Shown: piece by piece, positions 1 through 64,000 of the stretch | Position numbering within the stretch: position 1 is the stretch's first letter | Layout of the letters: each line of letters begins with the position of its first letter | Source: Escherichia phage vB_EcoM_RZ | DNA length: 64,000 nucleotides | Strand: one strand, 5' to 3' | Sequence record: MW598459 | Notes under the pieces: generated by a model | Database searches by the model: none | What the model saw: only the letters and a program-made list of their open reading frames with translations | What the model was told of the DNA's origin: nothing | Program-made: the position numbers and the translations under genes

Positions 1-919
1 CATCCGGCACAAACCCTTGCTTCAGTTTGTATTCATTCAATAATGCACGGAAGGTATCCGCATGAGCGCCACCGGTTGGATATTGTTTTATCTTCAGAGT
101 CCCAAGAGTCCCGGAAGCACGCCATTTTTCCATCTTAGCTTTATATTCCGCCCATGATATATGACCTTCATCAATATCATCCAGAGACACATCCAACAAG
201 TTGGCATCAATACGTTTGGCACATACTTCTTCAGCCATTTCCATGCTTATATAAAGCACGTTATGACCAGTCTGAAGATAGTCAGCGGCTAATGAACAAA
301 GTCCAAGGGATTTGCCGACGTTTGTCCCAGCCAGTAAAACGTTCTCTGTACCGTACTCAACCCCACCCTTTGTGATTTTATTCAGGATGTTAATACGGAA
401 CGGAACCTTCTTCGATTTGTTCAGATAAGTCTGGAATCGAGCTTCGTAATCGTTTAACCAGTCATGGCCCAGAGCGGAGTCAAAACAGATAGACAATGCA
501 TCGCGCATGATGTCGGGGATAGCACCAATATCCGGGATTCGTTTATCACGTTTATCTTTCGGAAGTTCGGCATTACTCTGGATTTCGATAATCCTGGATG
601 TGGCATTGAACATCGCAGACTTCTGTACATACTTCTCGGTTTCTTTAACCAACCATTCCTGGTCTTCTGGAGTATCGGCCAGGACTCCTAAGAGTTTCTT
701 TGTGCCTTCATATTCGACTTCAGAAAGGTCAGAACTATCGAGCGCGATATCAAGTGCAGTCTTAGTTGGTACCGCTTGATATTCTTTTACGTGTTCGTTA
801 ATCGTATTAAAAAGGGTCTTTGCAGGACCCTTTTCAAAATATGTGTTATTCAGATATGGCCAGACTTTAACAAAATATTCCTTGTTAAAGAGTAGCTGGG
901 ATAAAATAGTTTCTACCAC
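1..919 (-). CDS. 41: Replicative DNA helicase gp41, N-terminal ~306 codons; C-terminus lies beyond window edge
   Basis: Minus-strand frame reads MVETILSQLLFNKEYFVKVWPY... with P-loop GTNVGKS, matching T4 gp41 from memory; probable GTG start at 917-919 overlapping gene 40 stop; not in ORF track because truncated. Confidence 0.85.
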   Translation of the reverse strand, partial: MVETILSQLLFNKEYFVKVWPYLNNTYFEKGPAKTLFNTINEHVKEYQAVPTKTALDIALDSSDLSEVEYEGTKKLLGVLADTPEDQEWLVKETEKYVQKSAMFNATSRIIEIQSNAELPKDKRDKRIPDIGAIPDIMRDALSICFDSALGHDWLNDYEARFQTYLNKSKKVPFRINILNKITKGGVEYGTENVLLAGTNVGKSLGLCSLAADYLQTGHNVLYISMEMAEEVCAKRIDANLLDVSLDDIDEGHISWAEYKAKMEKWRASGTLGTLKIKQYPTGGAHADTFRALLNEYKLKQGFVPD

Positions 920-1257
920 TTCCACCACCTCTTTTTCATTTTAATCTTATCAATTTCATCTTGTATTTGCATTGTAACACACTTTTCTACATGCACTGCA
1001 AGCTCCGCTTTGCGGTCTTCGGAAGGGGTGCCGAAATCAACTGAAACTTTTCCAGATGGTTCAATTTTAATTCCGGTTACGTACACAATGTGACTGGACC
1101 CATCAGGGAGTGATAACAGAATTTCCTGTCGCACGGTTCCCATGGATTGCCGGATAATCTCCAAACTTTTTTCGTAGTAAGGTACAGAAGGAGCCTTAGC
1201 TCCCTCCGCATCTTTCTCGAAATTATCTAAATCAGATAAATCGATATCATTCATCAA
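913..1257 (-). CDS. 40: Head vertex assembly chaperone gp40-like (114 aa)
   Basis: Track ORF; position between uvsX and 41 as in T4; size matches gp40; assignment by synteny only. Confidence 0.55.
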   Translation of the reverse strand: MMNDIDLSDLDNFEKDAEGAKAPSVPYYEKSLEIIRQSMGTVRQEILLSLPDGSSHIVYVTGIKIEPSGKVSVDFGTPSEDRKAELAVHVEKCVTMQIQDEIDKIKMKKRWWKW

Positions 1258-2425
1258 GGTCTTCCATCATATCTAAATCGTTTTCAATATCTGCAGCAGA
1301 CGGTTTTGTCTTACCTTCCGGAGCAGTGTATTTTTCAACCTTGGAGGCAATAAGCGCGTCAACTTCGGCATCAACAACAGCATTGCTATCGATTGCACCC
1401 AGTTGGTAATGGCGTTTGATTGCATCACGGAAAGGTTCGTGTTTGAACAGTGGGCCCCAGAATTCGGTGCAGTTAGTATCTTTTGCGCGCCATGATTTTT
1501 CTTCGCGGACCATTTCACCGGTCTCAACATCAAGATATTCACGGTTATACCAACCAACTTTTGGTTTCACCACAAATCCGATTTCCATTGCCATATCAAG
1601 CAGGCCAGAATACGGGTCAATACCGCCATCGAATTTTACATCAATGAAGAATTTACTTTTCTCTTTGACCATACGAGATTTTTCGGCGTTCAGAACAAAT
1701 TGGAAGCCTTCAAGTTCTTTACCAGTTTCTTTAATCTGGCGTTTGCCGATAATGAATACGGTGTCCGCGGAATACATAACACCTGTACCGCCGGTCATAA
1801 CGGTTTTACTGTACATCTCAATCGTCTCGATTGTATGGTTAACCGCGACACAAGGAATATCCTTGATGCTAAAATATGGAGTAACAATACGGAACAGAGA
1901 TTTCAGGGATTTAGCACGAGTCATATCGCCAACAACTTTTTCGTTCATCGCATCTTCTGTTTCTTTTTTCGACGCCATGTTACCGATTGAGTCAATAAAG
2001 ATAATGACTTTTTCACCACGCTCAATTGCTTCAAGCTGGTTAACCATATCAACTTTCAATTGTTCAACCGACTGGATTGGTGTATGGATAACACGCTCCG
2101 GGTCAACTTTCATTGCACGAAGATAGGCTTCTGTGATACCAAATTCTGAATCATAGAACAAACAGATTGCATCGGGGTATTTGTTCATATATGCAGAGAC
2201 CATCGTTAAACCCATATTGGATTTAAAGTGTTTTGACGGACCAGCAAAAATAGTCAAACCTGACTGCATACCACCATCTAGTGCACCGCTGATTGCAATG
2301 TTCAGCATTGGGATTTTTGTACGAACTACATCTTTATCATTAAAGAACTTGGACTTGGTAAGAGTCGCAGTCATTTTGGATGTAGAAGCTTTAATCAAAC
2401 GGGATTTCAAATCTGCAATAGACAT
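1247..2425 (-). CDS. uvsX: UvsX RecA-like recombinase (392 aa)
   Basis: Track ORF; near-colinear match to T4 UvsX recalled from memory (MS..DLKSRLIKASTSK, GPSKHFKS P-loop, C-terminal acidic tail). Confidence 0.95.
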   Translation of the reverse strand: MSIADLKSRLIKASTSKMTATLTKSKFFNDKDVVRTKIPMLNIAISGALDGGMQSGLTIFAGPSKHFKSNMGLTMVSAYMNKYPDAICLFYDSEFGITEAYLRAMKVDPERVIHTPIQSVEQLKVDMVNQLEAIERGEKVIIFIDSIGNMASKKETEDAMNEKVVGDMTRAKSLKSLFRIVTPYFSIKDIPCVAVNHTIETIEMYSKTVMTGGTGVMYSADTVFIIGKRQIKETGKELEGFQFVLNAEKSRMVKEKSKFFIDVKFDGGIDPYSGLLDMAMEIGFVVKPKVGWYNREYLDVETGEMVREEKSWRAKDTNCTEFWGPLFKHEPFRDAIKRHYQLGAIDSNAVVDAEVDALIASKVEKYTAPEGKTKPSAADIENDLDMMEDLDE

Positions 2426-2504
2426 TCATTTTTTCCATAGGCACCATTATATTTTTCTCACAGGTTTAAGATAGGATAATTATATCACTGTATTTTTAGA
2501 GCAA

Positions 2505-2633
2505 TTAACGATTGAAACCACGATTAATTGCACGTTCAACAATCTTCCGGGTCTGACGTTTGTCCCACCAGTACATAAAACCAATACCAAATGCAGACAA
2601 CATCCACAGACTAATCAATAGCACACCAATCAT
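2505..2633 (-). CDS. Small hydrophobic protein (42 aa), hypothetical
   Basis: Hand-translated ATG..TAA ORF MIGVLLISLWMLSAFGIGFMYWW...; below track size cutoff; one predicted TM helix. Confidence 0.3.
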   Translation of the reverse strand: MIGVLLISLWMLSAFGIGFMYWWDKRQTRKIVERAINRGFNR

Positions 2634-2660
2634 AATATTTTTCCCGCAGTTCAGAGTAAT

Positions 2661-2768
2661 TTAGTAAACGTTTCCACGTTTCCAGTTTTCTTCAGCCAAA
2701 TGCTTATTACGCTTTTCTAATAGCAGCAAACCAATTACTGTTCCAACAATCAGAAGTAATAATAACAT
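2661..2768 (-). CDS. Small hydrophobic protein (35 aa), hypothetical
   Basis: Hand-translated ORF MLLLLLIVGTVIGLLLLEKR...; ATG overlaps stop of upstream lipoprotein gene (TGATG). Confidence 0.3.
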   Translation of the reverse strand: MLLLLLIVGTVIGLLLLEKRNKHLAEENWKRGNVY

Positions 2769-3271
2769 CAGTTAATACCTTGGCGTGCTTTCTCTTTAGC
2801 TACACATTTATTAATATAGCTCAGACGGTTTTGAGCAGAACGCTGATACATATCGCGGTACTCATTAGCTTTTGGAGAACCCGTCTCTGCTGCCTGATAA
2901 GCTTCCGCGCGCATAATGTTTATCTGCATATTGATGTATGACATGCAGACCTGTGAAATCTGGTTAACAGTGTCAAGGTCATTTTGTCGCTTGGTTTCTG
3001 CTTCCAGTTTGGCAATGATTTCGTCATGCTTCGCAGCTTGTTCGCGTTTGTACTCAATTTCACGTTGAGCATATTTCGCGCAGTTGTTTCCACATTGATT
3101 GTTGTCGCGTTTGTAGATAAGTCCAGTACCACCTTTGAAATCAAAGGAACCATTATGCACCTGACGGTCTGCAGCAATTCGCGCTTTACCAATCTCATTG
3201 GCATTAACAACATCACCCTGGTAAGCACAACCAGATAGCAGCATAACAGCTGCGATAGCTAACTTTTTCAT
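2768..3271 (-). CDS. Putative lipoprotein (signal peptide with lipobox LLSGC), hypothetical
   Basis: Track ORF 2768..3298; internal ATG at 3271 gives MKKLAIAAVMLLSGC with GAGGA RBS upstream; Gln/Ala-rich coiled region. Confidence 0.5.
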   Translation of the reverse strand: MKKLAIAAVMLLSGCAYQGDVVNANEIGKARIAADRQVHNGSFDFKGGTGLIYKRDNNQCGNNCAKYAQREIEYKREQAAKHDEIIAKLEAETKRQNDLDTVNQISQVCMSYINMQINIMRAEAYQAAETGSPKANEYRDMYQRSAQNRLSYINKCVAKEKARQGIN

Positions 3272-3281
3272 TGTATTTTCC

Positions 3282-3425
3282 TCAATTAAAACATTCATAG
3301 CGGGCTTGGAGTCCCAAAAATACCCAACCCAAAATTAAAGTTGGAATCATATGCGGAGTCATTATTGCCCAATAGATTGACATACTAAAAAATGCAATCA
3401 GTACAATAATTGTAATTATCTTCAT
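3282..3425 (-). CDS. Small membrane protein (47 aa), hypothetical
   Basis: Hand-translated ORF MKIITIIVLIAFFSMSIYWAIMTPHMIPTLILGWVFLGLQ...; ATG overlaps stop of imm-like gene. Confidence 0.3.
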   Translation of the reverse strand: MKIITIIVLIAFFSMSIYWAIMTPHMIPTLILGWVFLGLQARYECFN

Positions 3426-3664
3426 TTGGTTTCCTTGATGATAATTACTTGTGCGTTTGATTTACGCTCAGCAACGAGTGCCCAGATAAATGCAATAAAC
3501 CATCCGACCATTGTCCAACCTAACAGGAGGTTAACAAAGAAGATTCCGCAATTACTTTTGGTTCCTCGCAGTAGCGCGATAATCCATGGCAGAAAATATG
3601 CCAGTGCAGCCAGGAAGAAAGAACCAGCACCAAGAACAACAGTACCTGCAATTAATGTTTCCAT
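3422..3664 (-). CDS. imm: Imm-like superinfection immunity membrane protein (80 aa, two TM helices)
   Basis: Track ORF immediately downstream of gene 43 as imm is in T4; size and two-TM topology fit; sequence identity not verified. Confidence 0.45.
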   Translation of the reverse strand: METLIAGTVVLGAGSFFLAALAYFLPWIIALLRGTKSNCGIFFVNLLLGWTMVGWFIAFIWALVAERKSNAQVIIIKETK

Positions 3665-3704
3665 TTTAATATCCTTAATTTAATCATCAGTAGTTGATGG
3701 AGTA

Positions 3705-3734
3705 ATCATACGGCAATCCTTTGCCGTTGTAAAC
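3705..3734 (-). promoter_or_regulatory. Early sigma70-type promoter (-35 GTTTAC, 18 bp spacer, -10 TATGAT) with hairpin CGGCAA/TTGCCG in the spacer
   Basis: Read on minus strand directly between gene 43 stop and imm-like start; followed by conserved leader ..CCATCAACTACTGATGA. Confidence 0.5.
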
Positions 3735-3736
3735 AC

Positions 3737-6451
3737 TTAAAAATCAAACATATCAAAAAGAGATGCTTTTTTCTCGTAATCAACCTTAGCTGCTTCAGAG
3801 AACCCTGTTAATGGTTTGACAAAAGTCTTCTGGAACAGTGTGTTGTAGTCCATCCACTGCAAGACTTGGTCACGAATTTCAATCGGGAGTTCAATCCCTG
3901 ATGGCCATGCAATCACGGTTTCGCCAAACGGGTTACCAACTTTAAGAGGAAGCACATACACCTTTTCCCCTTCCATGATTTGTGGAACAGTCTTCAGACC
4001 TTTAGTTGCACGCATATATGCAAGCACACCTTTGATATGAGCCGGGCACTTAAATCCAGGGAAACCGCCTTCATTATATTTCTGGATGTTGTTAACCGAT
4101 GATACACCTGCGATGGTCATGTAGTTAAGCTCATTAAATTCCTTATTGAATTCCTTGAAGTATGTCTGCAGAGATTCTTCACCTTCTTGCAACATGCGGC
4201 GGATACATTCTTTCAGAGCTTTCTGACATGCCTTTGGAGTGCTCGACTTTTGAGTTTCCAGACCCATGATTTTCAGTTTCGGAACAGCATATCGTGTGCC
4301 TTCCATATCGTACACGTTCAACGCATAACGCTTCTTCGCCGTCCAGAACCCACCAACACCTTTAGAACCCAGCGGAGGACATGCAATCGCTTCACGGTCC
4401 ATAAACATAAGGTGCTGTTTGTTGTTCATGTATTCAGCCAGCTCACGGAAAGCTTTATCGATTGCCGGTTCCAGACGGTCTTTCGCGAACTTGTCCATGA
4501 AGTCAACCAGGTGGTTTGTATCACGGAATTTAGATTCACCACCAACCTTTTTAATCAGGTTATCGCACTGGATATAAATGGAGTCAGTGTCACCATAGAA
4601 TACGTAGGTTTCGCCGTTTGTCCCACAGACACTATCGAAGTATTCGTTAACTTTACGCTCAATCCACTGCAATGCAAGTTGTCCGAAAGATGTAATCGCG
4701 GTTGCATTTCGCAGGTCAAAGTAACGGAACCAGATATTACCCAGAGCGCCATAACAACTGTTGATAAGCAGTTTACGGTTAATCTGTGCGGTCATGCCTG
4801 CAACTTCTTCCATTTGTGCTTTGTACAACATACCATTCAGAACTGTTTGATTCAGTCCATGCAAGGTTGTTTTCATATTGTCATCAAAGTCATGACGATA
4901 ATCAACTTCAGGCTCGGTTGTACCAGTTCCTGGATTACGCAGAGCTTCCTTAATCAGTTCACCATTACGTTGAGCCGCAAGCATATAGCCTTTGTGTTCT
5001 TTACGCTGATTAAACACCTTGGTGACTTCTGTTGGAATAATACCTGCAACATCTTTAAAATACATCATACCATTTGGGGCACAACTAAATGTATCAGATG
5101 GACGGTCAGCAGTTCCTGCGATGTATTCATACATCTGGGCTGGAGCAAATGAACCGGCAATCGTTTCGGGACTGATGTTAATCTGTCGGATGATGCTCGG
5201 ATACAGAGATGTTAAGTCACAGCTCATTACATATTTGTATGCGTTCGGAATAGGTTCCTTAACAAATGCACCGGGGAACGATTGACGAACATGCGATTTG
5301 GTTTCCGGAATGACTTTGTTTTGAGTCTTCAGGCTGTTAAAGATAATCGCATCCCAAGTTTTGATTGGGCTGAATACAGACTGAATCTGCATCTTTGCAT
5401 AATAACCCATTGACTGACTCAGGTTAATAAACTGCCGCTTACGGTCAATCTGCACAACACGATAAACGTCGATGATGTTATAAGAAATATACCGTTGGTG
5501 ATTTGATTCACGCAGTTTAGAAATTGGGCCATCATATGGGAGTTTACCAACACCCAGTTCAGATTCCGCAACATAATCCAACGAATAAGACGGTTGATTT
5601 GTGAAGCTGAACTTTTTATACAGGTCCAGATAATCCAGAACAGAGATACCCAGAATCTGAATGATTTCTTGTTCTTCACCGAAACCGTTGTTAATGACCT
5701 TAACTTTTGTACGACGATGCGGACTCAGACGTTTTGCCGTAGCTTCACCAAATACATTTTTAAGACGGTTGTAGATATATGGAATATCAAACTTCTCGAT
5801 GTTCCAACCAGTTAACATAACCGGAGTTTTCTCGTTCCAGAATACCAAATACTGCTGGAGCATTTCTTCTTCTGAATCGAAAGCCATATAAACAATTTTT
5901 TCCAGGATTTCTTCAGGGACTTCATCGCCGCCATCTTCTTGCAGCTTAGCAGCAATATCAATAGACCATTGCTCCACAGTGGCGTATGGTGAGCTCAAAA
6001 GGTCAAAGACATAGAATTTATCGTCTACCGAATCATAGTGCGTCAGGGCATCAATAGGGTGACGTGCTTCAGACGGCTCAGGGAACCCATCGGGAGATGT
6101 CACCTCGATATCGAAGTTAGCAACACGGATTTTACTTGAATCATATTTGATTTCGTGTGGGTAACGGTCGGACAAGTATGCAAGTTTAAAGTCATCCATA
6201 CCCATAGCTTCGAGACCCATGTCATTCATTCGCTTCATCCACTGGGATGCATCACGCATGGAATCGAATTCTTTTTTCACACAACCTTTATTATAGATGT
6301 CTGTATACTTTGCAGCCTGGTCTTCACGGGCGTGCATAAACAAGCATGGAGCATAAGGGATTTCACGAACACGTTCATGACCGTTCTTGTCAATGTATCG
6401 TTCGAGCAGATTGTCACCGATTTGTTCGATAGTTAAATAAAATTCTTGCAT
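3737..6451 (-). CDS. 43: DNA polymerase gp43 (family B, 904 aa)
   Basis: Track ORF; FDIE exonuclease motif, DxxSLYPS, KxxxNSxYG and YGDTDS polymerase motifs; close to T-even/RB69 gp43 from memory. Confidence 0.97.
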   Translation of the reverse strand: MQEFYLTIEQIGDNLLERYIDKNGHERVREIPYAPCLFMHAREDQAAKYTDIYNKGCVKKEFDSMRDASQWMKRMNDMGLEAMGMDDFKLAYLSDRYPHEIKYDSSKIRVANFDIEVTSPDGFPEPSEARHPIDALTHYDSVDDKFYVFDLLSSPYATVEQWSIDIAAKLQEDGGDEVPEEILEKIVYMAFDSEEEMLQQYLVFWNEKTPVMLTGWNIEKFDIPYIYNRLKNVFGEATAKRLSPHRRTKVKVINNGFGEEQEIIQILGISVLDYLDLYKKFSFTNQPSYSLDYVAESELGVGKLPYDGPISKLRESNHQRYISYNIIDVYRVVQIDRKRQFINLSQSMGYYAKMQIQSVFSPIKTWDAIIFNSLKTQNKVIPETKSHVRQSFPGAFVKEPIPNAYKYVMSCDLTSLYPSIIRQINISPETIAGSFAPAQMYEYIAGTADRPSDTFSCAPNGMMYFKDVAGIIPTEVTKVFNQRKEHKGYMLAAQRNGELIKEALRNPGTGTTEPEVDYRHDFDDNMKTTLHGLNQTVLNGMLYKAQMEEVAGMTAQINRKLLINSCYGALGNIWFRYFDLRNATAITSFGQLALQWIERKVNEYFDSVCGTNGETYVFYGDTDSIYIQCDNLIKKVGGESKFRDTNHLVDFMDKFAKDRLEPAIDKAFRELAEYMNNKQHLMFMDREAIACPPLGSKGVGGFWTAKKRYALNVYDMEGTRYAVPKLKIMGLETQKSSTPKACQKALKECIRRMLQEGEESLQTYFKEFNKEFNELNYMTIAGVSSVNNIQKYNEGGFPGFKCPAHIKGVLAYMRATKGLKTVPQIMEGEKVYVLPLKVGNPFGETVIAWPSGIELPIEIRDQVLQWMDYNTLFQKTFVKPLTGFSEAAKVDYEKKASLFDMFDF

Positions 6452-6536
6452 TTGGTTTCCTTTATAGTCGAGTGATTGACTTTTGTTTTATGACTTGACG
6501 CTATTATACTACAAAAGGGACCGAAGTCCCTTTGCT

Positions 6537-6764
6537 TTAAATTTCTATTGTACGACGTTCGATAGTCGGATTACCATTTTCATCTTTAGTTCTAACCATA
6601 GCCTGGAAGACTCTCTGCCCAGGATGTAATAATTTATTGAGTTCCTTTTGAAATTCTATTTGAAGTTCTTTGGAAAGGTCAAAAATAGTTTGAGTTGGGG
6701 AAAGTCCATATATTTCTTTAAGGCGTTCACATGTTTCAATTTCATGCTTCATATCAATTACCAA
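6537..6764 (-). CDS. Hypothetical protein (75 aa)
   Basis: Track ORF co-directional, downstream of regA. Confidence 0.4.
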   Translation of the reverse strand: MVIDMKHEIETCERLKEIYGLSPTQTIFDLSKELQIEFQKELNKLLHPGQRVFQAMVRTKDENGNPTIERRTIEI

Positions 6765-7122
6765 TTGTGTATTTGGCTACAAGCTTCCAGTCGTCTTTTT
6801 GTTTGAAGGAGATAACACGGAAGTTGTTTGTTACTGCGAACAATTCATTATGCTCTTCTTCTTTGATAGCGATTAAGCCCCAGTCTTCAAGCAGTTGGGC
6901 AATGGAATCACGGCGCTGATAGTCTTCGCCGTCAATATCCACCTGACGACCATCCATGCGCAGCATTTCTTTGAAGTGAACAATATAATAACGACCTTGC
7001 TTCTGGAGGATGTGACAGCTCTGGTACAGCACACGGTCTTTATTATTTGCGATGCCCATACGGGTCAGAGTTTCTTTAACTTTCAGGAAGTCTTCAGGTT
7101 GCTTTAATGTAATTTCAATCAT
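6754..7122 (-). CDS. regA: Translational repressor RegA (122 aa)
   Basis: Track ORF; MIEITLK.PEDFLKVKETLTRMGIANNKD matches T4 RegA from memory; same length. Confidence 0.9.
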   Translation of the reverse strand: MIEITLKQPEDFLKVKETLTRMGIANNKDRVLYQSCHILQKQGRYYIVHFKEMLRMDGRQVDIDGEDYQRRDSIAQLLEDWGLIAIKEEEHNELFAVTNNFRVISFKQKDDWKLVAKYTIGN

Positions 7123-7123
7123 T

Positions 7124-7702
7124 TTACCATTCCAATATTTGTTTTTTAATTTCTTTTTGTTCTTTCACATTACTGGTAACGGTCTTTAAGAATTCATCCG
7201 TTACCAGACCTTTTGTCTTTTTCAAAACATCTTTAAGACTACCTTTGACTTTCAATGTTTCCATATACATCAAAGCATCATCTGCATTAATTGTATAATA
7301 TTTCATTAAAAGCTTTAACACAAGCTGGACGTTGACCGCATCCGGCTCAGCCTTTGCCCATTTGCCATAACGCTTGCCTTGTGGAACTGCATGCAGCAAA
7401 TAATTATAATGCTGTTGGTCTGTTAACCCGGAACCGATTAAGTTCATCACATTCACCTGCATAATGCAATCGACATGTTGGCTCAATGCGTTTTCCAACC
7501 AGAATTTATTGTAGTTTTCTGATTGAATCAGGTTCCGTGGTTTTTTGCTAACGGTTATGTCGTTAAGAATCGCGAACAATTCATTTTCTGCTTTCTCTTT
7601 GTATGAATCGGACAATTCCTGAATTTTGTTAAAGTCGCGTGATTTCCACGCAACCTCATGTTCGTTTAATTGAACGTCATCATCAAAGAGACTTACAGCC
7701 AT
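7124..7702 (-). CDS. 62: Clamp loader small subunit gp62 (192 aa)
   Basis: Track ORF between regA and gene 44, as in T4; size fits. Confidence 0.75.
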   Translation of the reverse strand: MAVSLFDDDVQLNEHEVAWKSRDFNKIQELSDSYKEKAENELFAILNDITVSKKPRNLIQSENYNKFWLENALSQHVDCIMQVNVMNLIGSGLTDQQHYNYLLHAVPQGKRYGKWAKAEPDAVNVQLVLKLLMKYYTINADDALMYMETLKVKGSLKDVLKKTKGLVTDEFLKTVTSNVKEQKEIKKQILEW

Positions 7703-8652
7703 TTCATTTCCCCAGCCAGTTGAGCAAACAGATAAGTCAAGTGAACTTCAGTATTGGCTGCAATGCCATGGTACTGATTATTCTCACCCACAATCTCATA
7801 CATACGGATGATGCTTGCACCAGTCAGTTTGCCATACATTTCATCAGCCAGCTTTGCAATGAAGCTTGAATAATCATTTGCATGCTTAGGAGCCAGCCCA
7901 CGGAGAACTTTAAAGTTACGGTCCTTAAGGGCATCAATCACATCATCAATTGGTGTGCGATTGTTTGTCACGATGCTCAGAATACCGGAATCGATAACAC
8001 CTTTTGCAGAGTAACGGTCAAGCTCATTAATTGTCTTACGCAGGTCCGGGAAGTTATGCTTAACCAGAGCAGCAACAACTTTCAGGTCTTCGATTTCAAC
8101 GCCTTCGTTTTTACATATCGCGACTGCACGATGAATCATCTCTTTCATCATAGTAGTCTGGTCAGCTGGAGTTGCTTCACCAAACTTAATTACGCGGCAA
8201 CGAGACTGCAACGGAGTGATGATACCATCGATATTGTTCGCGGTCATAATGATTGAACAGTTGCTCGAATAAGCTTCCATAAAGCTACGAAGGTGTCGTT
8301 GTGATTCAGCCAGACCCGCACGGTCAAACTCATCGATAACGATTACCTTACGGCGTCCTTCGATTGATTTAGATGATGCAAAGCGAGTCAATTCATTACG
8401 CACAAAGTCAATTCGACAATCGGAGCCGTTAACAAACAGCATATCAGAATTCGTATCCGCACACATAGCTTTTGCAACTGTTGTCTTACCAGTACCAGGG
8501 GAAGAACTGACCAGAATCAAGTTAGGAATCAAACCTTTTTTAACAATCGCCTCTAATGTTTCTTTATCATGAGCCGGAAGAATACACTCTGATAATGTAC
8601 CTGGACGGTATTTTTGTTCCCACATGAATTCTTTGTCATTAACCGTTAACAT
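7693..8652 (-). CDS. 44: Clamp loader ATPase subunit gp44 (319 aa)
   Basis: Track ORF; AAA+ Walker A SSSPGTGKTT and Walker B VIVIDEFD; synteny. Confidence 0.9.
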   Translation of the reverse strand: MLTVNDKEFMWEQKYRPGTLSECILPAHDKETLEAIVKKGLIPNLILVSSSPGTGKTTVAKAMCADTNSDMLFVNGSDCRIDFVRNELTRFASSKSIEGRRKVIVIDEFDRAGLAESQRHLRSFMEAYSSNCSIIMTANNIDGIITPLQSRCRVIKFGEATPADQTTMMKEMIHRAVAICKNEGVEIEDLKVVAALVKHNFPDLRKTINELDRYSAKGVIDSGILSIVTNNRTPIDDVIDALKDRNFKVLRGLAPKHANDYSSFIAKLADEMYGKLTGASIIRMYEIVGENNQYHGIAANTEVHLTYLFAQLAGEMKWL

Positions 8653-8708
8653 ATATTTTCCTCATATTAGTTTCTACTTTGTACTCCATGGGGCCGAAGC
8701 CCCATTTA

Positions 8709-9404
8709 TTAATCTTGGAATTCGTGGCTAGAGCCTTGTTCCATTGCAATCACATAGCTTGCTTGTGTGCCTTCAAACTTCGTAGCAAATTTATCATCTT
8801 TTGCCCAAAGCATAACACGATAATCAGCCGGAATCATTTTCATGTTCAGTTTGTTAATGATAAATTTAAACGCTGCATCACCTTCGTAATCGCCACACAC
8901 CAGGGAATACAATGGACGCGCTAACTCTTTATCTTCGAGCTGATTATAACCATGGATAACAATCTTACCGTCTTTGTTGGTGATTGCAAAAGTATCCAGA
9001 GACAAACCACCAGCCACACGCAGAAGCTGTTGCAGGTCACTACCTTTCAGGTCGAAAATAACCTTAGCTACCGGGAAAGGAATCTTCTTAGCAGGGAACA
9101 CGATAGTGCTCGGGTCTGCAGCAGGCCAGTGAATCGTTGAACGTTGGTCTTTGATAATGATGTTTGATGCATCTTCAGCCAGAGATACTTCAGCTTGGTC
9201 AGTTACCAGGCCCAGGATACTTAAGAAGCCGTTTAGGTCATAAATTGCAGCTTCAAAGTCGATTGTATCATTGATTTCGGCTTCGCCATATGACGCTCCA
9301 GTTACGGAACGAGTCAGGATGGTATTACCTGGCTTAAGCATAATGCCAGAGTAAATGGAAGTGAAGTTTTTCAGAACTGCGATAGTGTCTTTAGAGAATT
9401 TCAT
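8709..9404 (-). CDS. 45: Sliding clamp gp45 (231 aa)
   Basis: Track ORF; matches T4 gp45 from memory (MK.SKDT...LKNF..I.SGIMLK, WPAADPST). Confidence 0.9.
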   Translation of the reverse strand: MKFSKDTIAVLKNFTSIYSGIMLKPGNTILTRSVTGASYGEAEINDTIDFEAAIYDLNGFLSILGLVTDQAEVSLAEDASNIIIKDQRSTIHWPAADPSTIVFPAKKIPFPVAKVIFDLKGSDLQQLLRVAGGLSLDTFAITNKDGKIVIHGYNQLEDKELARPLYSLVCGDYEGDAAFKFIINKLNMKMIPADYRVMLWAKDDKFATKFEGTQASYVIAMEQGSSHEFQD

Positions 9405-9431
9405 TTAATTACCTTTTATTCAAATCAAAAA

Positions 9432-9863
9432 TTAAGCAACAACTGCCATTTGTTTGCGGATAGCTTCCGGAAGAGATTCAATATACTCTGGAAGTTGTGC
9501 AGCAATAATAGAACCAGCTTGCACCAGATGGTCATCAGAGTTAACACAATAATCATCTTCAAGACGTTCGGAACCGTCACGGTCGATAACCAGTTTAGCA
9601 CCAGCAGCCAGTGAATCGTTGTAGTGATTACGCATCAGTTCAATCCACTTATCAGATACATCAGTATCAATCACACCGTATAGCATGAATTTAATTTCTT
9701 GCGGCAGAGACTGCAGACGGGTAGCAGATGCTTCATCGCATGCCAGGACCCAGGATTTACGAACACGGTTTTGGTTATGCGGGTTAGCGTCAGTGCGGAT
9801 GGTTTTAACTTGGATATCTTTAGCAGTTACGTTGTTCATAATATTCTCTCTATTCATTATCAA
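9432..9863 (-). CDS. rpbA: RNA polymerase-binding protein RpbA-like
   Basis: Track ORF in the T4 rpbA position between 45 and 46; assignment by synteny; start may be an internal Met. Confidence 0.5.
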   Translation of the reverse strand: MIMNRENIMNNVTAKDIQVKTIRTDANPHNQNRVRKSWVLACDEASATRLQSLPQEIKFMLYGVIDTDVSDKWIELMRNHYNDSLAAGAKLVIDRDGSERLEDDYCVNSDDHLVQAGSIIAAQLPEYIESLPEAIRKQMAVVA

Positions 9864-10055
9864 TTAATCAAAGTATTCATATGCGAACCAGGCATTGTGT
9901 CTGTTCGCGATTATTTTAACATATTCTTCACCGAAAGCGTTTTGCAAGTCACGTTCAGTGACAAGGTGTTCATCTTTCGAAAAGGTATTAACTAACACAT
10001 ACCGTTTAATTTCAGGGACAGCCAATAAATGCTGCCCGGTTAAGAAGTCAGCCAT
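9864..10055 (-). CDS. Hypothetical protein (63 aa, 45.2-like position)
   Basis: Track ORF co-directional between rpbA and 46. Confidence 0.4.
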   Translation of the reverse strand: MADFLTGQHLLAVPEIKRYVLVNTFSKDEHLVTERDLQNAFGEEYVKIIANRHNAWFAYEYFD

Positions 10056-10090
10056 AATAGCCTCTATTATAACATCCTTGTTTTAAAACA

Positions 10091-11773
10091 TTATTCCATA
10101 ACAGTGAATCGACCAACTTTTTTCATCTGGAGATGTTGTCCGTATGCTTCCGGGTCATGGTCTCGGTGACTGATGATAAAGATGTTGGTGTCTTCCAATT
10201 TGTTCAGGATGGTAGCAATTGCTTTAACACCCTCTACGTCAGTGGCCGAGTCAAAAACTTCATCCAGAATCAATGTGTTAATATTAACACCAGATACTTT
10301 CGCAGCAATATCGCGCCATGTAAACAGCAATGCAATATCTATACGAGCTTTTTCGCCCTGGCTAAATGATGCATAACTAAAGTCTTCACGACCACGAGAT
10401 TTAATCGTTTCGTTGAACTCTTCATCTAACGTAAAGCTATAATCAGCTTCCATAACTTTAAGATAAGCGTTTATCTGCTTATTAAAGATAGGAATATATT
10501 TCTTAATAATCGCGCCCTTAATACCAGAATCTTTCAACATATCCGTTAAGATACCACGTTGATATTTTTCCATCACAAGGTCGGATTTTTGTTTGACTAT
10601 TTTATCAAGCTGGTCTTGAAGCATTTTAATGTCTGCTGCATGGTCAATAAATTCCGACTTAGCTTGCTCGATTAATGCTTTAACCTTTTTAGCTTTTTCG
10701 ACAGTCTGGACTAAGGTTTGTTTCTTAGTTTGAATGTCTTGAGCTATTGTACGCTGGTTTTGTCTTGCCTTGGTATACGCATCAAATTGCTCTTGAACAG
10801 CATTCTGGCGAGCTTTATGCTTATCAGCTGATGCATTACATTCTTCAATCTTTGACTCAATCCTGGCGACAATAGGGTCTCCTGGATGCAACTGACTGGC
10901 ACAAGTCTGACAACAACCGCCCTTCTCGTACAGACCAACAACCTTTCGGTAATCGTCAATCTTCGATTTAATCAGGAATGATTCCTGCTTTAACTTTGTG
11001 AGTTCGTGCTCGGGGTCTTCTCCCAAAATTATCTCGGTCAGTCTTGTTGTTGCTTCTTCGATAGTTGTCTTGATTCCACGTGCTTCTGTAGCAAGTTCAT
11101 CATACATCGTTTGCAGCCGCAACAGATTATCACCTGACAATTTTCTTTGACGGTCTTCGTTGTCCTGATAGATTTTAATCTGTTGAACGATACCGTCATG
11201 CTGTACATCCATAACCTGGATTTGGCTATTGACTTCGCGGATAAGAGATTTGTTCAGCTTATCCATATCGGCCAGTACAGAAACCTCTAAAAGGTCTTCG
11301 ACAAGCTTTCTTCTGGCAGGAGTGGATAGGCCCATAAAAGGGGTATATCCAGCTGTGCCGAGTACGACAATTTGTTTGAAACTGGCGTATGACATTCCGA
11401 TAAGCTGTTCAAATTCCGCTTGGAAGTCTTTACTGCTGGCAGATTCATCAAGACGTTTACCGCCACAAGAGATTTCAAAAACATTGGGTTTTTGCCCGCG
11501 TTTGATATAGTATTCTTTTCCATCATATTCCATCCACAATTCAACGAGCATATCTTTTTTGTTGCTCGAGTTAATCAACTGGCCTTTCTTTACATCACGG
11601 AAAGGCTTACCGAACATAGCAAAGGTAACCGCTTCAAGGAACGTAGATTTACCCGCGCCATTCTTGCCGGTGACCAGAGTTTTCTGGACTTTATCCAGTT
11701 CAACAGTAATCGGTTGAGCACCAACCGACATAATATTTTTATAGATAACTTTCTTAAGCTTAAAAGTCTTCAC
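10091..11773 (-). CDS. 46: Recombination nuclease subunit gp46 (SbcC/Rad50-like ATPase, 560 aa)
   Basis: Track ORF; N-terminal Walker A GKNGAGKST, long coiled coil with CxxC zinc hook (GGCCQTC), C-terminal Walker B LILDEVFD. Confidence 0.9.
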   Translation of the reverse strand: MKTFKLKKVIYKNIMSVGAQPITVELDKVQKTLVTGKNGAGKSTFLEAVTFAMFGKPFRDVKKGQLINSSNKKDMLVELWMEYDGKEYYIKRGQKPNVFEISCGGKRLDESASSKDFQAEFEQLIGMSYASFKQIVVLGTAGYTPFMGLSTPARRKLVEDLLEVSVLADMDKLNKSLIREVNSQIQVMDVQHDGIVQQIKIYQDNEDRQRKLSGDNLLRLQTMYDELATEARGIKTTIEEATTRLTEIILGEDPEHELTKLKQESFLIKSKIDDYRKVVGLYEKGGCCQTCASQLHPGDPIVARIESKIEECNASADKHKARQNAVQEQFDAYTKARQNQRTIAQDIQTKKQTLVQTVEKAKKVKALIEQAKSEFIDHAADIKMLQDQLDKIVKQKSDLVMEKYQRGILTDMLKDSGIKGAIIKKYIPIFNKQINAYLKVMEADYSFTLDEEFNETIKSRGREDFSYASFSQGEKARIDIALLFTWRDIAAKVSGVNINTLILDEVFDSATDVEGVKAIATILNKLEDTNIFIISHRDHDPEAYGQHLQMKKVGRFTVME

Positions 11774-11988
11774 AAAAGATTCCTTTTAATGTATCTTTTA
11801 GACCATTCTATCATATCATCATAATCTAAAAAGCATTCATCAAATTCAGCCATGCAAACCACTCCCTGCGCCGTTTTTGATGTGATATAAATTATTCCGA
11901 CATATCTAGAATTTTCTTCGGTATAATCAATATTTGCTACAAATTCATCATCAAGATTAAATTCAAAAGTCTTCATCATAATAAGCAT
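11770..11988 (-). CDS. Hypothetical protein (72 aa)
   Basis: Track ORF overlapping gene 46 start by 4 nt. Confidence 0.4.
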   Translation of the reverse strand: MLIMMKTFEFNLDDEFVANIDYTEENSRYVGIIYITSKTAQGVVCMAEFDECFLDYDDMIEWSKRYIKRNLL

Positions 11989-12226
11989 CCTTGATGCATG
12001 ATTCAGCCATATGAATTAATGTCTCTGGAGTATCATCTTCCATTACATTAAAGCTAAATTCTACGGCCCAATCGGTGACTACATAGACTTTGATAAGTTG
12101 ACCGGTTTCCCGGTCGGTGATAGCTTCAAACCAATACTTAATAGTATTCGGTTGATTATCGTCGTCAACCACATCACATTCGCGGATATGCTCAAGCCCC
12201 GCTTCATTAAAATCGTAAAGTCTCAC
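11963..12226 (-). CDS. Hypothetical acidic protein (87 aa)
   Basis: Track ORF co-directional between 47 and 46. Confidence 0.4.
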   Translation of the reverse strand: MRLYDFNEAGLEHIRECDVVDDDNQPNTIKYWFEAITDRETGQLIKVYVVTDWAVEFSFNVMEDDTPETLIHMAESCIKDAYYDEDF

Positions 12227-13242
12227 GGTTGCACCTCAAGATATAATTTGTTGGCCAATGCTTTGAGAGCTTTTGATTCTTTCTCATTGGCATCAGGTAA
12301 TGCATCGATATATTCTGCCATCATATCAGTTAAGCGTTTTATGTCTAACTCTTCTTCGGAGTCAGTCGTATCAACACTATTGTCAACCTTATTGACCACA
12401 CGCAAATCATGCACGCGCTTTTCTAATTCAGATTCAAACTTGGTCAGGTCTTTATCGACTTTTTCTACAATAACACGGACTGATAAGTCTTTAAAGTCGT
12501 CGTAGTTAATAGTTTCGTTTGGATAGAAAATCTTCCGATGCCAGGTGGTTTCATTCGGAATAAATTTCATCTCTTCGGTTTCGGTGTCAAATTCCCAAAA
12601 CCCACGAGGGTCATTCTCATCACCTGCTGTTAATGTCCATGGTGTCCCTATGTACTTAACGTTTGCAGCTTCTGAAATGGTATGGAAGTGTCCAGACCAA
12701 ACTTGCTTGTACTTCTTAAGGAAATCAGGCTCAAGCCCGTGGGATTTCAATCCTTTATAGAAATAAAACCCGGACAATTCCCAGTGACCAATGCAATATT
12801 CAGCACCAGAAGTTTTGATGTGTTGATGAATGTCAGTCGCGTTCTCGTCACACATCCATGGAATCATATCAATCTGACAGCCGTCAAAATCAACAGTCGT
12901 TGGCTTGTCGTAGATTTTAACATGGTCATACTTATTCAGGAGTTCGGTGATAGCATTAGGATGAATCTTATTCTTCAGATTCATGTCATGGTTCCCGACT
13001 ATCGTGTGCATAGTAATTCCTGCTTCACGAAGGAGTTCCATAATCTCGCGACTGAATTCCATCGTCTTATGCGTTACGGCCTTACGGACGTCAAAGATAT
13101 CACCATATTGAATCCAGACTTTAATTCCATTCGCCTTAGAATATGCAATCGCCTGTAAAATACCATCACGTTGAATGTTTTGAGCCCATGGGTCGTCAGC
13201 TTTGACACCTAAGTGCCAATCACCTAAATTTAAAATTTTCAT
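12223..13242 (-). CDS. 47: Recombination nuclease subunit gp47 (SbcD/Mre11-like phosphoesterase)
   Basis: Track ORF 12223..13269; ATG at 13242 gives MKILNLGDWHLG calcineurin-like motif I, later GNHD; T4 gp47 synteny. Confidence 0.9.
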   Translation of the reverse strand: MKILNLGDWHLGVKADDPWAQNIQRDGILQAIAYSKANGIKVWIQYGDIFDVRKAVTHKTMEFSREIMELLREAGITMHTIVGNHDMNLKNKIHPNAITELLNKYDHVKIYDKPTTVDFDGCQIDMIPWMCDENATDIHQHIKTSGAEYCIGHWELSGFYFYKGLKSHGLEPDFLKKYKQVWSGHFHTISEAANVKYIGTPWTLTAGDENDPRGFWEFDTETEEMKFIPNETTWHRKIFYPNETINYDDFKDLSVRVIVEKVDKDLTKFESELEKRVHDLRVVNKVDNSVDTTDSEEELDIKRLTDMMAEYIDALPDANEKESKALKALANKLYLEVQP

Positions 13243-13382
13243 AAGCCAAGCGCCATTATCGCAATGCAAAATAAAATTATTGAAATGAACCCGTCAGGAG
13301 TAGAAAAGAATCCTATCCAACAAGCTCGTGTGAATGTGTAGAATGCCATGAATAACACGACATATCCTAAAAATAATTCCAT
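13239..13382 (-). CDS. Small membrane protein (47 aa), hypothetical
   Basis: Hand-translated ORF MELFLGYVVLFMAFYTFTRACWIGFF...; stop overlaps gene 47 ATG. Confidence 0.3.
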   Translation of the reverse strand: MELFLGYVVLFMAFYTFTRACWIGFFSTPDGFISIILFCIAIMALGL

Positions 13383-13426
13383 ATACTCTCCTCAGTTGGT
13401 TCATTTTATCATCCCGAATATAAAGC

Positions 13427-13449
13427 AAAAAAGGAAGCACTAGGCTTCC
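13427..13449 (-). terminator. Intrinsic terminator hairpin (GGAAGC-ACTAG-GCTTCC) followed by U-run on minus strand
   Basis: Inverted repeat with A6 on plus strand (T-run on the transcribed minus strand). Confidence 0.45.
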
Positions 13450-13694
13450 TTTCCAATTAATACACCATACAGAGGTTCGCGATTAGACTTGAACTTGATT
13501 TTCTTATGGGTAATAGTACCTTCATTTTCTGCTTTAATACGAGCGGCTTCAAATTGAAGTATCATCTCATTTTTGTCAGATTTAATCTTATCAAAATCCG
13601 TCGAATTCGTCATTCATATAGCCTCTTAAACTTTTTCGTATTCGTCATTCATAAGTTTAAAAATCCGGGTGTTCGTCTTCAAAGCAACCGATAT

Positions 13695-13895
13695 TCATCG
13701 CTGCCACCACTTCTTAAGTTGATGTGAATCCACCCAAACCTTGGCCACGGGCTCAATCTGAAAAATACCATCAGAATACTGCCCAACCATTTTATATTCG
13801 GTTTCGGTCTGCTTGATACAGATATTACCGTATGAGCGAAGTCTGAAAGCGGCTCCAACAAGAAGCCGTTTAAAAGGTTTATTTACTAATGCCAT
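13695..13895 (-). CDS. Hypothetical protein (66 aa)
   Basis: Track ORF. Confidence 0.3.
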   Translation of the reverse strand: MALVNKPFKRLLVGAAFRLRSYGNICIKQTETEYKMVGQYSDGIFQIEPVAKVWVDSHQLKKWWQR

Positions 13896-14190
13896 TTACG
13901 ATTTCCCAAATTTGTTTGCGAGTAGTTTCCCACATCAACTTAATCAGGTCTTCCGTAACTGGTTGGCGGTAAATTCCACGCAGTTTAACTAAAGCATATT
14001 TGTATGCTTCAAAATTGTTTTCCAGCACCGCCCCTTGAGCATGCTTATTCAGTCGTGCAATTTCACGAGCATTCTTTTTCAGAATCTTTGCTGCTTGACT
14101 CTGTGCTTCGAGTGCGTTCGCTTCTTCGAGACGTTCCTGTGCTTCTTCAATCTGCTTATCGGTCAGTTGAGAAATATCTGGAGCTTGCAT
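13879..14190 (-). CDS. Hypothetical protein (103 aa)
   Basis: Track ORF co-directional upstream of the former. Confidence 0.45.
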   Translation of the reverse strand: MQAPDISQLTDKQIEEAQERLEEANALEAQSQAAKILKKNAREIARLNKHAQGAVLENNFEAYKYALVKLRGIYRQPVTEDLIKLMWETTRKQIWEIVNGISK

Positions 14191-14191
14191 A

Positions 14192-14443
14192 TTAATCCTT
14201 GGGAGTTAACTCAATTGTAAAATATAGATTAGCATTATCCACATGATAACGGTAATCAACGTTATTATCCGGCGAAGTAAATTCCAAATTCCGGACGTTT
14301 AAAGGGTCGATATCAATTGGAAGACCTTTTATGTCTCGCAGATAAAGTTTAATGAAATATGGGAGCGCAGTAAAGTCTTCCTCGATTTTATCTAAAAAAT
14401 CGGTAATATCAAATTGATGTTCCATATAAAAAATCCAAATCAC
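14192..14443 (-). CDS. Hypothetical protein (83 aa)
   Basis: Track ORF directly downstream of gene 55. Confidence 0.4.
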
Positions 14444-14966
14444 CTTCTTTATCTTTGGCGCTCTTATCAGACCCTGGCGCTTTAACTAAAGAGGATTCGT
14501 ACTGTGTCATTTTGTCATAGATGTCCTGGATAAATGTTTCATCAGCCAGAGCCACCATATCGTCGTCACGTGAATCATACACGTTATGAACGAAGTAGCT
14601 ATATTTCTTTGCCATTTCTTTACGTTCTTTTTTGATACGCTGAACGAAAGCATTGAAGCAAGCCATTGTTATGTAAGCATGTGGATTATCGTATTTTGTT
14701 TCGTCGAAGTTATGAAGACCTTTTATTGCGGCCTCAATTCCATCCGCTATCATTTCTTGCTTCCAGGATTGGGTATATCCGGAGAAGTTGAAACGTTTGC
14801 TAAGACCTTCGGCTATAAGCATAATTGCCAGGCCAATAACATCGTTCTGGCGAATAATTTTGTTCGGGTCGGTGTTCGCATTCAGCTTCTGTTTCCACTC
14901 CGAAATAGCTTTCAAAAGCTCTTTATTATTTACATAGTTATTCTTGGTTAATTTAATTTCGTTCAT
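14409..14966 (-). CDS. 55: Late transcription sigma factor gp55 (185 aa)
   Basis: Track ORF; matches T4 gp55 from memory ([42 protein letters not shown]). Confidence 0.9.
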
Positions 14967-15014
14967 ATCGCCTCACTTAGTATATGAATATTATATCATC
15001 CTTTATACAAAGCA

Positions 15015-15281
15015 TTAGCGAAGTAAACAGTAAGCCTGGAAGACCTTCTCCATAATTGCCTTAAATTCATGGATGTCAATATAAGGGATAACCTCGGCAT
15101 CACTAATGAATTCCATCAAACGGTCATGCTCGTTGTGGTATTGTCCTTCATTCAGCATACTGATATGGGACTCCCAAGAGCCGTACCCTTCTGCGTGCGG
15201 GAAGAATGTTATTTTCATAAATTCATCCACCCAAAACGTTCCCAGGTCCTGGACGGATATCATTGTATGATTGATGTGCAT
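15015..15281 (-). CDS. Hypothetical protein (88 aa)
   Basis: Track ORF in 55.x-like array. Confidence 0.4.
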   Translation of the reverse strand: MHINHTMISVQDLGTFWVDEFMKITFFPHAEGYGSWESHISMLNEGQYHNEHDRLMEFISDAEVIPYIDIHEFKAIMEKVFQAYCLLR

Positions 15282-15547
15282 CAGTACACCATCTGAGCAG
15301 CTTCTAAAACATCGTCAAGCTTATCAAACTGGTCAACATAATCAATCCCACCTACTTCATCTTTGGCATACAACCAATACTGATGGAATTCATATTCAAT
15401 AATAAAGTGGTCACCTTCAATCTGGAGAACACCAACATCATTAAATTGAACTGCATAACCCGCCAGACGTACATCATTCAGGAGTTCTTCTTTCATAGTA
15501 ATCATTTCCAGGTTTTTATCGTAATTAGAGAGTTTTATTTTAATCAT
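15281..15547 (-). CDS. Hypothetical acidic protein (88 aa)
   Basis: Track ORF. Confidence 0.4.
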   Translation of the reverse strand: MIKIKLSNYDKNLEMITMKEELLNDVRLAGYAVQFNDVGVLQIEGDHFIIEYEFHQYWLYAKDEVGGIDYVDQFDKLDDVLEAAQMVY

Positions 15548-15788
15548 TTAAGTAGTCCAGGAATTCGTCTAATGTCATGCCTTCCGCCCAAGCTATTTTA
15601 GGGTCAGGCATTTTCATATAAGTGGTCTTAGAGCTTATAGGAAGTATCCTGAAATCATAATGACTTCCACGTAGCCTCTTAGCCTCTTTTATAATAGTTT
15701 CACTATTAACCATCATAGATGTACGTTGGAAACCAGATAAAGCTTTAAGGACGATTATGGCTGATACACCTTCTGGTAAATTATTCAT
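15540..15788 (-). CDS. Hypothetical protein (82 aa)
   Basis: Track ORF. Confidence 0.4.
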   Translation of the reverse strand: MNNLPEGVSAIIVLKALSGFQRTSMMVNSETIIKEAKRLRGSHYDFRILPISSKTTYMKMPDPKIAWAEGMTLDEFLDYLND

Positions 15789-16111
15789 TTCGCACCCTTA
15801 ACAATTTTCAGGTCAACAAAACCTTTCTTGCGCTGGGACTTCATACGCTTGATAGCTTTATCAGAAACTTCTTTGTTTTCGCGCAGAAGCGGCAGACCAA
15901 ACGCTACTACATCAAATTCGTTCAGGATATACTGGACAAGGCTTTCACGAATACGCGCTTTACCCATTGTCTGACCTTCTGCAATAATCAACTTCTGTAC
16001 ATCGCCTTCCCACTGGTCCAGAATCTCAGGGGTAACGAAACCAGATTTCATCAGAGTGTTAACTTTAGCAAATGCGAAATTAGCGATGGTGTTAGTGATA
16101 GATGCAGTCAT
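15785..16111 (-). CDS. Hypothetical protein (108 aa)
   Basis: Track ORF. Confidence 0.45.
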   Translation of the reverse strand: MTASITNTIANFAFAKVNTLMKSGFVTPEILDQWEGDVQKLIIAEGQTMGKARIRESLVQYILNEFDVVAFGLPLLRENKEVSDKAIKRMKSQRKKGFVDLKIVKGAK

Positions 16112-16183
16112 GATATATTCCTCAGTCTCATTAAATTAAAATTTTATTATCCTAGGGTCATTATACCATGACCCCGTTGGTTT

Positions 16184-16381
16184 TTACTGCGCTTTAGCGC
16201 CTTTCCAACCTTCATACATCATTGCGGCGGAAATTAATATTGCTCCTGCACATTTTGAATAATAGAGATTCCAAAACCAGTTTAGAAAAACTTCATCATC
16301 AATACCTTGAGCTATCATATTTTCAAAGAACTGACGACGAGATTCAGCAATTCGCTGTGATAATTTAGATTCAGGATTCAT
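16184..16381 (-). CDS. Hypothetical protein (65 aa)
   Basis: Track ORF. Confidence 0.35.
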   Translation of the reverse strand: MNPESKLSQRIAESRRQFFENMIAQGIDDEVFLNWFWNLYYSKCAGAILISAAMMYEGWKGAKAQ

Positions 16382-16606
16382 TTAAATTTTCCAGTTACCG
16401 TTTTCATCAATAAATTTAATCCAGTCATTTACTGACCACTTAGTTGTATCGCCTTTTGGAGCAGAATTTAAAGCGTATAATCCTTGTTTAAAAAGCATTC
16501 GTTTGATATTCATGTTTTCCTCAGCTGTAACGATAGCACTCGTTTGATTTACGTTTTGCAACAAGATGAGAAGTATTATAATCCAAATCATCCTCAACGT
16601 ATACAT
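16382..16606 (-). CDS. Hypothetical protein with hydrophobic N-terminus; start uncertain (internal Met at 16591 or 16513 possible)
   Basis: Track ORF; overlaps upstream ORF so true start is probably internal. Confidence 0.35.
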   Translation of the reverse strand: MYTLRMIWIIILLILLQNVNQTSAIVTAEENMNIKRMLFKQGLYALNSAPKGDTTKWSVNDWIKFIDENGNWKI

Positions 16607-16814
16607 CTTTTTTCAACTGACGAACTTCTTTACGAAGCTGGCGATTCATTTCATTCTTAACTTCAGAATCAACACCACGCATACGCTTCCATTTGTCTGA
16701 ACGGAAGATATTTTCTTCAACTTGTTCCTGACTTACACCATCAGGTGCCTGACGGCGTCCTGAATAATAAAAATCTTTTACAGACAATTCTTTGCGACGA
16801 ATAGTTTTACCCAT
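16521..16814 (-). CDS. Hypothetical basic protein (97 aa)
   Basis: Track ORF. Confidence 0.4.
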   Translation of the reverse strand: MGKTIRRKELSVKDFYYSGRRQAPDGVSQEQVEENIFRSDKWKRMRGVDSEVKNEMNRQLRKEVRQLKKDVYVEDDLDYNTSHLVAKRKSNECYRYS

Positions 16815-16816
16815 AG

Positions 16817-17071
16817 TTACCTCAGCAGTTTGTATCCAATAAGATTTTTAATGTACTGGATATCTTTGACATCCAAATCCAACTTAAGGTCTTTCAGACG
16901 GTCACCCAGGGTCAAAAAGGTTACATGTTTCCAATTCTTCACTGGGCAACAATAAGTCTTAGGACCATTTGCAATTTCAATATTCTTATCAGTGACGGTG
17001 ATAAAAATCAGGCGCTCATCATCAAGATTAAGGGTGGCGACATTTTTCATTGAATGTAATTTCAGGCTCAT
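16817..17071 (-). CDS. Hypothetical protein (84 aa)
   Basis: Track ORF. Confidence 0.4.
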   Translation of the reverse strand: MSLKLHSMKNVATLNLDDERLIFITVTDKNIEIANGPKTYCCPVKNWKHVTFLTLGDRLKDLKLDLDVKDIQYIKNLIGYKLLR

Positions 17072-17244
17072 AATTTAATTTCCTTAGCTACTGAACAAAA
17101 TACACCACGGTCACAAATCATTTTAATATTAAGGTCAATTATGGTATACCACACATCCAGACTAGATATTTCAGTTACTAGAACAGCTTTGCCGTTGATT
17201 GAATAATACTGGTTGACTTTAATTTCTTTATCTTGGATAGTCAT
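17068..17244 (-). CDS. Small hypothetical protein (58 aa)
   Basis: Hand-translated ORF MTIQDKEIKVNQYYSINGK... served by the early promoter at 17276-17305; stop overlaps next ATG. Confidence 0.35.
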   Translation of the reverse strand: MTIQDKEIKVNQYYSINGKAVLVTEISSLDVWYTIIDLNIKMICDRGVFCSVAKEIKL

Positions 17245-17275
17245 TATGTTTTCCTCATCATTAGTTGATGGGATA

Positions 17276-17305
17276 ATGATACACCGTTCAAAGGGGCTTG
17301 TACAC
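17276..17305 (-). promoter_or_regulatory. Early promoter (-35 GTGTAC, 18 bp, -10 TATCAT) embedded in hairpin AAGGGG/CCCCTT that also terminates nrdH
   Basis: Read on minus strand; conserved leader CCCATCAACTAATGAGGA follows. Confidence 0.5.
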
Positions 17306-17310
17306 CCCTT

Positions 17311-17628
17311 TTAATCTTCAATTAAGTCCTGGTCATATCCCAGGGATATCAGTTTTGTTTTAAAGGCAGGAATATTTGTCATTTTTTCATCATTGACAAA
17401 AATCACTGGGTAACGAATGTTAAGGGTAGGATATCCAGCACGCTTAGCCAAAGACACGATTAATGGCCTGTCATAAGCGATTTCAGAGCCTTGTTTGTTA
17501 AGGACTGAATAGAATGTATAAGGAAGGTTTAAGGAGCCCAGAAGGCTCCTGACGTGCATACAACCAGGGCATCGACCGACTTCTTCGGGGATACCATAGA
17601 TTTCAATCTTAGTCGAGTTTTGGCCCAC
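17311..17628 (-). CDS. nrdH: Glutaredoxin-like protein NrdH (105 aa, CPGC redox motif)
   Basis: Track ORF; CxxC active-site motif; position next to nrdG/nrdD as in T4. Confidence 0.6.
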   Translation of the reverse strand: MGQNSTKIEIYGIPEEVGRCPGCMHVRSLLGSLNLPYTFYSVLNKQGSEIAYDRPLIVSLAKRAGYPTLNIRYPVIFVNDEKMTNIPAFKTKLISLGYDQDLIED

Positions 17629-17908
17629 AGGAAATCACTCCTTGGTAGTTCCAGGTTTTAATAACTTCTTCATCGCTGGTGGTTGCATACGGGACATAAA
17701 CCTGAATAAGGAAACCTGTGTCATCGAAAGAGAAATAAACCGTCGGTTTGATTCCATGAATCTCAGATAGAGCATAGATATCTTTAAGGTCTTCTTCTTT
17801 ATCAGCAAAGAATTTCGGGTCCAGGTCACAGTCGTGGAAGTACCATTCATCACCGAACTTGTCCCACGCGGTCCAATTAGTAGCTACATATTCTTCAAAA
17901 CGTTTCAT
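17609..17908 (-). CDS. Hypothetical protein (99 aa)
   Basis: Track ORF. Confidence 0.4.
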   Translation of the reverse strand: MKRFEEYVATNWTAWDKFGDEWYFHDCDLDPKFFADKEEDLKDIYALSEIHGIKPTVYFSFDDTGFLIQVYVPYATTSDEEVIKTWNYQGVISCGPKLD

Positions 17909-18144
17909 TCTTTCACCTTCATCATTTTAGCAATAACACTATGCACAGCCTGGATTCGTTTGTCGAACTCAGACCCTTCGAGGCCCTTTTCAGTACTCAG
18001 GGCGCCAATCATCACAAACAGCAATCCAAATGGGATAACCAGGATTAAAAGGCACACAATAAACAGGACAAATGTAATATTGGCCAGGATATCAGAAACA
18101 GCATTACGAAATTTATTCATATTTACCCTTAATTGATTAACCAA
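17905..18144 (-). CDS. Hypothetical membrane protein (79 aa)
   Basis: Track ORF; one long hydrophobic segment. Confidence 0.4.
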   Translation of the reverse strand: MVNQLRVNMNKFRNAVSDILANITFVLFIVCLLILVIPFGLLFVMIGALSTEKGLEGSEFDKRIQAVHSVIAKMMKVKE

Positions 18145-18234
18145 GCATTGATAAGCACTAAACTATACTGCGAATAAAATTCTGGACCAAAATGAAAAAT
18201 CATATCATTTATAGTATCCATAATATAATTAAAT

Positions 18235-18705
18235 TTAATCATGTTTCCACACCCCATCGGTATTTGACCAAAGTCGCTGATTATCTGACCCTCGCCACAG
18301 TTTTTTGGTCGGAAGATTTTTCTCATACTTCCCATCAATAATAATATCAACATATTTAAGCATTTCTAGTTGTTTAATATCTTCAAACTTATATCCTGTC
18401 CACATCCAAATGCTTTTATTTGGATAAAGATTTTTAACAGTTTGAACCACAGAGTGAATAACATCTCGGTTATCAGGATAGAGAGGGTCTCCTCCGGTTA
18501 TAGTTAATCCTTCTATATAATCATTATTCAAACATTCAATTAATTGTTCTAGTGTTTCACCAGTGAATGGAATGCCATTTCTAGCATTCCATGTTGATTT
18601 ATTATAACACCCTTCACATTTATGCAAACAACCTGTGACGAAAAGAACGACCCTGCATCCAGGGCCATTCACAAAATCGCAAGGATAAAATCTATCATAA
18701 TTCAT
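18235..18705 (-). CDS. nrdG: Anaerobic ribonucleotide reductase activating protein NrdG (radical SAM)
   Basis: Track ORF; CxxxCxxC cluster CLHKCEGC; downstream of nrdD. Confidence 0.9.
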   Translation of the reverse strand: MNYDRFYPCDFVNGPGCRVVLFVTGCLHKCEGCYNKSTWNARNGIPFTGETLEQLIECLNNDYIEGLTITGGDPLYPDNRDVIHSVVQTVKNLYPNKSIWMWTGYKFEDIKQLEMLKYVDIIIDGKYEKNLPTKKLWRGSDNQRLWSNTDGVWKHD

Positions 18706-20519
18706 TGGTGTTTAACCCTATGCATGATTTCTTTATTTTTGCCGAGATTAAATCCGCGTTCGTTCGGATTTCCCAAATAACCACAAGTTCTTCTTATTGT
18801 GTTCATCTTTTTAGGGTCAGTTTCTCCACAAATAGAACAAACAAATCCGTTTTCAGTAGGAGTCATTTCATGAGTACTTCCACACGTAAAACATTTATCT
18901 ACTGGCATATTAACACCAAAATAATCTAAATGTTGTGCGGCATAATCCCATACAGCCTCAAGACCTTTTAAGTTATTTTTCATATCAGGAAGTTCAACAT
19001 AAGAAATGTGACCACCTGTCGCAATGAAATGATATGGGGCTTCGCGAGAAATCTTTTCAAACGGAGTGATATTTTCTTCTACTGAAACGTGGAAACTGTT
19101 AGTGTACCAGCCTTTATCAGTAACATCCTTTACACTTCCATATTTTTCAGTATCAAGTTTACAAAAGCGATAACAAAGGTTTTCAGCAGGTGTAGAATAC
19201 AAACTAAAAGCAAAACCGGTTCTTTCAGTCCACTGCTTAAGACGAGCATTCATTTTAGTTAAAATTTCTTGCCCAATATCACGACCGGCAAGAATATTCA
19301 ATTCGTGAATACCAATGTATCCCAAAGACACTGAACTTCTACCGTTTTTAAATAACTCAATTATGTCGTCATCAGGTTTAAGACGAACCCCGAATGCACC
19401 TTCTTGGTAAAGAATAGGAGCAACAGTCGCTTTAACTCCTTTTAAAGAACTAATTCTACACATCAATGCTTCAAAGCATAAATCCATTCGCTCATTGAAC
19501 AATTCGATAAATTTCTGTTCATTGAACTGTGTTCCAATATAAGAATCTAACGCAATGCGAGGAAGATTCAGTGTTACAACACCAAGATTATTACGCCCAT
19601 CAAGAATTTCATTACCAGTCGAATCTTTCCATACGCTCAAGAAACTACGACAACCCATTGGAGAAACAGGAATAGATGAACCGGTGATAGCTTTGTTATT
19701 CTTAACTGAAATAATATCAGGATACATCCTTTTGCTTGCACACTCTAGAGCAAGCTGCTTAATATCATAGTTCGGGTCGTCTTTATAAAGATTAACACCT
19801 TCTTCAACGAACATAACAAGTTTAGGGAAAATAGGAGTTATCCCATCGCGACCAAGACCTTTGATACGATTTTTCAGAATTGCTTTCTGAATCATTCGTT
19901 CAGTCCAGTCAGTTCCCGTGCCAAACGTAATTGTCACAAAAGGCGTTTGCCCATTTGAACTAAAGAGCGTATTTACTTCATATTCATAAGCTTGGAATGC
20001 ATCATATACGTCTTTTTCTGTTTTAGATTGAGCATAATTCAATGCATCAGTGATTTGCCATTTTTCTGCATCTTCAATATGTTTTGCGTATGTACGTTTA
20101 ACATAAGGAGAAAATACTTTGTCTACATTAGCAAAAGTCGTTCCACCATATTGGTGAGAAGCAACCTGTGCAGTAATTTGTGCCATAATTGCAGTAGCAA
20201 CACCAATTGATTTAGGAGTTTCAATCTGCGCATTACCGAGCTTAAACCCGTTCTCAAGCATTCCTTTTAAATCTACTAAACAGCAATTAGTAAATGGAAG
20301 AGCGGGGGAATAATCAATATCATGGAAATGAATAATTCCACTTTCATGTGCTTTCATAATAAAAGACGCGACCATATTTTTGGCAATGTGTTTAGATACA
20401 ATACCAGCCATAAGGTCCCGTTGAGTTGGAAAAACACGAGAATCTTTATTAGCATTCTCGTTTAAAAGGTCTTTATTAGTTTTATGAATCAATCCTTCAA
20501 TTTCGTTTTCAATTGTCAT
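18702..20519 (-). CDS. nrdD: Anaerobic ribonucleoside-triphosphate reductase NrdD (605 aa), uninterrupted
   Basis: Track ORF; C-terminal zinc ribbon CFTCG...CSICG and glycyl-radical motif RTCGYLG; same length as T4 NrdD. Confidence 0.9.
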   Translation of the reverse strand: MTIENEIEGLIHKTNKDLLNENANKDSRVFPTQRDLMAGIVSKHIAKNMVASFIMKAHESGIIHFHDIDYSPALPFTNCCLVDLKGMLENGFKLGNAQIETPKSIGVATAIMAQITAQVASHQYGGTTFANVDKVFSPYVKRTYAKHIEDAEKWQITDALNYAQSKTEKDVYDAFQAYEYEVNTLFSSNGQTPFVTITFGTGTDWTERMIQKAILKNRIKGLGRDGITPIFPKLVMFVEEGVNLYKDDPNYDIKQLALECASKRMYPDIISVKNNKAITGSSIPVSPMGCRSFLSVWKDSTGNEILDGRNNLGVVTLNLPRIALDSYIGTQFNEQKFIELFNERMDLCFEALMCRISSLKGVKATVAPILYQEGAFGVRLKPDDDIIELFKNGRSSVSLGYIGIHELNILAGRDIGQEILTKMNARLKQWTERTGFAFSLYSTPAENLCYRFCKLDTEKYGSVKDVTDKGWYTNSFHVSVEENITPFEKISREAPYHFIATGGHISYVELPDMKNNLKGLEAVWDYAAQHLDYFGVNMPVDKCFTCGSTHEMTPTENGFVCSICGETDPKKMNTIRRTCGYLGNPNERGFNLGKNKEIMHRVKHQ

Positions 20520-20989
20520 TTTAAACTCTTTCTAAGCTGCTTCTTAAATGAAGCCATTAATTGTGTTTTGGTGTCAGATTCATTATAAGTCATACCATTC
20601 AAAAGCATTTCCCGAATCATTTCTTCTTTCCCCAGACGACCGAACTCTTTGGCTTTGTCTGCCACAAAATTAGGGTGAATATTGTTTTCGGTATAATCAG
20701 ATTTCAGATAGACAAGCAAACTCTCTAACCATTCCAGGTAGTCAACATCGCGACTTTTCAGACCCGAACGGCTGAACTTATGCTTCATTTGTCCTTCTGT
20801 CCCATTGCACAGATTGCATAGTAACCCGCGAACCTTACCAGCTTTTGGCCCGTTCAATTCGTGGTCATGGTCAAGATGGTTGGCCTGAACATCAGAGTCC
20901 AAATCACGGTGGCAAATTGGACACTTACCAGCTTGTGCATCATAAAGTTTTTGTTTTTCTTCTTTGTATAATTTGCCAGTCAACAACAT
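20516..20989 (-). CDS. 49: Endonuclease VII gp49 (Holliday junction resolvase, 157 aa)
   Basis: Track ORF; near-identical to T4 gp49 from memory (MLLTGKLYKEEKQK, HLDHDHELNGPKAGKVRGLLCNLCN). Confidence 0.92.
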   Translation of the reverse strand: MLLTGKLYKEEKQKLYDAQAGKCPICHRDLDSDVQANHLDHDHELNGPKAGKVRGLLCNLCNGTEGQMKHKFSRSGLKSRDVDYLEWLESLLVYLKSDYTENNIHPNFVADKAKEFGRLGKEEMIREMLLNGMTYNESDTKTQLMASFKKQLRKSLK

Positions 20990-21024
20990 AATAAACCCTT
21001 ACCATTATTAGATAAGGGTATTTA

Positions 21025-21201
21025 TTAAATATTATAGAACGAACGGTGCAACCGTTTAAATTGACGAATCATCTTTTTGGTAGGACGAGTATACAATCCT
21101 ACACAGGTGGCCATAAACTGGTCAGTAGGACTTCCTTTGATAAGAAGTTTCCAGACCTTGCCACCATTTAACTTTTCGGTATAGACTAATTTAGTTTTCA
21201 T
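21025..21201 (-). CDS. Small basic hypothetical protein (58 aa)
   Basis: Hand-translated ATG..TAA ORF; ATG overlaps stop of the next small ORF. Confidence 0.3.
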   Translation of the reverse strand: MKTKLVYTEKLNGGKVWKLLIKGSPTDQFMATCVGLYTRPTKKMIRQFKRLHRSFYNI

Positions 21202-21374
21202 CAGAATGCCTTATCAGCAAAACGAAGTTGAGCTTCGAGCCAATGTATATAATCAGCCGCAGCTTTAATCAAGTCAGATTCTTCATCGGGTAACTTACGA
21301 GAATCTGACAATTCGTAAAGCGAATGTTCAATCAGACGGCCTTTGTGACGGCCAACTTCAATTTTGGTACTCAT
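21201..21374 (-). CDS. Small hypothetical protein (57 aa)
   Basis: Hand-translated ORF MSTKIEVGRHKGRLIEHSLYEL... Confidence 0.3.
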   Translation of the reverse strand: MSTKIEVGRHKGRLIEHSLYELSDSRKLPDEESDLIKAAADYIHWLEAQLRFADKAF

Positions 21375-21490
21375 ATCCAAACTCCATATCGATTAAATCA
21401 TTGTTTGAAGGTTCATTATAATCTATTTCGGAATCGTTGTAAACAGGTTCCTCTGGCTCGACAGTTTCCCATCGAGCGGTATACCATGGC

Positions 21491-21799
21491 TTAACGGTCA
21501 CACCAATAACAACTTACTTCAAAATCAGGCTCGCCGTCGTCCCAGTACCAAGGACCAACCGGATGCCAATCGCCATGCTTATCTTCTTCATATTCTATAG
21601 ATTCAAGCCCAACGTATTGCCATTGGACTTCATAAGCAGTGCCACCAATTACAACAGTGTTCTCACCATACGGGTTAGCCACAGCAAAGTCAATACCTTC
21701 TTCCTTTGCCAGGGCGACCATGTATTCGTAGAGTTTATATTCCAGGTCGTCTTCGTTGCCATCGCCCAGATAAATTGTTTGTCCGTCTAATTCACTCAT
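21491..21799 (-). CDS. Hypothetical acidic Trp-rich protein (102 aa)
   Basis: Track ORF. Confidence 0.4.
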   Translation of the reverse strand: MSELDGQTIYLGDGNEDDLEYKLYEYMVALAKEEGIDFAVANPYGENTVVIGGTAYEVQWQYVGLESIEYEEDKHGDWHPVGPWYWDDGEPDFEVSCYWCDR

Positions 21800-21821
21800 A
21801 ATTCCACCATAAATTTGTCAA

Positions 21822-21989
21822 TCATTTAAAGTTCCAGAATGAAGCACCAACCAGAAATAAAGGCCAACAAATCATAGACGTCAGCCACCAACAAAAGTCA
21901 CCTGCACCGAAATCATCTAATTTAGCTAGGGTCTTAGCATAACCAATACCGATGATAAGATACAAAATACCCAACAATAATTCAATCAT
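21822..21989 (-). CDS. Small membrane protein (55 aa), hypothetical
   Basis: Hand-translated ORF MIELLLGILYLIIGIGYAK...; ATG overlaps nrdC stop. Confidence 0.3.
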   Translation of the reverse strand: MIELLLGILYLIIGIGYAKTLAKLDDFGAGDFCWWLTSMICWPLFLVGASFWNFK

Positions 21990-22249
21990 TTAAAATATTC
22001 TCGCAGTTCAGTGAATCCGCCAATATGACTTCCGTCAGGAGCAAATACTTGCGGCATGGTCAAACCAATTTGAGATTCGCGACCAAGTGCAGCCAGGAGT
22101 TGGGCAATCTTCTCATCATCAAACACACCTTTTTCTGGCATAACGTTGATGAACTCGTAAGGTTGTTTTTTAACATCCAAAAAACGTTTTGCATTATCGC
22201 AGAATACACAGCGATGAATAGATGAATCATAACCATATACTTTAAACAT
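21986..22249 (-). CDS. nrdC: Thioredoxin/glutaredoxin NrdC (87 aa)
   Basis: Track ORF; matches T4 NrdC from memory (MFKVYGYDS.IH.CV.CDNAKR, GLTMPQVFAPDGSHIGGF). Confidence 0.88.
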   Translation of the reverse strand: MFKVYGYDSSIHRCVFCDNAKRFLDVKKQPYEFINVMPEKGVFDDEKIAQLLAALGRESQIGLTMPQVFAPDGSHIGGFTELREYFK

Positions 22250-22250
22250 A

Positions 22251-22508
22251 TTATTCCTTAATTCCTAATACTTGTTTGAAGGTCTCAGTATAATCGGGGT
22301 ATTGACCGGTTTGTTCTTTATGTTTGACCATAATACCATAAACTTCTGAACGCATATTATTATATGAACGAGTTAAAGCAGATTTCAATACTGAATAACT
22401 ATCCGGAAGTTTACCGTGTTCTTTATAATAGGCCAGAGTTAATTCACGGACCGCCTTATCAGCAGTCTCAAGATATTCTTTACGCTTTGCCATTTTCGTC
22501 TCGCTCAA
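22251..22508 (-). CDS. Hypothetical protein (85 aa)
   Basis: Track ORF. Confidence 0.4.
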
Positions 22509-22812
22509 ATTTGTGTTTACAATGTCTGCATTTGTAACGAAGAGTACTAGTCTGCCAATGGACTAACTGGACCTGTTCAGTTCCGCATTCTGGACAGTTT
22601 GGAACACGCTTAGAAGCACGTTCCCGACGGCGAACCATAGTCATTACCATATCCCAATCAGTAACCTGACTATAATCGCCACAGCCATGAATCTTTCCCA
22701 ACTGCACAAGGTCAGCATCAATAAATTTTAAAAGACCTTTATTAACCCCCGCAGCGGGGGTCCATTCTGGAAATGCAGTTTCTGCAATATCTTCAGCTAA
22801 ACGTTGTTTCAT
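22480..22812 (-). CDS. Hypothetical zinc-ribbon protein (110 aa)
   Basis: Track ORF; CPECG...C.HCKHKF Cys pairs. Confidence 0.4.
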
Positions 22813-23840
22813 TTCAGCAGCTCCAGAGCCTGTTCCAGTTTATCCAGACGATTAGTTGATTCTTCCCAAAGTCGCTTGGCTTTGGTATAGTCTTCAGTTG
22901 CCTTTTTATTAATAGCAAGAGCTTCATTATACGCTGTTTCCAGGGCAACAATTTCAGGCGCTTTTTGTTTCACTGGCTCATTATTCAGATTATCAATCAG
23001 GTCTTCAAGGGTGGTAACTTCATGCGGAGCATTCATAATTTCCTCACTTTTCTTTTTATAAATTTCTGCATCAGTTGGTTGTTTTGCGCATTTAACTTCA
23101 CGCAATGTCACCACAATTTTCCAACCTTTCCAACCATGAGTACTGGTGATAGGGTCTACTTTAATTTTTTCAACAGTACGCATATAATTAAGGGCACACT
23201 GCATCTGTGAAGTAAGCGTGCTCGCGACATCAAGATACTTTTTGACATTTTCTGGAGTAGCTACCGGCGTAAAGAATTCATACTTAACTGTAATAATTAC
23301 CTGGTTTTCACCAGACTCTTTAACATTTATCATGTGCTCAGCCAAATGGGAAATAGTGCGATAATCGCTACCCATCAATTTTGTCGCTGATTTGATGATA
23401 GACATTTTGTTATCTCTGAATTCACGAGCCCAGCAATTTGCGAATTCAGAAACAGTATAGCCTTGTTTATCAAGGTAGTATTTTTCAACATCACCAAACC
23501 AATGATATCCAATTGTACCTTTACCATGTCTGGATTCAACGCCAAACTTATTAAGAAGGTCTTTATTAACCAGGTATGCCAGGACTCGGGAACCTTTAAA
23601 AGTTTTCTTGATATCATCTTTACCTGCACGACTCGCAATAGTCGCGATGTCTTTTTCAAAGCGACCAGATGCAACAATAGTCGAATCAATCTGATTTAAC
23701 CAGGAATTGATAATCGAAAGGATAGCCGATTCACCTGTTAATGGTTTTACTTTTGCATCGATAGTGGTGTTAAAGGCCCGGATATATTCGTTACGTGTCA
23801 TAGTGTTCTCCTCATAAAGTAGGAATTCATTATACTCCAT
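22809..23840 (-). CDS. Hypothetical protein (343 aa) with C-terminal coiled coil
   Basis: Track ORF. Confidence 0.5.
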   Translation of the reverse strand: MEYNEFLLYEENTMTRNEYIRAFNTTIDAKVKPLTGESAILSIINSWLNQIDSTIVASGRFEKDIATIASRAGKDDIKKTFKGSRVLAYLVNKDLLNKFGVESRHGKGTIGYHWFGDVEKYYLDKQGYTVSEFANCWAREFRDNKMSIIKSATKLMGSDYRTISHLAEHMINVKESGENQVIITVKYEFFTPVATPENVKKYLDVASTLTSQMQCALNYMRTVEKIKVDPITSTHGWKGWKIVVTLREVKCAKQPTDAEIYKKKSEEIMNAPHEVTTLEDLIDNLNNEPVKQKAPEIVALETAYNEALAINKKATEDYTKAKRLWEESTNRLDKLEQALELLK

Positions 23841-23859
23841 CCATCCCTGGAAGTAAACA

Positions 23860-24795
23860 TTATTTTAATGCTTTGATTGCCGCTTGCAATTTATTGCGTT
23901 GTTTTTCCATATTCTTGATGCGATTCAGAACATCCTGGATACCCTTTTTCTCATCTTCAATCAGACCATTTAAGCGGTTAACTGATTCCCGGATAGCATC
24001 AGCATGATAGCTCTCAATAGGCTTCATTGGTGGGTTAAAGATTTCAAGAGAGCTGTTTGGCTGGATTTTCCATTGATACATATTTTTAACTTCCAGTGGT
24101 GAAATTTTAGTCTGGTCGTAAGATTTAAACTGACCTGCAAATGCTGGGCCATATGATGCGGTAGGGATACGTTCCATTTCTGGTTCCTTTTTATCTTCTG
24201 GTTCATTTTTCTCTTGATAAGGAGCATAAGATAAAAGATATTCTTTAGTCAATTTAATATCAATGGCTATAGTTTTGAGGAATTTTTCCGTTTGGTGGAT
24301 ATAATTTGTATCTTCATCAAACGTGTACGATTCAACAGCATGGCGCATATAAAACAGCGCAATACCCATAACCTCTTTAAAGTTATGACAAAGAGCAACA
24401 TCGCCCTTGGTAGTTGGTTTGAACTTAATCTGTACACCATCATTCTTAATATTGATAATCAAGTTGTCAGAGTTAAAATTATAGTTCTTGATGTTAACCG
24501 GAGCTTTGCGAATACGAAATCCGCCGGCCAGAATTTCCTTGATACTCTTACGAACCGTGGCACCAAACAAAAACGCTGGGCGACGGCAGTAATCATTCAG
24601 AGAGTTAATTCTTACAATACGTTGACCATACCCCTGGGTAGCAGAACCTGATTTGATTTTGCCAAAGTTAACCAAAGAATTCATTGCGATAAGACGAGTC
24701 ACACGACCGTCATGTGGTTCATAACTACTAGCGTATTCTTTACGTGTTTTAATTTTCATATCATAGTCCAAATAATTTTTCATAGAATTTAGCAA
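23860..24795 (-). CDS. Hypothetical protein (311 aa) with C-terminal coiled coil
   Basis: Track ORF. Confidence 0.5.
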   Translation of the reverse strand: MLNSMKNYLDYDMKIKTRKEYASSYEPHDGRVTRLIAMNSLVNFGKIKSGSATQGYGQRIVRINSLNDYCRRPAFLFGATVRKSIKEILAGGFRIRKAPVNIKNYNFNSDNLIINIKNDGVQIKFKPTTKGDVALCHNFKEVMGIALFYMRHAVESYTFDEDTNYIHQTEKFLKTIAIDIKLTKEYLLSYAPYQEKNEPEDKKEPEMERIPTASYGPAFAGQFKSYDQTKISPLEVKNMYQWKIQPNSSLEIFNPPMKPIESYHADAIRESVNRLNGLIEDEKKGIQDVLNRIKNMEKQRNKLQAAIKALK

Positions 24796-24976
24796 TAGGC
24801 CAACACACCATCATAATTGCCAAAACAAACCAAAGCAGAGGCCATACTAGTGTAATGAATACTGCATCATAGCTTGATTCAATTTCGATTGGATTCCAAT
24901 CACCCGATTTATGAATGATAATGGTCGTCATGAATCCTAGCACAAAGTAAAGGAGAATAAAACCTACAATTTCCAT
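24761..24976 (-). CDS. Hypothetical membrane protein (71 aa, two TM)
   Basis: Track ORF. Confidence 0.4.
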   Translation of the reverse strand: MEIVGFILLYFVLGFMTTIIIHKSGDWNPIEIESSYDAVFITLVWPLLWFVLAIMMVCWPIAKFYEKLFGL

Positions 24977-25060
24977 ATTAACCTACAATATTTGAGAATA
25001 TCAGCCACAGAATACCTGTGGCAACGATTGCATAACCAAGAACAGCAAGCCATTCCATAA

Positions 25061-25909
25061 TTAATCCTTAAGCAATTCAATAACGTTCATCAGTTTCTGA
25101 CGTTCGGCTTTCGCTGCGCTATTCAGTCCTGACAGACGGAAAATTTCATCATCTTGCTGCTGGATGGTGATGTTAAGCTCTTCAATCTGTTTAGTGAAAA
25201 GCTCAATTTGCTCTGAATATTTTTCATTGCTTCGCACTGGAACAGGTTCCATTTTAGGAGCTTGTTCAATGGGGCTCTCGACTTCAACTTGGTCTTTAAT
25301 TTGACATAGTTTAATACGCTGGACGCCTCCAGTTTTAACATCATAAAAGGTAAGAATGCCGTGACATTCCAGTACAGACAATGCCAAACGAAGATGGAAT
25401 TTCCAATTATCATATTGACATCCACTAAAAGAAGAAATACTGTATTCACCTTCTTTTTGACCTTTAATAACATTAAATAGTTTATAATCTAAAGAATTAT
25501 TGGTTTTAAAGGTCATTTGTTTATCTTGACCGCTTGCTAAACGAGCGCCTAATGCCAATAAACGGCGCTGGTTTTTCCAAAGGTCTTTAACCACTTCATC
25601 AAACGTCATGGTGCTAATCGCACGACCATAAAGGTCATAGCCTTTATTATAATTTTTAAGTAGAATTTTGGCATTAGCACGAGACAACATACCTGAACGA
25701 TGAAGAGATTTCATGACTCGGTCTTCTAATGTAAGAAGACCAGTGGTCTTTTCAAAGATTTTAGTGAATTCAGCGGAATTAGTACAAACATTGAACTTAT
25801 TCCACATCATATATAAAACATTTAAAACCACATCTTTAGTGCTTGGAATACTGTTAAATTTAACAACTTTTTTAACTTCAGAACGAATTTCATTAATTGC
25901 TTGTGACAT
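25061..25909 (-). CDS. Hypothetical protein (282 aa) with C-terminal coiled coil
   Basis: Track ORF. Confidence 0.5.
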   Translation of the reverse strand: MSQAINEIRSEVKKVVKFNSIPSTKDVVLNVLYMMWNKFNVCTNSAEFTKIFEKTTGLLTLEDRVMKSLHRSGMLSRANAKILLKNYNKGYDLYGRAISTMTFDEVVKDLWKNQRRLLALGARLASGQDKQMTFKTNNSLDYKLFNVIKGQKEGEYSISSFSGCQYDNWKFHLRLALSVLECHGILTFYDVKTGGVQRIKLCQIKDQVEVESPIEQAPKMEPVPVRSNEKYSEQIELFTKQIEELNITIQQQDDEIFRLSGLNSAAKAERQKLMNVIELLKD

Positions 25910-25972
25910 AATAATTTCCTCAATAGATTAATCAAAGGTCAGAACCATTATACCATCCTTGGTATAAAGCGT

Positions 25973-26497
25973 TTATGCGAGAACCGTCTTTAAACGCTCT
26001 TCAAACTTCTGAAGGAGTACCTGGCGCTCTGCTCTTTGTTTGGTATAGGTTTCAATACGCTCTGAAGTGAGATTGTATTGTTCATTAACTGATTCCCGCA
26101 TGAATTCAGGAATCTCTTTACATGCTTTGATTTCATTGAACTTATCAAGCACCGCTTGTTGTTCAGCAATCAGACCATCATAATATTGGATATCTGATTT
26201 GATGTTTTGTACATCAGATTCAGTAGGCATATTTTTCTTTGCTCTTGTCGCCTGATACTCAGCATTAGTCTCTCTTGACCAGAACAAGGAGCGGTTTTTA
26301 TTGGTGTTTTTATACACATCAACAATACCAACTGAATCAACAGTCACAATCCAGTTCCAGGTGTTTTTATAAGTTTGACCACCTGATACTGTAATCTCAC
26401 CAGCACAAGCAACATCATTAAAGAACTTGCTTTGTGCTTCTGATTTAAAATTACCATTATTGTAATTAATCAGATTAAAGATTGATTTGGCTTCCAT
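25973..26497 (-). CDS. Hypothetical protein (174 aa)
   Basis: Track ORF with early promoter upstream. Confidence 0.5.
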   Translation of the reverse strand: MEAKSIFNLINYNNGNFKSEAQSKFFNDVACAGEITVSGGQTYKNTWNWIVTVDSVGIVDVYKNTNKNRSLFWSRETNAEYQATRAKKNMPTESDVQNIKSDIQYYDGLIAEQQAVLDKFNEIKACKEIPEFMRESVNEQYNLTSERIETYTKQRAERQVLLQKFEERLKTVLA

Positions 26498-26533
26498 TTT
26501 ATTCTCCAGTATTTGGTAACTCAGTATGGGAAC

Positions 26534-26563
26534 ATTATACGTCTATCCCCATACCATGTACAC
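26534..26563 (-). promoter_or_regulatory. Early promoter (-35 GTGTAC, 18 bp, -10 TATAAT)
   Basis: Read on minus strand upstream of ORF 25973..26497; leader of the GTAACTCAGTATGG class. Confidence 0.5.
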
Positions 26564-26565
26564 AT

Positions 26566-26868
26566 TTAATTAAAAGTTCTTTCAGTATTTTCACCACTGA
26601 ACCAGACGCTCTTAACGGCTTGCTGGGCGCGATGGAGCTGCTCTGCCATATAAACACCAAGGGCCTCAGCTTTACGTGCCCTGTGAGCTTCTGCGGCGAC
26701 TATTTGCAACTTATCCATCATGATAAGAGCTTTACATTTCTCCTTCAGAGCATATCGCTTCTTCTCTTCTGGGGTTTTGACCATTCCTCTTAACTTGTGC
26801 ATTTTCAACTTAAAATGGTCAGCAGATTTCAGACATGCCTCAATCATGTCAAGTTCATACTTTTTCAT
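26566..26868 (-). CDS. Hypothetical protein (100 aa)
   Basis: Track ORF. Confidence 0.45.
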   Translation of the reverse strand: MKKYELDMIEACLKSADHFKLKMHKLRGMVKTPEEKKRYALKEKCKALIMMDKLQIVAAEAHRARKAEALGVYMAEQLHRAQQAVKSVWFSGENTERTFN

Positions 26869-26874
26869 AATTCC

Positions 26875-27081
26875 TCACTTGCGACGACGTTTTGGTAATG
26901 GTTTAGGGAAGAACATTGCTTTACCTGCAGGGGTCAAAGTCACACGCAAAGCATTACCAATACCAAGGGATGCTTTAACCAGACCTTTGGCTTTTAACTC
27001 ACCAAATGCTTGACGTTGTTCAGGGTCACGAGTGTTAACCATCAGACCTTTTTCACCAGCAGCTTTGATTAATTCTAACAT
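26875..27081 (-). CDS. Hypothetical basic protein (68 aa)
   Basis: Track ORF. Confidence 0.4.
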   Translation of the reverse strand: MLELIKAAGEKGLMVNTRDPEQRQAFGELKAKGLVKASLGIGNALRVTLTPAGKAMFFPKPLPKRRRK

Positions 27082-27122
27082 TTTATTCTCCGTTTGTTTA
27101 TTTGGTAACTCAGTATGGAATC

Positions 27123-27152
27123 ATTATGCATCATGACCATCTGGTTGTACAC
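27123..27152 (-). promoter_or_regulatory. Early promoter (-35 GTGTAC, 18 bp, -10 CATAAT)
   Basis: Read on minus strand upstream of ORF 26875..27081. Confidence 0.5.
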
Positions 27153-27198
27153 ATATACTAAATAAAAATACTTAATAAAACCATAAAGGAGAAAGTTT

Positions 27199-27945
27199 AT
27201 GATTTTATCCGGAAGAACTGTTGATGAACTCAATGAAAAAGTCCAGGCTGCCTTGGCTGATAATTGGTATTTGTTTGGTTCTACTATGGTGTTGCCGAAT
27301 ACCCCTACAGATAGCAAAGAGCGTTTTTTCCAAACTATGTCCAGCTCGGAAACTCAGATACCGGGTCCGCTTGGTCCCAAAGGAGAACCGGGTGTACCCG
27401 GACCAAAAGGAGACCCAGGTGGGGATGGAAAATCTTCTTATCAGATATGGCTTGACTTGGGAAATACAGGAACTGTTGATGATTTTTTAACTGATACAGC
27501 AGGAAAGAGGGAAAAATCCGAGGTGTTTTGGAGTGGTATAAACGTTCTATTAACTAATGGTACGACTTCAAACATAATTAGTGTTTTAAAGGGGATTCCA
27601 CCGACTGCAGGGACTCTATCTCCGTTTTTTAGAACCACTGATGATAAGTTGTGGCCATATAACCAAGACAGAAGCCTAATGTTTAAACTCAACCTTATTG
27701 GTAATTTTGCAGGAGCCTCGCAAGCTCGAAGTATAACATTAAATTTCGTTGGAACCAACGGAAACACTTATATACAGAATCGTCCGGAAAATGCTACAGA
27801 TATTTTGTCTTTTACAACGTTCTTTAGCATTGATAAAGATGGGGCAATGGCAACCAATGGTACAGCTATAACTGTTATGCCAAATGGCGGCAACTTTACA
27901 ATAACCTCCGCATTGTTAGTAGCCGAACAAACAGTGACTTCATAA
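27199..27945 (+). CDS. Collagen-like repeat protein (248 aa), hypothetical; only plus-strand gene in a minus-strand region
   Basis: Track ORF; AAGGAG RBS 7 nt upstream of ATG; seven Gly-X-Y triplets; Asn/Thr/Gly-rich C-terminal half. Confidence 0.6.
   Translation: MILSGRTVDELNEKVQAALADNWYLFGSTMVLPNTPTDSKERFFQTMSSSETQIPGPLGPKGEPGVPGPKGDPGGDGKSSYQIWLDLGNTGTVDDFLTDTAGKREKSEVFWSGINVLLTNGTTSNIISVLKGIPPTAGTLSPFFRTTDDKLWPYNQDRSLMFKLNLIGNFAGASQARSITLNFVGTNGNTYIQNRPENATDILSFTTFFSIDKDGAMATNGTAITVMPNGGNFTITSALLVAEQTVTS
27364..27429 (+). repeat. Gly-X-Y collagen-like triplet run (GPLGPKGEPGVPGPKGDPGGDG)
   Basis: Seen directly in the translation of ORF 27199..27945. Confidence 0.8.
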
Positions 27946-27967
27946 ACAAAAAAGGGCCATCCGGCCC
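27946..27967. terminator. Hairpin GGGCC-ATCC-GGCCC flanked by A-run; strong intrinsic terminator for minus-strand transcripts, possibly bidirectional
   Basis: Perfect 5-bp GC stem; T6 follows on minus strand; sits between convergent genes. Confidence 0.55.
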
Positions 27968-28163
27968 TTAGATTGCACTCCAAAAATTATGGAATCTTAT
28001 AGTATTGATAGCCCAGTTAACAAACCTGCGAGTTTGTTTGGGAGTTGGTTTACATATGTACTTATTGTTGATTCGTCTGCCAGTTTCCCGACAGACTGCT
28101 TCGAGATACCAGCGCCGACCTTTATTAGGTCTTCCGTATGATAAGAAGACCTTCATTTCTTCA

Positions 28164-29174
28164 TTAACGATAATAGGAATTGTGGTTGTCAAGGTATACC
28201 TCTTCAACAAACTTGTCCCAGAACTTCATGTCTACCTTATCAGGCATACCATTCTTAGCAGCCTGGATGGCCAGAACTTCAACTAAATCGACAGTATCTT
28301 CAAGAAGTTCTTGAACTTCTTTAAATGGTAATTCACCAGCTTTAATCAGCTTAATGATAGAGGCTTCACGCAATGGGAATACCAAGTCACCTGTTTGGTA
28401 GATTTCCATCAATTGATACCCTGCACGATAAGCATGGCTCAGTGCTTTCCAATCAATACCTTCGTTAGCTTCTGCTTTACGAGCACGTTCACCATATTCG
28501 GCGTCGAGTTTATTCAGAGATTGCTTGAGCTCGATTAATGACAGAGTAGTTTGGTACTTACGTCCGAGAACAGTATAGAACGTTTGTGGACCTGTTTTCT
28601 CATGGTTATGGAATACCCATTCACAGAACTCGTTTTCAGGGAGTCTGTGTTTGATATCTTCTACCTTAGTACGACGAAGTCTATCAGGGATTCCTTCTTG
28701 ATAATCGACCCACTGTTCAGGAATCTGGTTAACAATTGCCAGTACACCACGCAGTGCAGCCAATCGAGAACCTTTAACACCATATTTGGAAGCTTGCTTA
28801 CGGACGTACCCCAAATAGGCTTTCATGTTAGTTGTATAGAACCGCGAACGGTTGTCTTGAATAAACTTCCATACATCTGGTAAATCGGATTTGACAACCA
28901 GGTTAGCCGGGGTGTGAATCATGTCCAGAGCAACGGTTTCGCCTTCGGCTGCCAGTTTAAAGAAATATTTCAGGCTATAAAGTTCATGGTCAATATCGTC
29001 TTTTGTATTTTTGGTAGCCGTGTTATTCGTGTTCAGGTTTGTATGGTTCATCGCGGTTCCGAGCAGGATATCTCGCGGATGAGGAACAAAGATTTCTTTA
29101 AAATCAACATCAGATTCCGGAGTGCTTGTTCCATAAAGATGGCTACCGAAGTAGCCTTTCATAACTGTTCTCAT
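28164..29174 (-). CDS. Pol-beta superfamily nucleotidyltransferase-like protein, hypothetical function
   Basis: Track ORF 28164..29204; ATG at 29174 gives MRTVMKGYFGSHLYGTSTPESDVDF (GS-x9-SDVDF nucleotidyltransferase motif); family not established. Confidence 0.55.
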   Translation of the reverse strand: MRTVMKGYFGSHLYGTSTPESDVDFKEIFVPHPRDILLGTAMNHTNLNTNNTATKNTKDDIDHELYSLKYFFKLAAEGETVALDMIHTPANLVVKSDLPDVWKFIQDNRSRFYTTNMKAYLGYVRKQASKYGVKGSRLAALRGVLAIVNQIPEQWVDYQEGIPDRLRRTKVEDIKHRLPENEFCEWVFHNHEKTGPQTFYTVLGRKYQTTLSLIELKQSLNKLDAEYGERARKAEANEGIDWKALSHAYRAGYQLMEIYQTGDLVFPLREASIIKLIKAGELPFKEVQELLEDTVDLVEVLAIQAAKNGMPDKVDMKFWDKFVEEVYLDNHNSYYR

Positions 29175-29623
29175 TTTTTGTCCTCGAAGTGGATTACAGG
29201 ACACATCTTAGATTTACGAGCTTTAATGTATTGAATAACGATGTTTTCTTTAGTTTCCTTTCCTTCACGTTTGGCTAGAATACGTTGCCATTCCTTTTCT
29301 TCTTTACGTAAATCATACCATGCGTGCAAATTCATCGCACCTAATGCCAAACCAATGGATAGCGCAATAATAAGAGCTATTGCAATCAACCCTAAAACAA
29401 ACCCTAGACTCAACAGAACAGGAGTACTTAATACAAAGAAATGCTCTAATACACCAGCTCCTGCAACAGTTAATCCAAAAAGCGTACTACCTGCAACAAC
29501 AGCACAAGCAAAACAAGCCCAAACCATTTTCCAGAAGTAAGCACACAAAGAGTGTGGTCGAGAATGACGGTCATAAAAACGGTCGTGTAATTTAACGTGC
29601 CAAGAGTTTGCATTGATAATCAT
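29171..29623 (-). CDS. Hypothetical membrane protein (150 aa, about three TM helices, basic C-terminal tail)
   Basis: Track ORF; stop overlaps the nucleotidyltransferase ATG. Confidence 0.5.
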   Translation of the reverse strand: MIINANSWHVKLHDRFYDRHSRPHSLCAYFWKMVWACFACAVVAGSTLFGLTVAGAGVLEHFFVLSTPVLLSLGFVLGLIAIALIIALSIGLALGAMNLHAWYDLRKEEKEWQRILAKREGKETKENIVIQYIKARKSKMCPVIHFEDKK

Positions 29624-29633
29624 AATATTTTCC

Positions 29634-30194
29634 TTAAGAGTTCATAGTTGGGATAACAGAGTTCAGATAAGAGACTAAAACTTTTAGCTCGTCCTTAGTA
29701 AATACCACTTCATTAAAACCATCGTGTACTTGGGTAATACATAGTTGGTCACGACCATCATGCTGAACAACAGTCAGTTCAGTATTATAATTCAATTCCT
29801 CTTCGTCACCGTCAAAGGTTTCACTAGAGCGAATCACTGCATCTTGACCTGGGACTTTCCATTCAACTTCTGGCTTACATTCTTCCTGGAACAGTTTGAA
29901 AATACAATCAAAGAATTTATCAGAATCGCTAATGCTCAGACATTTTTCATCTGTTTCAATATTAAACCCACCATCGTGCTTATAAATGCGAGCACATACA
30001 TCATCGTTAATATCAAATACACCACTAAAACTACCACTAAGATATTCGTCTTTATCCAAAACCTTTAAATCATAAAGTGGTTTAATATCTTGGATAGTCA
30101 GTACGATTTTATCGTCTTCTTGACAAAGCTCAATTGCATTATTAACTACTTCAGCGGTCAGTTCGCCAAACAATTCAGTTGTTTCAATAATCAT
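29634..30194 (-). CDS. Highly acidic hypothetical protein (186 aa)
   Basis: Track ORF; very high Asp/Glu content. Confidence 0.5.
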   Translation of the reverse strand: MIIETTELFGELTAEVVNNAIELCQEDDKIVLTIQDIKPLYDLKVLDKDEYLSGSFSGVFDINDDVCARIYKHDGGFNIETDEKCLSISDSDKFFDCIFKLFQEECKPEVEWKVPGQDAVIRSSETFDGDEEELNYNTELTVVQHDGRDQLCITQVHDGFNEVVFTKDELKVLVSYLNSVIPTMNS

Positions 30195-30204
30195 TTTCTG
30201 TTCC

Positions 30205-30489
30205 TCAACGGTTATGTTTTAAAATACTATAAAGTGCTTCTACTTGGCTTGCATCCAGGTAAATAACATCATCATCTTGCTCAATGGAAATCCCACCGGT
30301 ATTACCTTTAACAAAATTACATTCGCATACTTCAACTGGGCGGTATACGTCACCAACTGGATGCTCAGGCTCCAGAACAATCACACCATTTTCAGAATTG
30401 CCGCTTGGGTCATATAACATTACATTTTCCTCACTAACCACGAAAAGAATAAACCGATTAAAATAGGACCTATAATCATTGTTGACCAA
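30205..30489 (-). CDS. Hypothetical protein (94 aa)
   Basis: Track ORF. Confidence 0.4.
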   Translation of the reverse strand: MVNNDYRSYFNRFILFVVSEENVMLYDPSGNSENGVIVLEPEHPVGDVYRPVEVCECNFVKGNTGGISIEQDDDVIYLDASQVEALYSILKHNR

Positions 30490-30511
30490 GCCCAGGGTTC
30501 TAAGTAATAAA

Positions 30512-30769
30512 TCATCTCATGCTCCTGTGCCAACAATTTCTTGGTTCACGTTTAAAAATTTCATCATGCATTGATTGACAACCAACACAATATATCACAC
30601 CTTTAATCGCTTGTCTCCGCGCTTCAGGAATTTTTTCGTCGCAGTCAAAACAGAATTCAGCAGACTCCCTTTCAACTGCAACCTGTGCTCTCGCATGGGT
30701 GATAGCGGCCTGTACAACCGCTTCCATCTCTAACTGTTCAGCACCATCTTTTGCAAATCCAACAGCCAT
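30512..30769 (-). CDS. TraR/DksA-family C4 zinc-finger protein (85 aa)
   Basis: Track ORF; CFDCDEKIPEARRQAIKGVIYCVGCQ four-Cys finger typical of TraR/DksA C-terminus. Confidence 0.5.
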   Translation of the reverse strand: MAVGFAKDGAEQLEMEAVVQAAITHARAQVAVERESAEFCFDCDEKIPEARRQAIKGVIYCVGCQSMHDEIFKREPRNCWHRSMR

Positions 30770-30951
30770 TATTCTTTCAACCCATTCAGATAAGCAATTA
30801 ATTCTTCTTTAGAACTATTCAAATCACGCTTACACTGTTCTATTCCAGAATATGAATAACCTTCACAATATTCAACAGCCAGGTCATTGGATGCATTTTC
30901 AATGTGCCAAGCGAGTTTGATAATTTTCTCAATCTGTTCAGTAGTTAACAT
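30769..30951 (-). CDS. Hypothetical protein (60 aa)
   Basis: Track ORF. Confidence 0.35.
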   Translation of the reverse strand: MLTTEQIEKIIKLAWHIENASNDLAVEYCEGYSYSGIEQCKRDLNSSKEELIAYLNGLKE

Positions 30952-31208
30952 TATGCAGTCCTGTAATCAATAATTTCGTCAAGGAACATATCCAATGCTT
31001 CCAGAGCATTGCCAACTTTTGCTTCTAATTCTTTACCGCCAGATACAGATGGGGCTGCCCAAGCATAAGCTGCCATTTCATCATCTGCTTCACGAATTGC
31101 TGCAACTAATGCAGAGATTCTCTTTGCTTGTTCTAAAGTAATCATTATTCCACCACATATGATAATGAGAAAATTGCTGATGAAAGATGAGTAGCATCTT
31201 CTTCGCAC
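30951..31208 (-). CDS. Hypothetical protein (85 aa)
   Basis: Track ORF; start may be an internal Met. Confidence 0.35.
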   Translation of the reverse strand: MRRRCYSSFISNFLIIICGGIMITLEQAKRISALVAAIREADDEMAAYAWAAPSVSGGKELEAKVGNALEALDMFLDEIIDYRTA

Positions 31209-31348
31209 AGTTCAAATGGAGCTTTCTGCAAGAGTTCAACCACTTCTTCATCAGTGGCACTGTCCATAAAGATTGCATAATCATTAAGATAGATAACAAC
31301 CTCATCACCAGTATTAACTGCATCAATCTTGATATTTTTAATTCTCAT
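31145..31348 (-). CDS. Hypothetical acidic protein (67 aa)
   Basis: Track ORF directly served by the early promoter at 31377-31406. Confidence 0.4.
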   Translation of the reverse strand: MRIKNIKIDAVNTGDEVVIYLNDYAIFMDSATDEEVVELLQKAPFELCEEDATHLSSAIFSLSYVVE

Positions 31349-31376
31349 TGTATTCTCCTCAGTAGTTGATGGGATA

Positions 31377-31406
31377 ATAGTACACCCTTTTTATAAGGAT
31401 GTAAAC
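31377..31406 (-). promoter_or_regulatory. Early promoter (-35 GTTTAC, 18 bp, -10 TACTAT)
   Basis: Read on minus strand; conserved leader CCCATCAACTACTGAGGAGAATA precedes ATG at 31348. Confidence 0.5.
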
Positions 31407-31416
31407 CCCCTAAATG

Positions 31417-31446
31417 AAAAAAGGTCCACCCGAAGGCAGACCTTTT
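31417..31446 (-). terminator. Intrinsic terminator hairpin with U-run on minus strand
   Basis: Inverted repeat AAAAGGTC...GACCTTTT just downstream of the stop of ORF 31450..31833. Confidence 0.45.
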
Positions 31447-31449
31447 GAA

Positions 31450-31833
31450 TTACTCTAGTGTTAACAGATACTTAGTCTGAAAGAAAACTCCAACGATATC
31501 GTCCAGAGTCGATTGAATAGCCTTAGGTACAACTTTATAGACTCTTTCCGAGCTTTTAATCATTTCATCTAAAAACAAAATTGTATCTTTCGGCAAGTCC
31601 GAGGCGGACGGTAATGCAGCTTTGTATTGTTTCCCGCTGTAACCTAACCATTGCTCACTGAACTGGTCGAGTGGACCTTGGATTTCTGTGAAGTAGAAAT
31701 CATAAGCTTTATGGCGGGCGTAACTTTTGGTTTCAAGATGGGCGGATTTAAAATAAGCCAAAGAGACTAACAACCACCCAATATATGAATCCACCTCAGA
31801 CCCACGACCCGTTACGAAATCATCAAATTTCAT
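31450..31833 (-). CDS. Hypothetical protein (127 aa)
   Basis: Track ORF. Confidence 0.45.
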   Translation of the reverse strand: MKFDDFVTGRGSEVDSYIGWLLVSLAYFKSAHLETKSYARHKAYDFYFTEIQGPLDQFSEQWLGYSGKQYKAALPSASDLPKDTILFLDEMIKSSERVYKVVPKAIQSTLDDIVGVFFQTKYLLTLE

Positions 31834-32164
31834 CTTCCAATTTTACCTTCATTAATTTAGCGTATTCGACTGCAGCAGCACGGCCATCAATTTGACATGT
31901 GATTTCATTTACACATTGACTCTTATTGTTCCATTCAGTTTTAATAAAAGCCCAAAATTGTTCGGACTGCTCGACGCTGGGTTCTTTGAATTGCGAATAG
32001 ATTTGCATCGCACTATCTGCATACTGGGTAAATTTACCATCTGTAGCAGAGGACATATTTGGGCCTAAACAGCCCATTAGTAATAGACTTAGAGAAAGTC
32101 CTCGAATAAGGTCCATAAAGGACTCCTTATTGTTGGTCATGATTACGCTTTGCAGCCTTAACAT
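31823..32164 (-). CDS. Putative secreted protein or lipoprotein (LLLMGC lipobox-like), hypothetical
   Basis: Track ORF; start uncertain. Confidence 0.4.
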   Translation of the reverse strand: MLRLQSVIMTNNKESFMDLIRGLSLSLLLMGCLGPNMSSATDGKFTQYADSAMQIYSQFKEPSVEQSEQFWAFIKTEWNNKSQCVNEITCQIDGRAAAVEYAKLMKVKLEDEI

Positions 32165-32190
32165 AGCGGAATACTAGTTAGTAACTGTAT

Positions 32191-32466
32191 TTATAATCTT
32201 TTAAATTTGAAACAATACATTGCAAATAAATCAGAAAAATGTCTATCAACCCATATTCTTTGCACTGGACTAGTAACAGTCAACATATAATGTGATTTTT
32301 GTAAATTTATTCCATTTTTATTCGGGCATTCTTTATTAACAGAATGGTACGTGCTTGCTACTATTTCAATTTCCCTTTCATATCTCTCGCTATCTGTTTG
32401 TGTGGGGATAAATGCAATCCCAGCAATAACAAAAATAGAGATATACGTCCAAACCTTGTATATCAT
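32191..32466 (-). CDS. Hypothetical membrane protein (91 aa)
   Basis: Track ORF; hydrophobic N-terminus. Confidence 0.4.
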   Translation of the reverse strand: MIYKVWTYISIFVIAGIAFIPTQTDSERYEREIEIVASTYHSVNKECPNKNGINLQKSHYMLTVTSPVQRIWVDRHFSDLFAMYCFKFKRL

Positions 32467-32473
32467 GCGAACC

Positions 32474-33046
32474 TCAGCTTGTTAATTCGAGCCAATGTTT
32501 CCTGCATAAAGATACGTACGATTCATTCCCACCGACTAACACTTGCTCGCCGTCCTTTACAGCAGCACCGTCGATTACTCGCGCGGTCATGGTTGCTTTC
32601 CGGCCGCAATGACAGACGCCCTTTAATTCAACCAGTTTATCCGAAATAGCCAGAAGTCTGGCTGAACCGGGAAATAATTGACCCCGAAAATCTGTTCTTA
32701 ACCCGTAACACATAACGGGGATATTGTAATTATCAACCACTTGAGCTAACTGGTCAATTTGCTCTGGTAACAAAAATTGAGCTTCATCGACCAGGACACA
32801 ATGGATATCCTTTTGAGACTCGGCCCATTTATAGAATTCAAACAGGTTCATGTCGGCCGTTACCAGGTTTGCTTCCTGGCTAATACCAATACGTGATTTG
32901 ATTTCAGATTCCGAGTCCCGATTATCAATAACAGGTTTTAGCAAAAGCACACTCATTCCACGCTCTTTATAGGAATAAGCTGCAGTCAGCAATGAAGCTG
33001 TTTTGCCTGCATTCATTGCTGCGTAATGATAAATTAAACTCGCCAT
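32474..33046 (-). CDS. tk: Thymidine kinase (190 aa)
   Basis: Track ORF; P-loop AAMNAGKTASLL, VDEAQF, C-terminal zinc ribbon CHCG...C; T4 tk-like. Confidence 0.9.
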   Translation of the reverse strand: MASLIYHYAAMNAGKTASLLTAAYSYKERGMSVLLLKPVIDNRDSESEIKSRIGISQEANLVTADMNLFEFYKWAESQKDIHCVLVDEAQFLLPEQIDQLAQVVDNYNIPVMCYGLRTDFRGQLFPGSARLLAISDKLVELKGVCHCGRKATMTARVIDGAAVKDGEQVLVGGNESYVSLCRKHWLELTS

Positions 33047-33055
33047 ATCACCTTC

Positions 33056-33241
33056 TTAAAGCGTATTCACATAAGCTATTAATTCGTTTTCTTTCGCATC
33101 AAATCGATTAGCAAATTCTTCCTGATGTTCGGCATCTATCGGACCATATTCATCATAAAAGGCGTTTGCTTCCGTATGCTCATCCAAAAGCTCATGGATA
33201 AGCTCAAATAATCTACTTTTCTGACTAATGCTTAAACTCAT
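33056..33241 (-). CDS. Hypothetical acidic protein (61 aa)
   Basis: Track ORF. Confidence 0.4.
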   Translation of the reverse strand: MSLSISQKSRLFELIHELLDEHTEANAFYDEYGPIDAEHQEEFANRFDAKENELIAYVNTL

Positions 33242-33444
33242 TTCGGTTCACCATATCGCACAAATTTAGGATGTTCGCAATAACCAGAATGAAAACCTTC
33301 ACCCTTATGATTAGAACATCCTTTATTAGAACAGTACCACCAGTAATCATATTCGCAATTCATTTCATCATTGCATAAAGCTGCGATTACTGGCCATTCA
33401 CATTTTTCACATTTGGCCGTTTTAAGAATTCGGGCTTGGCTCAT
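33238..33444 (-). CDS. Hypothetical Cys-rich protein (68 aa)
   Basis: Track ORF; multiple CxxC/CxxxC pairs. Confidence 0.4.
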   Translation of the reverse strand: MSQARILKTAKCEKCEWPVIAALCNDEMNCEYDYWWYCSNKGCSNHKGEGFHSGYCEHPKFVRYGEPK

Positions 33445-33895
33445 AATCCACCACTATTAAATCAATATCAGGAGTAAACATGTCGATTAATTTAGAAACC
33501 TTATCCCAATCGCCGCCAGCAATACCACAACCAATACGAGGAATATAAATTACCGGTTTAAACAAAAGGGTTTCTGCCTGTAGATTTAATTCTATCATAC
33601 AATTTACTAAAGCGCCATAATCAAGATTAGGGCCCGGTTCATATTGGGTGTACAAATTATAGCACATACCAAACCCAGTAGGTTTATGTTTAAAAACAAT
33701 AGACATATCGCCGAGTTTTTCTCTGGAACCATATTCAGTAGTGGTTTTATCTATTTCTAAAACTTTTGGATAGGCCTTCGCCAACTGTCCAGCTACGCCA
33801 GAACCCATTGTGTGAAAGCAGTTGCAACCATGTGCAATAATATTGCCTTGAAGAAAGAGGGCGACGATATCGCCCTTAATATACTGGGTAATCAT
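33422..33895 (-). CDS. Macro-domain-like protein (157 aa), putative ADP-ribose binding/hydrolysing
   Basis: Track ORF; GDIVALFLQGNIIAHGCNCFHTMGSGVAGQL resembles the macro-domain N-terminal ADP-ribose binding motif; motif-level only. Confidence 0.5.
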   Translation of the reverse strand: MITQYIKGDIVALFLQGNIIAHGCNCFHTMGSGVAGQLAKAYPKVLEIDKTTTEYGSREKLGDMSIVFKHKPTGFGMCYNLYTQYEPGPNLDYGALVNCMIELNLQAETLLFKPVIYIPRIGCGIAGGDWDKVSKLIDMFTPDIDLIVVDYEPSPNS

Positions 33896-34251
33896 TTAGA
33901 GTTCAACCCTCTATTATATGAATCCACTAACCTGTCAACCATACTGGTGCAGGCCGCCTTATATTTTGCACTTGAAAGAATGCAATCCATTTCAAATAAT
34001 TTCTTTTCATATTTGTTGGATAATACATTCTTTTTCAAAAGTGTATGTTCAACATCATTTTGGCCATCTTTATATGCCGCGGTGAGCTTGGCGCTGAACT
34101 GGATTACACAATCCACATTGCTTGGTGCGCAATAATCTTTAGCCGTCCTCGTTGCATATTCTATGATGCTGTTGTTGTCATCGCTCTGTACTGAAGCTAT
34201 TCCTCCCATGCTGAATACTAACCCTATGGCTAAAGTGATAACTCTTACCAT
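33892..34251 (-). CDS. Secreted hypothetical protein (119 aa, signal peptide)
   Basis: Track ORF; hydrophobic N-terminus with cleavage-like site ASVQS. Confidence 0.45.
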   Translation of the reverse strand: MVRVITLAIGLVFSMGGIASVQSDDNNSIIEYATRTAKDYCAPSNVDCVIQFSAKLTAAYKDGQNDVEHTLLKKNVLSNKYEKKLFEMDCILSSAKYKAACTSMVDRLVDSYNRGLNSK

Positions 34252-34253
34252 TT

Positions 34254-34796
34254 TTAATCCACCGTTTTTAATAGGCCTCGTGATTTTAAGTAGTTAGCTT
34301 TTTCTAGGACCTGTGAAGCATACGTATTACCAGCTTTCACATTCCATCCTGCGTTATATGATGATAGTGTTTTCCTTATATCCCCCTTATGAATATTCAA
34401 CCAGTATGAAAGCTCAATGTAAGCCCAGCGTGCACTGTTCTCTCTCTTGCTTATCATCTTGATTATTTCTTTATCTGTCATTGTCCACCCAACCTGTTTC
34501 ACGCGTTCGCGCACGGTTGGAAGATAATTTTGGAATATACCATATGCATGATGCTTATCTTTATTTAATCCAGTATTAATCCCAGCAGAACTCTCCTGCC
34601 AGGTTAAACCAGCCATGATATATCCCAAACCATTATGTTGGTGCGGATTTTCTTTGTACTTACCATTTTTCTGGAACTGTTCTCCAAACGCATAAGCATA
34701 TTGGAGGTTTTCCATTTGTTCATTACTGAAAGTAGGCTCTACGCTATGGGCAGACATACTAACTGTCAATAGTAAGGTGGCGATTACTTTTTTCAT
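34254..34796 (-). CDS. Secreted lytic-transglycosylase-like protein (180 aa)
   Basis: Track ORF; signal peptide MKKVIATLLLTVSMSAHS; GLTWQESS catalytic-Glu-like motif and YGIFQ as in SLT domains; tentative. Confidence 0.45.
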   Translation of the reverse strand: MKKVIATLLLTVSMSAHSVEPTFSNEQMENLQYAYAFGEQFQKNGKYKENPHQHNGLGYIMAGLTWQESSAGINTGLNKDKHHAYGIFQNYLPTVRERVKQVGWTMTDKEIIKMISKRENSARWAYIELSYWLNIHKGDIRKTLSSYNAGWNVKAGNTYASQVLEKANYLKSRGLLKTVD

Positions 34797-34806
34797 GAAT
34801 TCCCCA

Positions 34807-35265
34807 TTAGATATAAATCACTTTTGTGCTAATTTTTCCTTCCAGACGATTAGAGTTAACAAACGCCATACGACAACACATGGTCGGAGACTTCCCAGGA
34901 ATAGCGGGGTTAACTGTCATTCCTAACCACAGGTTCTTGTCCGTGATTTCCAGACGAAGTGGACGGTAGTTCACATTCGGGTCAATTTGTGCTTCAACTT
35001 CCGGGAGTGGTTTCATCTCCAAGAATTCAACGATTTCTTTTACATGTGGTGTGATTTTTCCAAACAAGTCAAAAACATATTGTTCATCAATTTCACGTTG
35101 GATTGCACGGTCCAACAGGTGTGGACTGTACTTAATGAAGAATGCCTCAAGGCCTGCTTCTTTACAAGCCTTGTTGATAGCATTATTAATTTTGAGGAAC
35201 TCCGTTTCAAAAATGCGACGAAGTTTATTGCGGCGAATGTAAACACTTGAATCGATAGTAGTCAT
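34807..35265 (-). CDS. regB: RegB site-specific endoribonuclease (152 aa)
   Basis: Track ORF 34807..35322; ATG at 35265 downstream of early promoter gives MTTIDSSVYIRRNKLRR..., matching T4 RegB from memory. Confidence 0.85.
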   Translation of the reverse strand: MTTIDSSVYIRRNKLRRIFETEFLKINNAINKACKEAGLEAFFIKYSPHLLDRAIQREIDEQYVFDLFGKITPHVKEIVEFLEMKPLPEVEAQIDPNVNYRPLRLEITDKNLWLGMTVNPAIPGKSPTMCCRMAFVNSNRLEGKISTKVIYI

Positions 35266-35292
35266 GATTATCTCCTTTTGTTTGATGGGATA

Positions 35293-35321
35293 ATCATAAC
35301 TCATTTCAATCTGCTTGTACA

Positions 35322-35322
<1 letters not shown>
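35293..35322 (-). promoter_or_regulatory. Early promoter (-35 GTGTAC, 18 bp, -10 TATGAT)
   Basis: Read on minus strand upstream of regB; leader TATCCCATCAAACAAAAGGAGATAATC. Confidence 0.55.
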
Positions 35323-35901
<579 letters not shown>

Positions 35902-35905
<4 letters not shown>

Positions 35906-36120
35906 TTCACTTCCTCATCAGATGCAGTATCATATTCTACCAAACGAAGGCCATCATATCCGCCACGAACAGAGATATACGTACTCGGATAAACAATTTC
36001 TTTACCATTCCATTGGCCACCGTCCCAACATTCCATAAAGCCTTGTTCGCCCTGTTCATGGAACCAGTCAACAAACAGCTTCAGAGCTTCTTCAGAACCT
36101 TCAATTGTCAATTTAGACAT
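35902..36120 (-). CDS. Hypothetical protein (72 aa)
   Basis: Track ORF. Confidence 0.4.
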
Positions 36121-36409
36121 ATTTTTTCCAATCAGAAATCATATGAATCTCTTGGTCATAAGTCAAGAGACTACGAGTAATAATACCCTTACAAGGCCCA
36201 GAGATGAACTCGAGAGTAAAGTAAGGAACCTGTTTCATTAATCGGATACTTGGAGCATGACATCTAAAACGAGAGCCCTTAAAGGGCCCCGACATGAATA
36301 CATATTCTAATGGATAGAAATAAGCATATTCAAAATTTGTAGTAAGGTCCTCTCTTCGGACCTTACGTGAGAAATAGCAGAACTCAAAAAGTTCTTCATC
36401 AGTCATCAT
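36113..36409 (-). CDS. Hypothetical protein (98 aa)
   Basis: Track ORF. Confidence 0.4.
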   Translation of the reverse strand: MMTDEELFEFCYFSRKVRREDLTTNFEYAYFYPLEYVFMSGPFKGSRFRCHAPSIRLMKQVPYFTLEFISGPCKGIITRSLLTYDQEIHMISDWKKYV

Positions 36410-36933
36410 TGCATTCCTATCACAAAGAACAGTGGCAGAGGTTTAGAACCTTGGCACATAAATTTATTCATCATTGTCTGATAAGCTTCATAGAACTTAT
36501 CCATCGCTGGTAGGCGAATAGGCTCTTCAATAATAATCAATAATCGGGTAACAGACAGTCCACGATATTTGTGAAAATGATCTTCATCTAAAAATGAACG
36601 AACAGTATCATATACAACAAAACCAGGTCGTTCAACATTAAGATGTGGCTGTGCTTTAGAAACCCGCTTTATTATATCACAGATTTCTCGTGAGCGATGC
36701 GAAGAACTCGACATAACAATTACATCATTACCCTTAGAAACCCAATCCGCAGCAAATTGTGCAATGGCACTTGTTTTACCTGTTTGCCTTCCGCCGTCAA
36801 GTCTAAGAGTACCAAACTCTTGCATTCTTGAAGCGGGTTCATACCAGGTGTATTGGTCTGAATCTAAGCGTTCAATGGCGCGTTCAGCGAAGGCGTGCAT
36901 TAAGGTTAGATAAATGGGAGTTAAAAATTTCAT
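36406..36933 (-). CDS. Small P-loop NTPase-like protein (175 aa)
   Basis: Track ORF; Walker A GGRQTGKTSA and Walker B-like LLIIIEEP. Confidence 0.5.
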   Translation of the reverse strand: MKFLTPIYLTLMHAFAERAIERLDSDQYTWYEPASRMQEFGTLRLDGGRQTGKTSAIAQFAADWVSKGNDVIVMSSSSHRSREICDIIKRVSKAQPHLNVERPGFVVYDTVRSFLDEDHFHKYRGLSVTRLLIIIEEPIRLPAMDKFYEAYQTMMNKFMCQGSKPLPLFFVIGMQ

Positions 36934-37093
36934 AGTTGCCTCTTAGTTGTGGGGCCGTTCCTTGGCACATAATTCATCCGTGTATCCGTATGTAAACCCT
37001 TTACCGCACTTGGGCTCGACCTTATTACAGGTAGGGAAAGGTCCATCACTCAGAGGACGCAACGTTCATGAGGAGAGGGTCGGCTTGCCTTTA

Positions 37094-37393
37094 TTAGAAA
37101 GAACCAGAGCCTTTAATTGTGTTCTGGCGACCTTTATTTTCTAATTCAGAATGGTCGATTTCGTATGCTTGTGCTACACCAAAGGCCTTTTTAACTTTAG
37201 CTAAAGAACCTTTAGATGTAACAATATTAAAAGTATTACCTTTGGTAAAATCAACCAAATCAACTTGTACACCCTGTTTACCGAGGCTTGCGACAATAGC
37301 ATCAACATATTGTTGGTCTAAAGTACCTTGGACTCCAATTTGGAATGCTTTAGGGGCTTTGGCTTCTGTGATAAATTCTTGATAAGTTTTCAT
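37094..37393 (-). CDS. Internal protein (IPII/IPIII-like) with capsid targeting sequence
   Basis: Track ORF 37094..37432; ATG at 37393 gives MKTYQEFITEA, the T4 internal-protein leader; located beside denV as ipII is in T4. Confidence 0.7.
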   Translation of the reverse strand: MKTYQEFITEAKAPKAFQIGVQGTLDQQYVDAIVASLGKQGVQVDLVDFTKGNTFNIVTSKGSLAKVKKAFGVAQAYEIDHSELENKGRQNTIKGSGSF

Positions 37394-37441
37394 TTTATAT
37401 TCCATTGTTTGGCTGATAAAATCATTATACAACCTTTTTAG

Positions 37442-37858
37442 TTAAGCGTACACAGCTTTCCCATAGTATTTGTACCAAGCAGGCTTTTGAGAAATTTTCT
37501 CATTCAGTCTGGCTTGACTGATTTCAATTGACCAGATTGATGGTTGATAATCATTCTTCCATTCATCAGGAATATCAGTTAAATCTTGGGTAGAAATATC
37601 TTTTATGTTAAACCCTCGCTTTAAACATTCCGCAATAAGTTCTTGATGCCGGTTTTTAAGGAACAAAAGCTTATCATAAAAGAAGATGACATGACCAGTC
37701 CCTAAAAGGAAAGATGATGGGATTTTAAAGTCAGAAACCTTTTTACCATTTTGTACATGCTTACGAACAGCACCAAACACGCGAGGAAGTTCACGATATT
37801 CAGCCATAAGATGTTGGTCAGCGAGTTCAGATACCAGGGTTAAATTAATGCGAGTCAT
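37442..37858 (-). CDS. denV: Endonuclease V DenV (pyrimidine dimer DNA glycosylase, 138 aa)
   Basis: Track ORF; [35 protein letters not shown] matches T4 DenV from memory. Confidence 0.95.
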
Positions 37859-37884
37859 GTTTGTTCTCCGTAGTTGATAGGGTC

Positions 37885-37914
37885 ATTATAACCCTATCAT
37901 TTGGAGATGTACAC
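37885..37914 (-). promoter_or_regulatory. Early promoter (-35 GTGTAC, 18 bp, -10 TATAAT inside hairpin GATAGGGT/ACCCTATC)
   Basis: Read on minus strand between e stop and denV start. Confidence 0.55.
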
Positions 37915-38402
37915 TAATATGCGTCAAAAGTTCCGGTGCGGAAAGTTTCAATAACTCGTTTAGCTCGGTTCGGAGTCTGGACTTTATACCATCTTGAGTC
38001 TGCCAGTTCCTTGGCAGCCGCTTCCCATGATTTAGCCTTCAGCAATCGCATACCCTTAGGAAAACCAGCAACACCAGCAACACCCATCTGGAATACCATA
38101 TTAATGAGTGCACAACGACGAACTTCATCAAGTACATCATAAACAGGTTTTAAGACAGGATGCCTCAAGATTCCGGCTTTAGCTTTTTCGACCGAACGGT
38201 TAAACAATGTTTCAGCTTCGTGCTGGGTTATGCGACCATTACAGACGCGACCCATGAGCTTGTCGAGCTCGGCACGAGCAACATCTTTAGATGGGTTCTT
38301 AGTTATCAGTTGCCCGATGCCAATGGTCCAATAGCCTTCAGTATCTTTATACAAATCCAACTTACAACCTTCATCTATACGTAACATTTCGAATATATTC
38401 AT
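37914..38402 (-). CDS. e: Lysozyme e (endolysin, 162 aa)
   Basis: Track ORF; [25 protein letters not shown] matches T4 lysozyme from memory. Confidence 0.95.
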
Positions 38403-38428
38403 AATACCCCCTTATATAGGGGTATTTA

Positions 38429-38893
38429 TTATCCGAAAATTTGAGTCATTACCTTGTACATCGATTTGCCCATCACATACTGCCATTGACTCGGTTTAAT
38501 CAGAGCAAATGCATCGAACTCTGGAACCGAACTACCATCCGGGAAGGTATGATAGGCAGAGCATTTACTATGTCTGAACTGCTCATGCTCGACCGGAACC
38601 GTGTACAAAAACAGGTGAAGATTTTTGTTATCTGAATAACGGAATTCACCTAAGTCTTTTAAGAATGCTGGGTCGTATTGGGTAAACCCGGTTTCTTCTT
38701 CGGTTTCACGGATAGCCGCTTCAATCGGGGATTCACCAGCTTCAACATGACCCTTAGGGATGTCCCATTTGTGTGCAGGCATACCTGGTTTACGAGAACC
38801 AGTCACACGACCCATGAATAACTCTTTATCTTCAGTCATGAAAATAATGCCAGCAGATAATTCTTTCACCTTGTTTTTCTTACTCATCGTCAC
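38429..38893 (-). CDS. nudE: Nudix hydrolase NudE (e.1-like)
   Basis: Track ORF; Nudix box GHVEAGESPIEAAIRETEEETG; position next to e. Confidence 0.8.
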   Translation of the reverse strand: MTMSKKNKVKELSAGIIFMTEDKELFMGRVTGSRKPGMPAHKWDIPKGHVEAGESPIEAAIRETEEETGFTQYDPAFLKDLGEFRYSDNKNLHLFLYTVPVEHEQFRHSKCSAYHTFPDGSSVPEFDAFALIKPSQWQYVMGKSMYKVMTQIFG

Positions 38894-39116
38894 GTTTCCA
38901 TGATTGGTTAAAAATATCGCTCATTAAAAATTCAAGTCTATTTTCCAATGAAGGGCTTTCACTACTAGAAACTTGAACCATGTAGTCAGCAATAGGTCGG
39001 AACATATCCAAGTCAGTTTCTAAATCATCTTTGATTTTCTCTTCTGATGTACCTGTATCATAGGAATACAGATAAGAATCGCATGACTCAGATTTAATAT
39101 AAATTGCAATACTCAT
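38880..39116 (-). CDS. Hypothetical acidic protein (78 aa)
   Basis: Track ORF. Confidence 0.4.
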   Translation of the reverse strand: MSIAIYIKSESCDSYLYSYDTGTSEEKIKDDLETDLDMFRPIADYMVQVSSSESPSLENRLEFLMSDIFNQSWKRDDE

Positions 39117-39700
39117 TTACGACATTCCTCAATAAAGGAGTTCAATGTATTTTTCTTAGTGATATCGTCATATACCTTTTTAACTTTAGAAATACGAAAA
39201 GGTACTTCAATAACCATAGTCCATAAAAATGATGCAATAAGCCCAGCGAGAGCAGTAGAAAAGCACGCACCCATTACAGCTACGGGTGCTTCATTTTTGC
39301 CTGTCAAGAAAAACCACAGGAATGGTAAAAATAAGATTCCAGCCCAGGCATAAAACCTGGAACAAATTAACTTATCAAATTCATCACTCCAGGTACGAAA
39401 TCCATATTTCTTGCTATAAGAAATTAATGGGTCGGGTGTCTGTTCTTTGAGCGGTTCTGGTTGATGCCCATTAATGATGTATCCCATTTTATATTCCTTA
39501 ATTAAAAGCTCTTTCACATGACGATTGCATCGCGACCAATCAACGTTTTCCACCTTGATTCCTTCATCACCATCATCAAGGTTCGCCCAATATTTTTTGG
39601 TAATCATAAATTCGTCTCTTGATACAATTATACCTGTATTTTCTGCCCGGCGGATGAAGTTTACATCAACACCCATGCAGCCAGTTTCATAAAGGGCCAT
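39113..39700 (-). CDS. Hypothetical membrane protein (195 aa) with C-terminal FIEEC motif
   Basis: Track ORF; C-terminal TM pair then ..NSFIEECRK. Confidence 0.45.
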   Translation of the reverse strand: MALYETGCMGVDVNFIRRAENTGIIVSRDEFMITKKYWANLDDGDEGIKVENVDWSRCNRHVKELLIKEYKMGYIINGHQPEPLKEQTPDPLISYSKKYGFRTWSDEFDKLICSRFYAWAGILFLPFLWFFLTGKNEAPVAVMGACFSTALAGLIASFLWTMVIEVPFRISKVKKVYDDITKKNTLNSFIEECRK

Positions 39701-40386
39701 TACCAGCCCTCCATAGGGAATTCCAGATATACTTGAGCATTAACGCGGATTTCATTTGTAATCTTTTTAACACGGTCGGTATTACGAGACACACGACCAA
39801 ACCAGCGCCAACCGTTACTTACTGCGCGAGAACCCGTATGCCATGTCTGCCAATCAAACTGGAGCAACGTGCGGTCAGGAGCATCCCACTTGGTTAATTC
39901 ATTGGACTCAATTTTTTCCAGAACTTCTTTATGCCACTGGCGATAGATAAGTTCGCCTTCAGGAATCTGACTAAATTGCGCAGTTCCGGTTGCAAAATAA
40001 GTAGGACACACATCAGCGTTAACAAGACCAAGAATATGTTCAGAATGGTAACGAGGATTGTCATAATCAGGTTGCCCTGCAGTAATAAAGTGTTGACCAA
40101 CCGGAATATCCGGGCGTGGTACATCGTCATGGTGATAACCTGGGATAGCAGGATACCAACCAGGCATCAGCATATGAACCCGAGAATCAAATACAACCTG
40201 GTCGGTGTTCCAATCATCCGGCAGACTCATAATAAAGCTACGAGTAATAGGACCGCCATTGTCAAAAGCGAAAGCCAATGAGCTGTTGAAGAACATAGTT
40301 TCGTTTTTGATTTTATCATTAGAAATTTTACCAGCGAAACTGCCTACTGCATGAGCTTGAGAATTAAAAGTTTTTGGACCGTTCAT
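39700..40386 (-). CDS. Hypothetical protein (228 aa)
   Basis: Track ORF. Confidence 0.5.
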   Translation of the reverse strand: MNGPKTFNSQAHAVGSFAGKISNDKIKNETMFFNSSLAFAFDNGGPITRSFIMSLPDDWNTDQVVFDSRVHMLMPGWYPAIPGYHHDDVPRPDIPVGQHFITAGQPDYDNPRYHSEHILGLVNADVCPTYFATGTAQFSQIPEGELIYRQWHKEVLEKIESNELTKWDAPDRTLLQFDWQTWHTGSRAVSNGWRWFGRVSRNTDRVKKITNEIRVNAQVYLEFPMEGW

Positions 40387-40445
40387 AATATTTTCCTCAT
40401 TGATTGTGGGACCATTGTGTCATAGCCCCACTTGGATGTACACAA

Positions 40446-41405
40446 TTATTTTTCGAAAGGGCGAATTAAATGCTGGTTAGCTTTGAAACGTTTAACATAG
40501 TCTTCGTGACCCAGGGTGTTGTACATATTAACCACTTCCTGATAATGTTCCCAGGCATACTCACGGAACCATCCAGAAGTAATGGAGGTACAGACTTTTT
40601 CCAGCGCAATATGGAAGCTCACGGATGGAGAGATATTGAACTCATTGGGAACCTGCGAACGCTCCAGAGCGAGTACACATGCTTCTTCATAAACCCCTGC
40701 CAGTTTAATAATCTCAGGGAGTGCTTCAAATTTTTCACGCGAGGTCATAACTTCTGAATCATCCTTCATATAGAACTTATATGCAGGTTTATCAGCAAGC
40801 GCCACGGCCTCGTGGATGGAGTCATGGTCAAGGGTATAGATTGTATCATTAAAGAAAGTTTTCTTGCCCACGTCTAGTTTAGGGTGACTATATGACAATG
40901 TTTCTGCCTGGCGCTGCAGCATGATTTTATGCAGTTCGTCATTAAGAACAACACCCTTATTGCGAAGGTAATTAATATGACTCATTGTCTTCAGGAAGAA
41001 TGGATTGTTCTTCAGGTAACGATGAGACAGTTTAATTGCCAGACAAATATCAGGAGTCGCCCAATAGAAACCTGTAAGACGGTCTTTCTTAATATGATTT
41101 TCAGCGTATTTCAAGAGACGATAACTTGAGGTGAAATCTTCATCTTGAAGCTCACCAGTAATTTCTCGTACGTTAGTCAGGGCACGGACAATATAAGCTT
41201 CAAAATAGGTTTCTTTGCCATTGTACATACATTTAAAAGCTTGGACATCAGGGTTATCCACAGGAACATGAGCACCGAACATACGTGCTTTAAAGTGGTT
41301 CCAGGAGCCCTGGTCAGCGATAAAGTCCCAATCAGAGTTTTCAATTTTCTGACTTTCAATCAGACCAGCGTTATGTAATGCACGAGAACCAATAACTAAC
41401 ATCAT
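40446..41405 (-). CDS. Hypothetical protein (319 aa) with N-terminal GS...SDWDF nucleotidyltransferase-like motif
   Basis: Track ORF; MMLVIGSRALHNAGLIESQKIENSDWDF; early promoter upstream. Confidence 0.5.
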   Translation of the reverse strand: MMLVIGSRALHNAGLIESQKIENSDWDFIADQGSWNHFKARMFGAHVPVDNPDVQAFKCMYNGKETYFEAYIVRALTNVREITGELQDEDFTSSYRLLKYAENHIKKDRLTGFYWATPDICLAIKLSHRYLKNNPFFLKTMSHINYLRNKGVVLNDELHKIMLQRQAETLSYSHPKLDVGKKTFFNDTIYTLDHDSIHEAVALADKPAYKFYMKDDSEVMTSREKFEALPEIIKLAGVYEEACVLALERSQVPNEFNISPSVSFHIALEKVCTSITSGWFREYAWEHYQEVVNMYNTLGHEDYVKRFKANQHLIRPFEK

Positions 41406-41433
41406 AATATTTTCCTCATTAGTTGACGAGATA

Positions 41434-41463
41434 ATGATACTACGTTTCTTTAGACTTGTATAC
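41434..41463 (-). promoter_or_regulatory. Early promoter (-35 GTATAC, 18 bp, -10 TATCAT)
   Basis: Read on minus strand upstream of ORF 40446..41405. Confidence 0.5.
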
Positions 41464-41506
41464 TAAATCTTGTACATAATTTTCTTATCACATCCTTGTG
41501 ATTAAA

Positions 41507-41734
41507 TTATTTTCCTAACGAAATACGAGTAGGTTTTTTGCCAAAATATTCTTCATAAGAACCATCTAAACGACCCGCTTTAGACCGACAGTATGAATCG
41601 TACTTTTTGTAATAAGTCATCTCAGTATTATAACGCGGGTGTCTATCAGCCATAATAATACTTAATGGCCAACCTTTGGCATAATCGCGAAGACCATTTA
41701 TTTTACTAATGTATCTTTTCTTTAATTTTAGCAT
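41507..41734 (-). CDS. Hypothetical basic protein (75 aa)
   Basis: Track ORF. Confidence 0.4.
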   Translation of the reverse strand: MLKLKKRYISKINGLRDYAKGWPLSIIMADRHPRYNTEMTYYKKYDSYCRSKAGRLDGSYEEYFGKKPTRISLGK

Positions 41735-41952
41735 GAGCTCGGGTACCAGATTTTACCGTCGGCGCGGGCAACGAAGGTACGACCAGCTTCTTCGCCGTAA
41801 CAAGAGCTATTCAGCCAATCTTCAAGACGAACTTCACCGTCATAATCATCTAGCTCAACACCAAAATCCTGAGCAGAAGCCATATCTTTTACTTTCTTAT
41901 ACAGGGCAGCCAGTTCAAGAGCAGCTTTTTCTAATTCGTTAATATCAGTCAT
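41728..41952 (-). CDS. Small acidic protein, paralog family member (C-terminus ..WYPSSC)
   Basis: Track ORF; C-terminal motif related to the three upstream paralogs. Confidence 0.45.
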   Translation of the reverse strand: MTDINELEKAALELAALYKKVKDMASAQDFGVELDDYDGEVRLEDWLNSSCYGEEAGRTFVARADGKIWYPSSC

Positions 41953-41961
41953 TTTTATTCC

Positions 41962-42174
41962 TTAGCATTCGTAAGAGGAGGACACCCAAGAGGTACCACT
42001 AATTGTAATACAACCATTATAAAGCGTAATATGTCGTTCTAGGTCACGAACACCATCAATGTAGATATCAGCTTCTTCGCGTTCTTCTTTACAAATCTGG
42101 ATAACGTTTTCAATAGCTGCCGCGGCAGTACGGATTGCACAATCTAATTCACGAGACATATAATTCCTTAACAT
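41962..42174 (-). CDS. Small protein, paralog family member (C-terminus ..SWVSSSYEC)
   Basis: Track ORF. Confidence 0.45.
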   Translation of the reverse strand: MLRNYMSRELDCAIRTAAAAIENVIQICKEEREEADIYIDGVRDLERHITLYNGCITISGTSWVSSSYEC

Positions 42175-42449
42175 TCAGAAGAGGAGGACACCCAACCGCC
42201 ATTTTCCAGGTCAGTTGTATAGTCATGAGTGTTAACAATAGCCCATTCAGGATGGCCATATTCTTCCCAATGGGCAAGGTCAGCTTTCAAGGCACCAGGA
42301 GAATAATAGTCACCGCCCATACCGCGAGCAGGGTATATATTAAAATGAGTCTCATATTTGTTTGCAATTTCCTCGGCACGCCGAATAGCTTTATGGATGT
42401 CATTTACTGCGTTAGCCAGTTCTTTATTTTTACGGTAATCATTCATCAT
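42168..42449 (-). CDS. Small protein, paralog family member (C-terminus ..GWVSSSSEC)
   Basis: Track ORF. Confidence 0.45.
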   Translation of the reverse strand: MMNDYRKNKELANAVNDIHKAIRRAEEIANKYETHFNIYPARGMGGDYYSPGALKADLAHWEEYGHPEWAIVNTHDYTTDLENGGWVSSSSEC

Positions 42450-42458
42450 AACGTTTCC

Positions 42459-42749
42459 TTAGCACATTGCCGAAGAGGAGACCCAAGCACCAACTGTAAC
42501 GACACCGTTTTCAACTTCACCGCCGTTGTTTTCAATTTCATCTTTAAACCACTGGGAGCATTCATAACCGACAGGATAATATGTACGGCCTGAACCATAA
42601 TCACCGGTACCGAATTGGATACCATATTCATCTGCGATTTCTTCGCAGTGTTTTTCAATTTCAGAGGTCTTATTTAGAAGAGAATAGATGGCTTTTTCTG
42701 CAGATTTCTCATCATAATACTTGGGGATAGCAATTTCAATTTTATTCAT
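42459..42749 (-). CDS. Small protein, paralog family member (C-terminus ..AWVSSSAMC)
   Basis: Track ORF. Confidence 0.45.
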   Translation of the reverse strand: MNKIEIAIPKYYDEKSAEKAIYSLLNKTSEIEKHCEEIADEYGIQFGTGDYGSGRTYYPVGYECSQWFKDEIENNGGEVENGVVTVGAWVSSSAMC

Positions 42750-43099
42750 GATTTACATTCCTTAATAAAGGTTTCAAGGTCATTACGTTTTGTTTTGTCT
42801 AGGAACTTATTATACTCAGCCATTGCCGAAGCATATCTCTTACGGCTAGGAGCATTCACTGCATTTGTGTGACAGATATCATAAACAACCGGGATAAAAT
42901 AAGCCACAACAGCCGGAGCAATTATCATAAAGAAGCCCATCTCAATAGGCATGACTCCCTCGATTGCAGCCATAACCGTGGTCATTACCAGACCAACCAA
43001 ACCACCGAGCATACCGGTGACAATTCCCAATAATAAATTGCCGCCAATATCATATTCAGCCAATTGATAAACATGTGATGCAAGACTAGGCCGTTCCAT
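42746..43099 (-). CDS. Hypothetical membrane protein with C-terminal FIKEC motif
   Basis: Track ORF 42746..43192 trimmed to internal ATG at 43099 adjacent to the upstream stop; several TM helices. Confidence 0.4.
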   Translation of the reverse strand: MERPSLASHVYQLAEYDIGGNLLLGIVTGMLGGLVGLVMTTVMAAIEGVMPIEMGFFMIIAPAVVAYFIPVVYDICHTNAVNAPSRKRYASAMAEYNKFLDKTKRNDLETFIKECKS

Positions 43100-43445
43100 T
43101 ACGAACCTCCTTAATAAATTCTTCGGCACATTTAATTTTGTGCTCTTCTTGTAGGGAAACACATTTTTGTTCCCACTCTTTAACTCGTCCACGATATCCT
43201 TTATTCATATGATTTTGATGCCATACATTTATCAAAATCATACTCAGGACTGTAATAAAAGGAGCTGCGATTATTAGCGCCCAGGCAACTCCAACACTAA
43301 TGATATCCATATCCCCACAAACCACCATCATTATAACCCCAACAATGCACATGGACAAAGCTCCAAATGGAGGCATAAGGTCTTTATCAATCTTGTCTGC
43401 GTATACAAATTTTTCTGGTTTACTTGGCAGATATAACGTTCGCAT
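43086..43445 (-). CDS. Hypothetical membrane protein with C-terminal EEFIKEV motif
   Basis: Track ORF 43086..43481 trimmed to internal ATG at 43445. Confidence 0.4.
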   Translation of the reverse strand: MRTLYLPSKPEKFVYADKIDKDLMPPFGALSMCIVGVIMMVVCGDMDIISVGVAWALIIAAPFITVLSMILINVWHQNHMNKGYRGRVKEWEQKCVSLQEEHKIKCAEEFIKEVRNGTA

Positions 43446-43992
43446 TTTGAACCCCTTTAGCATATTCACGACATTCAGCAATAAAACGATTAAGCTTACG
43501 TTTCCGTTTACGACCCTCTAATGTATACTCAGCCGCCAAATCAAGAAGCTCATCTTTATCATAATTTTTAATATCAGTATAAGTTGGGCGGCGGTCAACC
43601 ATTCCAAAGTGGTCACCATTTTCCAACATCAAATAACACACCAAATGGTCATCATCGTCCGCATTAATAAGCTGCTTATAATCACTTGGTTCATTTAACG
43701 CATACACAGAATAACTCAGCCCAGCGAATTCCACTCGTTGAATACCCAGATTTACGTCAATAATTTCCAAGGCATCTGCAAAAGAAAGGTCTTCAGCTAA
43801 AGCAAAAATAAAAGGCAATTTGGTAGTATCGCCGCGACTTGTTGTTCTTCTTAAGAAATCATTGGAATAGCCCAAGTCGCGGCGGATTCTATAAAGAACT
43901 GTGTTAGTTTCAGTGGCAAGACCACTACCGCCAAACCATTCCACATTTGATAAAAGATTATCATATAAAGTCATAATTTTCTCCTCTCCCAA
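43420..43992 (-). CDS. Hypothetical protein (190 aa) with basic stretch RKRKRK and FIAEC motif
   Basis: Track ORF. Confidence 0.45.
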   Translation of the reverse strand: MGEEKIMTLYDNLLSNVEWFGGSGLATETNTVLYRIRRDLGYSNDFLRRTTSRGDTTKLPFIFALAEDLSFADALEIIDVNLGIQRVEFAGLSYSVYALNEPSDYKQLINADDDDHLVCYLMLENGDHFGMVDRRPTYTDIKNYDKDELLDLAAEYTLEGRKRKRKLNRFIAECREYAKGVQNANVISAK

Positions 43993-44016
43993 TTAGGGGG
44001 CTTTACCCCCTTTATC

Positions 44017-44610
44017 TTACTTAAGTGAATTAATGTATTCTTCAATGTCAGCGGACGTGGTATCCACACCAACCTGTGGGCCTTTGAAGGTTTCAACACG
44101 CATCAGAGTGTCTTCAATATCAATCTTAGTCAATGCAGCGATTTCAACAACATCATCTGCAGTCGCAATACCCAGGGCAGATACCTTACGGGTTTCGCGG
44201 ATGTATTCCAGTTTAACAGCTAGTTCCTGACGAGAATCATCCAACTCTTTAACTTTCAATTTAATTTCATTACGCATTTCAACATAATCATCTGCCTTCT
44301 TACGAAGTTGTTTAGCAGTACGACGATACAGGAGACCCAGTTTAGCATGGACCTGGACATCCGCACCATCAGCAATCAGTTTGCGGATTTCACGCTCTTT
44401 TGAAGCGGCGAGTTGGTCTTTTTCATTCGCTAACTCACGGATGCGTTTTTCTTCATTAACCGACTTAACGTGGGCGGTCTGGAGCTCAGTAATCTTGTCA
44501 ATCAGGGTAGACGCTGCTTGAGTATATTGGTCTTCAATAGACAGATTTTTTGTCATTGCAGTACCCAGTTTGGAGCGGATGAATTCAACAAGTTTCTTTA
44601 AAGTATTCAT
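44017..44610 (-). CDS. Coiled-coil protein (197 aa), possibly PspA/IM30-like
   Basis: Track ORF; heptad-rich throughout; family assignment tentative. Confidence 0.45.
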
Positions 44611-44676
44611 GGTATTTCCTTCAGTTGGTTAATATTTTATTATCCAATGTTTTATTGTGTAACTCAGTATGGAATC

Positions 44677-44706
44677 ATTATGCCTTAAAGCAGGGGGCTT
44701 GTATAC
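44677..44706 (-). promoter_or_regulatory. Early promoter (-35 GTATAC, 18 bp, -10 CATAAT) adjacent to GGGGG/CCCCC hairpin
   Basis: Read on minus strand upstream of ORF 44017..44610. Confidence 0.5.
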
Positions 44707-44718
44707 CCCCTTTTTTAA

Positions 44719-45162
44719 TTAAATTTCAAATTCTTTGCGGAAGTTGGAAGCATAAGACTGAACTGACGCTTTGTTGAATCCAAACTCACGCACAATCATA
44801 TCAATAACAGCTCTGCGAGCAGCACCATTAGACATATTAACAGTTTTGAACATATCATAGCATAAATCTTTGTTGCTCATACCGGAGCGTTTAGGTGCCT
44901 TACGCTCAGCTTTTGGTTCAGCTTTAGGAGTAGGTTTAACTTCTGGGTTAACCTGTCCATCATTCAGACCTTTAAAAATTTTACCTGCCAGAGTTGCCAG
45001 TTTAGCAGCTTCGCCACGAGTGATACCAAATACTGCCGGGTTAAATGAAATACCTTCAGCTGTCAGACGTTTGAAGAACATACGTGCTGCGGATTGTGCT
45101 TCAGCTTCAGAAGAGTTGTTTAATGCCAGTTTAACATACTTAACCAGTTTTGAAGTTTTCAT
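44719..45162 (-). CDS. Hypothetical protein (147 aa), paralog of 45246..45671
   Basis: Track ORF 44719..45213 trimmed to ATG at 45162 (MKTSKLVKY...); shared C-terminal domain ..NGAARRAVID..QSYASNFRK. Confidence 0.5.
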   Translation of the reverse strand: MKTSKLVKYVKLALNNSSEAEAQSAARMFFKRLTAEGISFNPAVFGITRGEAAKLATLAGKIFKGLNDGQVNPEVKPTPKAEPKAERKAPKRSGMSNKDLCYDMFKTVNMSNGAARRAVIDMIVREFGFNKASVQSYASNFRKEFEI

Positions 45163-45204
45163 TTTATTATCCCGTTTGTTTATTTGGTAACTCAGTATGG
45201 GATA

Positions 45205-45234
45205 ATTATACATTATCCCACCTGGAAGTAAAAC
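45205..45234 (-). promoter_or_regulatory. Early promoter (-10 TATAAT inside hairpin TGGGATAAT/ATTATCCCA; weak -35)
   Basis: Read on minus strand upstream of ORF 44719..45162. Confidence 0.4.
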
Positions 45235-45245
45235 ACTTTTCTCAA

Positions 45246-45671
45246 TTATTTTTGAGCTTTGCGGAAGTTGGATGCATATGACTGAACAACAGTCTTTTTG
45301 ATATCATGGGTGGTAACCAGAACATCAATCAGAGCGCGACGAGCTGCATTATCATTCATATCAATTTCTGCAAATGCCTGGAAGCAAATGTCACGAGCGT
45401 TACCAGATTTGGACTGGATTTTTTCTTCTTTAACTTCTTCAATTGGGAATTCAATCATTTCAGCTTGGATTAATTCAATGATAGATTCTTTTGACTGTTT
45501 GGTGTTTACCTTCAGTTCAGAATTAAGGGACTTGGCAATGGCAACAATCTGGGTTGAAGTCAGATGGATAAGTGCATCTTCACGAATGCAGATTTCACAT
45601 ACTTCGTCAGCAACCATTTTGTTAGTGATGCGGGTAACAGAGAATGCAGAGGTCAGGGTCAGAAAGTTCAT
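45246..45671 (-). CDS. Hypothetical protein (141 aa), paralog of 44719..45162
   Basis: Track ORF 45246..45752 trimmed to ATG at 45671 (MNFLTLTSAF...); C-terminus ..NDNAARRALID..QSYASNFRK. Confidence 0.5.
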   Translation of the reverse strand: MNFLTLTSAFSVTRITNKMVADEVCEICIREDALIHLTSTQIVAIAKSLNSELKVNTKQSKESIIELIQAEMIEFPIEEVKEEKIQSKSGNARDICFQAFAEIDMNDNAARRALIDVLVTTHDIKKTVVQSYASNFRKAQK

Positions 45672-45722
45672 TTTATTTCTCCAAAGTTTTGTTTGATTCA
45701 GTGTGTAACTCAGTATGGAATC

Positions 45723-45752
45723 ATTATGCACCCGGTCAATCTGGATGTACAC
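45723..45752 (-). promoter_or_regulatory. Early promoter (-35 GTGTAC, 18 bp, -10 CATAAT)
   Basis: Read on minus strand upstream of ORF 45246..45671. Confidence 0.5.
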
Positions 45753-45790
45753 TACTTTTTGAAGAAAATTTCAAATTTATTCGGGGTATA

Positions 45791-45811
45791 AAAAAGCCCG
45801 CATTGCGGGCT
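45791..45811 (-). terminator. Intrinsic terminator (AGCCCGC-ATT-GCGGGCT plus U-run on minus strand)
   Basis: Perfect 7-bp stem immediately downstream of stop of ORF 45813..46367. Confidence 0.6.
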
Positions 45812-45812
45812 G

Positions 45813-46367
45813 TTAGTTCTTATAAAAGCGGAACGGATTTATATGGAAGGCGAGCATAGCCTTAGGGATGGGTCGGGACAGAAGGCTCTTGAGCTTCCAG
45901 CCACAATAAACACGCAGATAAAAGGTGATTCCACCGACCTTAAGATAAGGAACAGAAGCAAAAACACCCCAGGCATTGTCCGTCCACATAAAGAGCCATC
46001 CGTGATGAGCTTTATCCGGGGAACCAGATTCGACATCAGGATTACCTTTATAATGGAATTCTGAATTGCAATCACGACCGAGCTTGTGGTAAGCAAAATT
46101 GTATGCTTTGTTTCGCCAGAGCCAGGCTACTCGTTGGAAGTAAACACCTAATGGCCATTTTCGGATTTTTGACCAACGTTTGACATGACCCCGGTCACCA
46201 TCAATCGGATTATCATAAGTCATCATCCAATCAAACCCGAACGGAAGTTTACCAGTCTTTTTATTATGGAACGGAACTACAAATGGAGCCAGGATAACGG
46301 CCAGAATCATGGAGATAAAATCCAGCGGAACTAACAGAATCCAACTCAAATATTTTAACAGTTTCAT
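45813..46367 (-). CDS. Hypothetical membrane protein (184 aa)
   Basis: Track ORF 45813..46508 trimmed to ATG at 46367 (MKLLKYLSWILLVPLDFISMILAVILAPFVVPF); upstream part of track ORF overlaps the RNA region. Confidence 0.5.
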   Translation of the reverse strand: MKLLKYLSWILLVPLDFISMILAVILAPFVVPFHNKKTGKLPFGFDWMMTYDNPIDGDRGHVKRWSKIRKWPLGVYFQRVAWLWRNKAYNFAYHKLGRDCNSEFHYKGNPDVESGSPDKAHHGWLFMWTDNAWGVFASVPYLKVGGITFYLRVYCGWKLKSLLSRPIPKAMLAFHINPFRFYKN

Positions 46368-46390
46368 ACGTTTCTCTTTAGTTGATTTAT

Positions 46391-46418
46391 AAAAAAGCCC
46401 CAACCTTTCGGAAGGGGC
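46391..46418 (-). terminator. Hairpin with U-run on minus strand, probable terminator of the tRNA/small-RNA transcript
   Basis: GCCCC...GGGGC inverted repeat preceded by A6 on plus strand. Confidence 0.4.
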
Positions 46419-46458
46419 TATACCTTGTCGGGGTTCCACCTGCAAGGCAAGTGTTTGT

Positions 46459-46550
46459 ACGAAACGCCGGGATTCGAACCCGGTTATTAAGCAGTTGACG
46501 CTACTCAATATTTTTAAAAGGCCATATCTCGACCATATCCGAACGTTCCG
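46459..46550 (-). ncRNA. tRNA-like element (canonical T-arm CCGGG-TTCGAAT-CCCGG plus 7-bp acceptor-like stem) without a recognisable cloverleaf; possible small stable RNA
   Basis: Hand-folded from minus-strand sequence; 92 nt between paired acceptor-like ends; D and anticodon arms not identifiable. Confidence 0.3.
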
Positions 46551-46718
46551 TCAAAAACGCTACTCGGCTTACGGCAAAGATATTTCCTCGAATCGATAAT
46601 TCGGTGCGCCGTTTCTGCTGTGATATAAGGGGACATCAACAAATCGTAAAGATTTATTAATGTCAGTCCTTAAACAGGGAACATCAGTCCGACGACTTAC
46701 CGGTAGCGACCCGGTTTC

Positions 46719-46958
46719 TCATTCAATTGTAATAGCTAATTTGACTTTAACAACCTTATAATTGGAATCAAGGTCATTGAATTCCATAAAATTTGTTGCT
46801 AGTCTGCGAGTCGGGAAACTTAGATATTTATTATGTTCGGGTGGAGCAGTTAATGCAAACCATGGGACTTGTTTATCATTTTCGTCAAACTCATCAAAGC
46901 TATAAACCAGCTCGTTGCTGGTTATATCCATAACTGCATATGATTCACTAATAACCAT
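46719..46958 (-). CDS. Hypothetical acidic protein (79 aa)
   Basis: Track ORF 46719..47003 trimmed to ATG at 46958 with GAGGA RBS; the TTG-initiated extension overlaps tRNA-Arg. Confidence 0.45.
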   Translation of the reverse strand: MVISESYAVMDITSNELVYSFDEFDENDKQVPWFALTAPPEHNKYLSFPTRRLATNFMEFNDLDSNYKVVKVKLAITIE

Positions 46959-46973
46959 AATATCCTCAGTAAT

Positions 46974-47050
46974 TGGTCGGGGTGGTGGGATTCTAACCCA
47001 CAACCTACGGTTTAGAAGACCGTTGCTCTATACAATTGAGCTACACCCCG
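46974..47050 (-). tRNA. tRNA-Arg (anticodon UCU)
   Basis: Hand-folded cloverleaf: acceptor CGGGGTG/CACCCCG, D-arm GCTC..GAGC, anticodon stem ACGGT/ACCGT with loop CUUCUAA, T-arm GTGGG-TTAGAAT-CCCAC, 3' ACCA encoded. Confidence 0.75.
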
Positions 47051-47127
47051 GGTGGCCCCATCCAGATTTGAACTGGTAACCTTTCCCTTATGAGGGGACT
47101 GCTGCTAACCAATTGAGCTACAGGGCC
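47051..47127 (-). tRNA. tRNA with CAU anticodon (Met or Ile2)
   Basis: Hand-folded: acceptor GGCCCTG/TGGGGCC (two GU pairs), anticodon loop CUCAUAA, T-arm CCAG-TTCAAAT-CTGG; abuts tRNA-Arg. Confidence 0.65.
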
Positions 47128-47132
47128 TAAAA

Positions 47133-47399
47133 TTAAATTACAAATCCAGCGGGAGCATTATCATCTTTAATCATATGCTGAATTGTATGATAAGTTAGTT
47201 CTTCTGGTGCAACCAGATAAGCCGCAACGTTAACTAGTGGAATTATTTTTGGTTTAGCGAATGTGCTATCGGCAATTGCCATAAAGGACTCGCCGTCGGT
47301 CTCAACTTCGCCAAATTGACACTCATACGAAATAGAGCAGCGTTTGGTAGTGGTTGTCTTTGTTTTAGGGTCATAAAAAGCTAATTTTAATACTAACAT
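47133..47399 (-). CDS. Hypothetical protein (88 aa)
   Basis: Track ORF directly upstream of tRNAs. Confidence 0.4.
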   Translation of the reverse strand: MLVLKLAFYDPKTKTTTTKRCSISYECQFGEVETDGESFMAIADSTFAKPKIIPLVNVAAYLVAPEELTYHTIQHMIKDDNAPAGFVI

Positions 47400-47536
47400 A
47401 ACACCTCAAGTAAAATTAAGTAAAGTAAGTTTGATTAATAGCACATGCTATTATGAAAGATTCTTTGAGGGAAGAACCTTTGGTAATAGAGGGTACTTAT
47501 TAATAATAACACACAACTCTTAAAGCATATTACTTG

Positions 47537-47917
47537 TTAACCTTCATCAACAATAGTGTGGGTGTTGGCATTAACAATCTGCCACCAGTCAAAACGGTTA
47601 GAACCATAACAAGGCTTATTCTCGTTTTCTTTAATGATAACGCGCAGTTCATCTTCAGTCGCAGCTTTTGCAATTAGGTCTGCATAACCACCCCGGGGAT
47701 AATAGTTATCACCAGCAAAGAGCAAAAAGTTTGTTTTGATATTCTTGAATTCTTCAAGAGTAATAACCGTTCCAGATGGTTGAACAATATCTACGTAACT
47801 ATATCCTAATTTTTGAGCTTCATCTACCGCTTCAAGCAGGGTGTCATGCGCCCACCCAATTTGGCAATCTGGTTTTTCAGATGGATTTGCCTGATAATCC
47901 GCATACACTTTATACAT
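47537..47917 (-). CDS. Hypothetical protein (126 aa)
   Basis: Track ORF 47537..47965 trimmed to ATG at 47917 (MYKVYADYQANPSEKPDCQ...). Confidence 0.45.
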   Translation of the reverse strand: MYKVYADYQANPSEKPDCQIGWAHDTLLEAVDEAQKLGYSYVDIVQPSGTVITLEEFKNIKTNFLLFAGDNYYPRGGYADLIAKAATEDELRVIIKENENKPCYGSNRFDWWQIVNANTHTIVDEG

Positions 47918-47918
47918 T

Positions 47919-48104
47919 TTACTCACCTTTAGAGATTTTATCCATAACGAAAGAGATTGAACCAATTAAAAATGCAACTACTAAAGAGATTATATTCTCA
48001 GAAGTTGAAAGCATATTCAACATAAAGCCAGCAAACATGCTAAAACCAAAAGTGGTAACAGCAACAAGGGCAGTAACATTTCTAATTAATTCGCAACGTT
48101 TCAT
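47919..48104 (-). CDS. Small membrane protein (61 aa)
   Basis: Track ORF trimmed to ATG at 48104 preceded by conserved leader CAACTACTGAGGAGAATAAA. Confidence 0.4.
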   Translation of the reverse strand: MKRCELIRNVTALVAVTTFGFSMFAGFMLNMLSTSENIISLVVAFLIGSISFVMDKISKGE

Positions 48105-48162
48105 TTTATTCTCCTCAGTAGTTGATAGGTCTAGGTTATGATATACTAGACCAGTAACTGTT

Positions 48163-48384
48163 TTATTCAGCACCAACGGCTTTCAAAAGTTTTTTAAGGT
48201 TGACAATACCACGGGCAGAGAAAGTAACCTTACCACCTGTTTCAGATACAGAACCTGTAAGTTTTGCCAATTTATCATTTGGTAACTTTTTAAAATCCTT
48301 CAGTGTACCATCAAAAGTTTTAGATTGAATCGGCAATTCGTCATGCATTTTAGCTTCGTTAATAAATTCTTGATACGTTTTCAT
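48163..48384 (-). CDS. Internal-protein-like (73 aa) with capsid targeting sequence MKTYQEFINEA
   Basis: Track ORF; T4 internal-protein leader; own early promoter. Confidence 0.65.
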   Translation of the reverse strand: MKTYQEFINEAKMHDELPIQSKTFDGTLKDFKKLPNDKLAKLTGSVSETGGKVTFSARGIVNLKKLLKAVGAE

Positions 48385-48412
48385 TTTTTGACCCTCAGTA
48401 GTTGATGGGATA

Positions 48413-48441
48413 ATTATACGCTATCCCATTTAAAAGTACAC
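48413..48441 (-). promoter_or_regulatory. Early promoter (-35 GTGTAC, 17 bp, -10 TATAAT inside hairpin GGGATA/TATCCC)
   Basis: Read on minus strand upstream of ORF 48163..48384. Confidence 0.55.
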
Positions 48442-48696
48442 TTATTTTTTAGGGATACGATAGTAACGCATCTCAACATCTTTCTGCTTGTACCACTTTT
48501 TGATAAGGTCTTCAGAACCGCTAATAGTAACGATGTCATAACGACCATCATGCGATACTTCAGCACTTAACTGCATGAAATTGTCCAGTGAACGACGGAA
48601 TTCCTCATTGGAAAAACTGCCACGCGGCGAACCAACATAAGCAAACTCAACTTTTGCATTTGCAGATTCAGTAATAAATTCTTGATAAGTTTTCAT
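48442..48696 (-). CDS. Internal-protein-like (84 aa) with capsid targeting sequence MKTYQEFITES
   Basis: Track ORF 48442..48726 trimmed to ATG at 48696. Confidence 0.65.
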   Translation of the reverse strand: MKTYQEFITESANAKVEFAYVGSPRGSFSNEEFRRSLDNFMQLSAEVSHDGRYDIVTISGSEDLIKKWYKQKDVEMRYYRIPKK

Positions 48697-48721
48697 ATAG
48701 TCTCCAGTAGTTGATGAGATA

Positions 48722-48751
48722 ATCATACTACAGTTATCCCATCGCGTATAC
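48722..48751 (-). promoter_or_regulatory. Early promoter (-35 GTATAC, 18 bp, -10 TATGAT)
   Basis: Read on minus strand upstream of ORF 48442..48696. Confidence 0.5.
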
Positions 48752-48752
48752 T

Positions 48753-48995
48753 TTATTTTAAGTCTTCCAGACGTTTTTTCATCTTGGTGCCGTTCTTAGC
48801 AATTTCACCCGCGTCTGAACAAAGAGCAAGGAGAGCTTTAACTTTACCCTGGTCGCCTTTAAAAGATGATGCATCTACAGAATCGGCAAGTTCTTTGATA
48901 CGTGCAAACAGGCGCTCTGCTTCAGCAAGGGCTTGACCAAGTTTAACTTCCATACCATGGGAAGATTCTGTTATAAATGTTTGATAAGTTTTCAT
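48753..48995 (-). CDS. Internal-protein-like (80 aa) with capsid targeting sequence MKTYQTFITES
   Basis: Track ORF. Confidence 0.6.
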   Translation of the reverse strand: MKTYQTFITESSHGMEVKLGQALAEAERLFARIKELADSVDASSFKGDQGKVKALLALCSDAGEIAKNGTKMKKRLEDLK

Positions 48996-49003
48996 TTGAA
49001 GCC

Positions 49004-49276
49004 TTATTTAAGATAAATTGCATATTTTTTATAACCAGCTGTCTCATGACGGAGACCCTTGTCATTGGCAAAACGCTCAATGTTATTAATTTGGTTCTGG
49101 TCAAGTTCTGAAATGTCAAACGCGAAAAAGTTGCGTTTGTTACCAATTGTTATATGGTCAGTCAAGTCAATGCTATACAGGTGATTGATATTGTCAATCA
49201 TAGATTTGACTGCTTTACTAATTTTTACTTCTTCATTCAGTTGTGACTCGTTGAAAAATTCATTGAAAGTTTTCAT
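49004..49276 (-). CDS. Internal-protein-like (90 aa) with degenerate targeting sequence MKTFNEFFNES
   Basis: Track ORF. Confidence 0.55.
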   Translation of the reverse strand: MKTFNEFFNESQLNEEVKISKAVKSMIDNINHLYSIDLTDHITIGNKRNFFAFDISELDQNQINNIERFANDKGLRHETAGYKKYAIYLK

Positions 49277-49284
49277 AAGAAACC

Positions 49285-49617
49285 TTATTTATAAAGTTTT
49301 GCCAGTTCTTTACGTCCACGAGCAGACATAATAAATTGTTCATCGCCAATTTTAAAATATGCCATACCACCGTCAACAGCGATACCAATTTCTTTAGTAC
49401 CTTCTTTGCCTTTCCACTTGCCACCAGATTTCAGGACAGCTTCAACTGCAGCTTTGGAATATTTGGACGTTTGAAAACGTTCATTACCAATCTGAAAGAA
49501 AACACCATCTGCATTTTTGGTTAAACCAAATTTCAGAGAGCCTTCACTATCATCAATTGATTTGGTCTCATTGATGGCGGATTCGGCTAAAAACTCGTTG
49601 TAAGTTTTGATGTTCAT
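49285..49617 (-). CDS. Internal-protein-like (110 aa) with targeting sequence MNIKTYNEFLAES
   Basis: Track ORF; own early promoter. Confidence 0.6.
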   Translation of the reverse strand: MNIKTYNEFLAESAINETKSIDDSEGSLKFGLTKNADGVFFQIGNERFQTSKYSKAAVEAVLKSGGKWKGKEGTKEIGIAVDGGMAYFKIGDEQFIMSARGRKELAKLYK

Positions 49618-49648
49618 TTTAACTCCGTTTGTTCGTTGGTGTAGGTGT

Positions 49649-49677
49649 ATAATACTGCACCTACACTCATTTGTACA

Positions 49678-49678
<1 letters not shown>
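49649..49678 (-). promoter_or_regulatory. Early promoter (-35 GTGTAC, 18 bp, -10 TATTAT inside 9-bp hairpin GTGTAGGTG/CACCTACAC)
   Basis: Read on minus strand between 57B stop and ORF 49285..49617. Confidence 0.55.
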
Positions 49679-50368
<690 letters not shown>

Positions 50369-50369
<1 letters not shown>

Positions 50370-51046
50370 TATATTACCTTATTAATTTTATCAAAAAGTT
50401 CTTCGAGTGTGCCATCGTTTTTAATAACAATGTCACTAGCTAGTGGTGGAAGTCCAGCTTCCGTAATGTGTGTATCAGTAGAATGATTTGCTTCATCGCG
50501 TTCTACAAAGATTATTGTAGCACCCATCGCCCGAAGCGAATCAAGTTCGTTCTTTTGGCGAACATCTGGGACAACGTAATATTTATATCCAGAATAGAGG
50601 TTGTCAAGATAGTCGCATGCAAAAGTTTTAATCCAAAACATGCTGTCGAACTCTGTACAAACAATATCAGTTCCAAGGGTCTGCATGAAACGTCTAACTG
50701 TCCAGGGCTCAACATTATTTAGTGTGTGAAATTCAATGATTTTACGAACCATATCTGGATTCGGAAGGTCAAGATTATATTGTTGTTTCAACCATTCAAG
50801 AGCATCAACCAGAAGAATATAAGCTTCGGTGTTGTTCATTATCAAGGTTTTTTCACGGTCATAACCTTGTCCATCAAAATTTTCCAGGGTCAAATTGTGT
50901 GGCAGGTCTTGACGAATCCACGCGTTATAAAGCGCTTCTTTAATCGGACCAGCAAGCTGCCACTTTGTTCCGTTTTGACTAATAACATAATCAGCAGTCG
51001 TATCTTTACCACTGCGTTTTTTACCCACAATCGCAATTAATTTCAT
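50369..51046 (-). CDS. 1: Deoxynucleoside monophosphate kinase gp1 (225 aa)
   Basis: Track ORF; P-loop GKKRSGKDTTAD; T4 gp1-like. Confidence 0.88.
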
Positions 51047-51642
51047 ACGTTTCTCATAGATGGATGCATTGACTTAGACCTGATTTCCTGTTGCATTGCC
51101 GCATTACTATCAATCTGTGGTCTACCTTCTATTATTATACCATCAATTTCTACAGCAAAAGACTTAAAGTTAAAAGTTGCTGTTGCAATGATAGCCGGGT
51201 CAGAATCTTCTTTATATGAATACTGAATCTCTGACAGGTCGGACGGCCATGCTCCATAGTAATGGATTGACATGACAATTTTGTCCTTGTTGTTATCTAA
51301 GATATGAAGCGTGACCGCTTCGGGACGACCCTTCGGATGCCATGCTTTTGATTCGTGTGTGATGTAGTTGTTGAGCGAGAGCATCCATTTATAGATATCA
51401 AGCCATGCTCTTAGGTCTTTGTCACACAGAAAGTTAACAATCAGCGGGTCGAATTCTATTGTACTACCAGGAAGACTGGAGCGATTTATACCTTGTGTTC
51501 CGCCCGGGACATCCGTCACAGGAATGTGAACCCCTGGGAGGGTAACGTCTTGAACGTTTAGTTTAAAGGTCTGTGTGAGGTTTGAATCGCTCACCTCTAA
51601 TATAAAGTTAGTCGTGTTAGTTTGATTATATAAACCTGACAT
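51043..51642 (-). CDS. 3: Tail completion / sheath stabilizer gp3-like
   Basis: Track ORF 51043..51819 trimmed to ATG at 51642 (MSGLYNQTNTT...); position between 1 and 2 as in T4. Confidence 0.6.
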   Translation of the reverse strand: MSGLYNQTNTTNFILEVSDSNLTQTFKLNVQDVTLPGVHIPVTDVPGGTQGINRSSLPGSTIEFDPLIVNFLCDKDLRAWLDIYKWMLSLNNYITHESKAWHPKGRPEAVTLHILDNNKDKIVMSIHYYGAWPSDLSEIQYSYKEDSDPAIIATATFNFKSFAVEIDGIIIEGRPQIDSNAAMQQEIRSKSMHPSMRNV

Positions 51643-51727
51643 AGTGCACCTTGTTTGCTTTAAAACAATCAGTGTTATAATGGTTCTAGACCTTTTGTCC
51701 TTACCAATAACACTGACCGATAATAGA

Positions 51728-52561
51728 TTATGAATTTCTCCATACTTTCTGTGAAGAAAATCTTTTGCCTTTTGAAAAAAACTGCTGAAGGGGGAGTAAT
51801 ACCACATTTGCCCAGTCACTGGGCTTGATTTCAGTAATAGTACCTTTTATATTGCCAGGTATATATGCTTTAATCATCTGGTCAGCCCCTTTAAATCCCT
51901 TCACCTTTGACCAATCAATCTTCAGATGAGTCTTGTTCGTAATCGTAGGAGTATTAGCATATTGCTTAAGAAGTTCCTCAAGGAACTCTTGACGTGCCTT
52001 CGGTGGAATATAGTGCAAGTTCAAACCATACATCAAATTGTGCTTACCTAGCCCAAGATAAATGATTAACGGATATTTGTCCCAGTACGGAAGAGTATCC
52101 TTATGCTTTGCATCATAGATATAAGCATAAATCTTACCCGGTTGAGGTTTAGCCGTTACGTGGCCACGAACTGATTTCTTAATTGTCTCAGCGAACCATC
52201 TGGCAGATTTGGTGTTGCTTGCTGCGCCTTCGTTAGCAATCTTATCTCTTATGCTCTTTCTAAAGCTATTCACCATTATCAGCTGGCGTTCAGCCTTCGT
52301 AAGTTTACCGGCGGGTTTCTTTTTGAGCTTGGATACTTTATAAGCAGTCTGAATTCTCGAATGATATCTTGACATGCTTTTGGTAAAGGTCGAATAGTTG
52401 ATTCCTTTCTCTTCAGCAAACTTCTTCGAGGTCATTCCCTTTTCTTTTGCTGTATAAAATTCAACCCCTATTTCAACCCATTGTTGTTCGGATTTACTGG
52501 GTTTTGGACCTGGTTTATCTACAGATTCATTGATAAATGTAAAAATACTCATCCTTTCCAT
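51728..52561 (-). CDS. 2: DNA end protector gp2-like (277 aa; alternative ATG at 52552)
   Basis: Track ORF; basic protein of T4 gp2 size in syntenic position. Confidence 0.7.
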
Positions 52562-53277
52562 CCTTCTATAAAATTAATCAAATCATTTTTTAAATAGTAT
52601 GGTAAGGTTTCTGTATAGCCATCGACCATAATATCTTTATTCAAATAACCTCTGTCTTTTATATATAATACAGATATTGCGGATTCTAACATTTTGGCTT
52701 GTGCACCCAGTTCAAATTCTCGATAATATAATTTGGAACTAATGCATTTGGAAAAATGATTTTGCTGCCACAATCTAAAATCATGATTGGAAGTTATACC
52801 ATACTTTAAAGCAGTTCCGCCCGGATATTCTATTTTATTAACATAAACAATAGCAGGTTTCTTTGCGTTAAATCCTTTGTGACAACAGTTTGGACATCCT
52901 TTGTTTTTTGTTGTAAAGTTGTTTAGATTTGTAATCCAACTGGTTGAACATGTAGAACACTTTATATAGGCTTTTGATTTTGTAAAAGTTGAATATGTGG
53001 TATCCCATTTATCAAAACTATACAATGGATTCACGGAATTTATTCTTGTGATTGCATCTAATTCAGATATTAATTTGCTTTCACCATAAGAACGTTTTAA
53101 ATTACAATTAGAACACCAACTTTTTGTTTTTAACTTATGCTTTAAAACAGTTGCTTTGTATTTGCATGTTTCTTCACATATAAAGCACTTTACAAATATC
53201 AAAGTTTTTGATTTATTAAAATCGCCTTGTCCCACTATCTCGCCATTTGTGATGTTAAAATCTGAACAATCGTACAT
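52549..53277 (-). CDS. Cys-rich hypothetical protein (242 aa), possible GIY-YIG-like nuclease with N-terminal zinc fingers
   Basis: Track ORF; CxxC pairs CFICEETC...CSNCN and CSTCS...CPNCCH; C-terminal IVYVNKIEY...KYGITSN...R...E; lies between genes 4 and 2. Confidence 0.4.
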
Positions 53278-53729
53278 TATAAACCCTTATATCCCATTTT
53301 TCTAAGCGCATCTTCAGTAATCAATCTAAACTGGATGCCCATTTTATCGGCTACGGCCTGCGCTGCTTTCCACTTATCCTTGTTAACGGCCCAAGTGTAC
53401 ATTTCGTTCATAAACCTCTTCTTACTTGCGGCGGTCGTATTGACTGGTTTTGCCGGCGGCCTTGTTTCCTTTTTGGGTTTGACCTCAAAGAAAAACTGTT
53501 GTCCATTTGAGAATTTCACCCACATATCCATGTAATATCTGCGTTTTTTACCATCCGCATTACTGAAATATGGAATAATTACGGTCTCAGAGCCCCATTG
53601 TATCACATCTGGATGATTATCTAACCAATTAAATACAAATTTTTCCCAATTTGACCTGTATGTGATTTTCTTCCAGTCTCCTTTGTACTTGGCAACGTTT
53701 TTTGGCTGCCACTTCCCGGAGTATGCCAT
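53277..53729 (-). CDS. 4: Head completion protein gp4 (150 aa)
   Basis: Track ORF; MAYSGKW.PKN..KY.GD.KKITYRSNWEKF matches T4 gp4 from memory. Confidence 0.92.
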   Translation of the reverse strand: MAYSGKWQPKNVAKYKGDWKKITYRSNWEKFVFNWLDNHPDVIQWGSETVIIPYFSNADGKKRRYYMDMWVKFSNGQQFFFEVKPKKETRPPAKPVNTTAASKKRFMNEMYTWAVNKDKWKAAQAVADKMGIQFRLITEDALRKMGYKGL

Positions 53730-53757
53730 ATAGCCTCCTAATAAATATTGATATACT

Positions 53758-53765
53758 TATTTATA
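53758..53765 (-). promoter_or_regulatory. Late promoter TATAAATA for gene 4
   Basis: Exact T4 late consensus on minus strand 28 nt upstream of gp4 ATG; part of palindrome AGCCTCC...GGAGGCT shared with gene 53 RBS. Confidence 0.55.
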
Positions 53766-53777
53766 AATGGAGGCTTT

Positions 53778-54380
53778 ATGCTTTTTTCATTTTTTAACCC
53801 AATTGATTATGATGCAAAAACAATCAGAAAAAACTCGGCATCATTAACGAAAGAAGACGTCTTAAGCATCCCAATGACTGACATCTTCAGAAACTATCGT
53901 GCCTATTTTGATAAGGTTGCGGTTAATTATACACCAAAAACATATTACATCGCTGGAGCTCCGAGACCTGAAGAACTTGCATACCAGCTCTATGGAAACA
54001 CGCAACTCTATTGGGTTCTCCTTATGCTTAATAATATCTATGACCCTTATTATGGTTGGATATGTTCACAAGAATCATCGTATCAGGCATCAATTCAACG
54101 CTATTCAAATATAGGTGGTAATCAGGTTCTTTATCATGTAAATGAAGATGGTGAAAAATTCTGGAATCTTGTTTCTTATCCTGATAATCCGTACACCTGG
54201 TATGATAAAGGTGATAAGAATAAATTGTACCCACAATATGAAGGTCCATTGGCTGCAGTAGATATCTATGAAGATGCTATTCGCAAAAATGAATATAAAC
54301 GAGAAATAAAGATAATCGACCCTAATGATATCGAATCATTTATTTCGGCATTAATCCGTGAGATGGAGAAGGCATTATGA
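53778..54380 (+). CDS. 53: Baseplate wedge protein gp53
   Basis: Track ORF 53748..54380 trimmed to ATG at 53778 with GGAGG RBS (MLFSFFNPIDYDAKT...); matches T4 gp53 from memory. Confidence 0.88.
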   Translation: MLFSFFNPIDYDAKTIRKNSASLTKEDVLSIPMTDIFRNYRAYFDKVAVNYTPKTYYIAGAPRPEELAYQLYGNTQLYWVLLMLNNIYDPYYGWICSQESSYQASIQRYSNIGGNQVLYHVNEDGEKFWNLVSYPDNPYTWYDKGDKNKLYPQYEGPLAAVDIYEDAIRKNEYKREIKIIDPNDIESFISALIREMEKAL

Positions 54381-56119
54381 TTAATATGTCAGATAATGTA
54401 AGTTGGTTCGTCGGTGTTGTCGAAGACCGAATGGACCCACTTCAACAAGGCCGAGTCCGTGTCCGTGTATGGGGTATGCATCCATATGAGAAATCGCAAG
54501 GGCCTGTAAAAGGTATCAGAACTGAAGACCTGCCATGGATGTCTGTACTGATGCCAACATCATCTGCATCAGTTTCTGGTATTCAAACTGCAATGACCGG
54601 TATGGTGCCAGGGACTCAAGTATATGGTCACTTTTTAGACAAGTGGAAACTCAACGGGCTTGTTATTGGTACGTATGGTTCAGCCTCAAGACAAAAAGCA
54701 AATCCCAACGAAGGCTTCTCTGACCCCACAGGACAATATCCACTTTATGTAGGTAATGATGCTGCTGCGCTCAACCGTGGCGGTGAGGTTGGTTATGATG
54801 CAACTTCGAACGTAATTCAGGATGCAAACACCGATGTAGGTATTAACCCTGATGGCCTTGATTTGAGTCAAGTTAAGCCAGATGATAATCCTAATTTCAC
54901 AATTGAAAATATGCTTCACCGTGATGAAGGTCTTCGTTTGAAAGTATATTGGGACACCGAAGGTTATCCTACTATAGGTATAGGACACTTAATTGCACCA
55001 CAACCTATTAGAGATATGAATCAGATAAACAAAATATTATCTAATCAAATAGGCCGTGAAGTTAAAGGTAACCCTGGTGCAATATCAATGGACGAGGCTT
55101 CTAAGTTATTCCAGGAAGACCTTAAAAAAGTTCAAAACGATATAGGCCGGCATAGTGTTGTAGGCCCGGTTTACAATAAAGAAAACCGTTCGAGACAAAT
55201 GGCTCTTGAAAACATGGCTTTCCAAATGGGATTGGGTGGGCTTGCTAAATTTAAAACGATGCTCGCTGCAATGTTAGCCGGAGATTATAAGAAAGCATTT
55301 GATGCCGCCCGTGATTCTGTATGGTTTAACCAAACTAAAGGCCGTGCATCAAGGGTATCAATGATTATCCTCACAGGTAATATGGAATCATATGGTATTA
55401 TGGCCCCTAAAGAAAGGTCATTTAAAGGGCGTTCATATAGGATGATTCAAACCTTTGCAGCCCCTGCAAATTCTGACCCAGCCGACCCGTGGACTCCAGA
55501 AGATACGAGGATTTTGTTTAAAGAGCCAGAATCCAGTTACAAGGGCGAATATCCTTATGTGCAGACAATGCAAACTGAAGGCGGGCATGTTCAGGAATTC
55601 GATAACACCCCTGGACAAGAACGTTATCGACTGATTCACCCGACCGGTTCCTATGAGGAAGTTGCACCAGATGGTCGTAAGACTTCGAAGACAGTGGCTG
55701 ATGGATATTATATGACCCAGGGCGATTCGAGTACTTACGTTGGCGGTAATAATAAAGTCAACGTTGGTGGTGATGAAACCTATTATAATATGGCTAACGT
55801 TCGTCGTCAGACCGATGGAAACGAAAGCATTCATATTCGTGGGAATGAAACCAAAACCATTGAAGGTGACGGTACAATTATTGTCAAAGGTAATGTAAGT
55901 ATTCTGGTCGAAGGTAATGCTGAAATAACTGTTAAAGGTGACGCAAAAACTCTTGTCGAAGGTAACCATGATTATACGGTAAATGGTAATGTCAAATGGT
56001 CCGTTAATGGAAACGTTGATATGACCGTGGCTGGCAATTGGTCCGAAACAATGTCAACAATGAGTTCTATTGCATCTGGTCAATATACTATTGATGGTTC
56101 GAGGATTGACATTGGCTAA
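54377..56119 (+). CDS. 5: Baseplate hub / tail lysozyme gp5 (580 aa)
   Basis: Track ORF; OB-fold N-terminus, lysozyme domain YWDTEGYPTIGIGHL, C-terminal beta-helix VxGxxxxx repeats. Confidence 0.95.
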   Translation: MINMSDNVSWFVGVVEDRMDPLQQGRVRVRVWGMHPYEKSQGPVKGIRTEDLPWMSVLMPTSSASVSGIQTAMTGMVPGTQVYGHFLDKWKLNGLVIGTYGSASRQKANPNEGFSDPTGQYPLYVGNDAAALNRGGEVGYDATSNVIQDANTDVGINPDGLDLSQVKPDDNPNFTIENMLHRDEGLRLKVYWDTEGYPTIGIGHLIAPQPIRDMNQINKILSNQIGREVKGNPGAISMDEASKLFQEDLKKVQNDIGRHSVVGPVYNKENRSRQMALENMAFQMGLGGLAKFKTMLAAMLAGDYKKAFDAARDSVWFNQTKGRASRVSMIILTGNMESYGIMAPKERSFKGRSYRMIQTFAAPANSDPADPWTPEDTRILFKEPESSYKGEYPYVQTMQTEGGHVQEFDNTPGQERYRLIHPTGSYEEVAPDGRKTSKTVADGYYMTQGDSSTYVGGNNKVNVGGDETYYNMANVRRQTDGNESIHIRGNETKTIEGDGTIIVKGNVSILVEGNAEITVKGDAKTLVEGNHDYTVNGNVKWSVNGNVDMTVAGNWSETMSTMSSIASGQYTIDGSRIDIG

Positions 56120-56129
56120 TATACTTCCA

Positions 56130-56651
56130 ATGAGCACTGACCTAGGAGACTCCATGGAAGGAGCCTCAATCGATGTTACGTTTACGGCTCAATTAGAAAC
56201 AAACGAAACATTAGTCGAAATAAATATAACTGAATATGAGGCCACCCCTGGCGTTAATGTTGAGGAGAATCATCTTTATGGTGTTTATGAATCCGTGTTC
56301 GGATTCGCAGATGATGCACTTAAATATCGGCTTAATGATGAATTCAAAACTGCCGGTTCATGGGAAGACCTTCCTACCGATAAGAGTACTCAATTGTATC
56401 TCTGGAGGGCTCCAGCGAGCCTCCAGAAGGTCTTTTCATACACGGTAACCCTAACCTATGACTTTCAAGAAGAGAGCTCTGGTGGAGACACAGGGAGCTC
56501 CGGCGGCAGTAATAGCCGTGCAGGTAATGAGACCGACCCACCTCCTGCTCCAGTAAGAAAAACAATGACAAAAGTTTACACAAAAACTATCGTTGGTAAC
56601 TGGTCAAGATGGGCAGATAAACTGCGTTCATACGTATACGCGAGGGATTAA
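56130..56651 (+). CDS. 5.1: gp5.1-like hypothetical protein
   Basis: Track ORF 56070..56651 trimmed to ATG at 56130; position between 5 and 5.4. Confidence 0.5.
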
Positions 56652-56944
56652 TGGCTGGATTAAGTTTTAATCAATGTGTTACAGCAGGCCACGAAGCATG
56701 GCCACCGACTGTAATTAATGCAACTCAAGGTAAAGTATTCACCGGGGGAATTCCGGTGTTAGTTGCCGGAGACCCTATTACCGAGCATACCGAAATTAAA
56801 AAACCATATGAAACTCACGGTGGAGTAACACAACCGCGCACATCAAAAGTATTTGTTACCGGTAAGAAAGCTGTTCAAATGGCAGACCCGATTTCATGTG
56901 GTGATACTGTGGCTCAAGCCTCATCAAAAGTCTTTATAAAATAG
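56651..56944 (+). CDS. 5.4: PAAR-repeat spike tip protein gp5.4 (97 aa)
   Basis: Track ORF; same length and position as T4 gp5.4; Cys/His pattern typical of PAAR proteins. Confidence 0.8.
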
Positions 56945-56952
56945 GAAATAAA

Positions 56953-58899
56953 ATGGCTACTCCTACGAATTACCAATTAACAAGAACCGTTAACGCTATC
57001 CCAAAAGTATTTGTGGGAGCTACGTTTGAAGAAATTAAAAAGAACATCATCGACTGGTTATCAAGCCAGGATGAATTTAAGGATTATGATTTCGTAGGTT
57101 CGCGAATGAATATCCTGATTGATATGCTTGCGTATAATACACTTTATATGCAGCAGTTTGCTAATACAGCAGTTTATGAATCATTTATCGGAACTGCAAA
57201 CTTAAGGTCTTCGGTTGTTCAGGCGGCACAGGATAATGGATATCTTCCATCTTCACGTTCGGCCGCAAAGACTTCGGTTATGTTGACATGTTCTCATGCT
57301 CTACAACCATCGAATATTGAAATCCCACGAGGAACTAAATTCCTGGCCTATGCTCGTGATACATCAGCTGACCCTTATGTTTTTGTTACCACGGAAAACG
57401 TTATCGCGGTTAAAGATATTAACAACCAATACCTTCCGATTGTATCTCTGGCACAGGGTCGTATTATTCGTACGGAACTTTTATATGACCCGAAACAACC
57501 TATTCTTATCCGCGACCCGGATATCGACCGCAAAGAAGTTAAGTTATATGTGAATGGTGTTGAGTGGGATGACTGGACGAACAAATCAATGGTTCATGCT
57601 GGTTCGACTTCCACCATATTTTATATGCGTGAAACAATCGATGGCTATACCGAATTTTTCTTTGGTGAAGGTGAATCCACCAAATCTGTAGCTGGTGGTG
57701 TTATGGAAGCCAACTATATTGGCGGTCTCAAACCTGTGCAAGATTCGACAATTGTTATTGAATATCTTCGTACCTCAGGGGCAGATGCAAACGGTGCTGT
57801 TGATTTCAGTTATGCCGATACTTTGTCCTATATAACAGTGGATAAAATTACTGAAAACTATAATAACGACCCTGATTATGTCGGTGCCGATGGCGGTGGT
57901 GACCCAGAAGATATCGAACGTATCCGTGAACTAGCTGTTGTTAAACGTGAAGCGCAGATGCGTGCTGTCACCGGAACGGATTATGATACCTTCGTATCCG
58001 AAAGATTTGGCTCAATCGTGCAAGCCGTACAGACGTTTACAGACGCTAATAAACCTGGGTATGCGTTTATATCAGTTAAGCCTAAATCGGGCTTGTATCT
58101 CACTGCAGTGCAGCGTGAGGACATCCAGAACTACCTTAGCGAGTTCAACGTATCAACAATTACACCATCGGTAATTTCTCCGGATTATTTGTTCCTTAAA
58201 CATAATATCAAAGTATCTTATGCGCTGAACAAATTACAAGAATCTGAACAATGGTTGCAAGCACAAATCATTAATCAGATTGACCGTTATTATATCGATG
58301 AAGTTGAAATCTTTAACAGAAGTTTTGCTAAGTCAAAAATGCTTACATATGTGGATAATACTGACCATAGTATTCTTGGTTCATCTGCAACCATTTCGAT
58401 GGTGCGTGAAGTCCTGAACTTCTTTAAGACTCCAGAATCCGGCATTAAATACTATAACCAGTATGGCAACCGTTCAGTCGAATCAAGTGAATTTGAATTT
58501 GTTCCGACCACGGGTGAAGCCTATAACGTTCGCATTGTCGCAACTGATAAAGATTCTCGTGGTGACGGTAAAATGGTAATTGGTCCATTCCGTCCAGGCG
58601 ATGTTATTGAAAATGTAAACATCCAGCCTTACCTACTAGATGACTTTAATAAAATGGAAGCTCCGGCTGACCAAACAGTTTATTACGCAATTGGCGAAAT
58701 TGACTATTACTCTGATTATATTTTTTGGGATATCGCTGCGATTGGATTGACCTCCGACCGCTTTGAAGTTCAATCAATCGAACTTTATGCAAGCCCTAAC
58801 CAAGATAATATATACACGCAAGATGGTTCACTGATTGTATTTGAGAATGACCTTCGTCCGCAATATACAAAGATTGACCTTGAACCAATTACACTATAA
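56953..58899 (+). CDS. 6: Baseplate wedge protein gp6 (648 aa)
   Basis: Track ORF; synteny and size. Confidence 0.88.
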   Translation: MATPTNYQLTRTVNAIPKVFVGATFEEIKKNIIDWLSSQDEFKDYDFVGSRMNILIDMLAYNTLYMQQFANTAVYESFIGTANLRSSVVQAAQDNGYLPSSRSAAKTSVMLTCSHALQPSNIEIPRGTKFLAYARDTSADPYVFVTTENVIAVKDINNQYLPIVSLAQGRIIRTELLYDPKQPILIRDPDIDRKEVKLYVNGVEWDDWTNKSMVHAGSTSTIFYMRETIDGYTEFFFGEGESTKSVAGGVMEANYIGGLKPVQDSTIVIEYLRTSGADANGAVDFSYADTLSYITVDKITENYNNDPDYVGADGGGDPEDIERIRELAVVKREAQMRAVTGTDYDTFVSERFGSIVQAVQTFTDANKPGYAFISVKPKSGLYLTAVQREDIQNYLSEFNVSTITPSVISPDYLFLKHNIKVSYALNKLQESEQWLQAQIINQIDRYYIDEVEIFNRSFAKSKMLTYVDNTDHSILGSSATISMVREVLNFFKTPESGIKYYNQYGNRSVESSEFEFVPTTGEAYNVRIVATDKDSRGDGKMVIGPFRPGDVIENVNIQPYLLDDFNKMEAPADQTVYYAIGEIDYYSDYIFWDIAAIGLTSDRFEVQSIELYASPNQDNIYTQDGSLIVFENDLRPQYTKIDLEPITL

Positions 58900-58918
58900 G
58901 CCTCTTCGGAGGCTTTTT
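58899..58918 (+). terminator. Intrinsic terminator (AGCCTC-TTCG-GAGGCT then T5)
   Basis: Perfect stem with UUCG tetraloop and T-run between gp6 and gp7. Confidence 0.6.
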
Positions 58919-58927
58919 AAGGAAACC

Positions 58928-61900
58928 ATGATGAGTGTTAAAGCCCCTTATGTAACCAGCTTACGGATTGATAAACTATCTGCTAACCAGGTTAGCATAA
59001 AATGGGATAATGTTGGCGCCAACTTTTATTATTTTGTTGAGATTGCTCCGACAAAAGAAAATGGTGTTGCTATTCCAGAAGAAAATCTGTTATGGAGGAA
59101 TTTAGGTTATACTCCAGACAATGAATGGTTCGAACAAGATTTTATTCGTCCAGTATCATTTTACAAAATGCGTGTTGCTGTTGCAGCAATGGGTTTTGAA
59201 CAATCTGATTGGGTTTATACCGAAGAATTTGAAACCTTTGCAACTAACGCATACACATTTGAACACATGCGTGAGTTTACATTAACAAATAAATTCATCG
59301 AAGAAAAATTCACAAACAATAATCAGGCTTATATCAACTTTAATAATGATGCAATTATGGCATCGTTGATGTCTGAAGATTTTAGCTTTACTCCTGCCTA
59401 TTCTCATTTGTCTTCAATTTCAAACTATGTATTAAAAGAAGACCAATATCACGAAATTCAGGGTAGTATTCAGCCAGTGTGTAACGATGTTAATCGTACG
59501 ATGATTGCTGAACTCGGTGGTGTACTGTATTTGTTTGAACGATTCCAGACAACGGTCAAAGTCTCCAATGATAAAGGGCAGAACTGGTATTATGTAAAAT
59601 TGTTTAATGACCGTATCGGTAACCCGGTTTCGCGCACAATTTATTATCAATCAGATACGACAACTTACGTACTCGGGTATGACCGAATTTTTTACGGTCG
59701 CAAATCAAGTGATATAAGATGGTCTGCTGATGATGTTCGATTCAGTTCTCAGGATATAACATTTGCAAAAATTGGTTCGGATATCAATCTCGGATTTGAT
59801 ATTGAAATATTTGGCACATACGCAAGACTCCCGGCATACATCTCGACAATTGCCGAAGCAATTACTACCACCGATTCCATGATTTACGTTGCCGGGCGCG
59901 ACCGCGTATACAAGGCTAAATCTTCTGATGCTCCAATTGATAACGACCCTAACTCTCCAACATTCGGTGAAAAATTATTTGAAGCTGGATATAGTACAAT
60001 AAGCGGCAACCCAAAAGCTGTTTGTTACAAGATGGATTCAATTGACGGTGAAGTGTTTGCATTAATCACGGGTGAAGTAAAGGAAGAACGCCAAGACCCG
60101 ACTAAGCCTGAAAACGTTGTCGATTCATTATCAAAGGGCGTTTATAAATTAAATACCGATACCGATACATGGACACGAGTTTTTGGTAATACAGAGGATG
60201 AACGTCGCCGTATTGAACATGGTTACACAAGCATGTCAACTGATGGAATTGAACTTTTTATCAGTTCAAGTAACTTCCGTTATTCCGTTGAGCCAGATAC
60301 CGAACTCCCTGCTAAGTATCCTGAAGAAGTTAACGAAGCAGTCAAATATGTGTATGATGAACAATGGATACATGACAAGCATTATTTGATGATGAGTTTT
60401 AGGTCGAATAAAGATTCAGGTTGGGAAGAGTTTAAACCTGGACGTATGTCATATTACGCTGAACCGTTCTTTAACTGGTCTCGCCGTGATGATACTCGTT
60501 GTTGGATTACCACATCAGACAGAGCTCTGGTTGTATATAATGACATGCTGTATCAAAAGATTATCGATACCTTTGGTGGTTCATCCCCTGAACGTATTGT
60601 GCACGAATACTGGAATAAAGGTCAAGTGAAAGTTACTTCTCCTAACATCGAATTCAATGGCTTTAAAAAATATGCCTCGGGTATTATGTTACATAAAAAT
60701 ACTGGTGAGCTTATTGGTTATTTTGAATTCGACTATCGTATGCGTGATGAAGTTAGATTAATCTGGAAACCGAAAGAAGTTATGTTCACTGCAGAATTAC
60801 AGAACCAGGAACATGATATTCCATGGACCCCGGATAATGATGAACAAGAGAAAGACCCGGACTTGCGTCCTCTTTTAACAAAGATGGTTCCGGATAGTTA
60901 TTTGCTCCAGGATAGCAACTTCGAAAAATTCTGTGAATATTATTTGCAGTTTATCAGTGATGGTTCTGGCACATATTATAACAACCTTTTGAACTTGATT
61001 CGCAACCAATACCCACGCGAGGAAGATGCATGGGAATACCTTTGGAGTGAAATGTACAAAAGAAATATATATTTGTCAAAGACCAAGCGTGACGAAGTAG
61101 TTCGTTTCTTTGAAGCAAGACAGTCTGATTTTTGGGCAACCAAGGGGACTGAAGCATCCTATAAGTTTTTATTCAAATTGTTATATAATGAAGACGTTGA
61201 AATCGATATTGAATCCAAGAACGGAACCGAGTATGACATAATCGTCGAATCTGATAACATCAGCGAAGATATTGTTGGACAAACAATTTACACACCAACT
61301 GGCCGCAGTAACGTTACCTATATGGAGCGTGACTACAAACAGGGTAAATTGAGATGGCGTATCACGATTCATAACTTGCTTGGTCGCTTTATTGTTGGGC
61401 AAGAAATTAAATCCGAAAGGACTTCCTTTGAAGGCATGATTGTTCAGGGTGTTCGCGGAAAAGAATTACTTAGCAACAACATCGATTATATCAACCGAAA
61501 TCGTTCTTACTATGTAATGACCATTAAATCAAGTCTCCCAACATCTCGTTATCGTAATGACGTATTGAGATTTGTTCATCCGGTTGGATTTGGATTCGTT
61601 GGAATTACATTATTGACAATGTTTGTTAATGCTGGTCTGTCATTAAAACACACAGAAACCATTATCAATAAACTGAACAACTATCGTTGGTCGTCGGGTA
61701 TTCCGTCAGAATGGTGTGACCGTATCGCAGTTATTGGAGCCGATGGAAACATTGAGCATAATGCTGTTACAGGCGAAGCAGTATATAATATTGCTCCTAA
61801 CGCAGGTTTACCGTTCCCATTACCAGCAGATTATGACGCCGAAAACGATTTTTCAGATTTTCATGGGACTCTCCCATCTGAACGTCGTAAAAAATACAGT

Positions 61901-62026
61901 CCATTGTTTGACCAGTCCGCCGTGACTTTTGCTAACTGGCGCAATTTGGTTAATCAACGTCTTAAGGATGATATTGGTAATCCACGCGACCCGAAAGACC
62001 CCACACAGGTAAAGGTAAATGAATAA
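58928..62026 (+). CDS. 7: Baseplate wedge protein gp7
   Basis: Track ORF 58835..62026 trimmed to ATG at 58928 (MMSVKAPYVTSL...); size and synteny. Confidence 0.88.
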   Translation: MMSVKAPYVTSLRIDKLSANQVSIKWDNVGANFYYFVEIAPTKENGVAIPEENLLWRNLGYTPDNEWFEQDFIRPVSFYKMRVAVAAMGFEQSDWVYTEEFETFATNAYTFEHMREFTLTNKFIEEKFTNNNQAYINFNNDAIMASLMSEDFSFTPAYSHLSSISNYVLKEDQYHEIQGSIQPVCNDVNRTMIAELGGVLYLFERFQTTVKVSNDKGQNWYYVKLFNDRIGNPVSRTIYYQSDTTTYVLGYDRIFYGRKSSDIRWSADDVRFSSQDITFAKIGSDINLGFDIEIFGTYARLPAYISTIAEAITTTDSMIYVAGRDRVYKAKSSDAPIDNDPNSPTFGEKLFEAGYSTISGNPKAVCYKMDSIDGEVFALITGEVKEERQDPTKPENVVDSLSKGVYKLNTDTDTWTRVFGNTEDERRRIEHGYTSMSTDGIELFISSSNFRYSVEPDTELPAKYPEEVNEAVKYVYDEQWIHDKHYLMMSFRSNKDSGWEEFKPGRMSYYAEPFFNWSRRDDTRCWITTSDRALVVYNDMLYQKIIDTFGGSSPERIVHEYWNKGQVKVTSPNIEFNGFKKYASGIMLHKNTGELIGYFEFDYRMRDEVRLIWKPKEVMFTAELQNQEHDIPWTPDNDEQEKDPDLRPLLTKMVPDSYLLQDSNFEKFCEYYLQFISDGSGTYYNNLLNLIRNQYPREEDAWEYLWSEMYKRNIYLSKTKRDEVVRFFEARQSDFWATKGTEASYKFLFKLLYNEDVEIDIESKNGTEYDIIVESDNISEDIVGQTIYTPTGRSNVTYMERDYKQGKLRWRITIHNLLGRFIVGQEIKSERTSFEGMIVQGVRGKELLSNNIDYINRNRSYYVMTIKSSLPTSRYRNDVLRFVHPVGFGFVGITLLTMFVNAGLSLKHTETIINKLNNYRWSSGIPSEWCDRIAVIGADGNIEHNAVTGEAVYNIAPNAGLPFPLPADYDAENDFSDFHGTLPSERRKKYSPLFDQSAVTFANWRNLVNQRLKDDIGNPRDPKDPTQVKVNE

Positions 62027-63023
62027 TTCATCTGTAGTTTATCGTTCGATAATTACCTCGAAATTTCGAACTGAAAAAATGTATAACTTTTATAAAATGA
62101 TTGGCAACGAGCCCGACCAGAATACGATGTATGTAACATTCGGTCGTGCTGAACCCTGGGCATCAAATGAGAATGACCCGGGGTTCGCCCCGCCTTATCC
62201 GGTTGATACGGCACAAGGTGTTGAAGATACTTGGACAAATATGATGGGTGCAGTCAAAGTTTATAAGTCAATGCTTGATTGTGTTGTCCCACGTAAAGAC
62301 TGGGGCGATATTAGATATCCTAATCCGCTTAACTTCCAGGTAGGGGAAATTGTTGTAGCTAACAGTGCTCCGTATAACCGAACTGATGTTGGTAAAGGTT
62401 GGATGGTTTATCGTTGTGTAGACGTTCCTGATGTTGGGACTTGCTCCATTTATTCTATTATCAATAAAGAAGAGTGTTTAAAACTCGGTGGTAAATGGAC
62501 TGCAGAATATAACTCGACGAGAGCTCCAGCTGGGACTGGCGATACAGAAGGACGAGTCGATATGGGCGATGGTTATCTCTGGGAATATTTGTATGAGATT
62601 CCACCTGATGTATCCATCAACCGTTGTACTAACGAATATATTGTTGTTCCATGGCCTGAAGAAATCGAAGAAGACCCATCACGTTGGGGCTACAAAGACA
62701 ATATCAGCTGGCAACAAGATGATTTCGGTTTAATATACAGAATCAAAGGATATACAATCAGATTTAAAGCATTTATGGATTCCATTTATTTCCCAGAGTT
62801 CAGTCTCCCGGGGAACAAAGGTTTCCGCCAGCTGTCGATTATATCCAACCCACTTGAAGTTAAAGTACATCCTAATGACCCAAATATCAAAGCAATCAAA
62901 GAATACTACGATGCAATTGATTTGGACCGTCATTCCGGGGAAATGATTTATATGGAAAACCGCCCACCGATTATTCGTGCAATGGACCAGACAGAAGAAG
63001 TTAACATTATTTTTGAATTCTAA
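62019..63023 (+). CDS. 8: Baseplate wedge protein gp8 (334 aa)
   Basis: Track ORF; identical length to T4 gp8; synteny. Confidence 0.88.
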   Translation: MNNSSVVYRSIITSKFRTEKMYNFYKMIGNEPDQNTMYVTFGRAEPWASNENDPGFAPPYPVDTAQGVEDTWTNMMGAVKVYKSMLDCVVPRKDWGDIRYPNPLNFQVGEIVVANSAPYNRTDVGKGWMVYRCVDVPDVGTCSIYSIINKEECLKLGGKWTAEYNSTRAPAGTGDTEGRVDMGDGYLWEYLYEIPPDVSINRCTNEYIVVPWPEEIEEDPSRWGYKDNISWQQDDFGLIYRIKGYTIRFKAFMDSIYFPEFSLPGNKGFRQLSIISNPLEVKVHPNDPNIKAIKEYYDAIDLDRHSGEMIYMENRPPIIRAMDQTEEVNIIFEF

Positions 63024-63025
63024 CA

Positions 63026-63048
63026 AGGGACCTTCGGGTCCCTTTTTT
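63026..63048 (+). terminator. Intrinsic terminator (GGGACC-TTCG-GGTCCC then T6)
   Basis: Perfect stem, UUCG loop, T-run directly after gp8 stop. Confidence 0.65.
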
Positions 63049-63052
63049 ATTC

Positions 63053-63060
63053 TATAAATA
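63053..63060 (+). promoter_or_regulatory. Late promoter TATAAATA for gene 9
   Basis: Exact late consensus about 28 nt upstream of gp9 ATG. Confidence 0.6.
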
Positions 63061-63087
63061 TAGCTATATCAATAACGAGGCTTACCT

Positions 63088-63957
63088 ATGATTAATCAAA
63101 CCCCAAAATTATTAGTAGACATCGGCGAGATTGGTAACGCCAGCACCGGTGATATTCTATATGAAGGCGGTCGTAAACTGAACGTGGATTTAGACAGTTT
63201 GTATAATACATTCGGCGACCAGCGTCTGTACTCTGTGAACAATGGAGAAAACTCCCAGGTACTTCATGCTACTGGCTACTATCAAAAAGCCACAAATATC
63301 ATCGAATGGAACTCAACTGTTGCTCTCGGTTCTATGCGGGATGTCAATACTGCCGAAGGCGTTATCACTGCAAGAATTGCAAAAGGTAAAGCAGGCGAAG
63401 GTGTTATCTTTATTAACTCCAATGGTTCATTATCCACCTCGTTGCCTCTGGAAGTTGAACTACAAGGCACAGATTCATTCCTGACTGCTGCAACGAACAA
63501 AATGAAATTTACTCAGCCTTATACAAAAATTACATTGTGGTGTATTGACGATGCTAACGGCGTAGGGACCTGGGACTACAAAATTGAAAGTATGTTTGGC
63601 AACCAATCTGTATTGCTCGACAAAACATACAATATGAGCTCGGTTGTTCGTGATATTCCACTTGCTTTCCGTGCAGATTATAAAACTATCAAATTGATGC
63701 TGACGGCTATTTCAACAGACGAAACTAAATACAAAGCATCAGAAATATTACTTTACATCGACCTTAAGGACCGCAAGGTATATAGCACAGAATACGCTGT
63801 AATCAGACGTGGACAAACCAATGAAGAAGATGAGATATATGCCATCGATTTTAGAATTGATAACCAGGATATCATTCAGGCGGCTATAAGCTCACCCACT
63901 GCCATGAAGCTCGCTATTAAAGTAATTTCCGCCCAAACAATCGGAGTACCGGTATAA
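63088..63957 (+). CDS. 9: Baseplate wedge / long tail fiber socket protein gp9 (289 aa)
   Basis: Track ORF; size and synteny with T4 gp9. Confidence 0.88.
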   Translation: MINQTPKLLVDIGEIGNASTGDILYEGGRKLNVDLDSLYNTFGDQRLYSVNNGENSQVLHATGYYQKATNIIEWNSTVALGSMRDVNTAEGVITARIAKGKAGEGVIFINSNGSLSTSLPLEVELQGTDSFLTAATNKMKFTQPYTKITLWCIDDANGVGTWDYKIESMFGNQSVLLDKTYNMSSVVRDIPLAFRADYKTIKLMLTAISTDETKYKASEILLYIDLKDRKVYSTEYAVIRRGQTNEEDEIYAIDFRIDNQDIIQAAISSPTAMKLAIKVISAQTIGVPV

Positions 63958-64000
63958 TGAAACAGAATTTAAAAATTGGCAATATGGTTGATGATGGTAC
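63957..64000 (+). CDS. 10: Baseplate wedge protein gp10, first 14 codons only (window edge)
   Basis: ATG overlapping gp9 stop (TAATG); MKQNLKIGNMVDDG matches T4 gp10 N-terminus from memory. Confidence 0.7.
   Translation, partial: MKQNLKIGNMVDDG

Follow-up and report, generated by a model that had tools for sequence, protein, structure and literature searches.

A phage-restricted family of predicted nucleotidyltransferases is genetically linked to small acidic proteins with a common Trp/Ser/Cys C-terminus

Introduction

T4-like phages are the best studied of all, yet most of the accessory genes in their early regions still lack a function assignment. Two such genes lie in the 64-kb stretch of DNA analysed here as a whole (the window; 64,000 nucleotides of Escherichia phage vB_EcoM_RZ, record MW598459), which belongs to a VR7-like, T4-type phage (genus Gaprivervirus) and in which T4-like lysozyme e, nudE and denV are arranged as in T4. 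The original prediction, made by reading the sequence, proposed that an open reading frame (ORF) in this window encodes a second protein with the GS...DxD motif of nucleotidyltransferases (NTases), and that this protein and the first one have related activities. This raises three questions: is the protein an NTase, is it kin to its motif partner, and on what might it act?

Results

The two ORFs with the motif are the following:

40446..41405, minus strand: target gene, an NTase-like protein of 319 aa with the domains DUF7277 and DUF7275, two lobes, PHROG 2141
28164..29174, minus strand: homologue of T4 NrdC.11, RlaP family (PF10127, E 3e-13; phrog_388), outside the target module

The target ORF was confirmed on the minus strand, and the N-terminus of its product, MMLVIGSRALHNAGLIESQKIENSDWDF, matches the one quoted in the original prediction exactly. 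Translation starts with the ATG at 41405, and a GAGG Shine-Dalgarno sequence is found 8-9 nt 5' of this codon. Promoter-like sites occurred at chance level in a promoter scan (16 found versus 16.2 expected). Two Pfam domains were matched in the expected order, DUF7277 at aa 2-101 (E 4.5e-26, 91.8 bits) and DUF7275 at aa 120-305 (E 1.1e-75, 254.1 bits), both above the gathering cut-off of 27 bits, and the target fell into PHROG 2141 with an E value of 3e-147. A protein of Escherichia phage EAWsc9 is 100% identical and one of phage VR7 94% identical. The Pfam and PHROG entries carry no function, and we found no literature on DUF7275 or DUF7277 in the library searched. Sequence searches of the PDB with the target protein and with the family profile returned only spurious photosystem I matches, and scans of the target against NCBIfam and PADLOC gave nothing meaningful. 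Some GenBank records already name homologues "(putative) nucleotidyltransferase"; since these labels predate our work, the fold assignment itself is not new.

We then looked at the NTase signature. The hG[GS] element of the target is VIGS (aa 4-7) and its [DE]h[DE]h element is D25-W-D27-F. Of the 82 window ORFs that reach 100 aa or more, exactly two, the target and the 28164..29174 protein, have the pattern h-G-[SG]-x(8-20)-D-h-[DE]-h in their first 80 residues, versus a mean of 0.1 matches in shuffled proteins. That is, the window does encode a second GS...DxD protein. Conservation was determined in an alignment of 261 diverse homologues, and the key positions are:

41385..41390, minus strand: G6-S7, the hG[GS] motif at the beta1/alpha1 junction (G 98%, S 96% in the 261 homologues)
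41325..41333, minus strand: D25-W26-D27, predicted metal-binding DxD on beta2 (D25 98%, D27 99% in the 261 homologues)
41199..41201, minus strand: E69, candidate third catalytic carboxylate on the predicted strand 64-73 (Glu 93% plus Asp 5%)
41031..41033, minus strand: K125, 100 residues past the DxD (100% in 261 sequences)

With G6, S7, D25, D27, an acidic residue at 69 and K125 each kept in 96-100% of the 261 homologues, a coincidental resemblance to the motif can be set aside, and the motif residues are, as judged from this alignment, under strong selection. The gap between GS and DxD, which had been described as longer than typical, is a trait of the whole family: it mostly spans 14-19 residues in the 261 homologues, versus the canonical 9-13.

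The two GS...DxD proteins of the window share this signature (hGS..DxDh), and both are encoded by accessory early-region genes of the same phage. However, the predicted relatedness of their activities was not supported. The sequence of the 28164..29174 protein includes ...GYFGSHLYGTSTPESDVDF. Its ORF can be extended to a GTG at 29204, but because its homologues (336 aa) start at the ATG at 29174, the coordinates 28164..29174 are correct. BLASTP of one protein against the other gave an E value of 13. When the two family alignments were compared with hhalign, the probability was 0.16% and only nine columns were aligned, precisely those around ..SD[WV]DF; beyond them the proteins share no detectable homology, and their C-terminal domains differ. 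The RlaP profile PF10127 found no match in the target. For RlaP NTases, which co-distribute with RNA ligases, a role in RNA repair by nucleotide restoration has been predicted (PMC7824862), whereas the target co-distributes with small proteins that carry a common tail motif, as described below. Homology beyond the superfamily level was thus rejected. The target belongs to the Pol-beta superfamily, has the DUF7277/DUF7275 architecture, resembles MenT/AbiEii proteins in structure and is not an RlaP protein. Of the original prediction, the NTase nature of the target is supported, but its kinship with the NrdC.11 homologue is not. For annotators this means that two GS...DxD proteins in one genome may belong to separate pathways.

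To place the protein structurally, we used an AlphaFold2 model built on an alignment of 33 sequences (pLDDT 89, pTM 0.81). It consists of two lobes:

41094..41405, minus strand: N-terminal lobe, aa 1-104, alpha/beta NTase core in the order beta1-alpha1-beta2-alpha2-beta3-5 (model)
40479..41054, minus strand: C-terminal lobe, aa 118-309, DUF7275, all-helical (model)

In the model, the GS motif sits where strand 2-5 meets helix 6-12, the DxD motif lies on strand 25-31 and E69 on strand 64-73, which is the layout of a canonical Pol-beta NTase. Comparison of the model with solved structures gave these fold matches:

8an4, MenT1 toxin: score 8.2, 145 residues aligned
6j7n, TglT/MenT3: score 7.3
4xje, ANT(2''): score 7.1
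6y56, MenT4: score 6.5
4wh5, LnuA: score 6.3
5uvd, NTase-like protein: score 6.1
4ok0, putative NTase of H. pylori: score 6.1
2ewr, TM1012: score 5.5

Foldseek independently ranked MenT1 first (E 7e-4, probability 1.00, 189 aligned columns of the 195-residue chain), followed by further Pol-beta-fold enzymes. The fold scores are moderate, but both programs point the same way, and so does the conserved catalytic signature. The structure prediction therefore supports the NTase-like reading, as the enzymes matched do have the Pol-beta fold. We regard a Pol-beta fold and a catalytic role of the target as very likely, and its residue pattern suggests that the protein is probably an active nucleotide-transferring enzyme.

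Conservation is far higher in the C-lobe than in the N-lobe of this family. Eighteen C-lobe residues (K125, H128, K139, T140, R165, D193, H194, D195, H198, E240, E241, E248, R249, K270, S274, S277, G278 and R281) are 95-100% identical, most of them 98-100%, in the 261 homologues, which are otherwise about 40% identical. Compared with PDB structures, this lobe matched nothing apart from the MenT-type helical bundle. The series H128...H194-D195...H198 had prompted us to consider an HD domain, but no fold or profile match was found. A LanC-like lobe was rejected likewise: Pfam and PDB fold searches revealed no similarity to LanB, LanC, LanM or LanKC, and C243 is only 61% conserved.

How widespread is the family? 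A word-index search returned 2,062 homologues of the target, and an exhaustive HMMER profile search of 1.84 billion representatives gave 1,582 clusters at 50% identity. The 150 representatives listed from the profile search are all about 300 aa long, all carry DUF7277 plus DUF7275, and none forms a bridge to a known family. Members occur in Straboviridae of Escherichia, Klebsiella, Enterobacter, Serratia, Aeromonas and Acinetobacter, as well as in Phapecoctavirus, Pseudomonas Otagovirus, Vibrio, Streptomyces and Gordonia phages and in jumbo-phage contigs. When one genome per species was scanned for 185,579 bacterial and archaeal species, only five loci were detected, all of them on MAG contigs, four of which are 73-167 kb long and phage-like. 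The family is, in essence, phage-only. The T4 regions 1-50 kb and 62-78 kb, which take in the syntenic e-segB region, contain neither the enzyme gene nor the tail proteins.

The neighbourhood of the gene proved informative. Four tightly packed genes upstream of the target, on its own strand, encode small proteins with similar endings, and two further genes flank the enzyme gene:

42459..42749, minus strand: small acidic protein 1, 96 aa, phrog_899, ends WVSSSAMC (tail codons 42462-42485)
42168..42449, minus strand: small acidic protein 2, 93 aa, phrog_899, ends WVSSSSEC
41962..42174, minus strand: small protein 3, 70 aa, phrog_4882, ends WVSSSYEC
41728..41952, minus strand: small acidic protein 4, 74 aa, phrog_899, ends WYPSSC, with an internal second motif copy, DWLNSSC
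41507..41734, minus strand: basic ORF of 75 aa, phrog_7065, separating the tail-protein array from the enzyme gene
39700..40386, minus strand: downstream neighbour of 228 aa, phrog_1843, labelled phytanoyl-CoA dioxygenase in EAWsc9

Across the 64-kb window, small proteins 1-4 are the only ORFs with such a Trp/Ser/Cys ending. We gathered 85 enzyme-encoding loci and scanned them for ORFs with a W..S..C ending; these loci share kinship, many of them T4-like synteny, so that the counts are not independent. The strict motif W-x-[SPT]-S(1-3)-x(0-3)-C was found in 191 same-strand ORFs, 171 of which end less than 2 kb upstream of the enzyme gene and five of which lie downstream, versus four ORFs on the opposite strand. 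With the looser motif W-x-x-S(1-2)-x(0-3)-C, 234 of the 1,534 stop-to-stop ORFs in the 3-kb upstream window were positive, compared to 16 of 19,716 elsewhere in the same, phylogenetically non-independent loci (odds ratio 222). Tail ORFs were present in 78 of the 85 loci, one to five per locus, on the same strand and no more than 3 kb upstream, and in 18 of the 22 enzyme clusters formed at 60% identity. The pairing persists at enzyme identities as low as 40-55% and amid unrelated surrounding genes, for example in Phapecoctavirus AV125, Otagovirus phiPsa397, Aeromonas and Acinetobacter phages and contigs of more than 350 kb.

Among the 215 unique small proteins from these loci, the median is 83 aa for length and -8 for charge, and 98% are net-negative; the motif definition itself makes the Trp, the Ser-Ser pair and the C-terminal Cys invariant. 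The tail serine codons mix TCN and AGY, which points to selection on the protein and not on a DNA element. In an AlphaFold2 model of one small protein, W89-S91 form part of a beta-strand and not of a free tail, and the last residues are of low confidence. We found no literature on the tail family, on its pairing with the enzyme or on phage RiPP-like systems of such a type in the library searched; the pairing is the new element reported here.

Not every enzyme gene has such neighbours. Actinophage homologues (BillNye, ClubL), which keep GS..DxD on a shortened N-lobe, have no upstream tail ORFs, nor do three further loci (L050, L052 and L062), and a fourth (L030) has a tRNA-like sequence upstream instead. 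Because of these loci, we conclude that the enzyme can exist without nearby tail genes.

Other candidates for a conserved neighbour did not hold. The 75-aa ORF is probably not part of the core, since only close relatives carry it (9 of 85 loci). The dioxygenase-like gene occurs in 25 of 85 loci and is a facultative companion, which rules it out as an obligate partner. tRNA genes lie within 10 kb of the enzyme gene in 28 of 30 T4-like loci versus 6 of 55 distant ones; their proximity reflects T4-like synteny and was rejected as a general feature. An apparent natural fusion between tail protein and enzyme (P0347, 377 aa) turned out to be an artefact of gene calling, which had read through a stop: the underlying locus (L087) has a stop codon at 338-340 and the GTG start of the enzyme at 353.

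Discussion

The DUF7277+DUF7275 family is a phage-exclusive NTase lineage with its own highly conserved putative acceptor lobe and its own partner family. Is there more to the pairing than neighbourhood? Gene linkage by itself is equally compatible with the small proteins being substrate, regulator or co-factor. We lean, by a modest degree, towards a functional link between the enzyme and the tail proteins.

We propose that the enzyme and the upstream small acidic proteins form one module. The N-lobe (GS, DxD, E69) would bind NTP and Mg2+ and transfer NMP onto a hydroxyl, while the helical C-lobe (K125, H128, K139, R165, DHD..H, EE, ER, K..S..SG..R) would supply the side of the cleft where the acceptor binds. 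Most likely, in our view, the enzyme would recognise the W-x-S-S-S-x-x-C-COOH tail and O-nucleotidylylate one of its serines, and this modification may activate or silence the small early proteins, or it may prepare the tail for a subsequent reaction. The enzyme activity, the tails as substrate and a serine as acceptor are all inferred here, and we give the full mechanism, in which the enzyme acts on the tails by serine nucleotidylylation, a probability of roughly 0.35. That a phage-exclusive tail-modification system exists, be it by serine O-nucleotidylylation or by activation towards a Ser-Cys crosslink, is a tentative proposal. The presence of many paralogous tails per enzyme, together with an invariant tail and an invariant lobe, fits a model of one enzyme and many substrates.

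Pol-beta NTases use hydroxyl nucleophiles, and they do so on proteins too. In GlnE, GlnD and MntA, a DxD NTase core moves AMP or UMP to the hydroxyl of a protein side chain, and MntA has its partner gene adjacent. The known acceptors of enzymes of this type are Tyr, not Ser. GlnE, GlnD and MntA (of the type VII toxin-antitoxin (TA) system HepT-MntA) serve as a mechanistic analogy only, as none of them showed a specific sequence or fold match to the target; the sole MntA match in the window (E 0.012) was to the NrdC.11 homologue. Several observations count against tails as substrates: the loci that lack tail ORFs (the actinophages, L050, L052, L062 and L030), the beta-strand at W89-S91 in the modelled small protein, and the nearest solved structures, which act on tRNA 3' ends or antibiotics, unlike the proposed protein acceptor.

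This last point leads to the MenT and AbiEii proteins, of which MenT1 (8an4) in particular is closest to the target in structure and with which it shares the two-lobed build of a minimal NTase. On this ground, the target might be a MenT-like NTase of RNA or tRNA 3' ends that adds nucleotides to host or phage RNA, with the acidic upstream proteins as its inhibitors or regulators, and that serves host shut-off or the repair or masking of tRNA ends hit by defence systems. MenA1 provides a precedent, being a small antitoxin that is encoded upstream of MenT1 and blocks the MenT1 active site (PMC10435456). The rank of MenT1 as best structural match and the basic C-lobe of the target speak for such an enzyme, as does the position of K125: the motif III Lys of MenT1, MenT3 and MenT4 follows the Asp by 96-109 residues (PMC10435456), and K125 follows D25 by 100, a putative equivalence that is based on spacing only. 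However, the motif IV Asp, which is unique to DUF1814 and lies 15-22 residues after the motif III Lys (PMC10435456), has no evident counterpart, since the 261 homologues contain no conserved acidic residue at 139-147, the place indicated by spacing, and K139 and T140 are found there instead. Moreover, PF08843 (AbiEii/DUF1814) did not match the target at E values up to 1, nor did AbiE in PADLOC.

Further differences concern size and context. The C-lobe of the target is twice as large as that of MenT/AbiEii proteins and has invariant residues of its own (DHD..H, EE, ER and KVCTSITSGWFRE). The target family resides in virulent phages, whereas MenT and AbiEii are encoded in cellular TA or Abi loci, and its upstream partners are arrays of tail-motif genes instead of MenA or AbiEi antitoxins. 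Up to five paralogous 'antitoxins' with a common Trp/Ser/Cys tail would be unlike antitoxins, and the small share of distant loci with tRNA genes within 10 kb (6 of 55) does not favour an RNA-end substrate either. Taken with the structural similarity, we consider a MenT-like activity unlikely, although it survives better than the alternatives that follow.

The fold matches to ANT(2'')-Ia (4xje) and LnuA (4wh5) allow for a small-molecule NTase that adenylylates a hydroxyl of a metabolite, an antibiotic or a signalling nucleotide, perhaps in order to neutralise an anti-phage compound or an immune signal; its linkage to the small proteins would in that case be an indirect one. These two enzymes are 160-180 aa long with small acceptor pockets, are encoded by resistance genes and lack a DUF7275-like lobe, whereas the target is the product of a phage gene and shares only 6-10% identity with them. 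Such a function, which leaves the linkage to the small proteins unexplained, appears improbable.

The tails also permit a RiPP-like scheme, in which tail serines would be nucleotidylylated or phosphorylated and eliminated to dehydroalanine, followed by attack of the Cys thiol and formation of a lanthionine-type ring, with DHD..H and EE/ER of the C-lobe catalysing elimination or cyclisation. An invariant Ser-Ser pair and a terminal Cys 1-4 residues apart fit the chemistry of lanthipeptides, RiPP loci typically encode several precursors for one enzyme, and the C-lobe has further invariant acidic, basic and His residues, a second set that would be superfluous for nucleotidyl transfer. But the scheme is purely inferential: PDB searches revealed no LanB, LanC, LanM or LanKC fold, the 61% conservation of C243 leaves no evident Cys-Cys-His zinc site, and Ser and Cys are direct neighbours in the WxPSSC variant. 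In addition, the small proteins of 70-96 aa appear folded in the model, unlike leader-core peptides. Altogether, we judge ring formation to be highly improbable. Least probable is an inactive or purely structural NTase-fold protein that binds without catalysis, which the wide gap between GS and DxD might indicate, since pseudo-enzymes normally lose their catalytic residues and these positions are 96-100% kept across about 1,580 clusters, the reduced actinophage forms included.

To return to the tail-substrate proposal and its wider meaning, a common phage gene (about 1,580 clusters) is now placed firmly in the NTase superfamily, with the tRNA-modifying MenT toxins as its nearest relatives in structure. 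It is also tied to a second uncharacterised family, the small acidic proteins with a Trp/Ser/Cys C-terminus, and this pairing makes the function of the enzyme directly testable. If the tails are substrates, phages would be using a new protein modification for host takeover. A tail-modification system, if true, would amount to an unrecognised class of post-translationally armed phage effectors spanning T4-like, rV5/phi92-like, Otagovirus, Acinetobacter, Aeromonas and jumbo phages. If, instead, the protein is an RNA-end enzyme under small-protein control, it would be a phage counterpart of the MenT/AbiE toxins and would bear on translation shut-off and on tRNA-targeting defence.

Small acidic proteins encoded upstream of the NTase-like gene

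Directly 5' of the nucleotidyltransferase-like (NTase-like) gene, we found tandem arrays of one to five genes for tail proteins, which share a C-terminal tail motif. Throughout the 85 phage loci and the window, these proteins are acidic and small (median 83 aa), and every C-terminus reads W-x-S-S-S-x-x-C or W-x-[SP]-S-S-C. Upstream arrays were present in 78 of the 85 loci, and the host phages are highly diverse. The tail proteins were assigned to phrog_899/phrog_4882, a family without a Pfam match and without a known fold. The window contains:

41728-42749, minus strand: tail-protein array
41728-41952, minus strand: 74-aa tail protein with two motif copies

The two copies in the 74-aa protein are DWLNSSC (internal) and YGEEAG...KIWYPSSC (terminal). 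Doubled motifs also occur in further phages, e.g. at locus L032 (...DWNSSSCYGEDE...SSWVQSSC), and the 'CYGEGDDGF..W.SSSC' subclass of tail proteins likewise shows a duplicated form.

One database protein, P0347 (377 aa), seemed to combine a tail protein with the NTase in a single chain; this apparent fusion was rejected.

L087, 80-1240: P0347 locus, metagenome contig ERZ23498405 scaffold_61451

The DNA of this locus has a stop at 338-340 that was rendered as Gln, which suggests that an alternative genetic code was used in gene calling. The tail protein of L087 ends in ...WNSSGGPACW, with one additional residue after the Cys.

Homologues in actinophages

Shorter homologues of the NTase-like protein, with a reduced N-lobe that retains VGS..DVDF or IGS..DFDL, were found in two actinophages:

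L004, 4004-4750: Streptomyces phage BillNye homologue, 248 aa
L005, 3809-4600: Gordonia phage ClubL homologue, 263 aa

Upstream of these two genes, no tail-motif ORFs were found. A polynucleotide kinase gene lies 2.2 kb from the BillNye homologue, and an eight-gene tRNA cluster 1.2 kb from that of ClubL.

Downstream neighbour and database labels

The gene downstream of the NTase-like gene has relatives in 25 of the 85 loci:

39700-40386, minus strand: 228-aa protein, phrog_1843

It contains a PGYHHDD stretch and is labelled phytanoyl-CoA dioxygenase in Escherichia phage EAWsc9. In the Aeromonas phages at loci L035 and L036, this neighbour is 78% identical, versus only 45% for the NTase-like protein; judged by these sequences, the neighbour is therefore either far more strongly conserved or separately exchanged.

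In the EAWsc9 record (PQ341120), the product names of many small ORFs are implausible: ORFs of about 75 aa appear, for example, as 'malate synthase' and 'transposase', and others as 'ovule protein' and 'type IV secretion system protein VirB3'. Its 'nucleotidyltransferase' label for the NTase-like protein thus carries low weight as independent evidence.

The window's other NTase, a NrdC.11/RlaP homologue, was called mechanically as:

28164-29204, minus strand: 346-aa ORF, GTG start at 29204

In all NrdC.11/RlaP homologues (332-337 aa), the start instead corresponds to the ATG at 29174. 'Thioredoxin', the name wrongly given to this family in many database records, was apparently carried over from the adjoining nrdC gene.

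Genomic surroundings

46974-47127, minus strand: adjacent tRNA genes, Arg-TCT and Met-CAT
39113-39700, 42746-43192 and 43086-43481, minus strand: flanking predicted membrane proteins

The window has no tRNA genes other than these two, which lie upstream of the NTase-like gene at a distance of 5.6 kb. The syntenic place in T4 holds eight tRNA genes together with rnaC and rnaD. The flanking predicted membrane proteins have similar C-terminal endings (...FIEECRK, ...FIKECKS, ...FIKEVRNGTA), and ...FIAECREYAKG... occurs close to the C-terminus of a 190-aa ORF (43420-43992). Two of them match phrog_2203, one weakly. These predicted membrane proteins, possibly relatives of T4 e.2/e.3, may be a further set of paralogues in the e-segB region.

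Follow-up and report, generated by a model that had tools for sequence, protein, structure and literature searches.

Small tandem phage proteins with a C-terminal W-x-S-S-..-C tail are encoded beside a DUF7277-DUF7275 protein gene

Escherichia phage vB_EcoM_RZ (sequence record MW598459) carries, within the 64,000-nucleotide stretch analyzed here and termed the window, four adjacent minus-strand genes for small proteins with a common C-terminal ending, followed by a co-directional gene for a protein composed of the Pfam domains DUF7277 and DUF7275 (Table 1). The shared ending, a Trp followed by a short Ser run and a final Cys, is referred to as the tail, and the four proteins as types A to D. 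A preliminary description of this DNA had singled out the array as four tandem paralogues sharing a W-x-S-S-..-C tail, and the array is real: reading frames, protein ends and a scan for chance occurrences all agree. A six-frame regular-expression scan of the whole window found the tail motif in these four ORFs only; of the 135 minus-strand ORFs with 50 aa or more, just the four tail genes have Cys as their last residue, and no plus-strand ORF (0/91) ends this way. At their N-termini the proteins read MNKIEIA, MMNDYRK, MSRELDC and MTDINEL.

Table 1. Coordinates of the tail genes, the junction repeats and the partner gene in the window
Feature	Position	Strand	Details
Tail protein type A, 96 aa	42459..42749	-	ends GAWVSSSAMC; phrog_899, E=3.7e-23
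Tail protein type B, 93 aa	42168..42449	-	ends GGWVSSSSEC; phrog_899, E=5e-20
Tail protein type C, 65 aa	41962..42159	-	MSRELD start, ends TSWVSSSYEC; phrog_4882, E=2.4e-36
Tail protein type D, 74 aa	41728..41952	-	ends KIWYPSSC, two motif copies; phrog_899, E=6.4e-10
Internal tail-motif copy D-W-L-N-S-S-C inside type D	41800..41820	-	followed by YGEE
Junction repeat, A/B boundary	42454..42486		tail codons, stop and Shine-Dalgarno, TTTCCTTAGCACATTGCCGAAGAGGAGACCCAA on the + strand; family D1, 70% identical to reference copy
Junction repeat, B/C boundary	42163..42195		family D1, 91% identical to reference copy
Junction repeat, C/D boundary	41957..41989		100% identity; site of one-gene (type E) deletion relative to phage VR7
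DUF7277-DUF7275 protein, 319 aa	40446..41405	-	Pfam DUF7275, E=1e-75; DUF7277, E=4.5e-26

Three of the gene sizes given earlier (74, 93 and 96 aa) stand. Type C, listed there at 70 aa, most likely has 65 residues and starts at the ATG at 42159; the longer ORF, extending to 42174, is an unlikely product because the start of the shorter form is spaced 7 nt downstream of the AAGGAA in the preceding stop/RBS, because all orthologues begin MSRELD, and because the 65-aa form matches phrog_4882 end to end (residues 1-65 of 65). The arrangement in which each stop is followed at once by the next ribosome-binding site is likewise present at three junctions (TGC/TGT TAA GGAA..ATG), but at the fourth the ATG of the next ORF overlaps the Cys codon and the stop (tcATGcTAA). 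The ATG of type A in turn overlaps the stop of an upstream gene for an e.3-like membrane protein (ATGA). Type B carries a loop of the family as PARGMGGDYY (consensus AYGMGGTYY) and has tblastn matches in 283 phage records, and in type D both motif copies, the internal DWLNSSC-YGEE and the terminal KIWYPSSC, are conserved in orthologues.

Beyond the window, a census yielded 159 distinct tail proteins. With the Trp at position 0, Ser occupies +3 in 157/159 and +4 in 143/159, values that are partly imposed since the scan required S-[S/T] after the Trp, and the Cys bearing the terminal carboxylate lies at +5 in 35 and at +7 in 114. At least 149 of the 159 end in Cys, a few tails finishing with CN, CS, CW or CSY instead, and the spacing between Ser and Cys ranges from 0 to 3 residues. 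An internal W..SSC[YF]G copy is present in 21/159. The proteins are small and strongly acidic (median length 86 aa, median net charge -9, 99% acidic), and a profile search of 1.84 billion proteins returned 49 representative clusters, all of 60-143 aa; of those whose sequences were retrieved, nearly all end in the W-x-S-S-..-C tail.

The N-terminal regions had been described as unrelated, a view that these comparisons overturn: types A, B and D match one PHROG over their full lengths, and once the last 10 residues are removed, 147 of the 159 proteins still form one BLAST single-linkage cluster. Most tail proteins thus constitute one divergent, phage-restricted superfamily built of a helix, a small sheet and then the tail. 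The body falls outside the family profile (E above 0.4) in just a few members (139, 144 and 117 aa), and even these still look helix-then-strand; the idea of the tail as a portable tag on unrelated domains was downgraded on this account. An AlphaFold2 (AF2) model of type A (pLDDT 88) consists of two helices and a small sheet, with W89 in the last strand and a final six residues of pLDDT 66 vs 95 just before, a profile in keeping with an accessible tail. The family architecture may accordingly be written as an amphipathic N-terminal helix or helical hairpin, a small beta-sheet and the tail G-x-W-h-[S/P/A]-S-S-(x-x)-C-COOH, in proteins that are apparently cytoplasmic. As the preliminary description had it, no known family can be assigned: searches of Pfam, NCBIfam and PADLOC returned no match for the small proteins, whose only memberships are in PHROG 899 and 4882, both of "unknown function," and sequence and profile searches of the PDB gave designed helical bundles and other chance helix matches with no fold match.

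Because the homology of most tail proteins extends beyond the tail, the tail could be just the best-conserved structural element of one fold, namely its last strand and cap, where the terminal Cys might form a disulfide in a dimer or take part in a metal site. On this view the small proteins would act alone, e.g. as acidic decoys, DNA mimics or ligand sponges, and the DUF7277-DUF7275 gene would owe its linkage to them solely to a shared accessory cassette moving as a unit. The persistence of the cluster without its tails, the predicted strand around W89 and the pronounced acidity are consistent with this account, as is the AYGMGGTYY loop, which is subfamily-specific and suggests a ligand or target site of its own. 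We nevertheless consider it unlikely, since conservation is far higher in the tail than elsewhere in the fold, type D contains the tail motif twice, and the tail is the least confident part of the AF2 model; the linkage data presented below bear on it further.

Conservation of the tail had also been reported at the DNA level. This is correct for three junctions, at which a 33-nt repeat covers tail, stop and RBS, but not for the fourth tail, that of type D, which is encoded by different codons (CCG AGC TCA TGC). Relative to phage VR7, the window shows a 237-nt indel corresponding to one gene (type E) and bounded by TGCTAAGGnnATAAAATG, the repeated Cys-stop-RBS-ATG junction, and window gene D starts with the ATGACTG of VR7 gene E. 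The repeat therefore mediates copy-number change, and the earlier proposal of recombination junctions for cassette shuffling survives to that extent, yet the repeat leaves the motif unexplained, since the motif persists even where the DNA sequence does not. One might still argue from the extent of the repeat, and from its position at the ends of the type-E indel, that the motif exists because the 3' ends of the genes serve as recombination or regulatory sequence. As a cause of conservation this is scarcely conceivable and is refuted by the type D tail, with its AGC codon for Ser, and by distant phages that retain the motif in unrelated DNA; it stands only as a mechanism of copy-number variation. 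By these comparisons the motif is selected at the protein level, because Ser codons differ among the paralogues (TCN vs AGC) and because the motif persists at about 50% protein identity and in unrelated phage groups. A mere by-product of overlapping regulatory DNA fails to account for such protein-level conservation across phage families, or for the synonymous changes and the switch of Ser codon family that accompany it. The junction repeat, in short, accounts for copy-number change and not for conservation of the motif.

The DUF7277-DUF7275 protein, hereafter the partner, is a clear member of both Pfam families (254 and 91.8 bits vs cut-offs of 27) and of phrog_2141; both domains are matched by 27/27 diverse homologues. 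Proteins of this kind are about 310 aa long. In these 27 sequences, which extend down to 27% identity with the window protein, the N-terminus VIGSRAL(x15)SDWDFI has invariant G6, S7, D25 and D27, and the C-terminal domain has invariant K125, H128, K139, H194, D195, H198, E240, E241, E248, R249, T273 and S274. In total, the G-S and D-x-D elements and 17 more residues, chiefly His, Asp, Glu, Lys and Arg, are invariant, a pattern that suggests an enzyme. The N-terminal signature, hhhGS-x(13-17)-DxDhh in all 27, has a spacing at or beyond the range of the classical hG[GS]-x(9-13)-Dh[DE]h, and a candidate third carboxylate, E69, is invariant in the 8 sequences of one alignment (A6) and lies in a segment missing from short phrog_6944-type relatives. 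The partner may thus be said to resemble Pol-beta-type nucleotidyltransferases by motif only, and nucleotidyl transfer as its chemistry is speculative. Hmmscan against Pfam, run on 8 and on 27 members at E up to 10, returned the two DUFs only and no nucleotidyltransferase; neither the single sequence nor profiles A6, A7 and A8 retrieved a credible match from the PDB; and hhalign comparisons with hand-entered sequences of AadA, KNTase and ANT(2'') gave probabilities below 1%. An HD-domain phosphohydrolase is not supported for the C-terminal domain: H128, H194-D195 and D215 are present, but their spacing is atypical for the HD motif H...HD...D, and there is no profile match (hhalign probability 0.16% against a hand-entered sequence of the HD protein YfbR). 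An AF2 model from the single partner sequence reached pLDDT 38 and was discarded.

Tail genes and the partner gene form a linked pair across about 12 phage lineages. In the forward direction, 54 of 58 DUF7277/7275 loci in IMG/VR have 1-5 tail ORFs upstream, on the same strand and within 4 kb (169 ORFs), and one locus has four tail ORFs downstream; opposite-strand ORFs at the 58 loci carry the motif in 0/876 cases. In the reverse direction, a DNA pattern for YGMGGTY retrieved 41 true tail genes, and for the 32 that could be tested, those followed by more than 1 kb of sequence, the DUF gene lies downstream on the same strand within 1.4 kb in every case, vs 0/32 for control matches to the pattern outside the family. 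The order is the small gene or genes first and the partner gene second, on one strand and with short gaps or overlaps. Shorter partner relatives of the phrog_6944 type, in Streptomyces, Gordonia and Vibrio K408 phages, lack tail genes, which speaks for the specificity of the pairing. When all neighbors were clustered across 14 partner lineages, no other family was common to more than four, and the search for a third conserved component found only genes of about 228 aa after the partner in three phage groups, which are mutually non-homologous. NAD-related neighbors (SIR2, a NARP1-like pair and NAMPT) are inconsistently present and were treated as island context.

This pairing points to a two-part phage system without earlier description, and it also bears on the alternatives. 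The structural account of the tail given above is favored by partner genes that occur without tail genes, at one T4-like locus (L039) and in actinophages; however, the two-way linkage survives about 12 lineages that share no other neighbor, where hitch-hiking should decay. A tail that is strictly C-terminal, with flexible last residues, could also be a degron or targeting signal read by host machinery and not by a phage protein. This is quite improbable: it would leave unexplained why one phage gene is linked to the tail genes almost without exception in hosts as different as Escherichia, Pseudomonas, Acinetobacter and Aeromonas, and by eye the sequences show no hydrophobic segment suggestive of a signal peptide or membrane span. 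The gene order, reminiscent of nucleotidyltransferase toxins with an upstream antitoxin, and the G-S...D-x-D signature of the partner would also fit a toxic or tightly controlled enzyme that the small acidic proteins inhibit or gate through their tails. We regard such antitoxin-like regulation as improbable, since up to five divergent paralogues per enzyme would be atypical for antitoxins, neither PADLOC nor toxin-antitoxin models nor DUF1814/AbiEii gave a match (PADLOC-DB models returned none for the small proteins and a single 12-bit, chance-level match for the partner), and the module is essentially absent from bacterial genomes, with 5 MAG contigs among 185,579 species.

The best explanation, held with moderate confidence, is that the tail is a handle by which the enzyme-like partner modifies or docks the small proteins; we infer a physical or biochemical coupling of tail and enzyme. 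One to five tandem tail genes and the co-directional partner gene, nearly always immediately downstream, would make up a two-part module. Either the enzyme would covalently modify the tail, at the Ser run, at the thiol of the last Cys or at the terminal carboxylate, or the small proteins would be docked through their tails as interchangeable partner or specificity subunits. Their variable bodies would be diversifying host-directed effectors or decoys, an anti-host role that is speculative, and the number of tail genes would shift by recombination between the repeated tail-stop-RBS junctions. In a more specific form, the module would be a protein-tagging or activation pathway in which the enzyme recognizes the tail and covalently modifies it, for example by nucleotidylylation of Ser or Cys or by reaction at the terminal Cys carboxylate or thiol, thereby arming or regulating diversifying acidic host-directed effectors; we rate this form as possible but somewhat unlikely. 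The preliminary suggestion that the tail is a modification or attachment site is thus strengthened indirectly, by the almost constant adjacency of the tail genes to a conserved enzyme-like gene, while modification itself stays putative.

Several known systems share features with this module. LPXTG/sortase, PEP-CTERM/exosortase and GlyGly-CTERM/rhombosortase were likewise recognized through co-occurrence, and in them too a short C-terminal motif on many paralogues tracks one dedicated enzyme gene. In contrast to their substrates, the tail proteins have no signal peptide, membrane helix or basic stretch after the motif and seem to be acidic proteins of the cytoplasm; the partner does not belong to the sortases, exosortases or rhombosortases, and the tail system is phage-encoded. 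A sorting signal of this type was rejected, as no hydrophobic segment is seen and the protein ends with the motif. CaaX prenylation was rejected as well, since it needs Cys at -4, followed by a-a-X, and the Cys of the tail is almost always last.

In GlnD-PII and MNT-HEPN, an enzyme with a G-S...D-x-D N-terminus and a second domain rich in His, Asp and Glu acts on a small protein or is encoded together with one. The partner is similarly organized, but no nucleotidyltransferase or HD family shows statistically supported homology to it, the acceptor would be a Ser/Cys tail at the C-terminus and not a loop Tyr, and each enzyme would have several paralogous candidate substrates.

Arrays of RiPP precursors present a further parallel: tandem small genes whose products end S-x-x-C-COOH adjoin an uncharacterized candidate modifying enzyme, and the Ser/Cys-rich C-terminus might be a core peptide that is modified (e.g. 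in lanthionine or AviCys fashion) and released. Such a function is very improbable, however. Conservation is reversed relative to RiPPs, with an invariant "core" and a variable "leader" that is a folded, confidently modeled part of 50-160 aa; the Ser-to-Cys spacing varies; and neither a known maturase (LanB/C/M/KC/D, rSAM, YcaO) nor a protease or exporter is encoded by the genes scanned around the array (window 38880-43481) or by the neighbors tested in phages AV125 and Acj9.

In size, acidity and variable copy number, and in their place as accessory genes on the early-gene strand between conserved modules, the tail proteins resemble the small acidic early proteins of T-even phages, such as Arn, Ocr-like DNA mimics and the Vs.4/Acb2 sponge. 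They differ in lacking sequence or fold similarity to any of these, none of which is known to carry a conserved Cys tail at the C-terminus or to have an enzyme gene as obligatory neighbor. T4 internal proteins were rejected as a match because the N-termini are unlike the MKTYQEFIAE-type capsid-targeting sequence with its gp21 cleavage site; a protein with an internal-protein-like (MKTYQEFIAE-like) N-terminus is encoded elsewhere in the window. The closest named families are phrog_899, phrog_4882, phrog_2141 and Pfam DUF7277/DUF7275, of which the window proteins are clear members and whose entries carry no function.

Carriers of the pair have unrelated backbones: T4-like phages of Escherichia, Klebsiella, Citrobacter, Aeromonas and Acinetobacter, the rV5-like Phapecoctavirus AV125, the Pseudomonas Otagovirus phiPsa397 and metagenomic contigs. 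They include therapeutic-type T4-like, rV5-like and Pseudomonas phages. Counting the shorter relatives without tail genes, the partner gene is present in 730 of 50,697 phage records. A literature search found no mention of the PHROG or DUF identifiers, the RB69 ORF names, the tail motif or the pairing. The module has probably been overlooked because a scan of 119 kb of T4 found neither family and because its parts are annotated just as "hypothetical."

If the pairing is functional, it would represent an unrecognized two-component module in several hundred sequenced phage genomes; if the tagging pathway exists, it would be a new post-translational modification system carried by as many phages and not found in the scanned part of T4. 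The tail expression together with DUF7275 already allows more than 150 distinct proteins to be annotated by a simple rule. More broadly, a tail of 8-10 residues and one enzyme offer a testable handle on dark-matter genes that populate hyperplastic regions of large lytic phages, and from the module a new protein modification, or a new way of deploying interchangeable small phage effectors, may emerge.

The window comes from a T4-like coliphage of the JS98/DK-13 type, and the region considered here is 99.3% identical to that of Escherichia phage DK-13. An array of four genes for small proteins with a C-terminal W-x-S-S-S-x-x-C tail (types A to D) precedes a gene for a DUF7277-DUF7275 protein. 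In T4 (locus L152; NC_000866, 67652-68319), e.2 and e.3 abut, and the locus has neither the array nor the DUF7277-DUF7275 and 228-aa genes, so that the whole block represents an insertion relative to T4. Profile and regular-expression scans of T4 positions 1-76000 and 126001-168903 (119 kb, on either side of the late-gene region) detected neither family.

Features of the tail gene array and its surroundings in the window
Feature	Position	Strand	Placement
e.3/e.4-like membrane protein genes	42746-43481		upstream of array
Tail gene, type A	42459-42749	minus	array
Tail gene, type B	42168-42449	minus	array
Tail gene, type C (start almost certain)	41962-42159	minus	array
Tail gene, type D	41728-41952	minus	array
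75-aa ORF, basic, phrog_7065 (function-less family)	41507-41734	minus	between array and DUF7277-DUF7275 gene
DUF7277-DUF7275 gene, 319 aa	40446-41405	minus	downstream of array
228-aa ORF	39700-40386	minus	directly downstream of DUF7277-DUF7275 gene
e.2, nudE, lysozyme gene e			downstream of array, beyond 228-aa ORF
112-aa ORF	37094-37432	minus	beside denV and e

Two neighbouring ORFs deserve mention. The 228-aa ORF, without Pfam or NCBIfam match, contains GYHHDD...WHTG, possibly an HxD...H metal-site pattern (cupin- or 2OG-oxygenase-like?). Neighbour clustering brought together, from two enzyme lineages, 228-240-aa ORFs that share its C-terminal end, Aeromonas CC2-like phages (L009 9187-9873) being among the carriers, and genes of similar size at the equivalent position in phages AV125 and Acj9 show no homology to it. 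The 112-aa ORF contains MKTYQEFITEAKAP, which resembles the sequence that targets T4 internal head proteins to the capsid from their N-terminus; it is therefore probably an internal protein gene.

The preliminary description of four ORFs with shared C-termini stands with two corrections: the type C gene, given there as 70 aa, almost certainly starts at 42159 and would encode 65 aa (MSRELD...), as judged from RBS spacing, orthologue starts and an end-to-end PHROG match, and type D (74 aa) carries a second, internal motif copy, DWLNSSC. Six-frame translation of the window confines the motif to these four ORFs, and no others among the 135 minus-strand ORFs of 50 aa or longer end in Cys; the occurrence of the motif is far beyond chance. 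The reported succession of stop and RBS holds at three junctions, where stop, AAGGAA and the next ATG follow directly, and fails at the fourth, where the ATG of the 75-aa ORF, a lineage-specific gene outside the conserved pair, lies across the end of gene D, overlapping its Cys codon and stop (tcATGcTAA).

A 33-nt direct repeat, with copies 100, 91 and 70% identical, spans tail codons, stop and RBS, and the motif might accordingly be read as a DNA signal. The tail codons of types A, B and C differ synonymously, however, and the type D tail is CCG AGC TCA TGC, with a switched Ser codon family. The tail also persists in Citrobacter phage Merlin, Klebsiella phage Marfa and RB69-like Shf125875 (~50-58% protein identity), as well as in non-T4-like phages of unrelated DNA. 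Conservation thus acts at the protein level, contrary to the refuting condition set in the preliminary description (a motif due only to an overlapping regulatory sequence, with no protein conservation in homologues), and a DNA signal is a less likely reading.

Related phages carry 0-5 tail gene copies. The array order is A, B, C, D in the window vs A, B, C, E, D in phage VR7, the one-gene indel being type E (75 aa). The repeated Cys-stop-RBS-ATG junction TGCTAAGGnnATAAAATG delimits the 237-nt difference (window 41943-41990 vs L001, the VR7 locus), and the start of gene D in the window is chimeric, with ATGACTG of VR7 gene E fused to the ATATTAA.. of D; together, these features point to deletion of type E in the window lineage by recombination between junction repeats. 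The earlier idea that the repeat marks recombination junctions thus holds for the dynamics of the array, not for the reason behind the motif.

The small proteins had been described as having unrelated N-terminal regions; PHROG matches and clustering without the tail instead identify them as paralogues over their whole length. The PHROG matches are phrog_899 for types A, B and D and phrog_4882 for type C, and 147 of 159 distinct tail proteins remain in one BLAST single-linkage cluster after removal of the last 10 residues. The bodies of a few members (139, 144 and 117 aa) go unrecognised by the family profile, the two longer ones (one ending ..SSSICW) failing once the tail is removed; some tail proteins are much longer than the rest (139-173 aa) and have extra N-terminal regions (L007 4931-5794; L010 962-1405). 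Among 1.84 billion representative proteins searched by profile, only 49 clusters matched, all of 60-143 aa. The consensus runs from a helix (..A..EAEkIAdey) through F.F, AYGMGGTYYP and a variable acidic insert to GGW[VQLI]SS[ST]xxC-COOH. Median length among the 159 proteins is 86 aa and median net charge -9, and 99% are acidic. With W as position 0, Ser occupies +3 in 157/159 and +4 in 143/159, the scan pattern itself having required S-[S/T] after W; the terminal Cys lies at +5 (35) or +7 (114), and a few proteins end CN, CS, CW or CSY. AlphaFold2 modelled type A from a 30-sequence alignment (pLDDT 88) as two helices plus a small sheet, the last strand of which contains W89; confidence drops to 66 across the final six residues.

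In distant members, a DUF7277-DUF7275 protein of 309-330 aa is encoded immediately downstream each time, as in an otherwise different metagenomic contig, a 153-kb contig and an Aeromonas CC2-like phage. We examined this linkage both ways. Among 58 IMG/VR loci encoding the enzyme-like protein, 54 carry 1-5 tail ORFs (169 in total) no more than 4 kb upstream and in the same orientation. In L073, four tail ORFs lie downstream of the enzyme gene instead, L070 and L071 show a variant tail (..EEWYSSSEAWTPSGCSY), and L039 contains the enzyme gene and no tail ORF; none of 876 opposite-strand ORFs at enzyme loci matches the motif. In reverse, a DNA pattern for YGMGGTY recovered 73 loci, 41 with true tail genes. 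In each of the 32 where the stored DNA runs more than 1 kb past the tail gene, the DUF gene follows within 1.4 kb in the same orientation; the stored DNA of the other 9 ends too soon. The DUF gene accompanies 0/32 non-member matches. The pairing extends to Pseudomonas Otagovirus phiPsa397 (4 tail genes), Phapecoctavirus AV125 (3) and Acinetobacter phage Acj9 (2), and no other gene family recurs in more than four of 14 enzyme lineages. The enzyme family is represented in 730 phage records; bacterial genomes are essentially devoid of it (5 MAG contigs among 185,579 species).

In several phages, NAD-related genes occur at most a few kb away from the module (L007 9706-10533; L011 from 5712 to the locus end; L012 4283-5936; L015 8-1663): SIR2 in the 153-kb contig and AV125, NAMPT near the enzyme relative of Vibrio K408, and, in Acj9, PRPP-synthetase-like and nicotinate phosphoribosyltransferase genes, which resemble the published NARP1 pair. 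Because the association is inconsistent across lineages, it may merely reflect an accessory or counter-defence island.

The DUF7277-DUF7275 protein looks like an enzyme. Invariant among 27 sequences, down to 27% identity with the window protein, are G6, S7, D25, D27, K125, H128, K139, H194, D195, H198, E240, E241, E248, R249, T273 and S274, and the non-polar L177, F184, F185, P207 and V219. Its N-terminus, hhhGS-x13-17-DxDhh followed by a conserved E on a later predicted strand, is similar to the Pol-beta nucleotidyltransferase signature, and some GenBank annotators label it 'nucleotidyltransferase'. Searches did not confirm this assignment: Pfam gave no nucleotidyltransferase or HD match, PDB profile searches were empty, hhalign against four reference sequences was not significant, and AlphaFold2 without an alignment yielded no usable model (pLDDT 38). 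Shorter relatives of the phrog_6944 type (248-263 aa; Streptomyces BillNye, Gordonia ClubL and Vibrio K408; L013-L015) have a reduced N-terminal domain, no nearby tail genes and no segment between the DxD and SHR motifs; this segment, limited to tail-associated enzymes (~residues 45-105), is a candidate for tail binding or catalysis. The most conserved enzyme motif, KVCTSITSGWFR (residues 270-281), also present in the short relatives, resembles the tail G-W-x-S-S-S-x-x-C when reversed (W-G-S-T-I-S-T-C), which could reflect antiparallel strand pairing juxtaposing W/W, S/S and C/C, or coincidence.

The nearest parallels are C-terminal tags served by a dedicated enzyme (sortase and exosortase systems), protein-nucleotidylylation pairs (GlnD-PII, MNT-HEPN), RiPP precursor arrays and small acidic T-even accessory proteins; for each, defining features were looked for and not found, so that the module cannot be assigned to any of these classes, and RiPPs, like antitoxin-like small proteins or a host-read degron, are less likely readings. 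Both components have only function-less PHROG or DUF entries, in keeping with the preliminary description, which could assign no known family, and a literature search found no paper on either. From the absence of detectable similarity and the genomic linkage, we provisionally rate the module as outside known kinds.

With the family, its tail, the tail's position and the gene linkage in place, the reading with the best support makes the tail the element by which the DUF7277-DUF7275 protein acts on the small proteins, a coupling that we infer. In the main rival, the tail is simply a structural element, the best conserved in one fold, and the linkage is cassette synteny; yet the pair persists across backbones otherwise sharing nothing, the tail is duplicated inside type D, and its model confidence is low, which makes the rival less probable. 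If the protein does act through the tail, it may covalently modify the Ser run or terminal Cys, nucleotidyl transfer being a speculative chemistry, or the tail may dock the small proteins as interchangeable partner subunits. The acidic, variable bodies of the small proteins would serve as effectors directed at the host, an anti-host role that we offer as speculation.

Follow-up and report, generated by a model that had tools for sequence, protein, structure and literature searches.

Probable PeSL-type early-promoter cassettes and accessory-gene exchange in a T4-like phage of the genus Gaprivervirus

Results

Three promoter cassettes upstream of e.6

The window studied here (the whole stretch of 64,000 nucleotides that was analysed, from Escherichia phage vB_EcoM_RZ, record MW598459) comes from a T4-like coliphage of the genus Gaprivervirus (SP18/CJ20-like) and is collinear with the nrdC..tk and e..tRNA..IP..57B regions of T4. 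Upstream of its e.6 homologue lies an array of promoter cassettes, each predicted to drive one open reading frame (ORF):

44608..44706, minus strand: P-alpha, class-2 cassette for the e.6 homologue (ATG at 44610)
45160..45233, minus strand: P-beta, class-2 cassette for a 147-aa ORF (MKTSK..., 44719-45162)
45669..45752, minus strand: P-gamma, class-2 cassette for a 141-aa ORF (MNFLT..., 45246-45671)
45795..45811, minus strand: intrinsic terminator of canonical form (AGCCCGCAATGCGGGCT, then TTTTTT), lying upstream of the P-gamma -35 by about 45 nt

The -35 of P-alpha, GTATAC, sits in the loop of a hairpin (44692-44711) and is followed by a CATAAT -10 and the leader GATTCCATACTGAGTTAC; a dead copy of an earlier SD/ATG (GGATAATAAAATA) then precedes the SD proper to e.6. 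In P-beta the -35 is TTTTAC, and the -10, TATAAT, forms the loop of a 10-bp hairpin (45197-45221). The 141-aa product is a C-terminal paralogue of the 147-aa one (42% identity over 73 aa, E=5e-16). A Pfam search of the ORFs behind class-2 cassettes found no family. The single Pfam match, DUF7338, belongs to a neighbouring ORF at 45813-46508.

Four genomes display all four possible states of this array, with or without a 98-aa gene and with or without a 101-aa gene; the latter, present in SP18 and CJ20, is missing from the window phage at P-alpha. Compared with CJ20, P-alpha and P-beta read as chimeras whose crossover zones lie in the leader/SD, between the -10 and the ATG. P-alpha matches its CJ20 counterpart until TGGA.AATAAAA and from there on continues as the CJ20 P-epsilon leader and e.6. 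P-beta resembles CJ20 P-beta from -35 to -10, while its leader and gene resemble those of CJ20 P-delta; the crossover zone, CCATACTGAGTTA.CAAATAAA, appears as a 50-bp overlap in blastn. A further breakpoint, with SP18, falls at 45799 within the terminator.

Cassettes across the window

The preliminary description had reported repeated promoter/leader cassettes on the minus strand, and this observation is real. A profile derived from the cassettes, run on both strands of the window, recovered 17 complete cassettes and nothing else convincing; these and two leader-only relics are on the minus strand throughout. Besides the array, they are:

3662..3734, minus strand: class-1 cassette before an 80-aa membrane-like ORF; hairpin in the spacer (3710-3727)
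17242..17305, minus strand: class-1 cassette; -35 in the loop of hairpin 17290-17311
23799..23858, minus strand: early promoter of the nrdC.4 homologue, with another leader, GAATTCCTACTTTATGAGGAG; T4 positional orthologue at 50973
26495..26563, minus strand: class-2 cassette before a 174-aa ORF; 13-pair hairpin (26522-26556) with the -10 in its loop
27079..27152, minus strand: class-2 cassette before a 68-aa ORF
31346..31406, minus strand: class-1 cassette with an exact leader before a 67-aa ORF; terminator-like hairpin and T-run upstream (31419-31446)
35263..35322, minus strand: early promoter of regB; class-1 leader limited to its first ~10 nt (TATCCCATCAAAC)
37391..37453, minus strand: early promoter before an internal-protein gene (MKTYQEFI...); leader of another type
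37856..37914, minus strand: denV class-1 cassette; 11-bp hairpin (37875-37899) whose loop is TATAAT
40384..40443, minus strand: class-1-like cassette; -10 CACAAT bracketed by GTGGG/CCCAC, leader CCCACAATCAATGAGGA
41403..41463, minus strand: class-1 cassette before a 319-aa ORF
46956..46980, minus strand: class-1 leader relic, CCAATTACTGAGGA and ATG directly 3' of a tRNA, without promoter
48102..48129, minus strand: class-1 leader of trna.4 (MKRCELI...), a 'half PeSL' with a degenerate promoter
48382..48441, minus strand: class-1 cassette before an internal-protein gene; ATGGGATA/TATCCCAT around the -10 (48405-48429)
48694..48751, minus strand: class-1 cassette of a second internal-protein gene; weaker hairpin (G·T pairs) around the -10
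49615..49678, minus strand: early promoter with a different leader; 9-bp hairpin (GTGTAGGTG/CACCTACAC, 49639-49666) with the -10 in its loop

The gene behind the 35263..35322 promoter is called regB after its orthologue in DK-13, annotated RegB. The promoter of trna.4 is intact in SP18 and CJ20.

The 17 promoters, of the GTKTAC-N18-TAnnnT type, are intergenic and share one orientation, each lying upstream of a minus-strand ORF. Scanned as GTKTAC, N16-19 and a TAnnnT-like element, the pattern matches 23 minus-strand and 2 plus-strand sites, against about 4.8 expected per strand. The class-1 leader, CCCATCAACTACTGAGGA, has nine matches with at most 3 mismatches (0.02 expected from shuffles), and the class-2 leader, GATTCCATACTGAGTTAC, has five in the window (0.05 expected), all on the minus strand:

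3701, 17272, 31373, 37881, 41430, 46980, 48129, 48409, 48718, minus strand: 5' ends of class-1 leaders
26533, 27122, 44676, 45204, 45722, minus strand: class-2 leaders

A motif search on both strands of the window thus places the cassettes on the minus strand, far above chance. A chance origin of the motifs was rejected, since leader and promoter matches greatly exceed expectation and are strand-specific.

At the level of single sites, the leader positions given earlier point to the same places but are 1-4 nt off, and the sites at 40443, 48129 and 46980 had been missed. Likewise, 35293 had been counted as a class-1 site; its first ~10 nt match that leader, but the remainder does not. The division into two leaders also leaves out four more promoters, which carry others (49678, 37453, 23858 and 35322).

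Thirteen of 18 sites (a count that includes the 48129 relic) lie in the 22-32 kb and 39-49.7 kb segments, where cassettes are about 3.5 times denser. These cassette-rich stretches correspond to the T4 hyperplastic regions nrdC–tk and e–tRNA–IP, and five cassettes have a positional orthologue among the promoters of T4 (nrdC.4, regB, denV, e.6 and trna.4), the denV one corresponding to the T4 promoter at 65413.

Promoter elements and predicted start sites

The -35 hexamer is GTGTAC in ten cassettes, GTATAC in three, GTTTAC in three and TTTTAC in one. Fifteen of the 17 have an 18-nt spacer, equivalent to 17 nt when counted in the sigma70 frame, and a TATAAT-like -10 is found across cassettes. Ahead of the -35, the adjoining 19-nt tract is rich in A+T (75%, with 41.5% A; window mean 60.5% A+T, 31% A), and all 17 cassettes end with a GAGGA/GGAG-type SD and an ATG, 19-61 nt past the predicted start.

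The T4 early-promoter consensus comprises GTTTAC (-36..-31), TAnnnT (-12..-7) and conserved bases near the start. The cassettes agree with this T4-type consensus, and the identical scan also finds T4 promoters. In T4 the scan finds a promoter at 133331; the 7th nt past its -10 is exactly Pe133295 of the T4 record. This named promoter so coincides with the predicted +1, which supports the assignment of the start to the A of CCAT. By homology, start sites, promoter strength and early timing can be predicted from T4, and orthology with the T4 nrdC.4, regB, denV, e.6 and trna.4 promoters suggests immediate-early transcription by unmodified host sigma70 RNA polymerase.

That the sites are instead MotA-dependent middle promoters, or fortuitous sigma70-like matches, is barely credible. 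Many generic TTGACA/TATAAT matches are indeed scattered all over the region, but such a scan is at background (51 promoter-like sites against 42 expected) and, with GTKTAC rather than TTGACA as the phage -35, uninformative; the cassettes defined by GTKTAC exceed chance by far and are strongly biased to one strand. A MotA box, (a/t)(a/t)(a/t)TGCTT(t/c)A, lies about 12 bp upstream of the -10 in place of a -35. A TGCTT box at this distance is absent from all cassettes, where a GTKTAC-type -35 stands instead, and MotA-dependent middle promoters were rejected on this ground. The cassette at 44706 has a TGCTTTA merely 3 nt from its -10.

Hairpins around the promoters

Hairpins overlap or adjoin the promoter in 12 of the 17 cassettes; the other five have no convincing stem. 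The -10 is in the loop in seven cassettes (49678, 48751, 48441, 45233, 40443, 37914 and 26563) and the -35 in two (44706 and 17305), one hairpin is internal to the spacer (3734), and in two cases a separate hairpin with a T-run lies upstream (45795-45811 and 31419-31446). About half of the early promoters have a repeat with the -10 in its loop, in the window phage as in T4.

When each promoter's own arms were paired and compared with arms swapped between promoters, the value over 32 promoters (16 from the window, 16 from T4) was -5.25 kcal/mol for own arms and -2.77 for swapped ones, and stems of at least 6 bp were formed by 18 of the 32 promoters versus 18% of the chimeras (p<0.0005). For the window alone, the values were -5.52 and -3.56 kcal/mol (p<0.0002). 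The inverted repeats with the -10 in the loop thus co-vary in the window phage and in T4.

An intrinsic terminator is a GC-rich hairpin with a U-tract immediately after it on the transcribed strand. Most of the hairpins overlapping a -10 or -35 are not followed by a U-tract (their tails are, for example, CAACTACT, ACTGAGTT and GCTTTAAG), so termination of the upstream gene is plausible at 2-4 sites only; the canonical look is confined to 45795-45811 and 31419-31446. The earlier proposal that the -10 or -35 often lies within a hairpin is thus upheld, but its second half, that this hairpin also terminates the upstream gene, would apply to few sites. A generic terminator scan picked out 45795-45811 and 44692-44711.

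Two leader classes

Class 1 corresponds to the downstream half of the early-promoter consensus long known from T4 and is pan-T-even. T4 has the class-1 string at trna.4, denV and nrdC.8; its trna.4 promoter, at 73572, reads GTTTAC-N18-TACTAT-TACCCTATCAACTACTGAGGAGAATAAAATG, and T4 promoters share CTATCAACTAC(TGAGGAG) after the -10. Class 2 is a variant restricted to Gaprivervirus, in whose genomes it occurs in 7-14 places each, with nine exact copies per genome, all of them in promoter context and none elsewhere. All 27 class-2 copies with promoter context in IMG/VR belong to VR20, VR25 and VR26, and none of the 36 singletons found elsewhere in that database has such a context. The two conserved leaders proposed at the outset are real repeats, but they are not two special elements. 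By eye, class 2 is class 1 without CAACT, with the SD shifted downstream. Nor does the leader seem to be an element separate from the promoter, as it would span from -3 across the predicted start into the 5'UTR.

Folding finds the leaders unstructured (minimum free energy 0 to -5.3 kcal/mol, z >= 0 in 11 of 12), and 37-53% of their bases are A. A riboswitch or attenuator in the leader RNA was rejected, there being less structure than in shuffles, and Rfam, searched over the whole window at gathering thresholds, returned two tRNAs only and no leader family.

The leaders might be no more than the footprint of recent tandem duplication of a gene with its promoter, a leftover paralogy neither selected nor mobile. 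The 147-aa and 141-aa ORFs of the array are indeed paralogues over their C-terminal 73 aa, and the DNA similarity between units carries on from the cassette into the upstream gene's 3' end (44631-44763 versus 45157-45287, ~74%). An identical class-2 box, however, precedes at least eight unrelated ORFs, next to promoter spacers that are themselves unrelated; the leader is still ~100% identical where the paralogous coding sequences have diverged to 42% aa identity; and T4, which belongs to another genus, has class 1 as well. Duplication is contradicted for most sites and, as the same leader precedes unrelated genes, was rejected as sole origin; we regard it as very improbable.

The class-2 box, CCATACTGAGTTAC, could otherwise be the binding site of a genus-specific protein or RNA regulator of about nine accessory genes, with promoter and homology roles secondary. 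It is almost invariant genus-wide at about nine copies per genome, unlike the variable spacer next to it and the variable distal leader, and it is absent from other T4-like genera. Against this, no candidate regulator was found, the leader has neither an Rfam match nor structure, the box overlaps the start site and is already under promoter constraints, and gene conversion among the repeats predicts equal invariance. Such a regulator site seems to us improbable. The sameness of the leader copies could reflect functional constraint, gene conversion or both.

Breakpoints relative to related phages

Cassette positions were compared with gene presence or absence in three relatives, as had been proposed, and an enrichment was found: cassettes make up 3.1% of bases but contain 9 of the 42 indel breakpoints (p=5e-6). 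Breakpoints with SP18 and CJ20 lie at 27127 and 27152, within the 27079..27152 cassette, and others at the denV cassette (37869-37918) and the trna.4 relic (48126-48129); a 32-bp overlap marks the internal-protein promoter 37391..37453 (37364-37395). SP18 breaks at 40399-40435, in the 40384..40443 cassette, where its genome contains one more gene, preceded by a class-2 cassette, and at 48665 and 48759, beside the 48694..48751 cassette. Breakpoints at 41421-41456, in the 41403..41463 cassette, correspond to an extra 815 bp in CJ20 and 733 in SP18.

By gene junction, a breakpoint is found at 10 of 18 cassette junctions (5.4 expected) versus 21 of 86 others (hypergeometric p=0.011). The three genomes behind this modest, 2.3-fold enrichment are related, and their events lack phylogenetic independence. 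About three quarters of the breakpoints are outside cassettes, mostly at cassette-free gene junctions, conserved internal-protein gene starts, paralog repeats, homing-endonuclease insertions and the tRNA block. To call the 22-32 kb and 39-49.7 kb segments cassette-built, as was done earlier, goes too far: cassettes are denser there, but only the above 9 of 42 breakpoints with the three relatives lie in a cassette. Moreover, a whole-gene indel can survive only with its ends close to gene boundaries, so survivorship instead of causation could explain part of the association.

It could be argued from these data that the leaders are conserved purely as an optimal discriminator, start and 5'UTR, recombination being incidental and of no special importance for genome plasticity. 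Class 1 is conserved from T4 to Gaprivervirus at orthologous promoters, the leaders are A-rich, unstructured and SD-bearing, and most breakpoints are at junctions without a cassette. We nevertheless consider a purely expressional role unlikely: two cassettes of the array are chimeric with crossover zones within the leader, overlaps of 13, 32 and 50 bp are seen at cassette breakpoints, breakpoints are 2.3 times as frequent at cassette junctions as elsewhere, and mini-circle junctions of RB49 and phi1 have been mapped by experiment (PMC2839356).

Discussion

The cassettes are very probably sigma70-dependent early promoters of the PeSL type that serve as portable homology in a T4-like Gaprivervirus phage. 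PeSLs are defined by an AT-rich tract, a sigma70-type promoter, a stem-loop (before or overlapping the -35, in the spacer, overlapping the -10 or after it), and an SD with ATG (Arbiol 2010, PMC2839356; Comeau 2014, PMC4122927). The identification of the cassettes with PeSLs, put forward in the preliminary description, holds for every sequence-level feature: promoter, AT-rich tract, stem-loop (12 of 17), SD and ATG, and a hyperplastic location as judged by indels, to which the array upstream of e.6 adds its two chimeric cassettes. They represent a known kind of element, and recombination within it appears to have swapped neighbouring accessory genes in this phage.

The closest parallels are the PeSLs of RB49 and phi1 (PMC2839356), which have the same architecture, the same concentration in hyperplastic regions and crossovers between the -10 and the ATG; their mini-circle junctions were mapped experimentally. 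RB49 PeSLs have a near-perfect TTGACA and stems of G-runs and C-runs, with promoter, terminator and mini-circle activity proven by experiment, whereas the window cassettes have GTGTAC or GTATAC as -35 and heterogeneous stems mostly without U-tracts. With the PeSLs of PST and T4 (PMC4122927) and the classical T4 consensus, they share a promoter of the TTTACW-N17-TAYWAT type, five positional orthologues and the class-1 leader, found verbatim in T4 (CCTATCAACTACTGAGGA at trna.4, identical to the leader of the window's trna.4). In contrast to PST/T4, the third position of the -35 is G or A in 13 of the 17 cassettes, and there is a second, genus-restricted leader. Stem-loops lie just upstream of the promoter according to PMC4122927, whereas many bracket the -10 in the window phage and in T4 as analysed here.

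In the shuffling of the T-even IP locus, as far as it is relayed in PMC4122927 (Repoila et al. 1994), IP-type ORFs are exchanged between conserved promoter/leader segments. Similarly, differing IP-type ORFs (MKTYQEFI...) occupy 48.1-49.7 kb and 37.4 kb in the window, and only the cassettes align with SP18 and CJ20. Unlike in that account, in the form in which it is relayed, the 5' coding sequence of IP genes is also a crossover site here (37364-37395 and 48982), outside the promoter cassette. The gain and loss of single accessory genes between repeated boundaries of the same orientation also recalls integron gene cassettes, although this is a functional analogy only: there is neither integrase nor attC, each unit has its own promoter, general homologous recombination is presumed, and the cassettes are not members of that family.

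We propose that each cassette reads, in order, an A/T-rich tract, a GTKTAC -35, a 17-nt spacer (sigma70 frame), a TATAAT-like -10, the leader, an SD and an ATG. The first 3 nt of the leader (CCC or TCC) would occupy -3..-1, with the A of CCAT as the predicted start. The resulting 5'UTR would be unstructured and A-rich in both classes, of 19-34 nt with ACTGAGGA as ribosome-binding site in class 1, and of 31-61 nt, with a second SD (GGAGAATAAAATG) coming after, in class 2. In about half of the promoters, the 'stem-loop' would be the inverted repeat that holds the -10 or -35 in its loop. The most likely role of this hairpin is in read-through RNA, where it would serve as an attenuator or stabilise the 3' end and, in rarer cases, truly terminate transcription. 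As 20-50 nt are repeated in one orientation before unrelated genes, they can provide portable homology, and crossovers between the -10 and the ATG may delete, insert or re-promote whole genes while leaving expression unbroken; we infer this direction and mechanism of recombination from the comparisons above.

A more speculative and quite unlikely reading is that the co-varying repeat around the -10 and the near-invariant class-2 box at the start site together form a dedicated control element. One possibility would be a DNA or RNA structure coupling upstream read-through to the firing of the next promoter; another would be a Gaprivervirus-specific regulator site marking a regulon of about nine accessory genes.

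With portable early promoters as the preferred interpretation, the current view of T4-type genome organisation is unchanged. A literature search on promoters of Gaprivervirus, SP18 or VR7 found nothing relevant, and the cassettes offer a clean map of early transcription units for a genus whose promoters are absent from the searched literature. A compact example from nature is offered by the e.6 array, with four gene-content states in four genomes, and since its crossover zones are readable inside the promoter leader, it would be convenient for testing cassette-mediated exchange.

Leader motifs and early promoters

The window comes from a T4-like phage in the genus Gaprivervirus (SP18, CJ20, DK-13, VR20/25/26), with an early region on the minus strand that is collinear with T4:

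22-32 kb, minus strand, early region: T4 nrdC–mobD–tk
39-50 kb, minus strand, early region: T4 e/nudE–e.2..e.8–tRNA–trna.3/.4–internal proteins–57B/57A

Both stretches fall in parts of T4-type genomes that are regarded as hyperplastic in the papers on promoter-early stem-loop (PeSL) cassettes (PMC2839356, PMC4122927).

Both conserved leaders of the preliminary description proved real and strand-specific: the class-1 leader CCCATCAACTACTGAGGA has nine matches in the window (up to three mismatches; 0.02 expected) and the class-2 leader GATTCCATACTGAGTTAC five (0.05 expected), all on the minus strand. At its 3' end every site has a Shine-Dalgarno (SD) sequence and then the start codon (ATG) of an ORF on the minus strand, and every site but 46980 follows a promoter GTKTAC-18 nt-TAnnnT (17 nt in the sigma70 frame), degenerate at 48129. 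The proposed sigma70-like promoter is borne out by a pattern scan, with 23 minus-strand and two plus-strand matches (about 4.8 expected per strand), and by a profile built from the cassettes, which retrieved 17 complete cassettes and no other convincing match on either strand. The original sites were confirmed with small corrections, such as the addition of an overlooked cassette at 40443, which is one of the 17. MotA-type middle promoters and a chance origin of the repeats were rejected on sequence and statistics.

The -35 hexamers are GTGTAC (10 cassettes), GTATAC (3), GTTTAC (3) and TTTTAC (1), and the 19 nt 5' of them are 75% A+T. GTGTAC or GTATAC thus occupies 13 of the 17 cassettes, versus GTTTAC in T4; with the next A, the hexamer reads TGTACA in most cassettes, and GTATAC is itself a palindrome.

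Judged by sequence, the class-1 leader is already known, being present behind T4's own early promoters. T4 carries GTTTAC-N18-TACTAT-TACCCTATCAACTACTGAGGAGAATAAAATG, with the class-1 leader, at 73572 before trna.4, and close relatives of it precede denV, nrdC.8, e.8 and nrdC.10. By position, five of the window's cassettes are orthologous to T4 promoters (those of nrdC.4, regB, denV, e.6 and trna.4). Class 2 was absent from the 100 kb of T4 scanned. Two weak outliers aside, BLAST found it in Gaprivervirus records only, with 7-14 sites in each genome; an exact IMG/VR scan gave 27 copies with promoter context, nine each from VR20, VR25 and VR26 and on the same strand, and none of the 36 singletons elsewhere in IMG/VR had such context. 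By eye, class 2 looks like a derivative of class 1 that lost CAACT and had its SD shifted downstream; T4 also has a long-leader layout like that of class 2, for example at e.8.

The T4 record places early promoter Pe133295 exactly at the seventh nucleotide past the -10 of the promoter that we detected at 133331. By this rule, transcription in the window is predicted to start at the A of CCCAT (class 1) or TCCAT (class 2), so that leader bases 1-3 would occupy -3..-1, in agreement with the preference for C at these positions in RB69-type early promoters. The predicted transcribed leaders (19-34 nt in class 1, 31-61 nt in class 2) contain 37-53% A and, in 11 of 12 cases, have less structure than their shuffled counterparts; short, A-rich and weakly folded, the leader is thus an open 5'UTR with a ribosome-binding site. 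That the class-2 box might bind a dedicated regulator is improbable, as neither an Rfam search nor leader folding yielded anything in its favour. Many SD regions (cassettes 26533, 27122, 45722, 31373, 37881 and 48718) include GGAG, the RegB cleavage motif according to the T4 record, and regB itself lies behind cassette 35322; RegB cleavage of such leaders, leading to early shut-off, is likely.

Hairpins

Hairpins were found in 12 of the 17 cassettes, seven of them with the -10 in the loop (three examples listed):

37914: -10 in loop, TGATAGGGT[TATAAT]GACCCTATCA
45233: -10 in loop, GTGGGATAAT[GTATA]ATTATCCCAT
49678: -10 in loop, GTGTAGGTG[...TATTAT.]CACCTACAC
44706, 17305: -35 in loop (2 cassettes)
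3734: hairpin within spacer (1 cassette)
45795-45811, 31419-31446: hairpin 5' of promoter, with T-run (2 cassettes)

Every stem position fits one of the five PeSL subclasses of Arbiol et al. (PMC2839356). T4 promoters also show the -10-in-loop layout, with wholly different stems (e.g. GATGAGGTA/TACCTCATC, CCTAGAATTGTGA/TCACAATTCTAGG). When the upstream arm of each of 32 promoters was paired with its own or with another promoter's downstream arm, own arms folded at -5.25 kcal/mol versus -2.77 for swapped arms (permutation p < 0.0005), and stems of at least 6 bp occurred in 18 of 32 promoters versus 18% of chimeras; window promoters alone gave -5.52 versus -3.56 (p < 0.0002). The stems are therefore under selection and are no by-product of the consensus. 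No U-tract follows the promoter-overlapping hairpins, and termination of the upstream gene is therefore unsupported by sequence at most sites: the hairpins had been rightly noticed, but their terminator role was overstated.

On the minus strand, an A-run lies 5' of the -35-in-loop hairpins at 44692-44711 and 17290-17311. In the plus-strand direction each is a hairpin followed by a T-run (AGGGGGCTTGTATACCCCCT TTTTTAATTA), so that antisense (plus-strand) transcripts running into the early region would meet what look like intrinsic terminators.

Probable exchange at cassettes

The clearest evidence for putative recombination at cassettes is at 44.6-45.8 kb, where four promoters, told apart by their spacers, have the class-2 leader in common. 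This array upstream of e.6 has four states in four genomes (Pα, Pβ and Pγ being the window cassettes at 44676, 45204 and 45722):

Window: Pγ-[141 aa]-Pβ-[147 aa]-Pα-[e.6]
DK-13: as window, plus [98 aa]-Pδ after Pβ
SP18: as window, plus [101 aa]-Pε after Pα
CJ20: both additions, [98 aa]-Pδ and [101 aa]-Pε

The 45204 cassette matches CJ20 Pβ from -35 to -10, and CJ20 Pδ with its gene from the leader onward, the switch falling inside CCATACTGAGTTA.CAAATAAA. The 44676 cassette matches CJ20 Pα through TGGA.AATAAAA and thereafter CJ20 Pε and e.6, a switch that left a dead SD/ATG copy 5' of the SD of e.6 itself. Each of the two crossovers falls in the interval from -10 to ATG, to which Arbiol et al. 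(PMC2839356) also mapped mini-circle junctions. Retention of the leaders by functional constraint alone would account for class-1 conservation from T4 to Gaprivervirus but leaves these chimeric cassettes unexplained, and we consider it unlikely. Tandem duplication accounts for some of the local pattern, as the 147-aa ORF is a C-terminal paralogue of the 141-aa ORF, but not for an identical leader before at least eight unrelated ORFs.

In CJ20, e.6 has its own promoter upstream (at about 38100-38200 of the reverse complement; GTGTAC..TAGTAT, -10 within a GGGAACAT/ATGTTCCC hairpin), which lacks the class-2 box and is deleted in the window. Upstream of the array, a DUF7338 ORF (231 aa, 45813-46508) is largely deleted in SP18, which has only an annotated pseudogene remnant (compared at SP18 44617-44790); the terminator that separates this ORF from Pγ contains the SP18 breakpoint at 45799.

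Chained blastn alignments of the window with 50-kb stretches of DK-13, SP18 and CJ20 revealed, in the range 3.6-52.2 kb, 42 separate breakpoints of indels or replacements. Of these, nine are inside cassettes, which make up 3.1% of bases (binomial p=5e-6). Gene junctions provide a fairer null than base coverage: among 104, 18 have a cassette, 31 a breakpoint and 10 both, versus 5.4 expected (p=0.011). The extent of the proposed cassette-built accessory regions was overstated, as the remaining breakpoints lie elsewhere: at overlapping stop/start junctions, in a conserved 5' coding sequence (MKTYQEFI...) common to internal-protein genes, in a series of small tandem paralogues, at two homing-endonuclease insertions in DK-13 and in the tRNA block.

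At 41500-42750, a series of small minus-strand ORFs (70-96 aa) are nearly identical at their 3' ends and around the SD (GGGTGTCCTCCTCTT..GAATG.TAAGGAAT); in comparison with CJ20 and SP18, replacements begin and end at these repeats (breakpoints 41937-41943 and 42161), which are thus crossover sites without any promoter. Several ORFs open with MKTYQEFI... (37364-37395, 48982-48995, 48384, 48696; MNIKTYNEF... at 49617), as do, at these loci, the SP18 Ip10 gene and the DK-13 and CJ20 genes named 'putative internal head protein'; two breakpoints are in this coding sequence, not in a promoter (37364-37395, with a 32-bp overlap, and 48982). The putative homing-endonuclease genes of DK-13 (5308-5928 and 17504-18184), absent from the window, correspond to window 10046-10093 and 21468-21488 and explain two non-cassette indels.

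SP18 (46154) and CJ20 (reverse complement, 42806) have an intact trna.4 promoter, GTGTAC..ATGGGATA..TATGAT. Degenerate sequence replaces it in the window (48102-48160) and in DK-13, with the class-1 leader kept, an arrangement similar to the 'half PeSL' in Comeau 2014 (PMC4122927). At 46956-46980, a tRNA gene is followed directly by a promoterless piece of class-1 leader (CCAATTACTGAGGA plus ATG); the 79-aa ORF downstream would rely on the tRNA transcript for its expression.

With stem positions and crossover interval matching Arbiol et al. (PMC2839356), the proposed identification as PeSL-type early-promoter cassettes, a known kind, is right in kind. To this kind the Gaprivervirus-specific second leader, the GTGTAC/GTATAC preference at -35, the quantitative covariation of -10-in-loop stems in T4-type early promoters and the four-state cassette array 5' of e.6, none of which we found in the literature searched, are additions.
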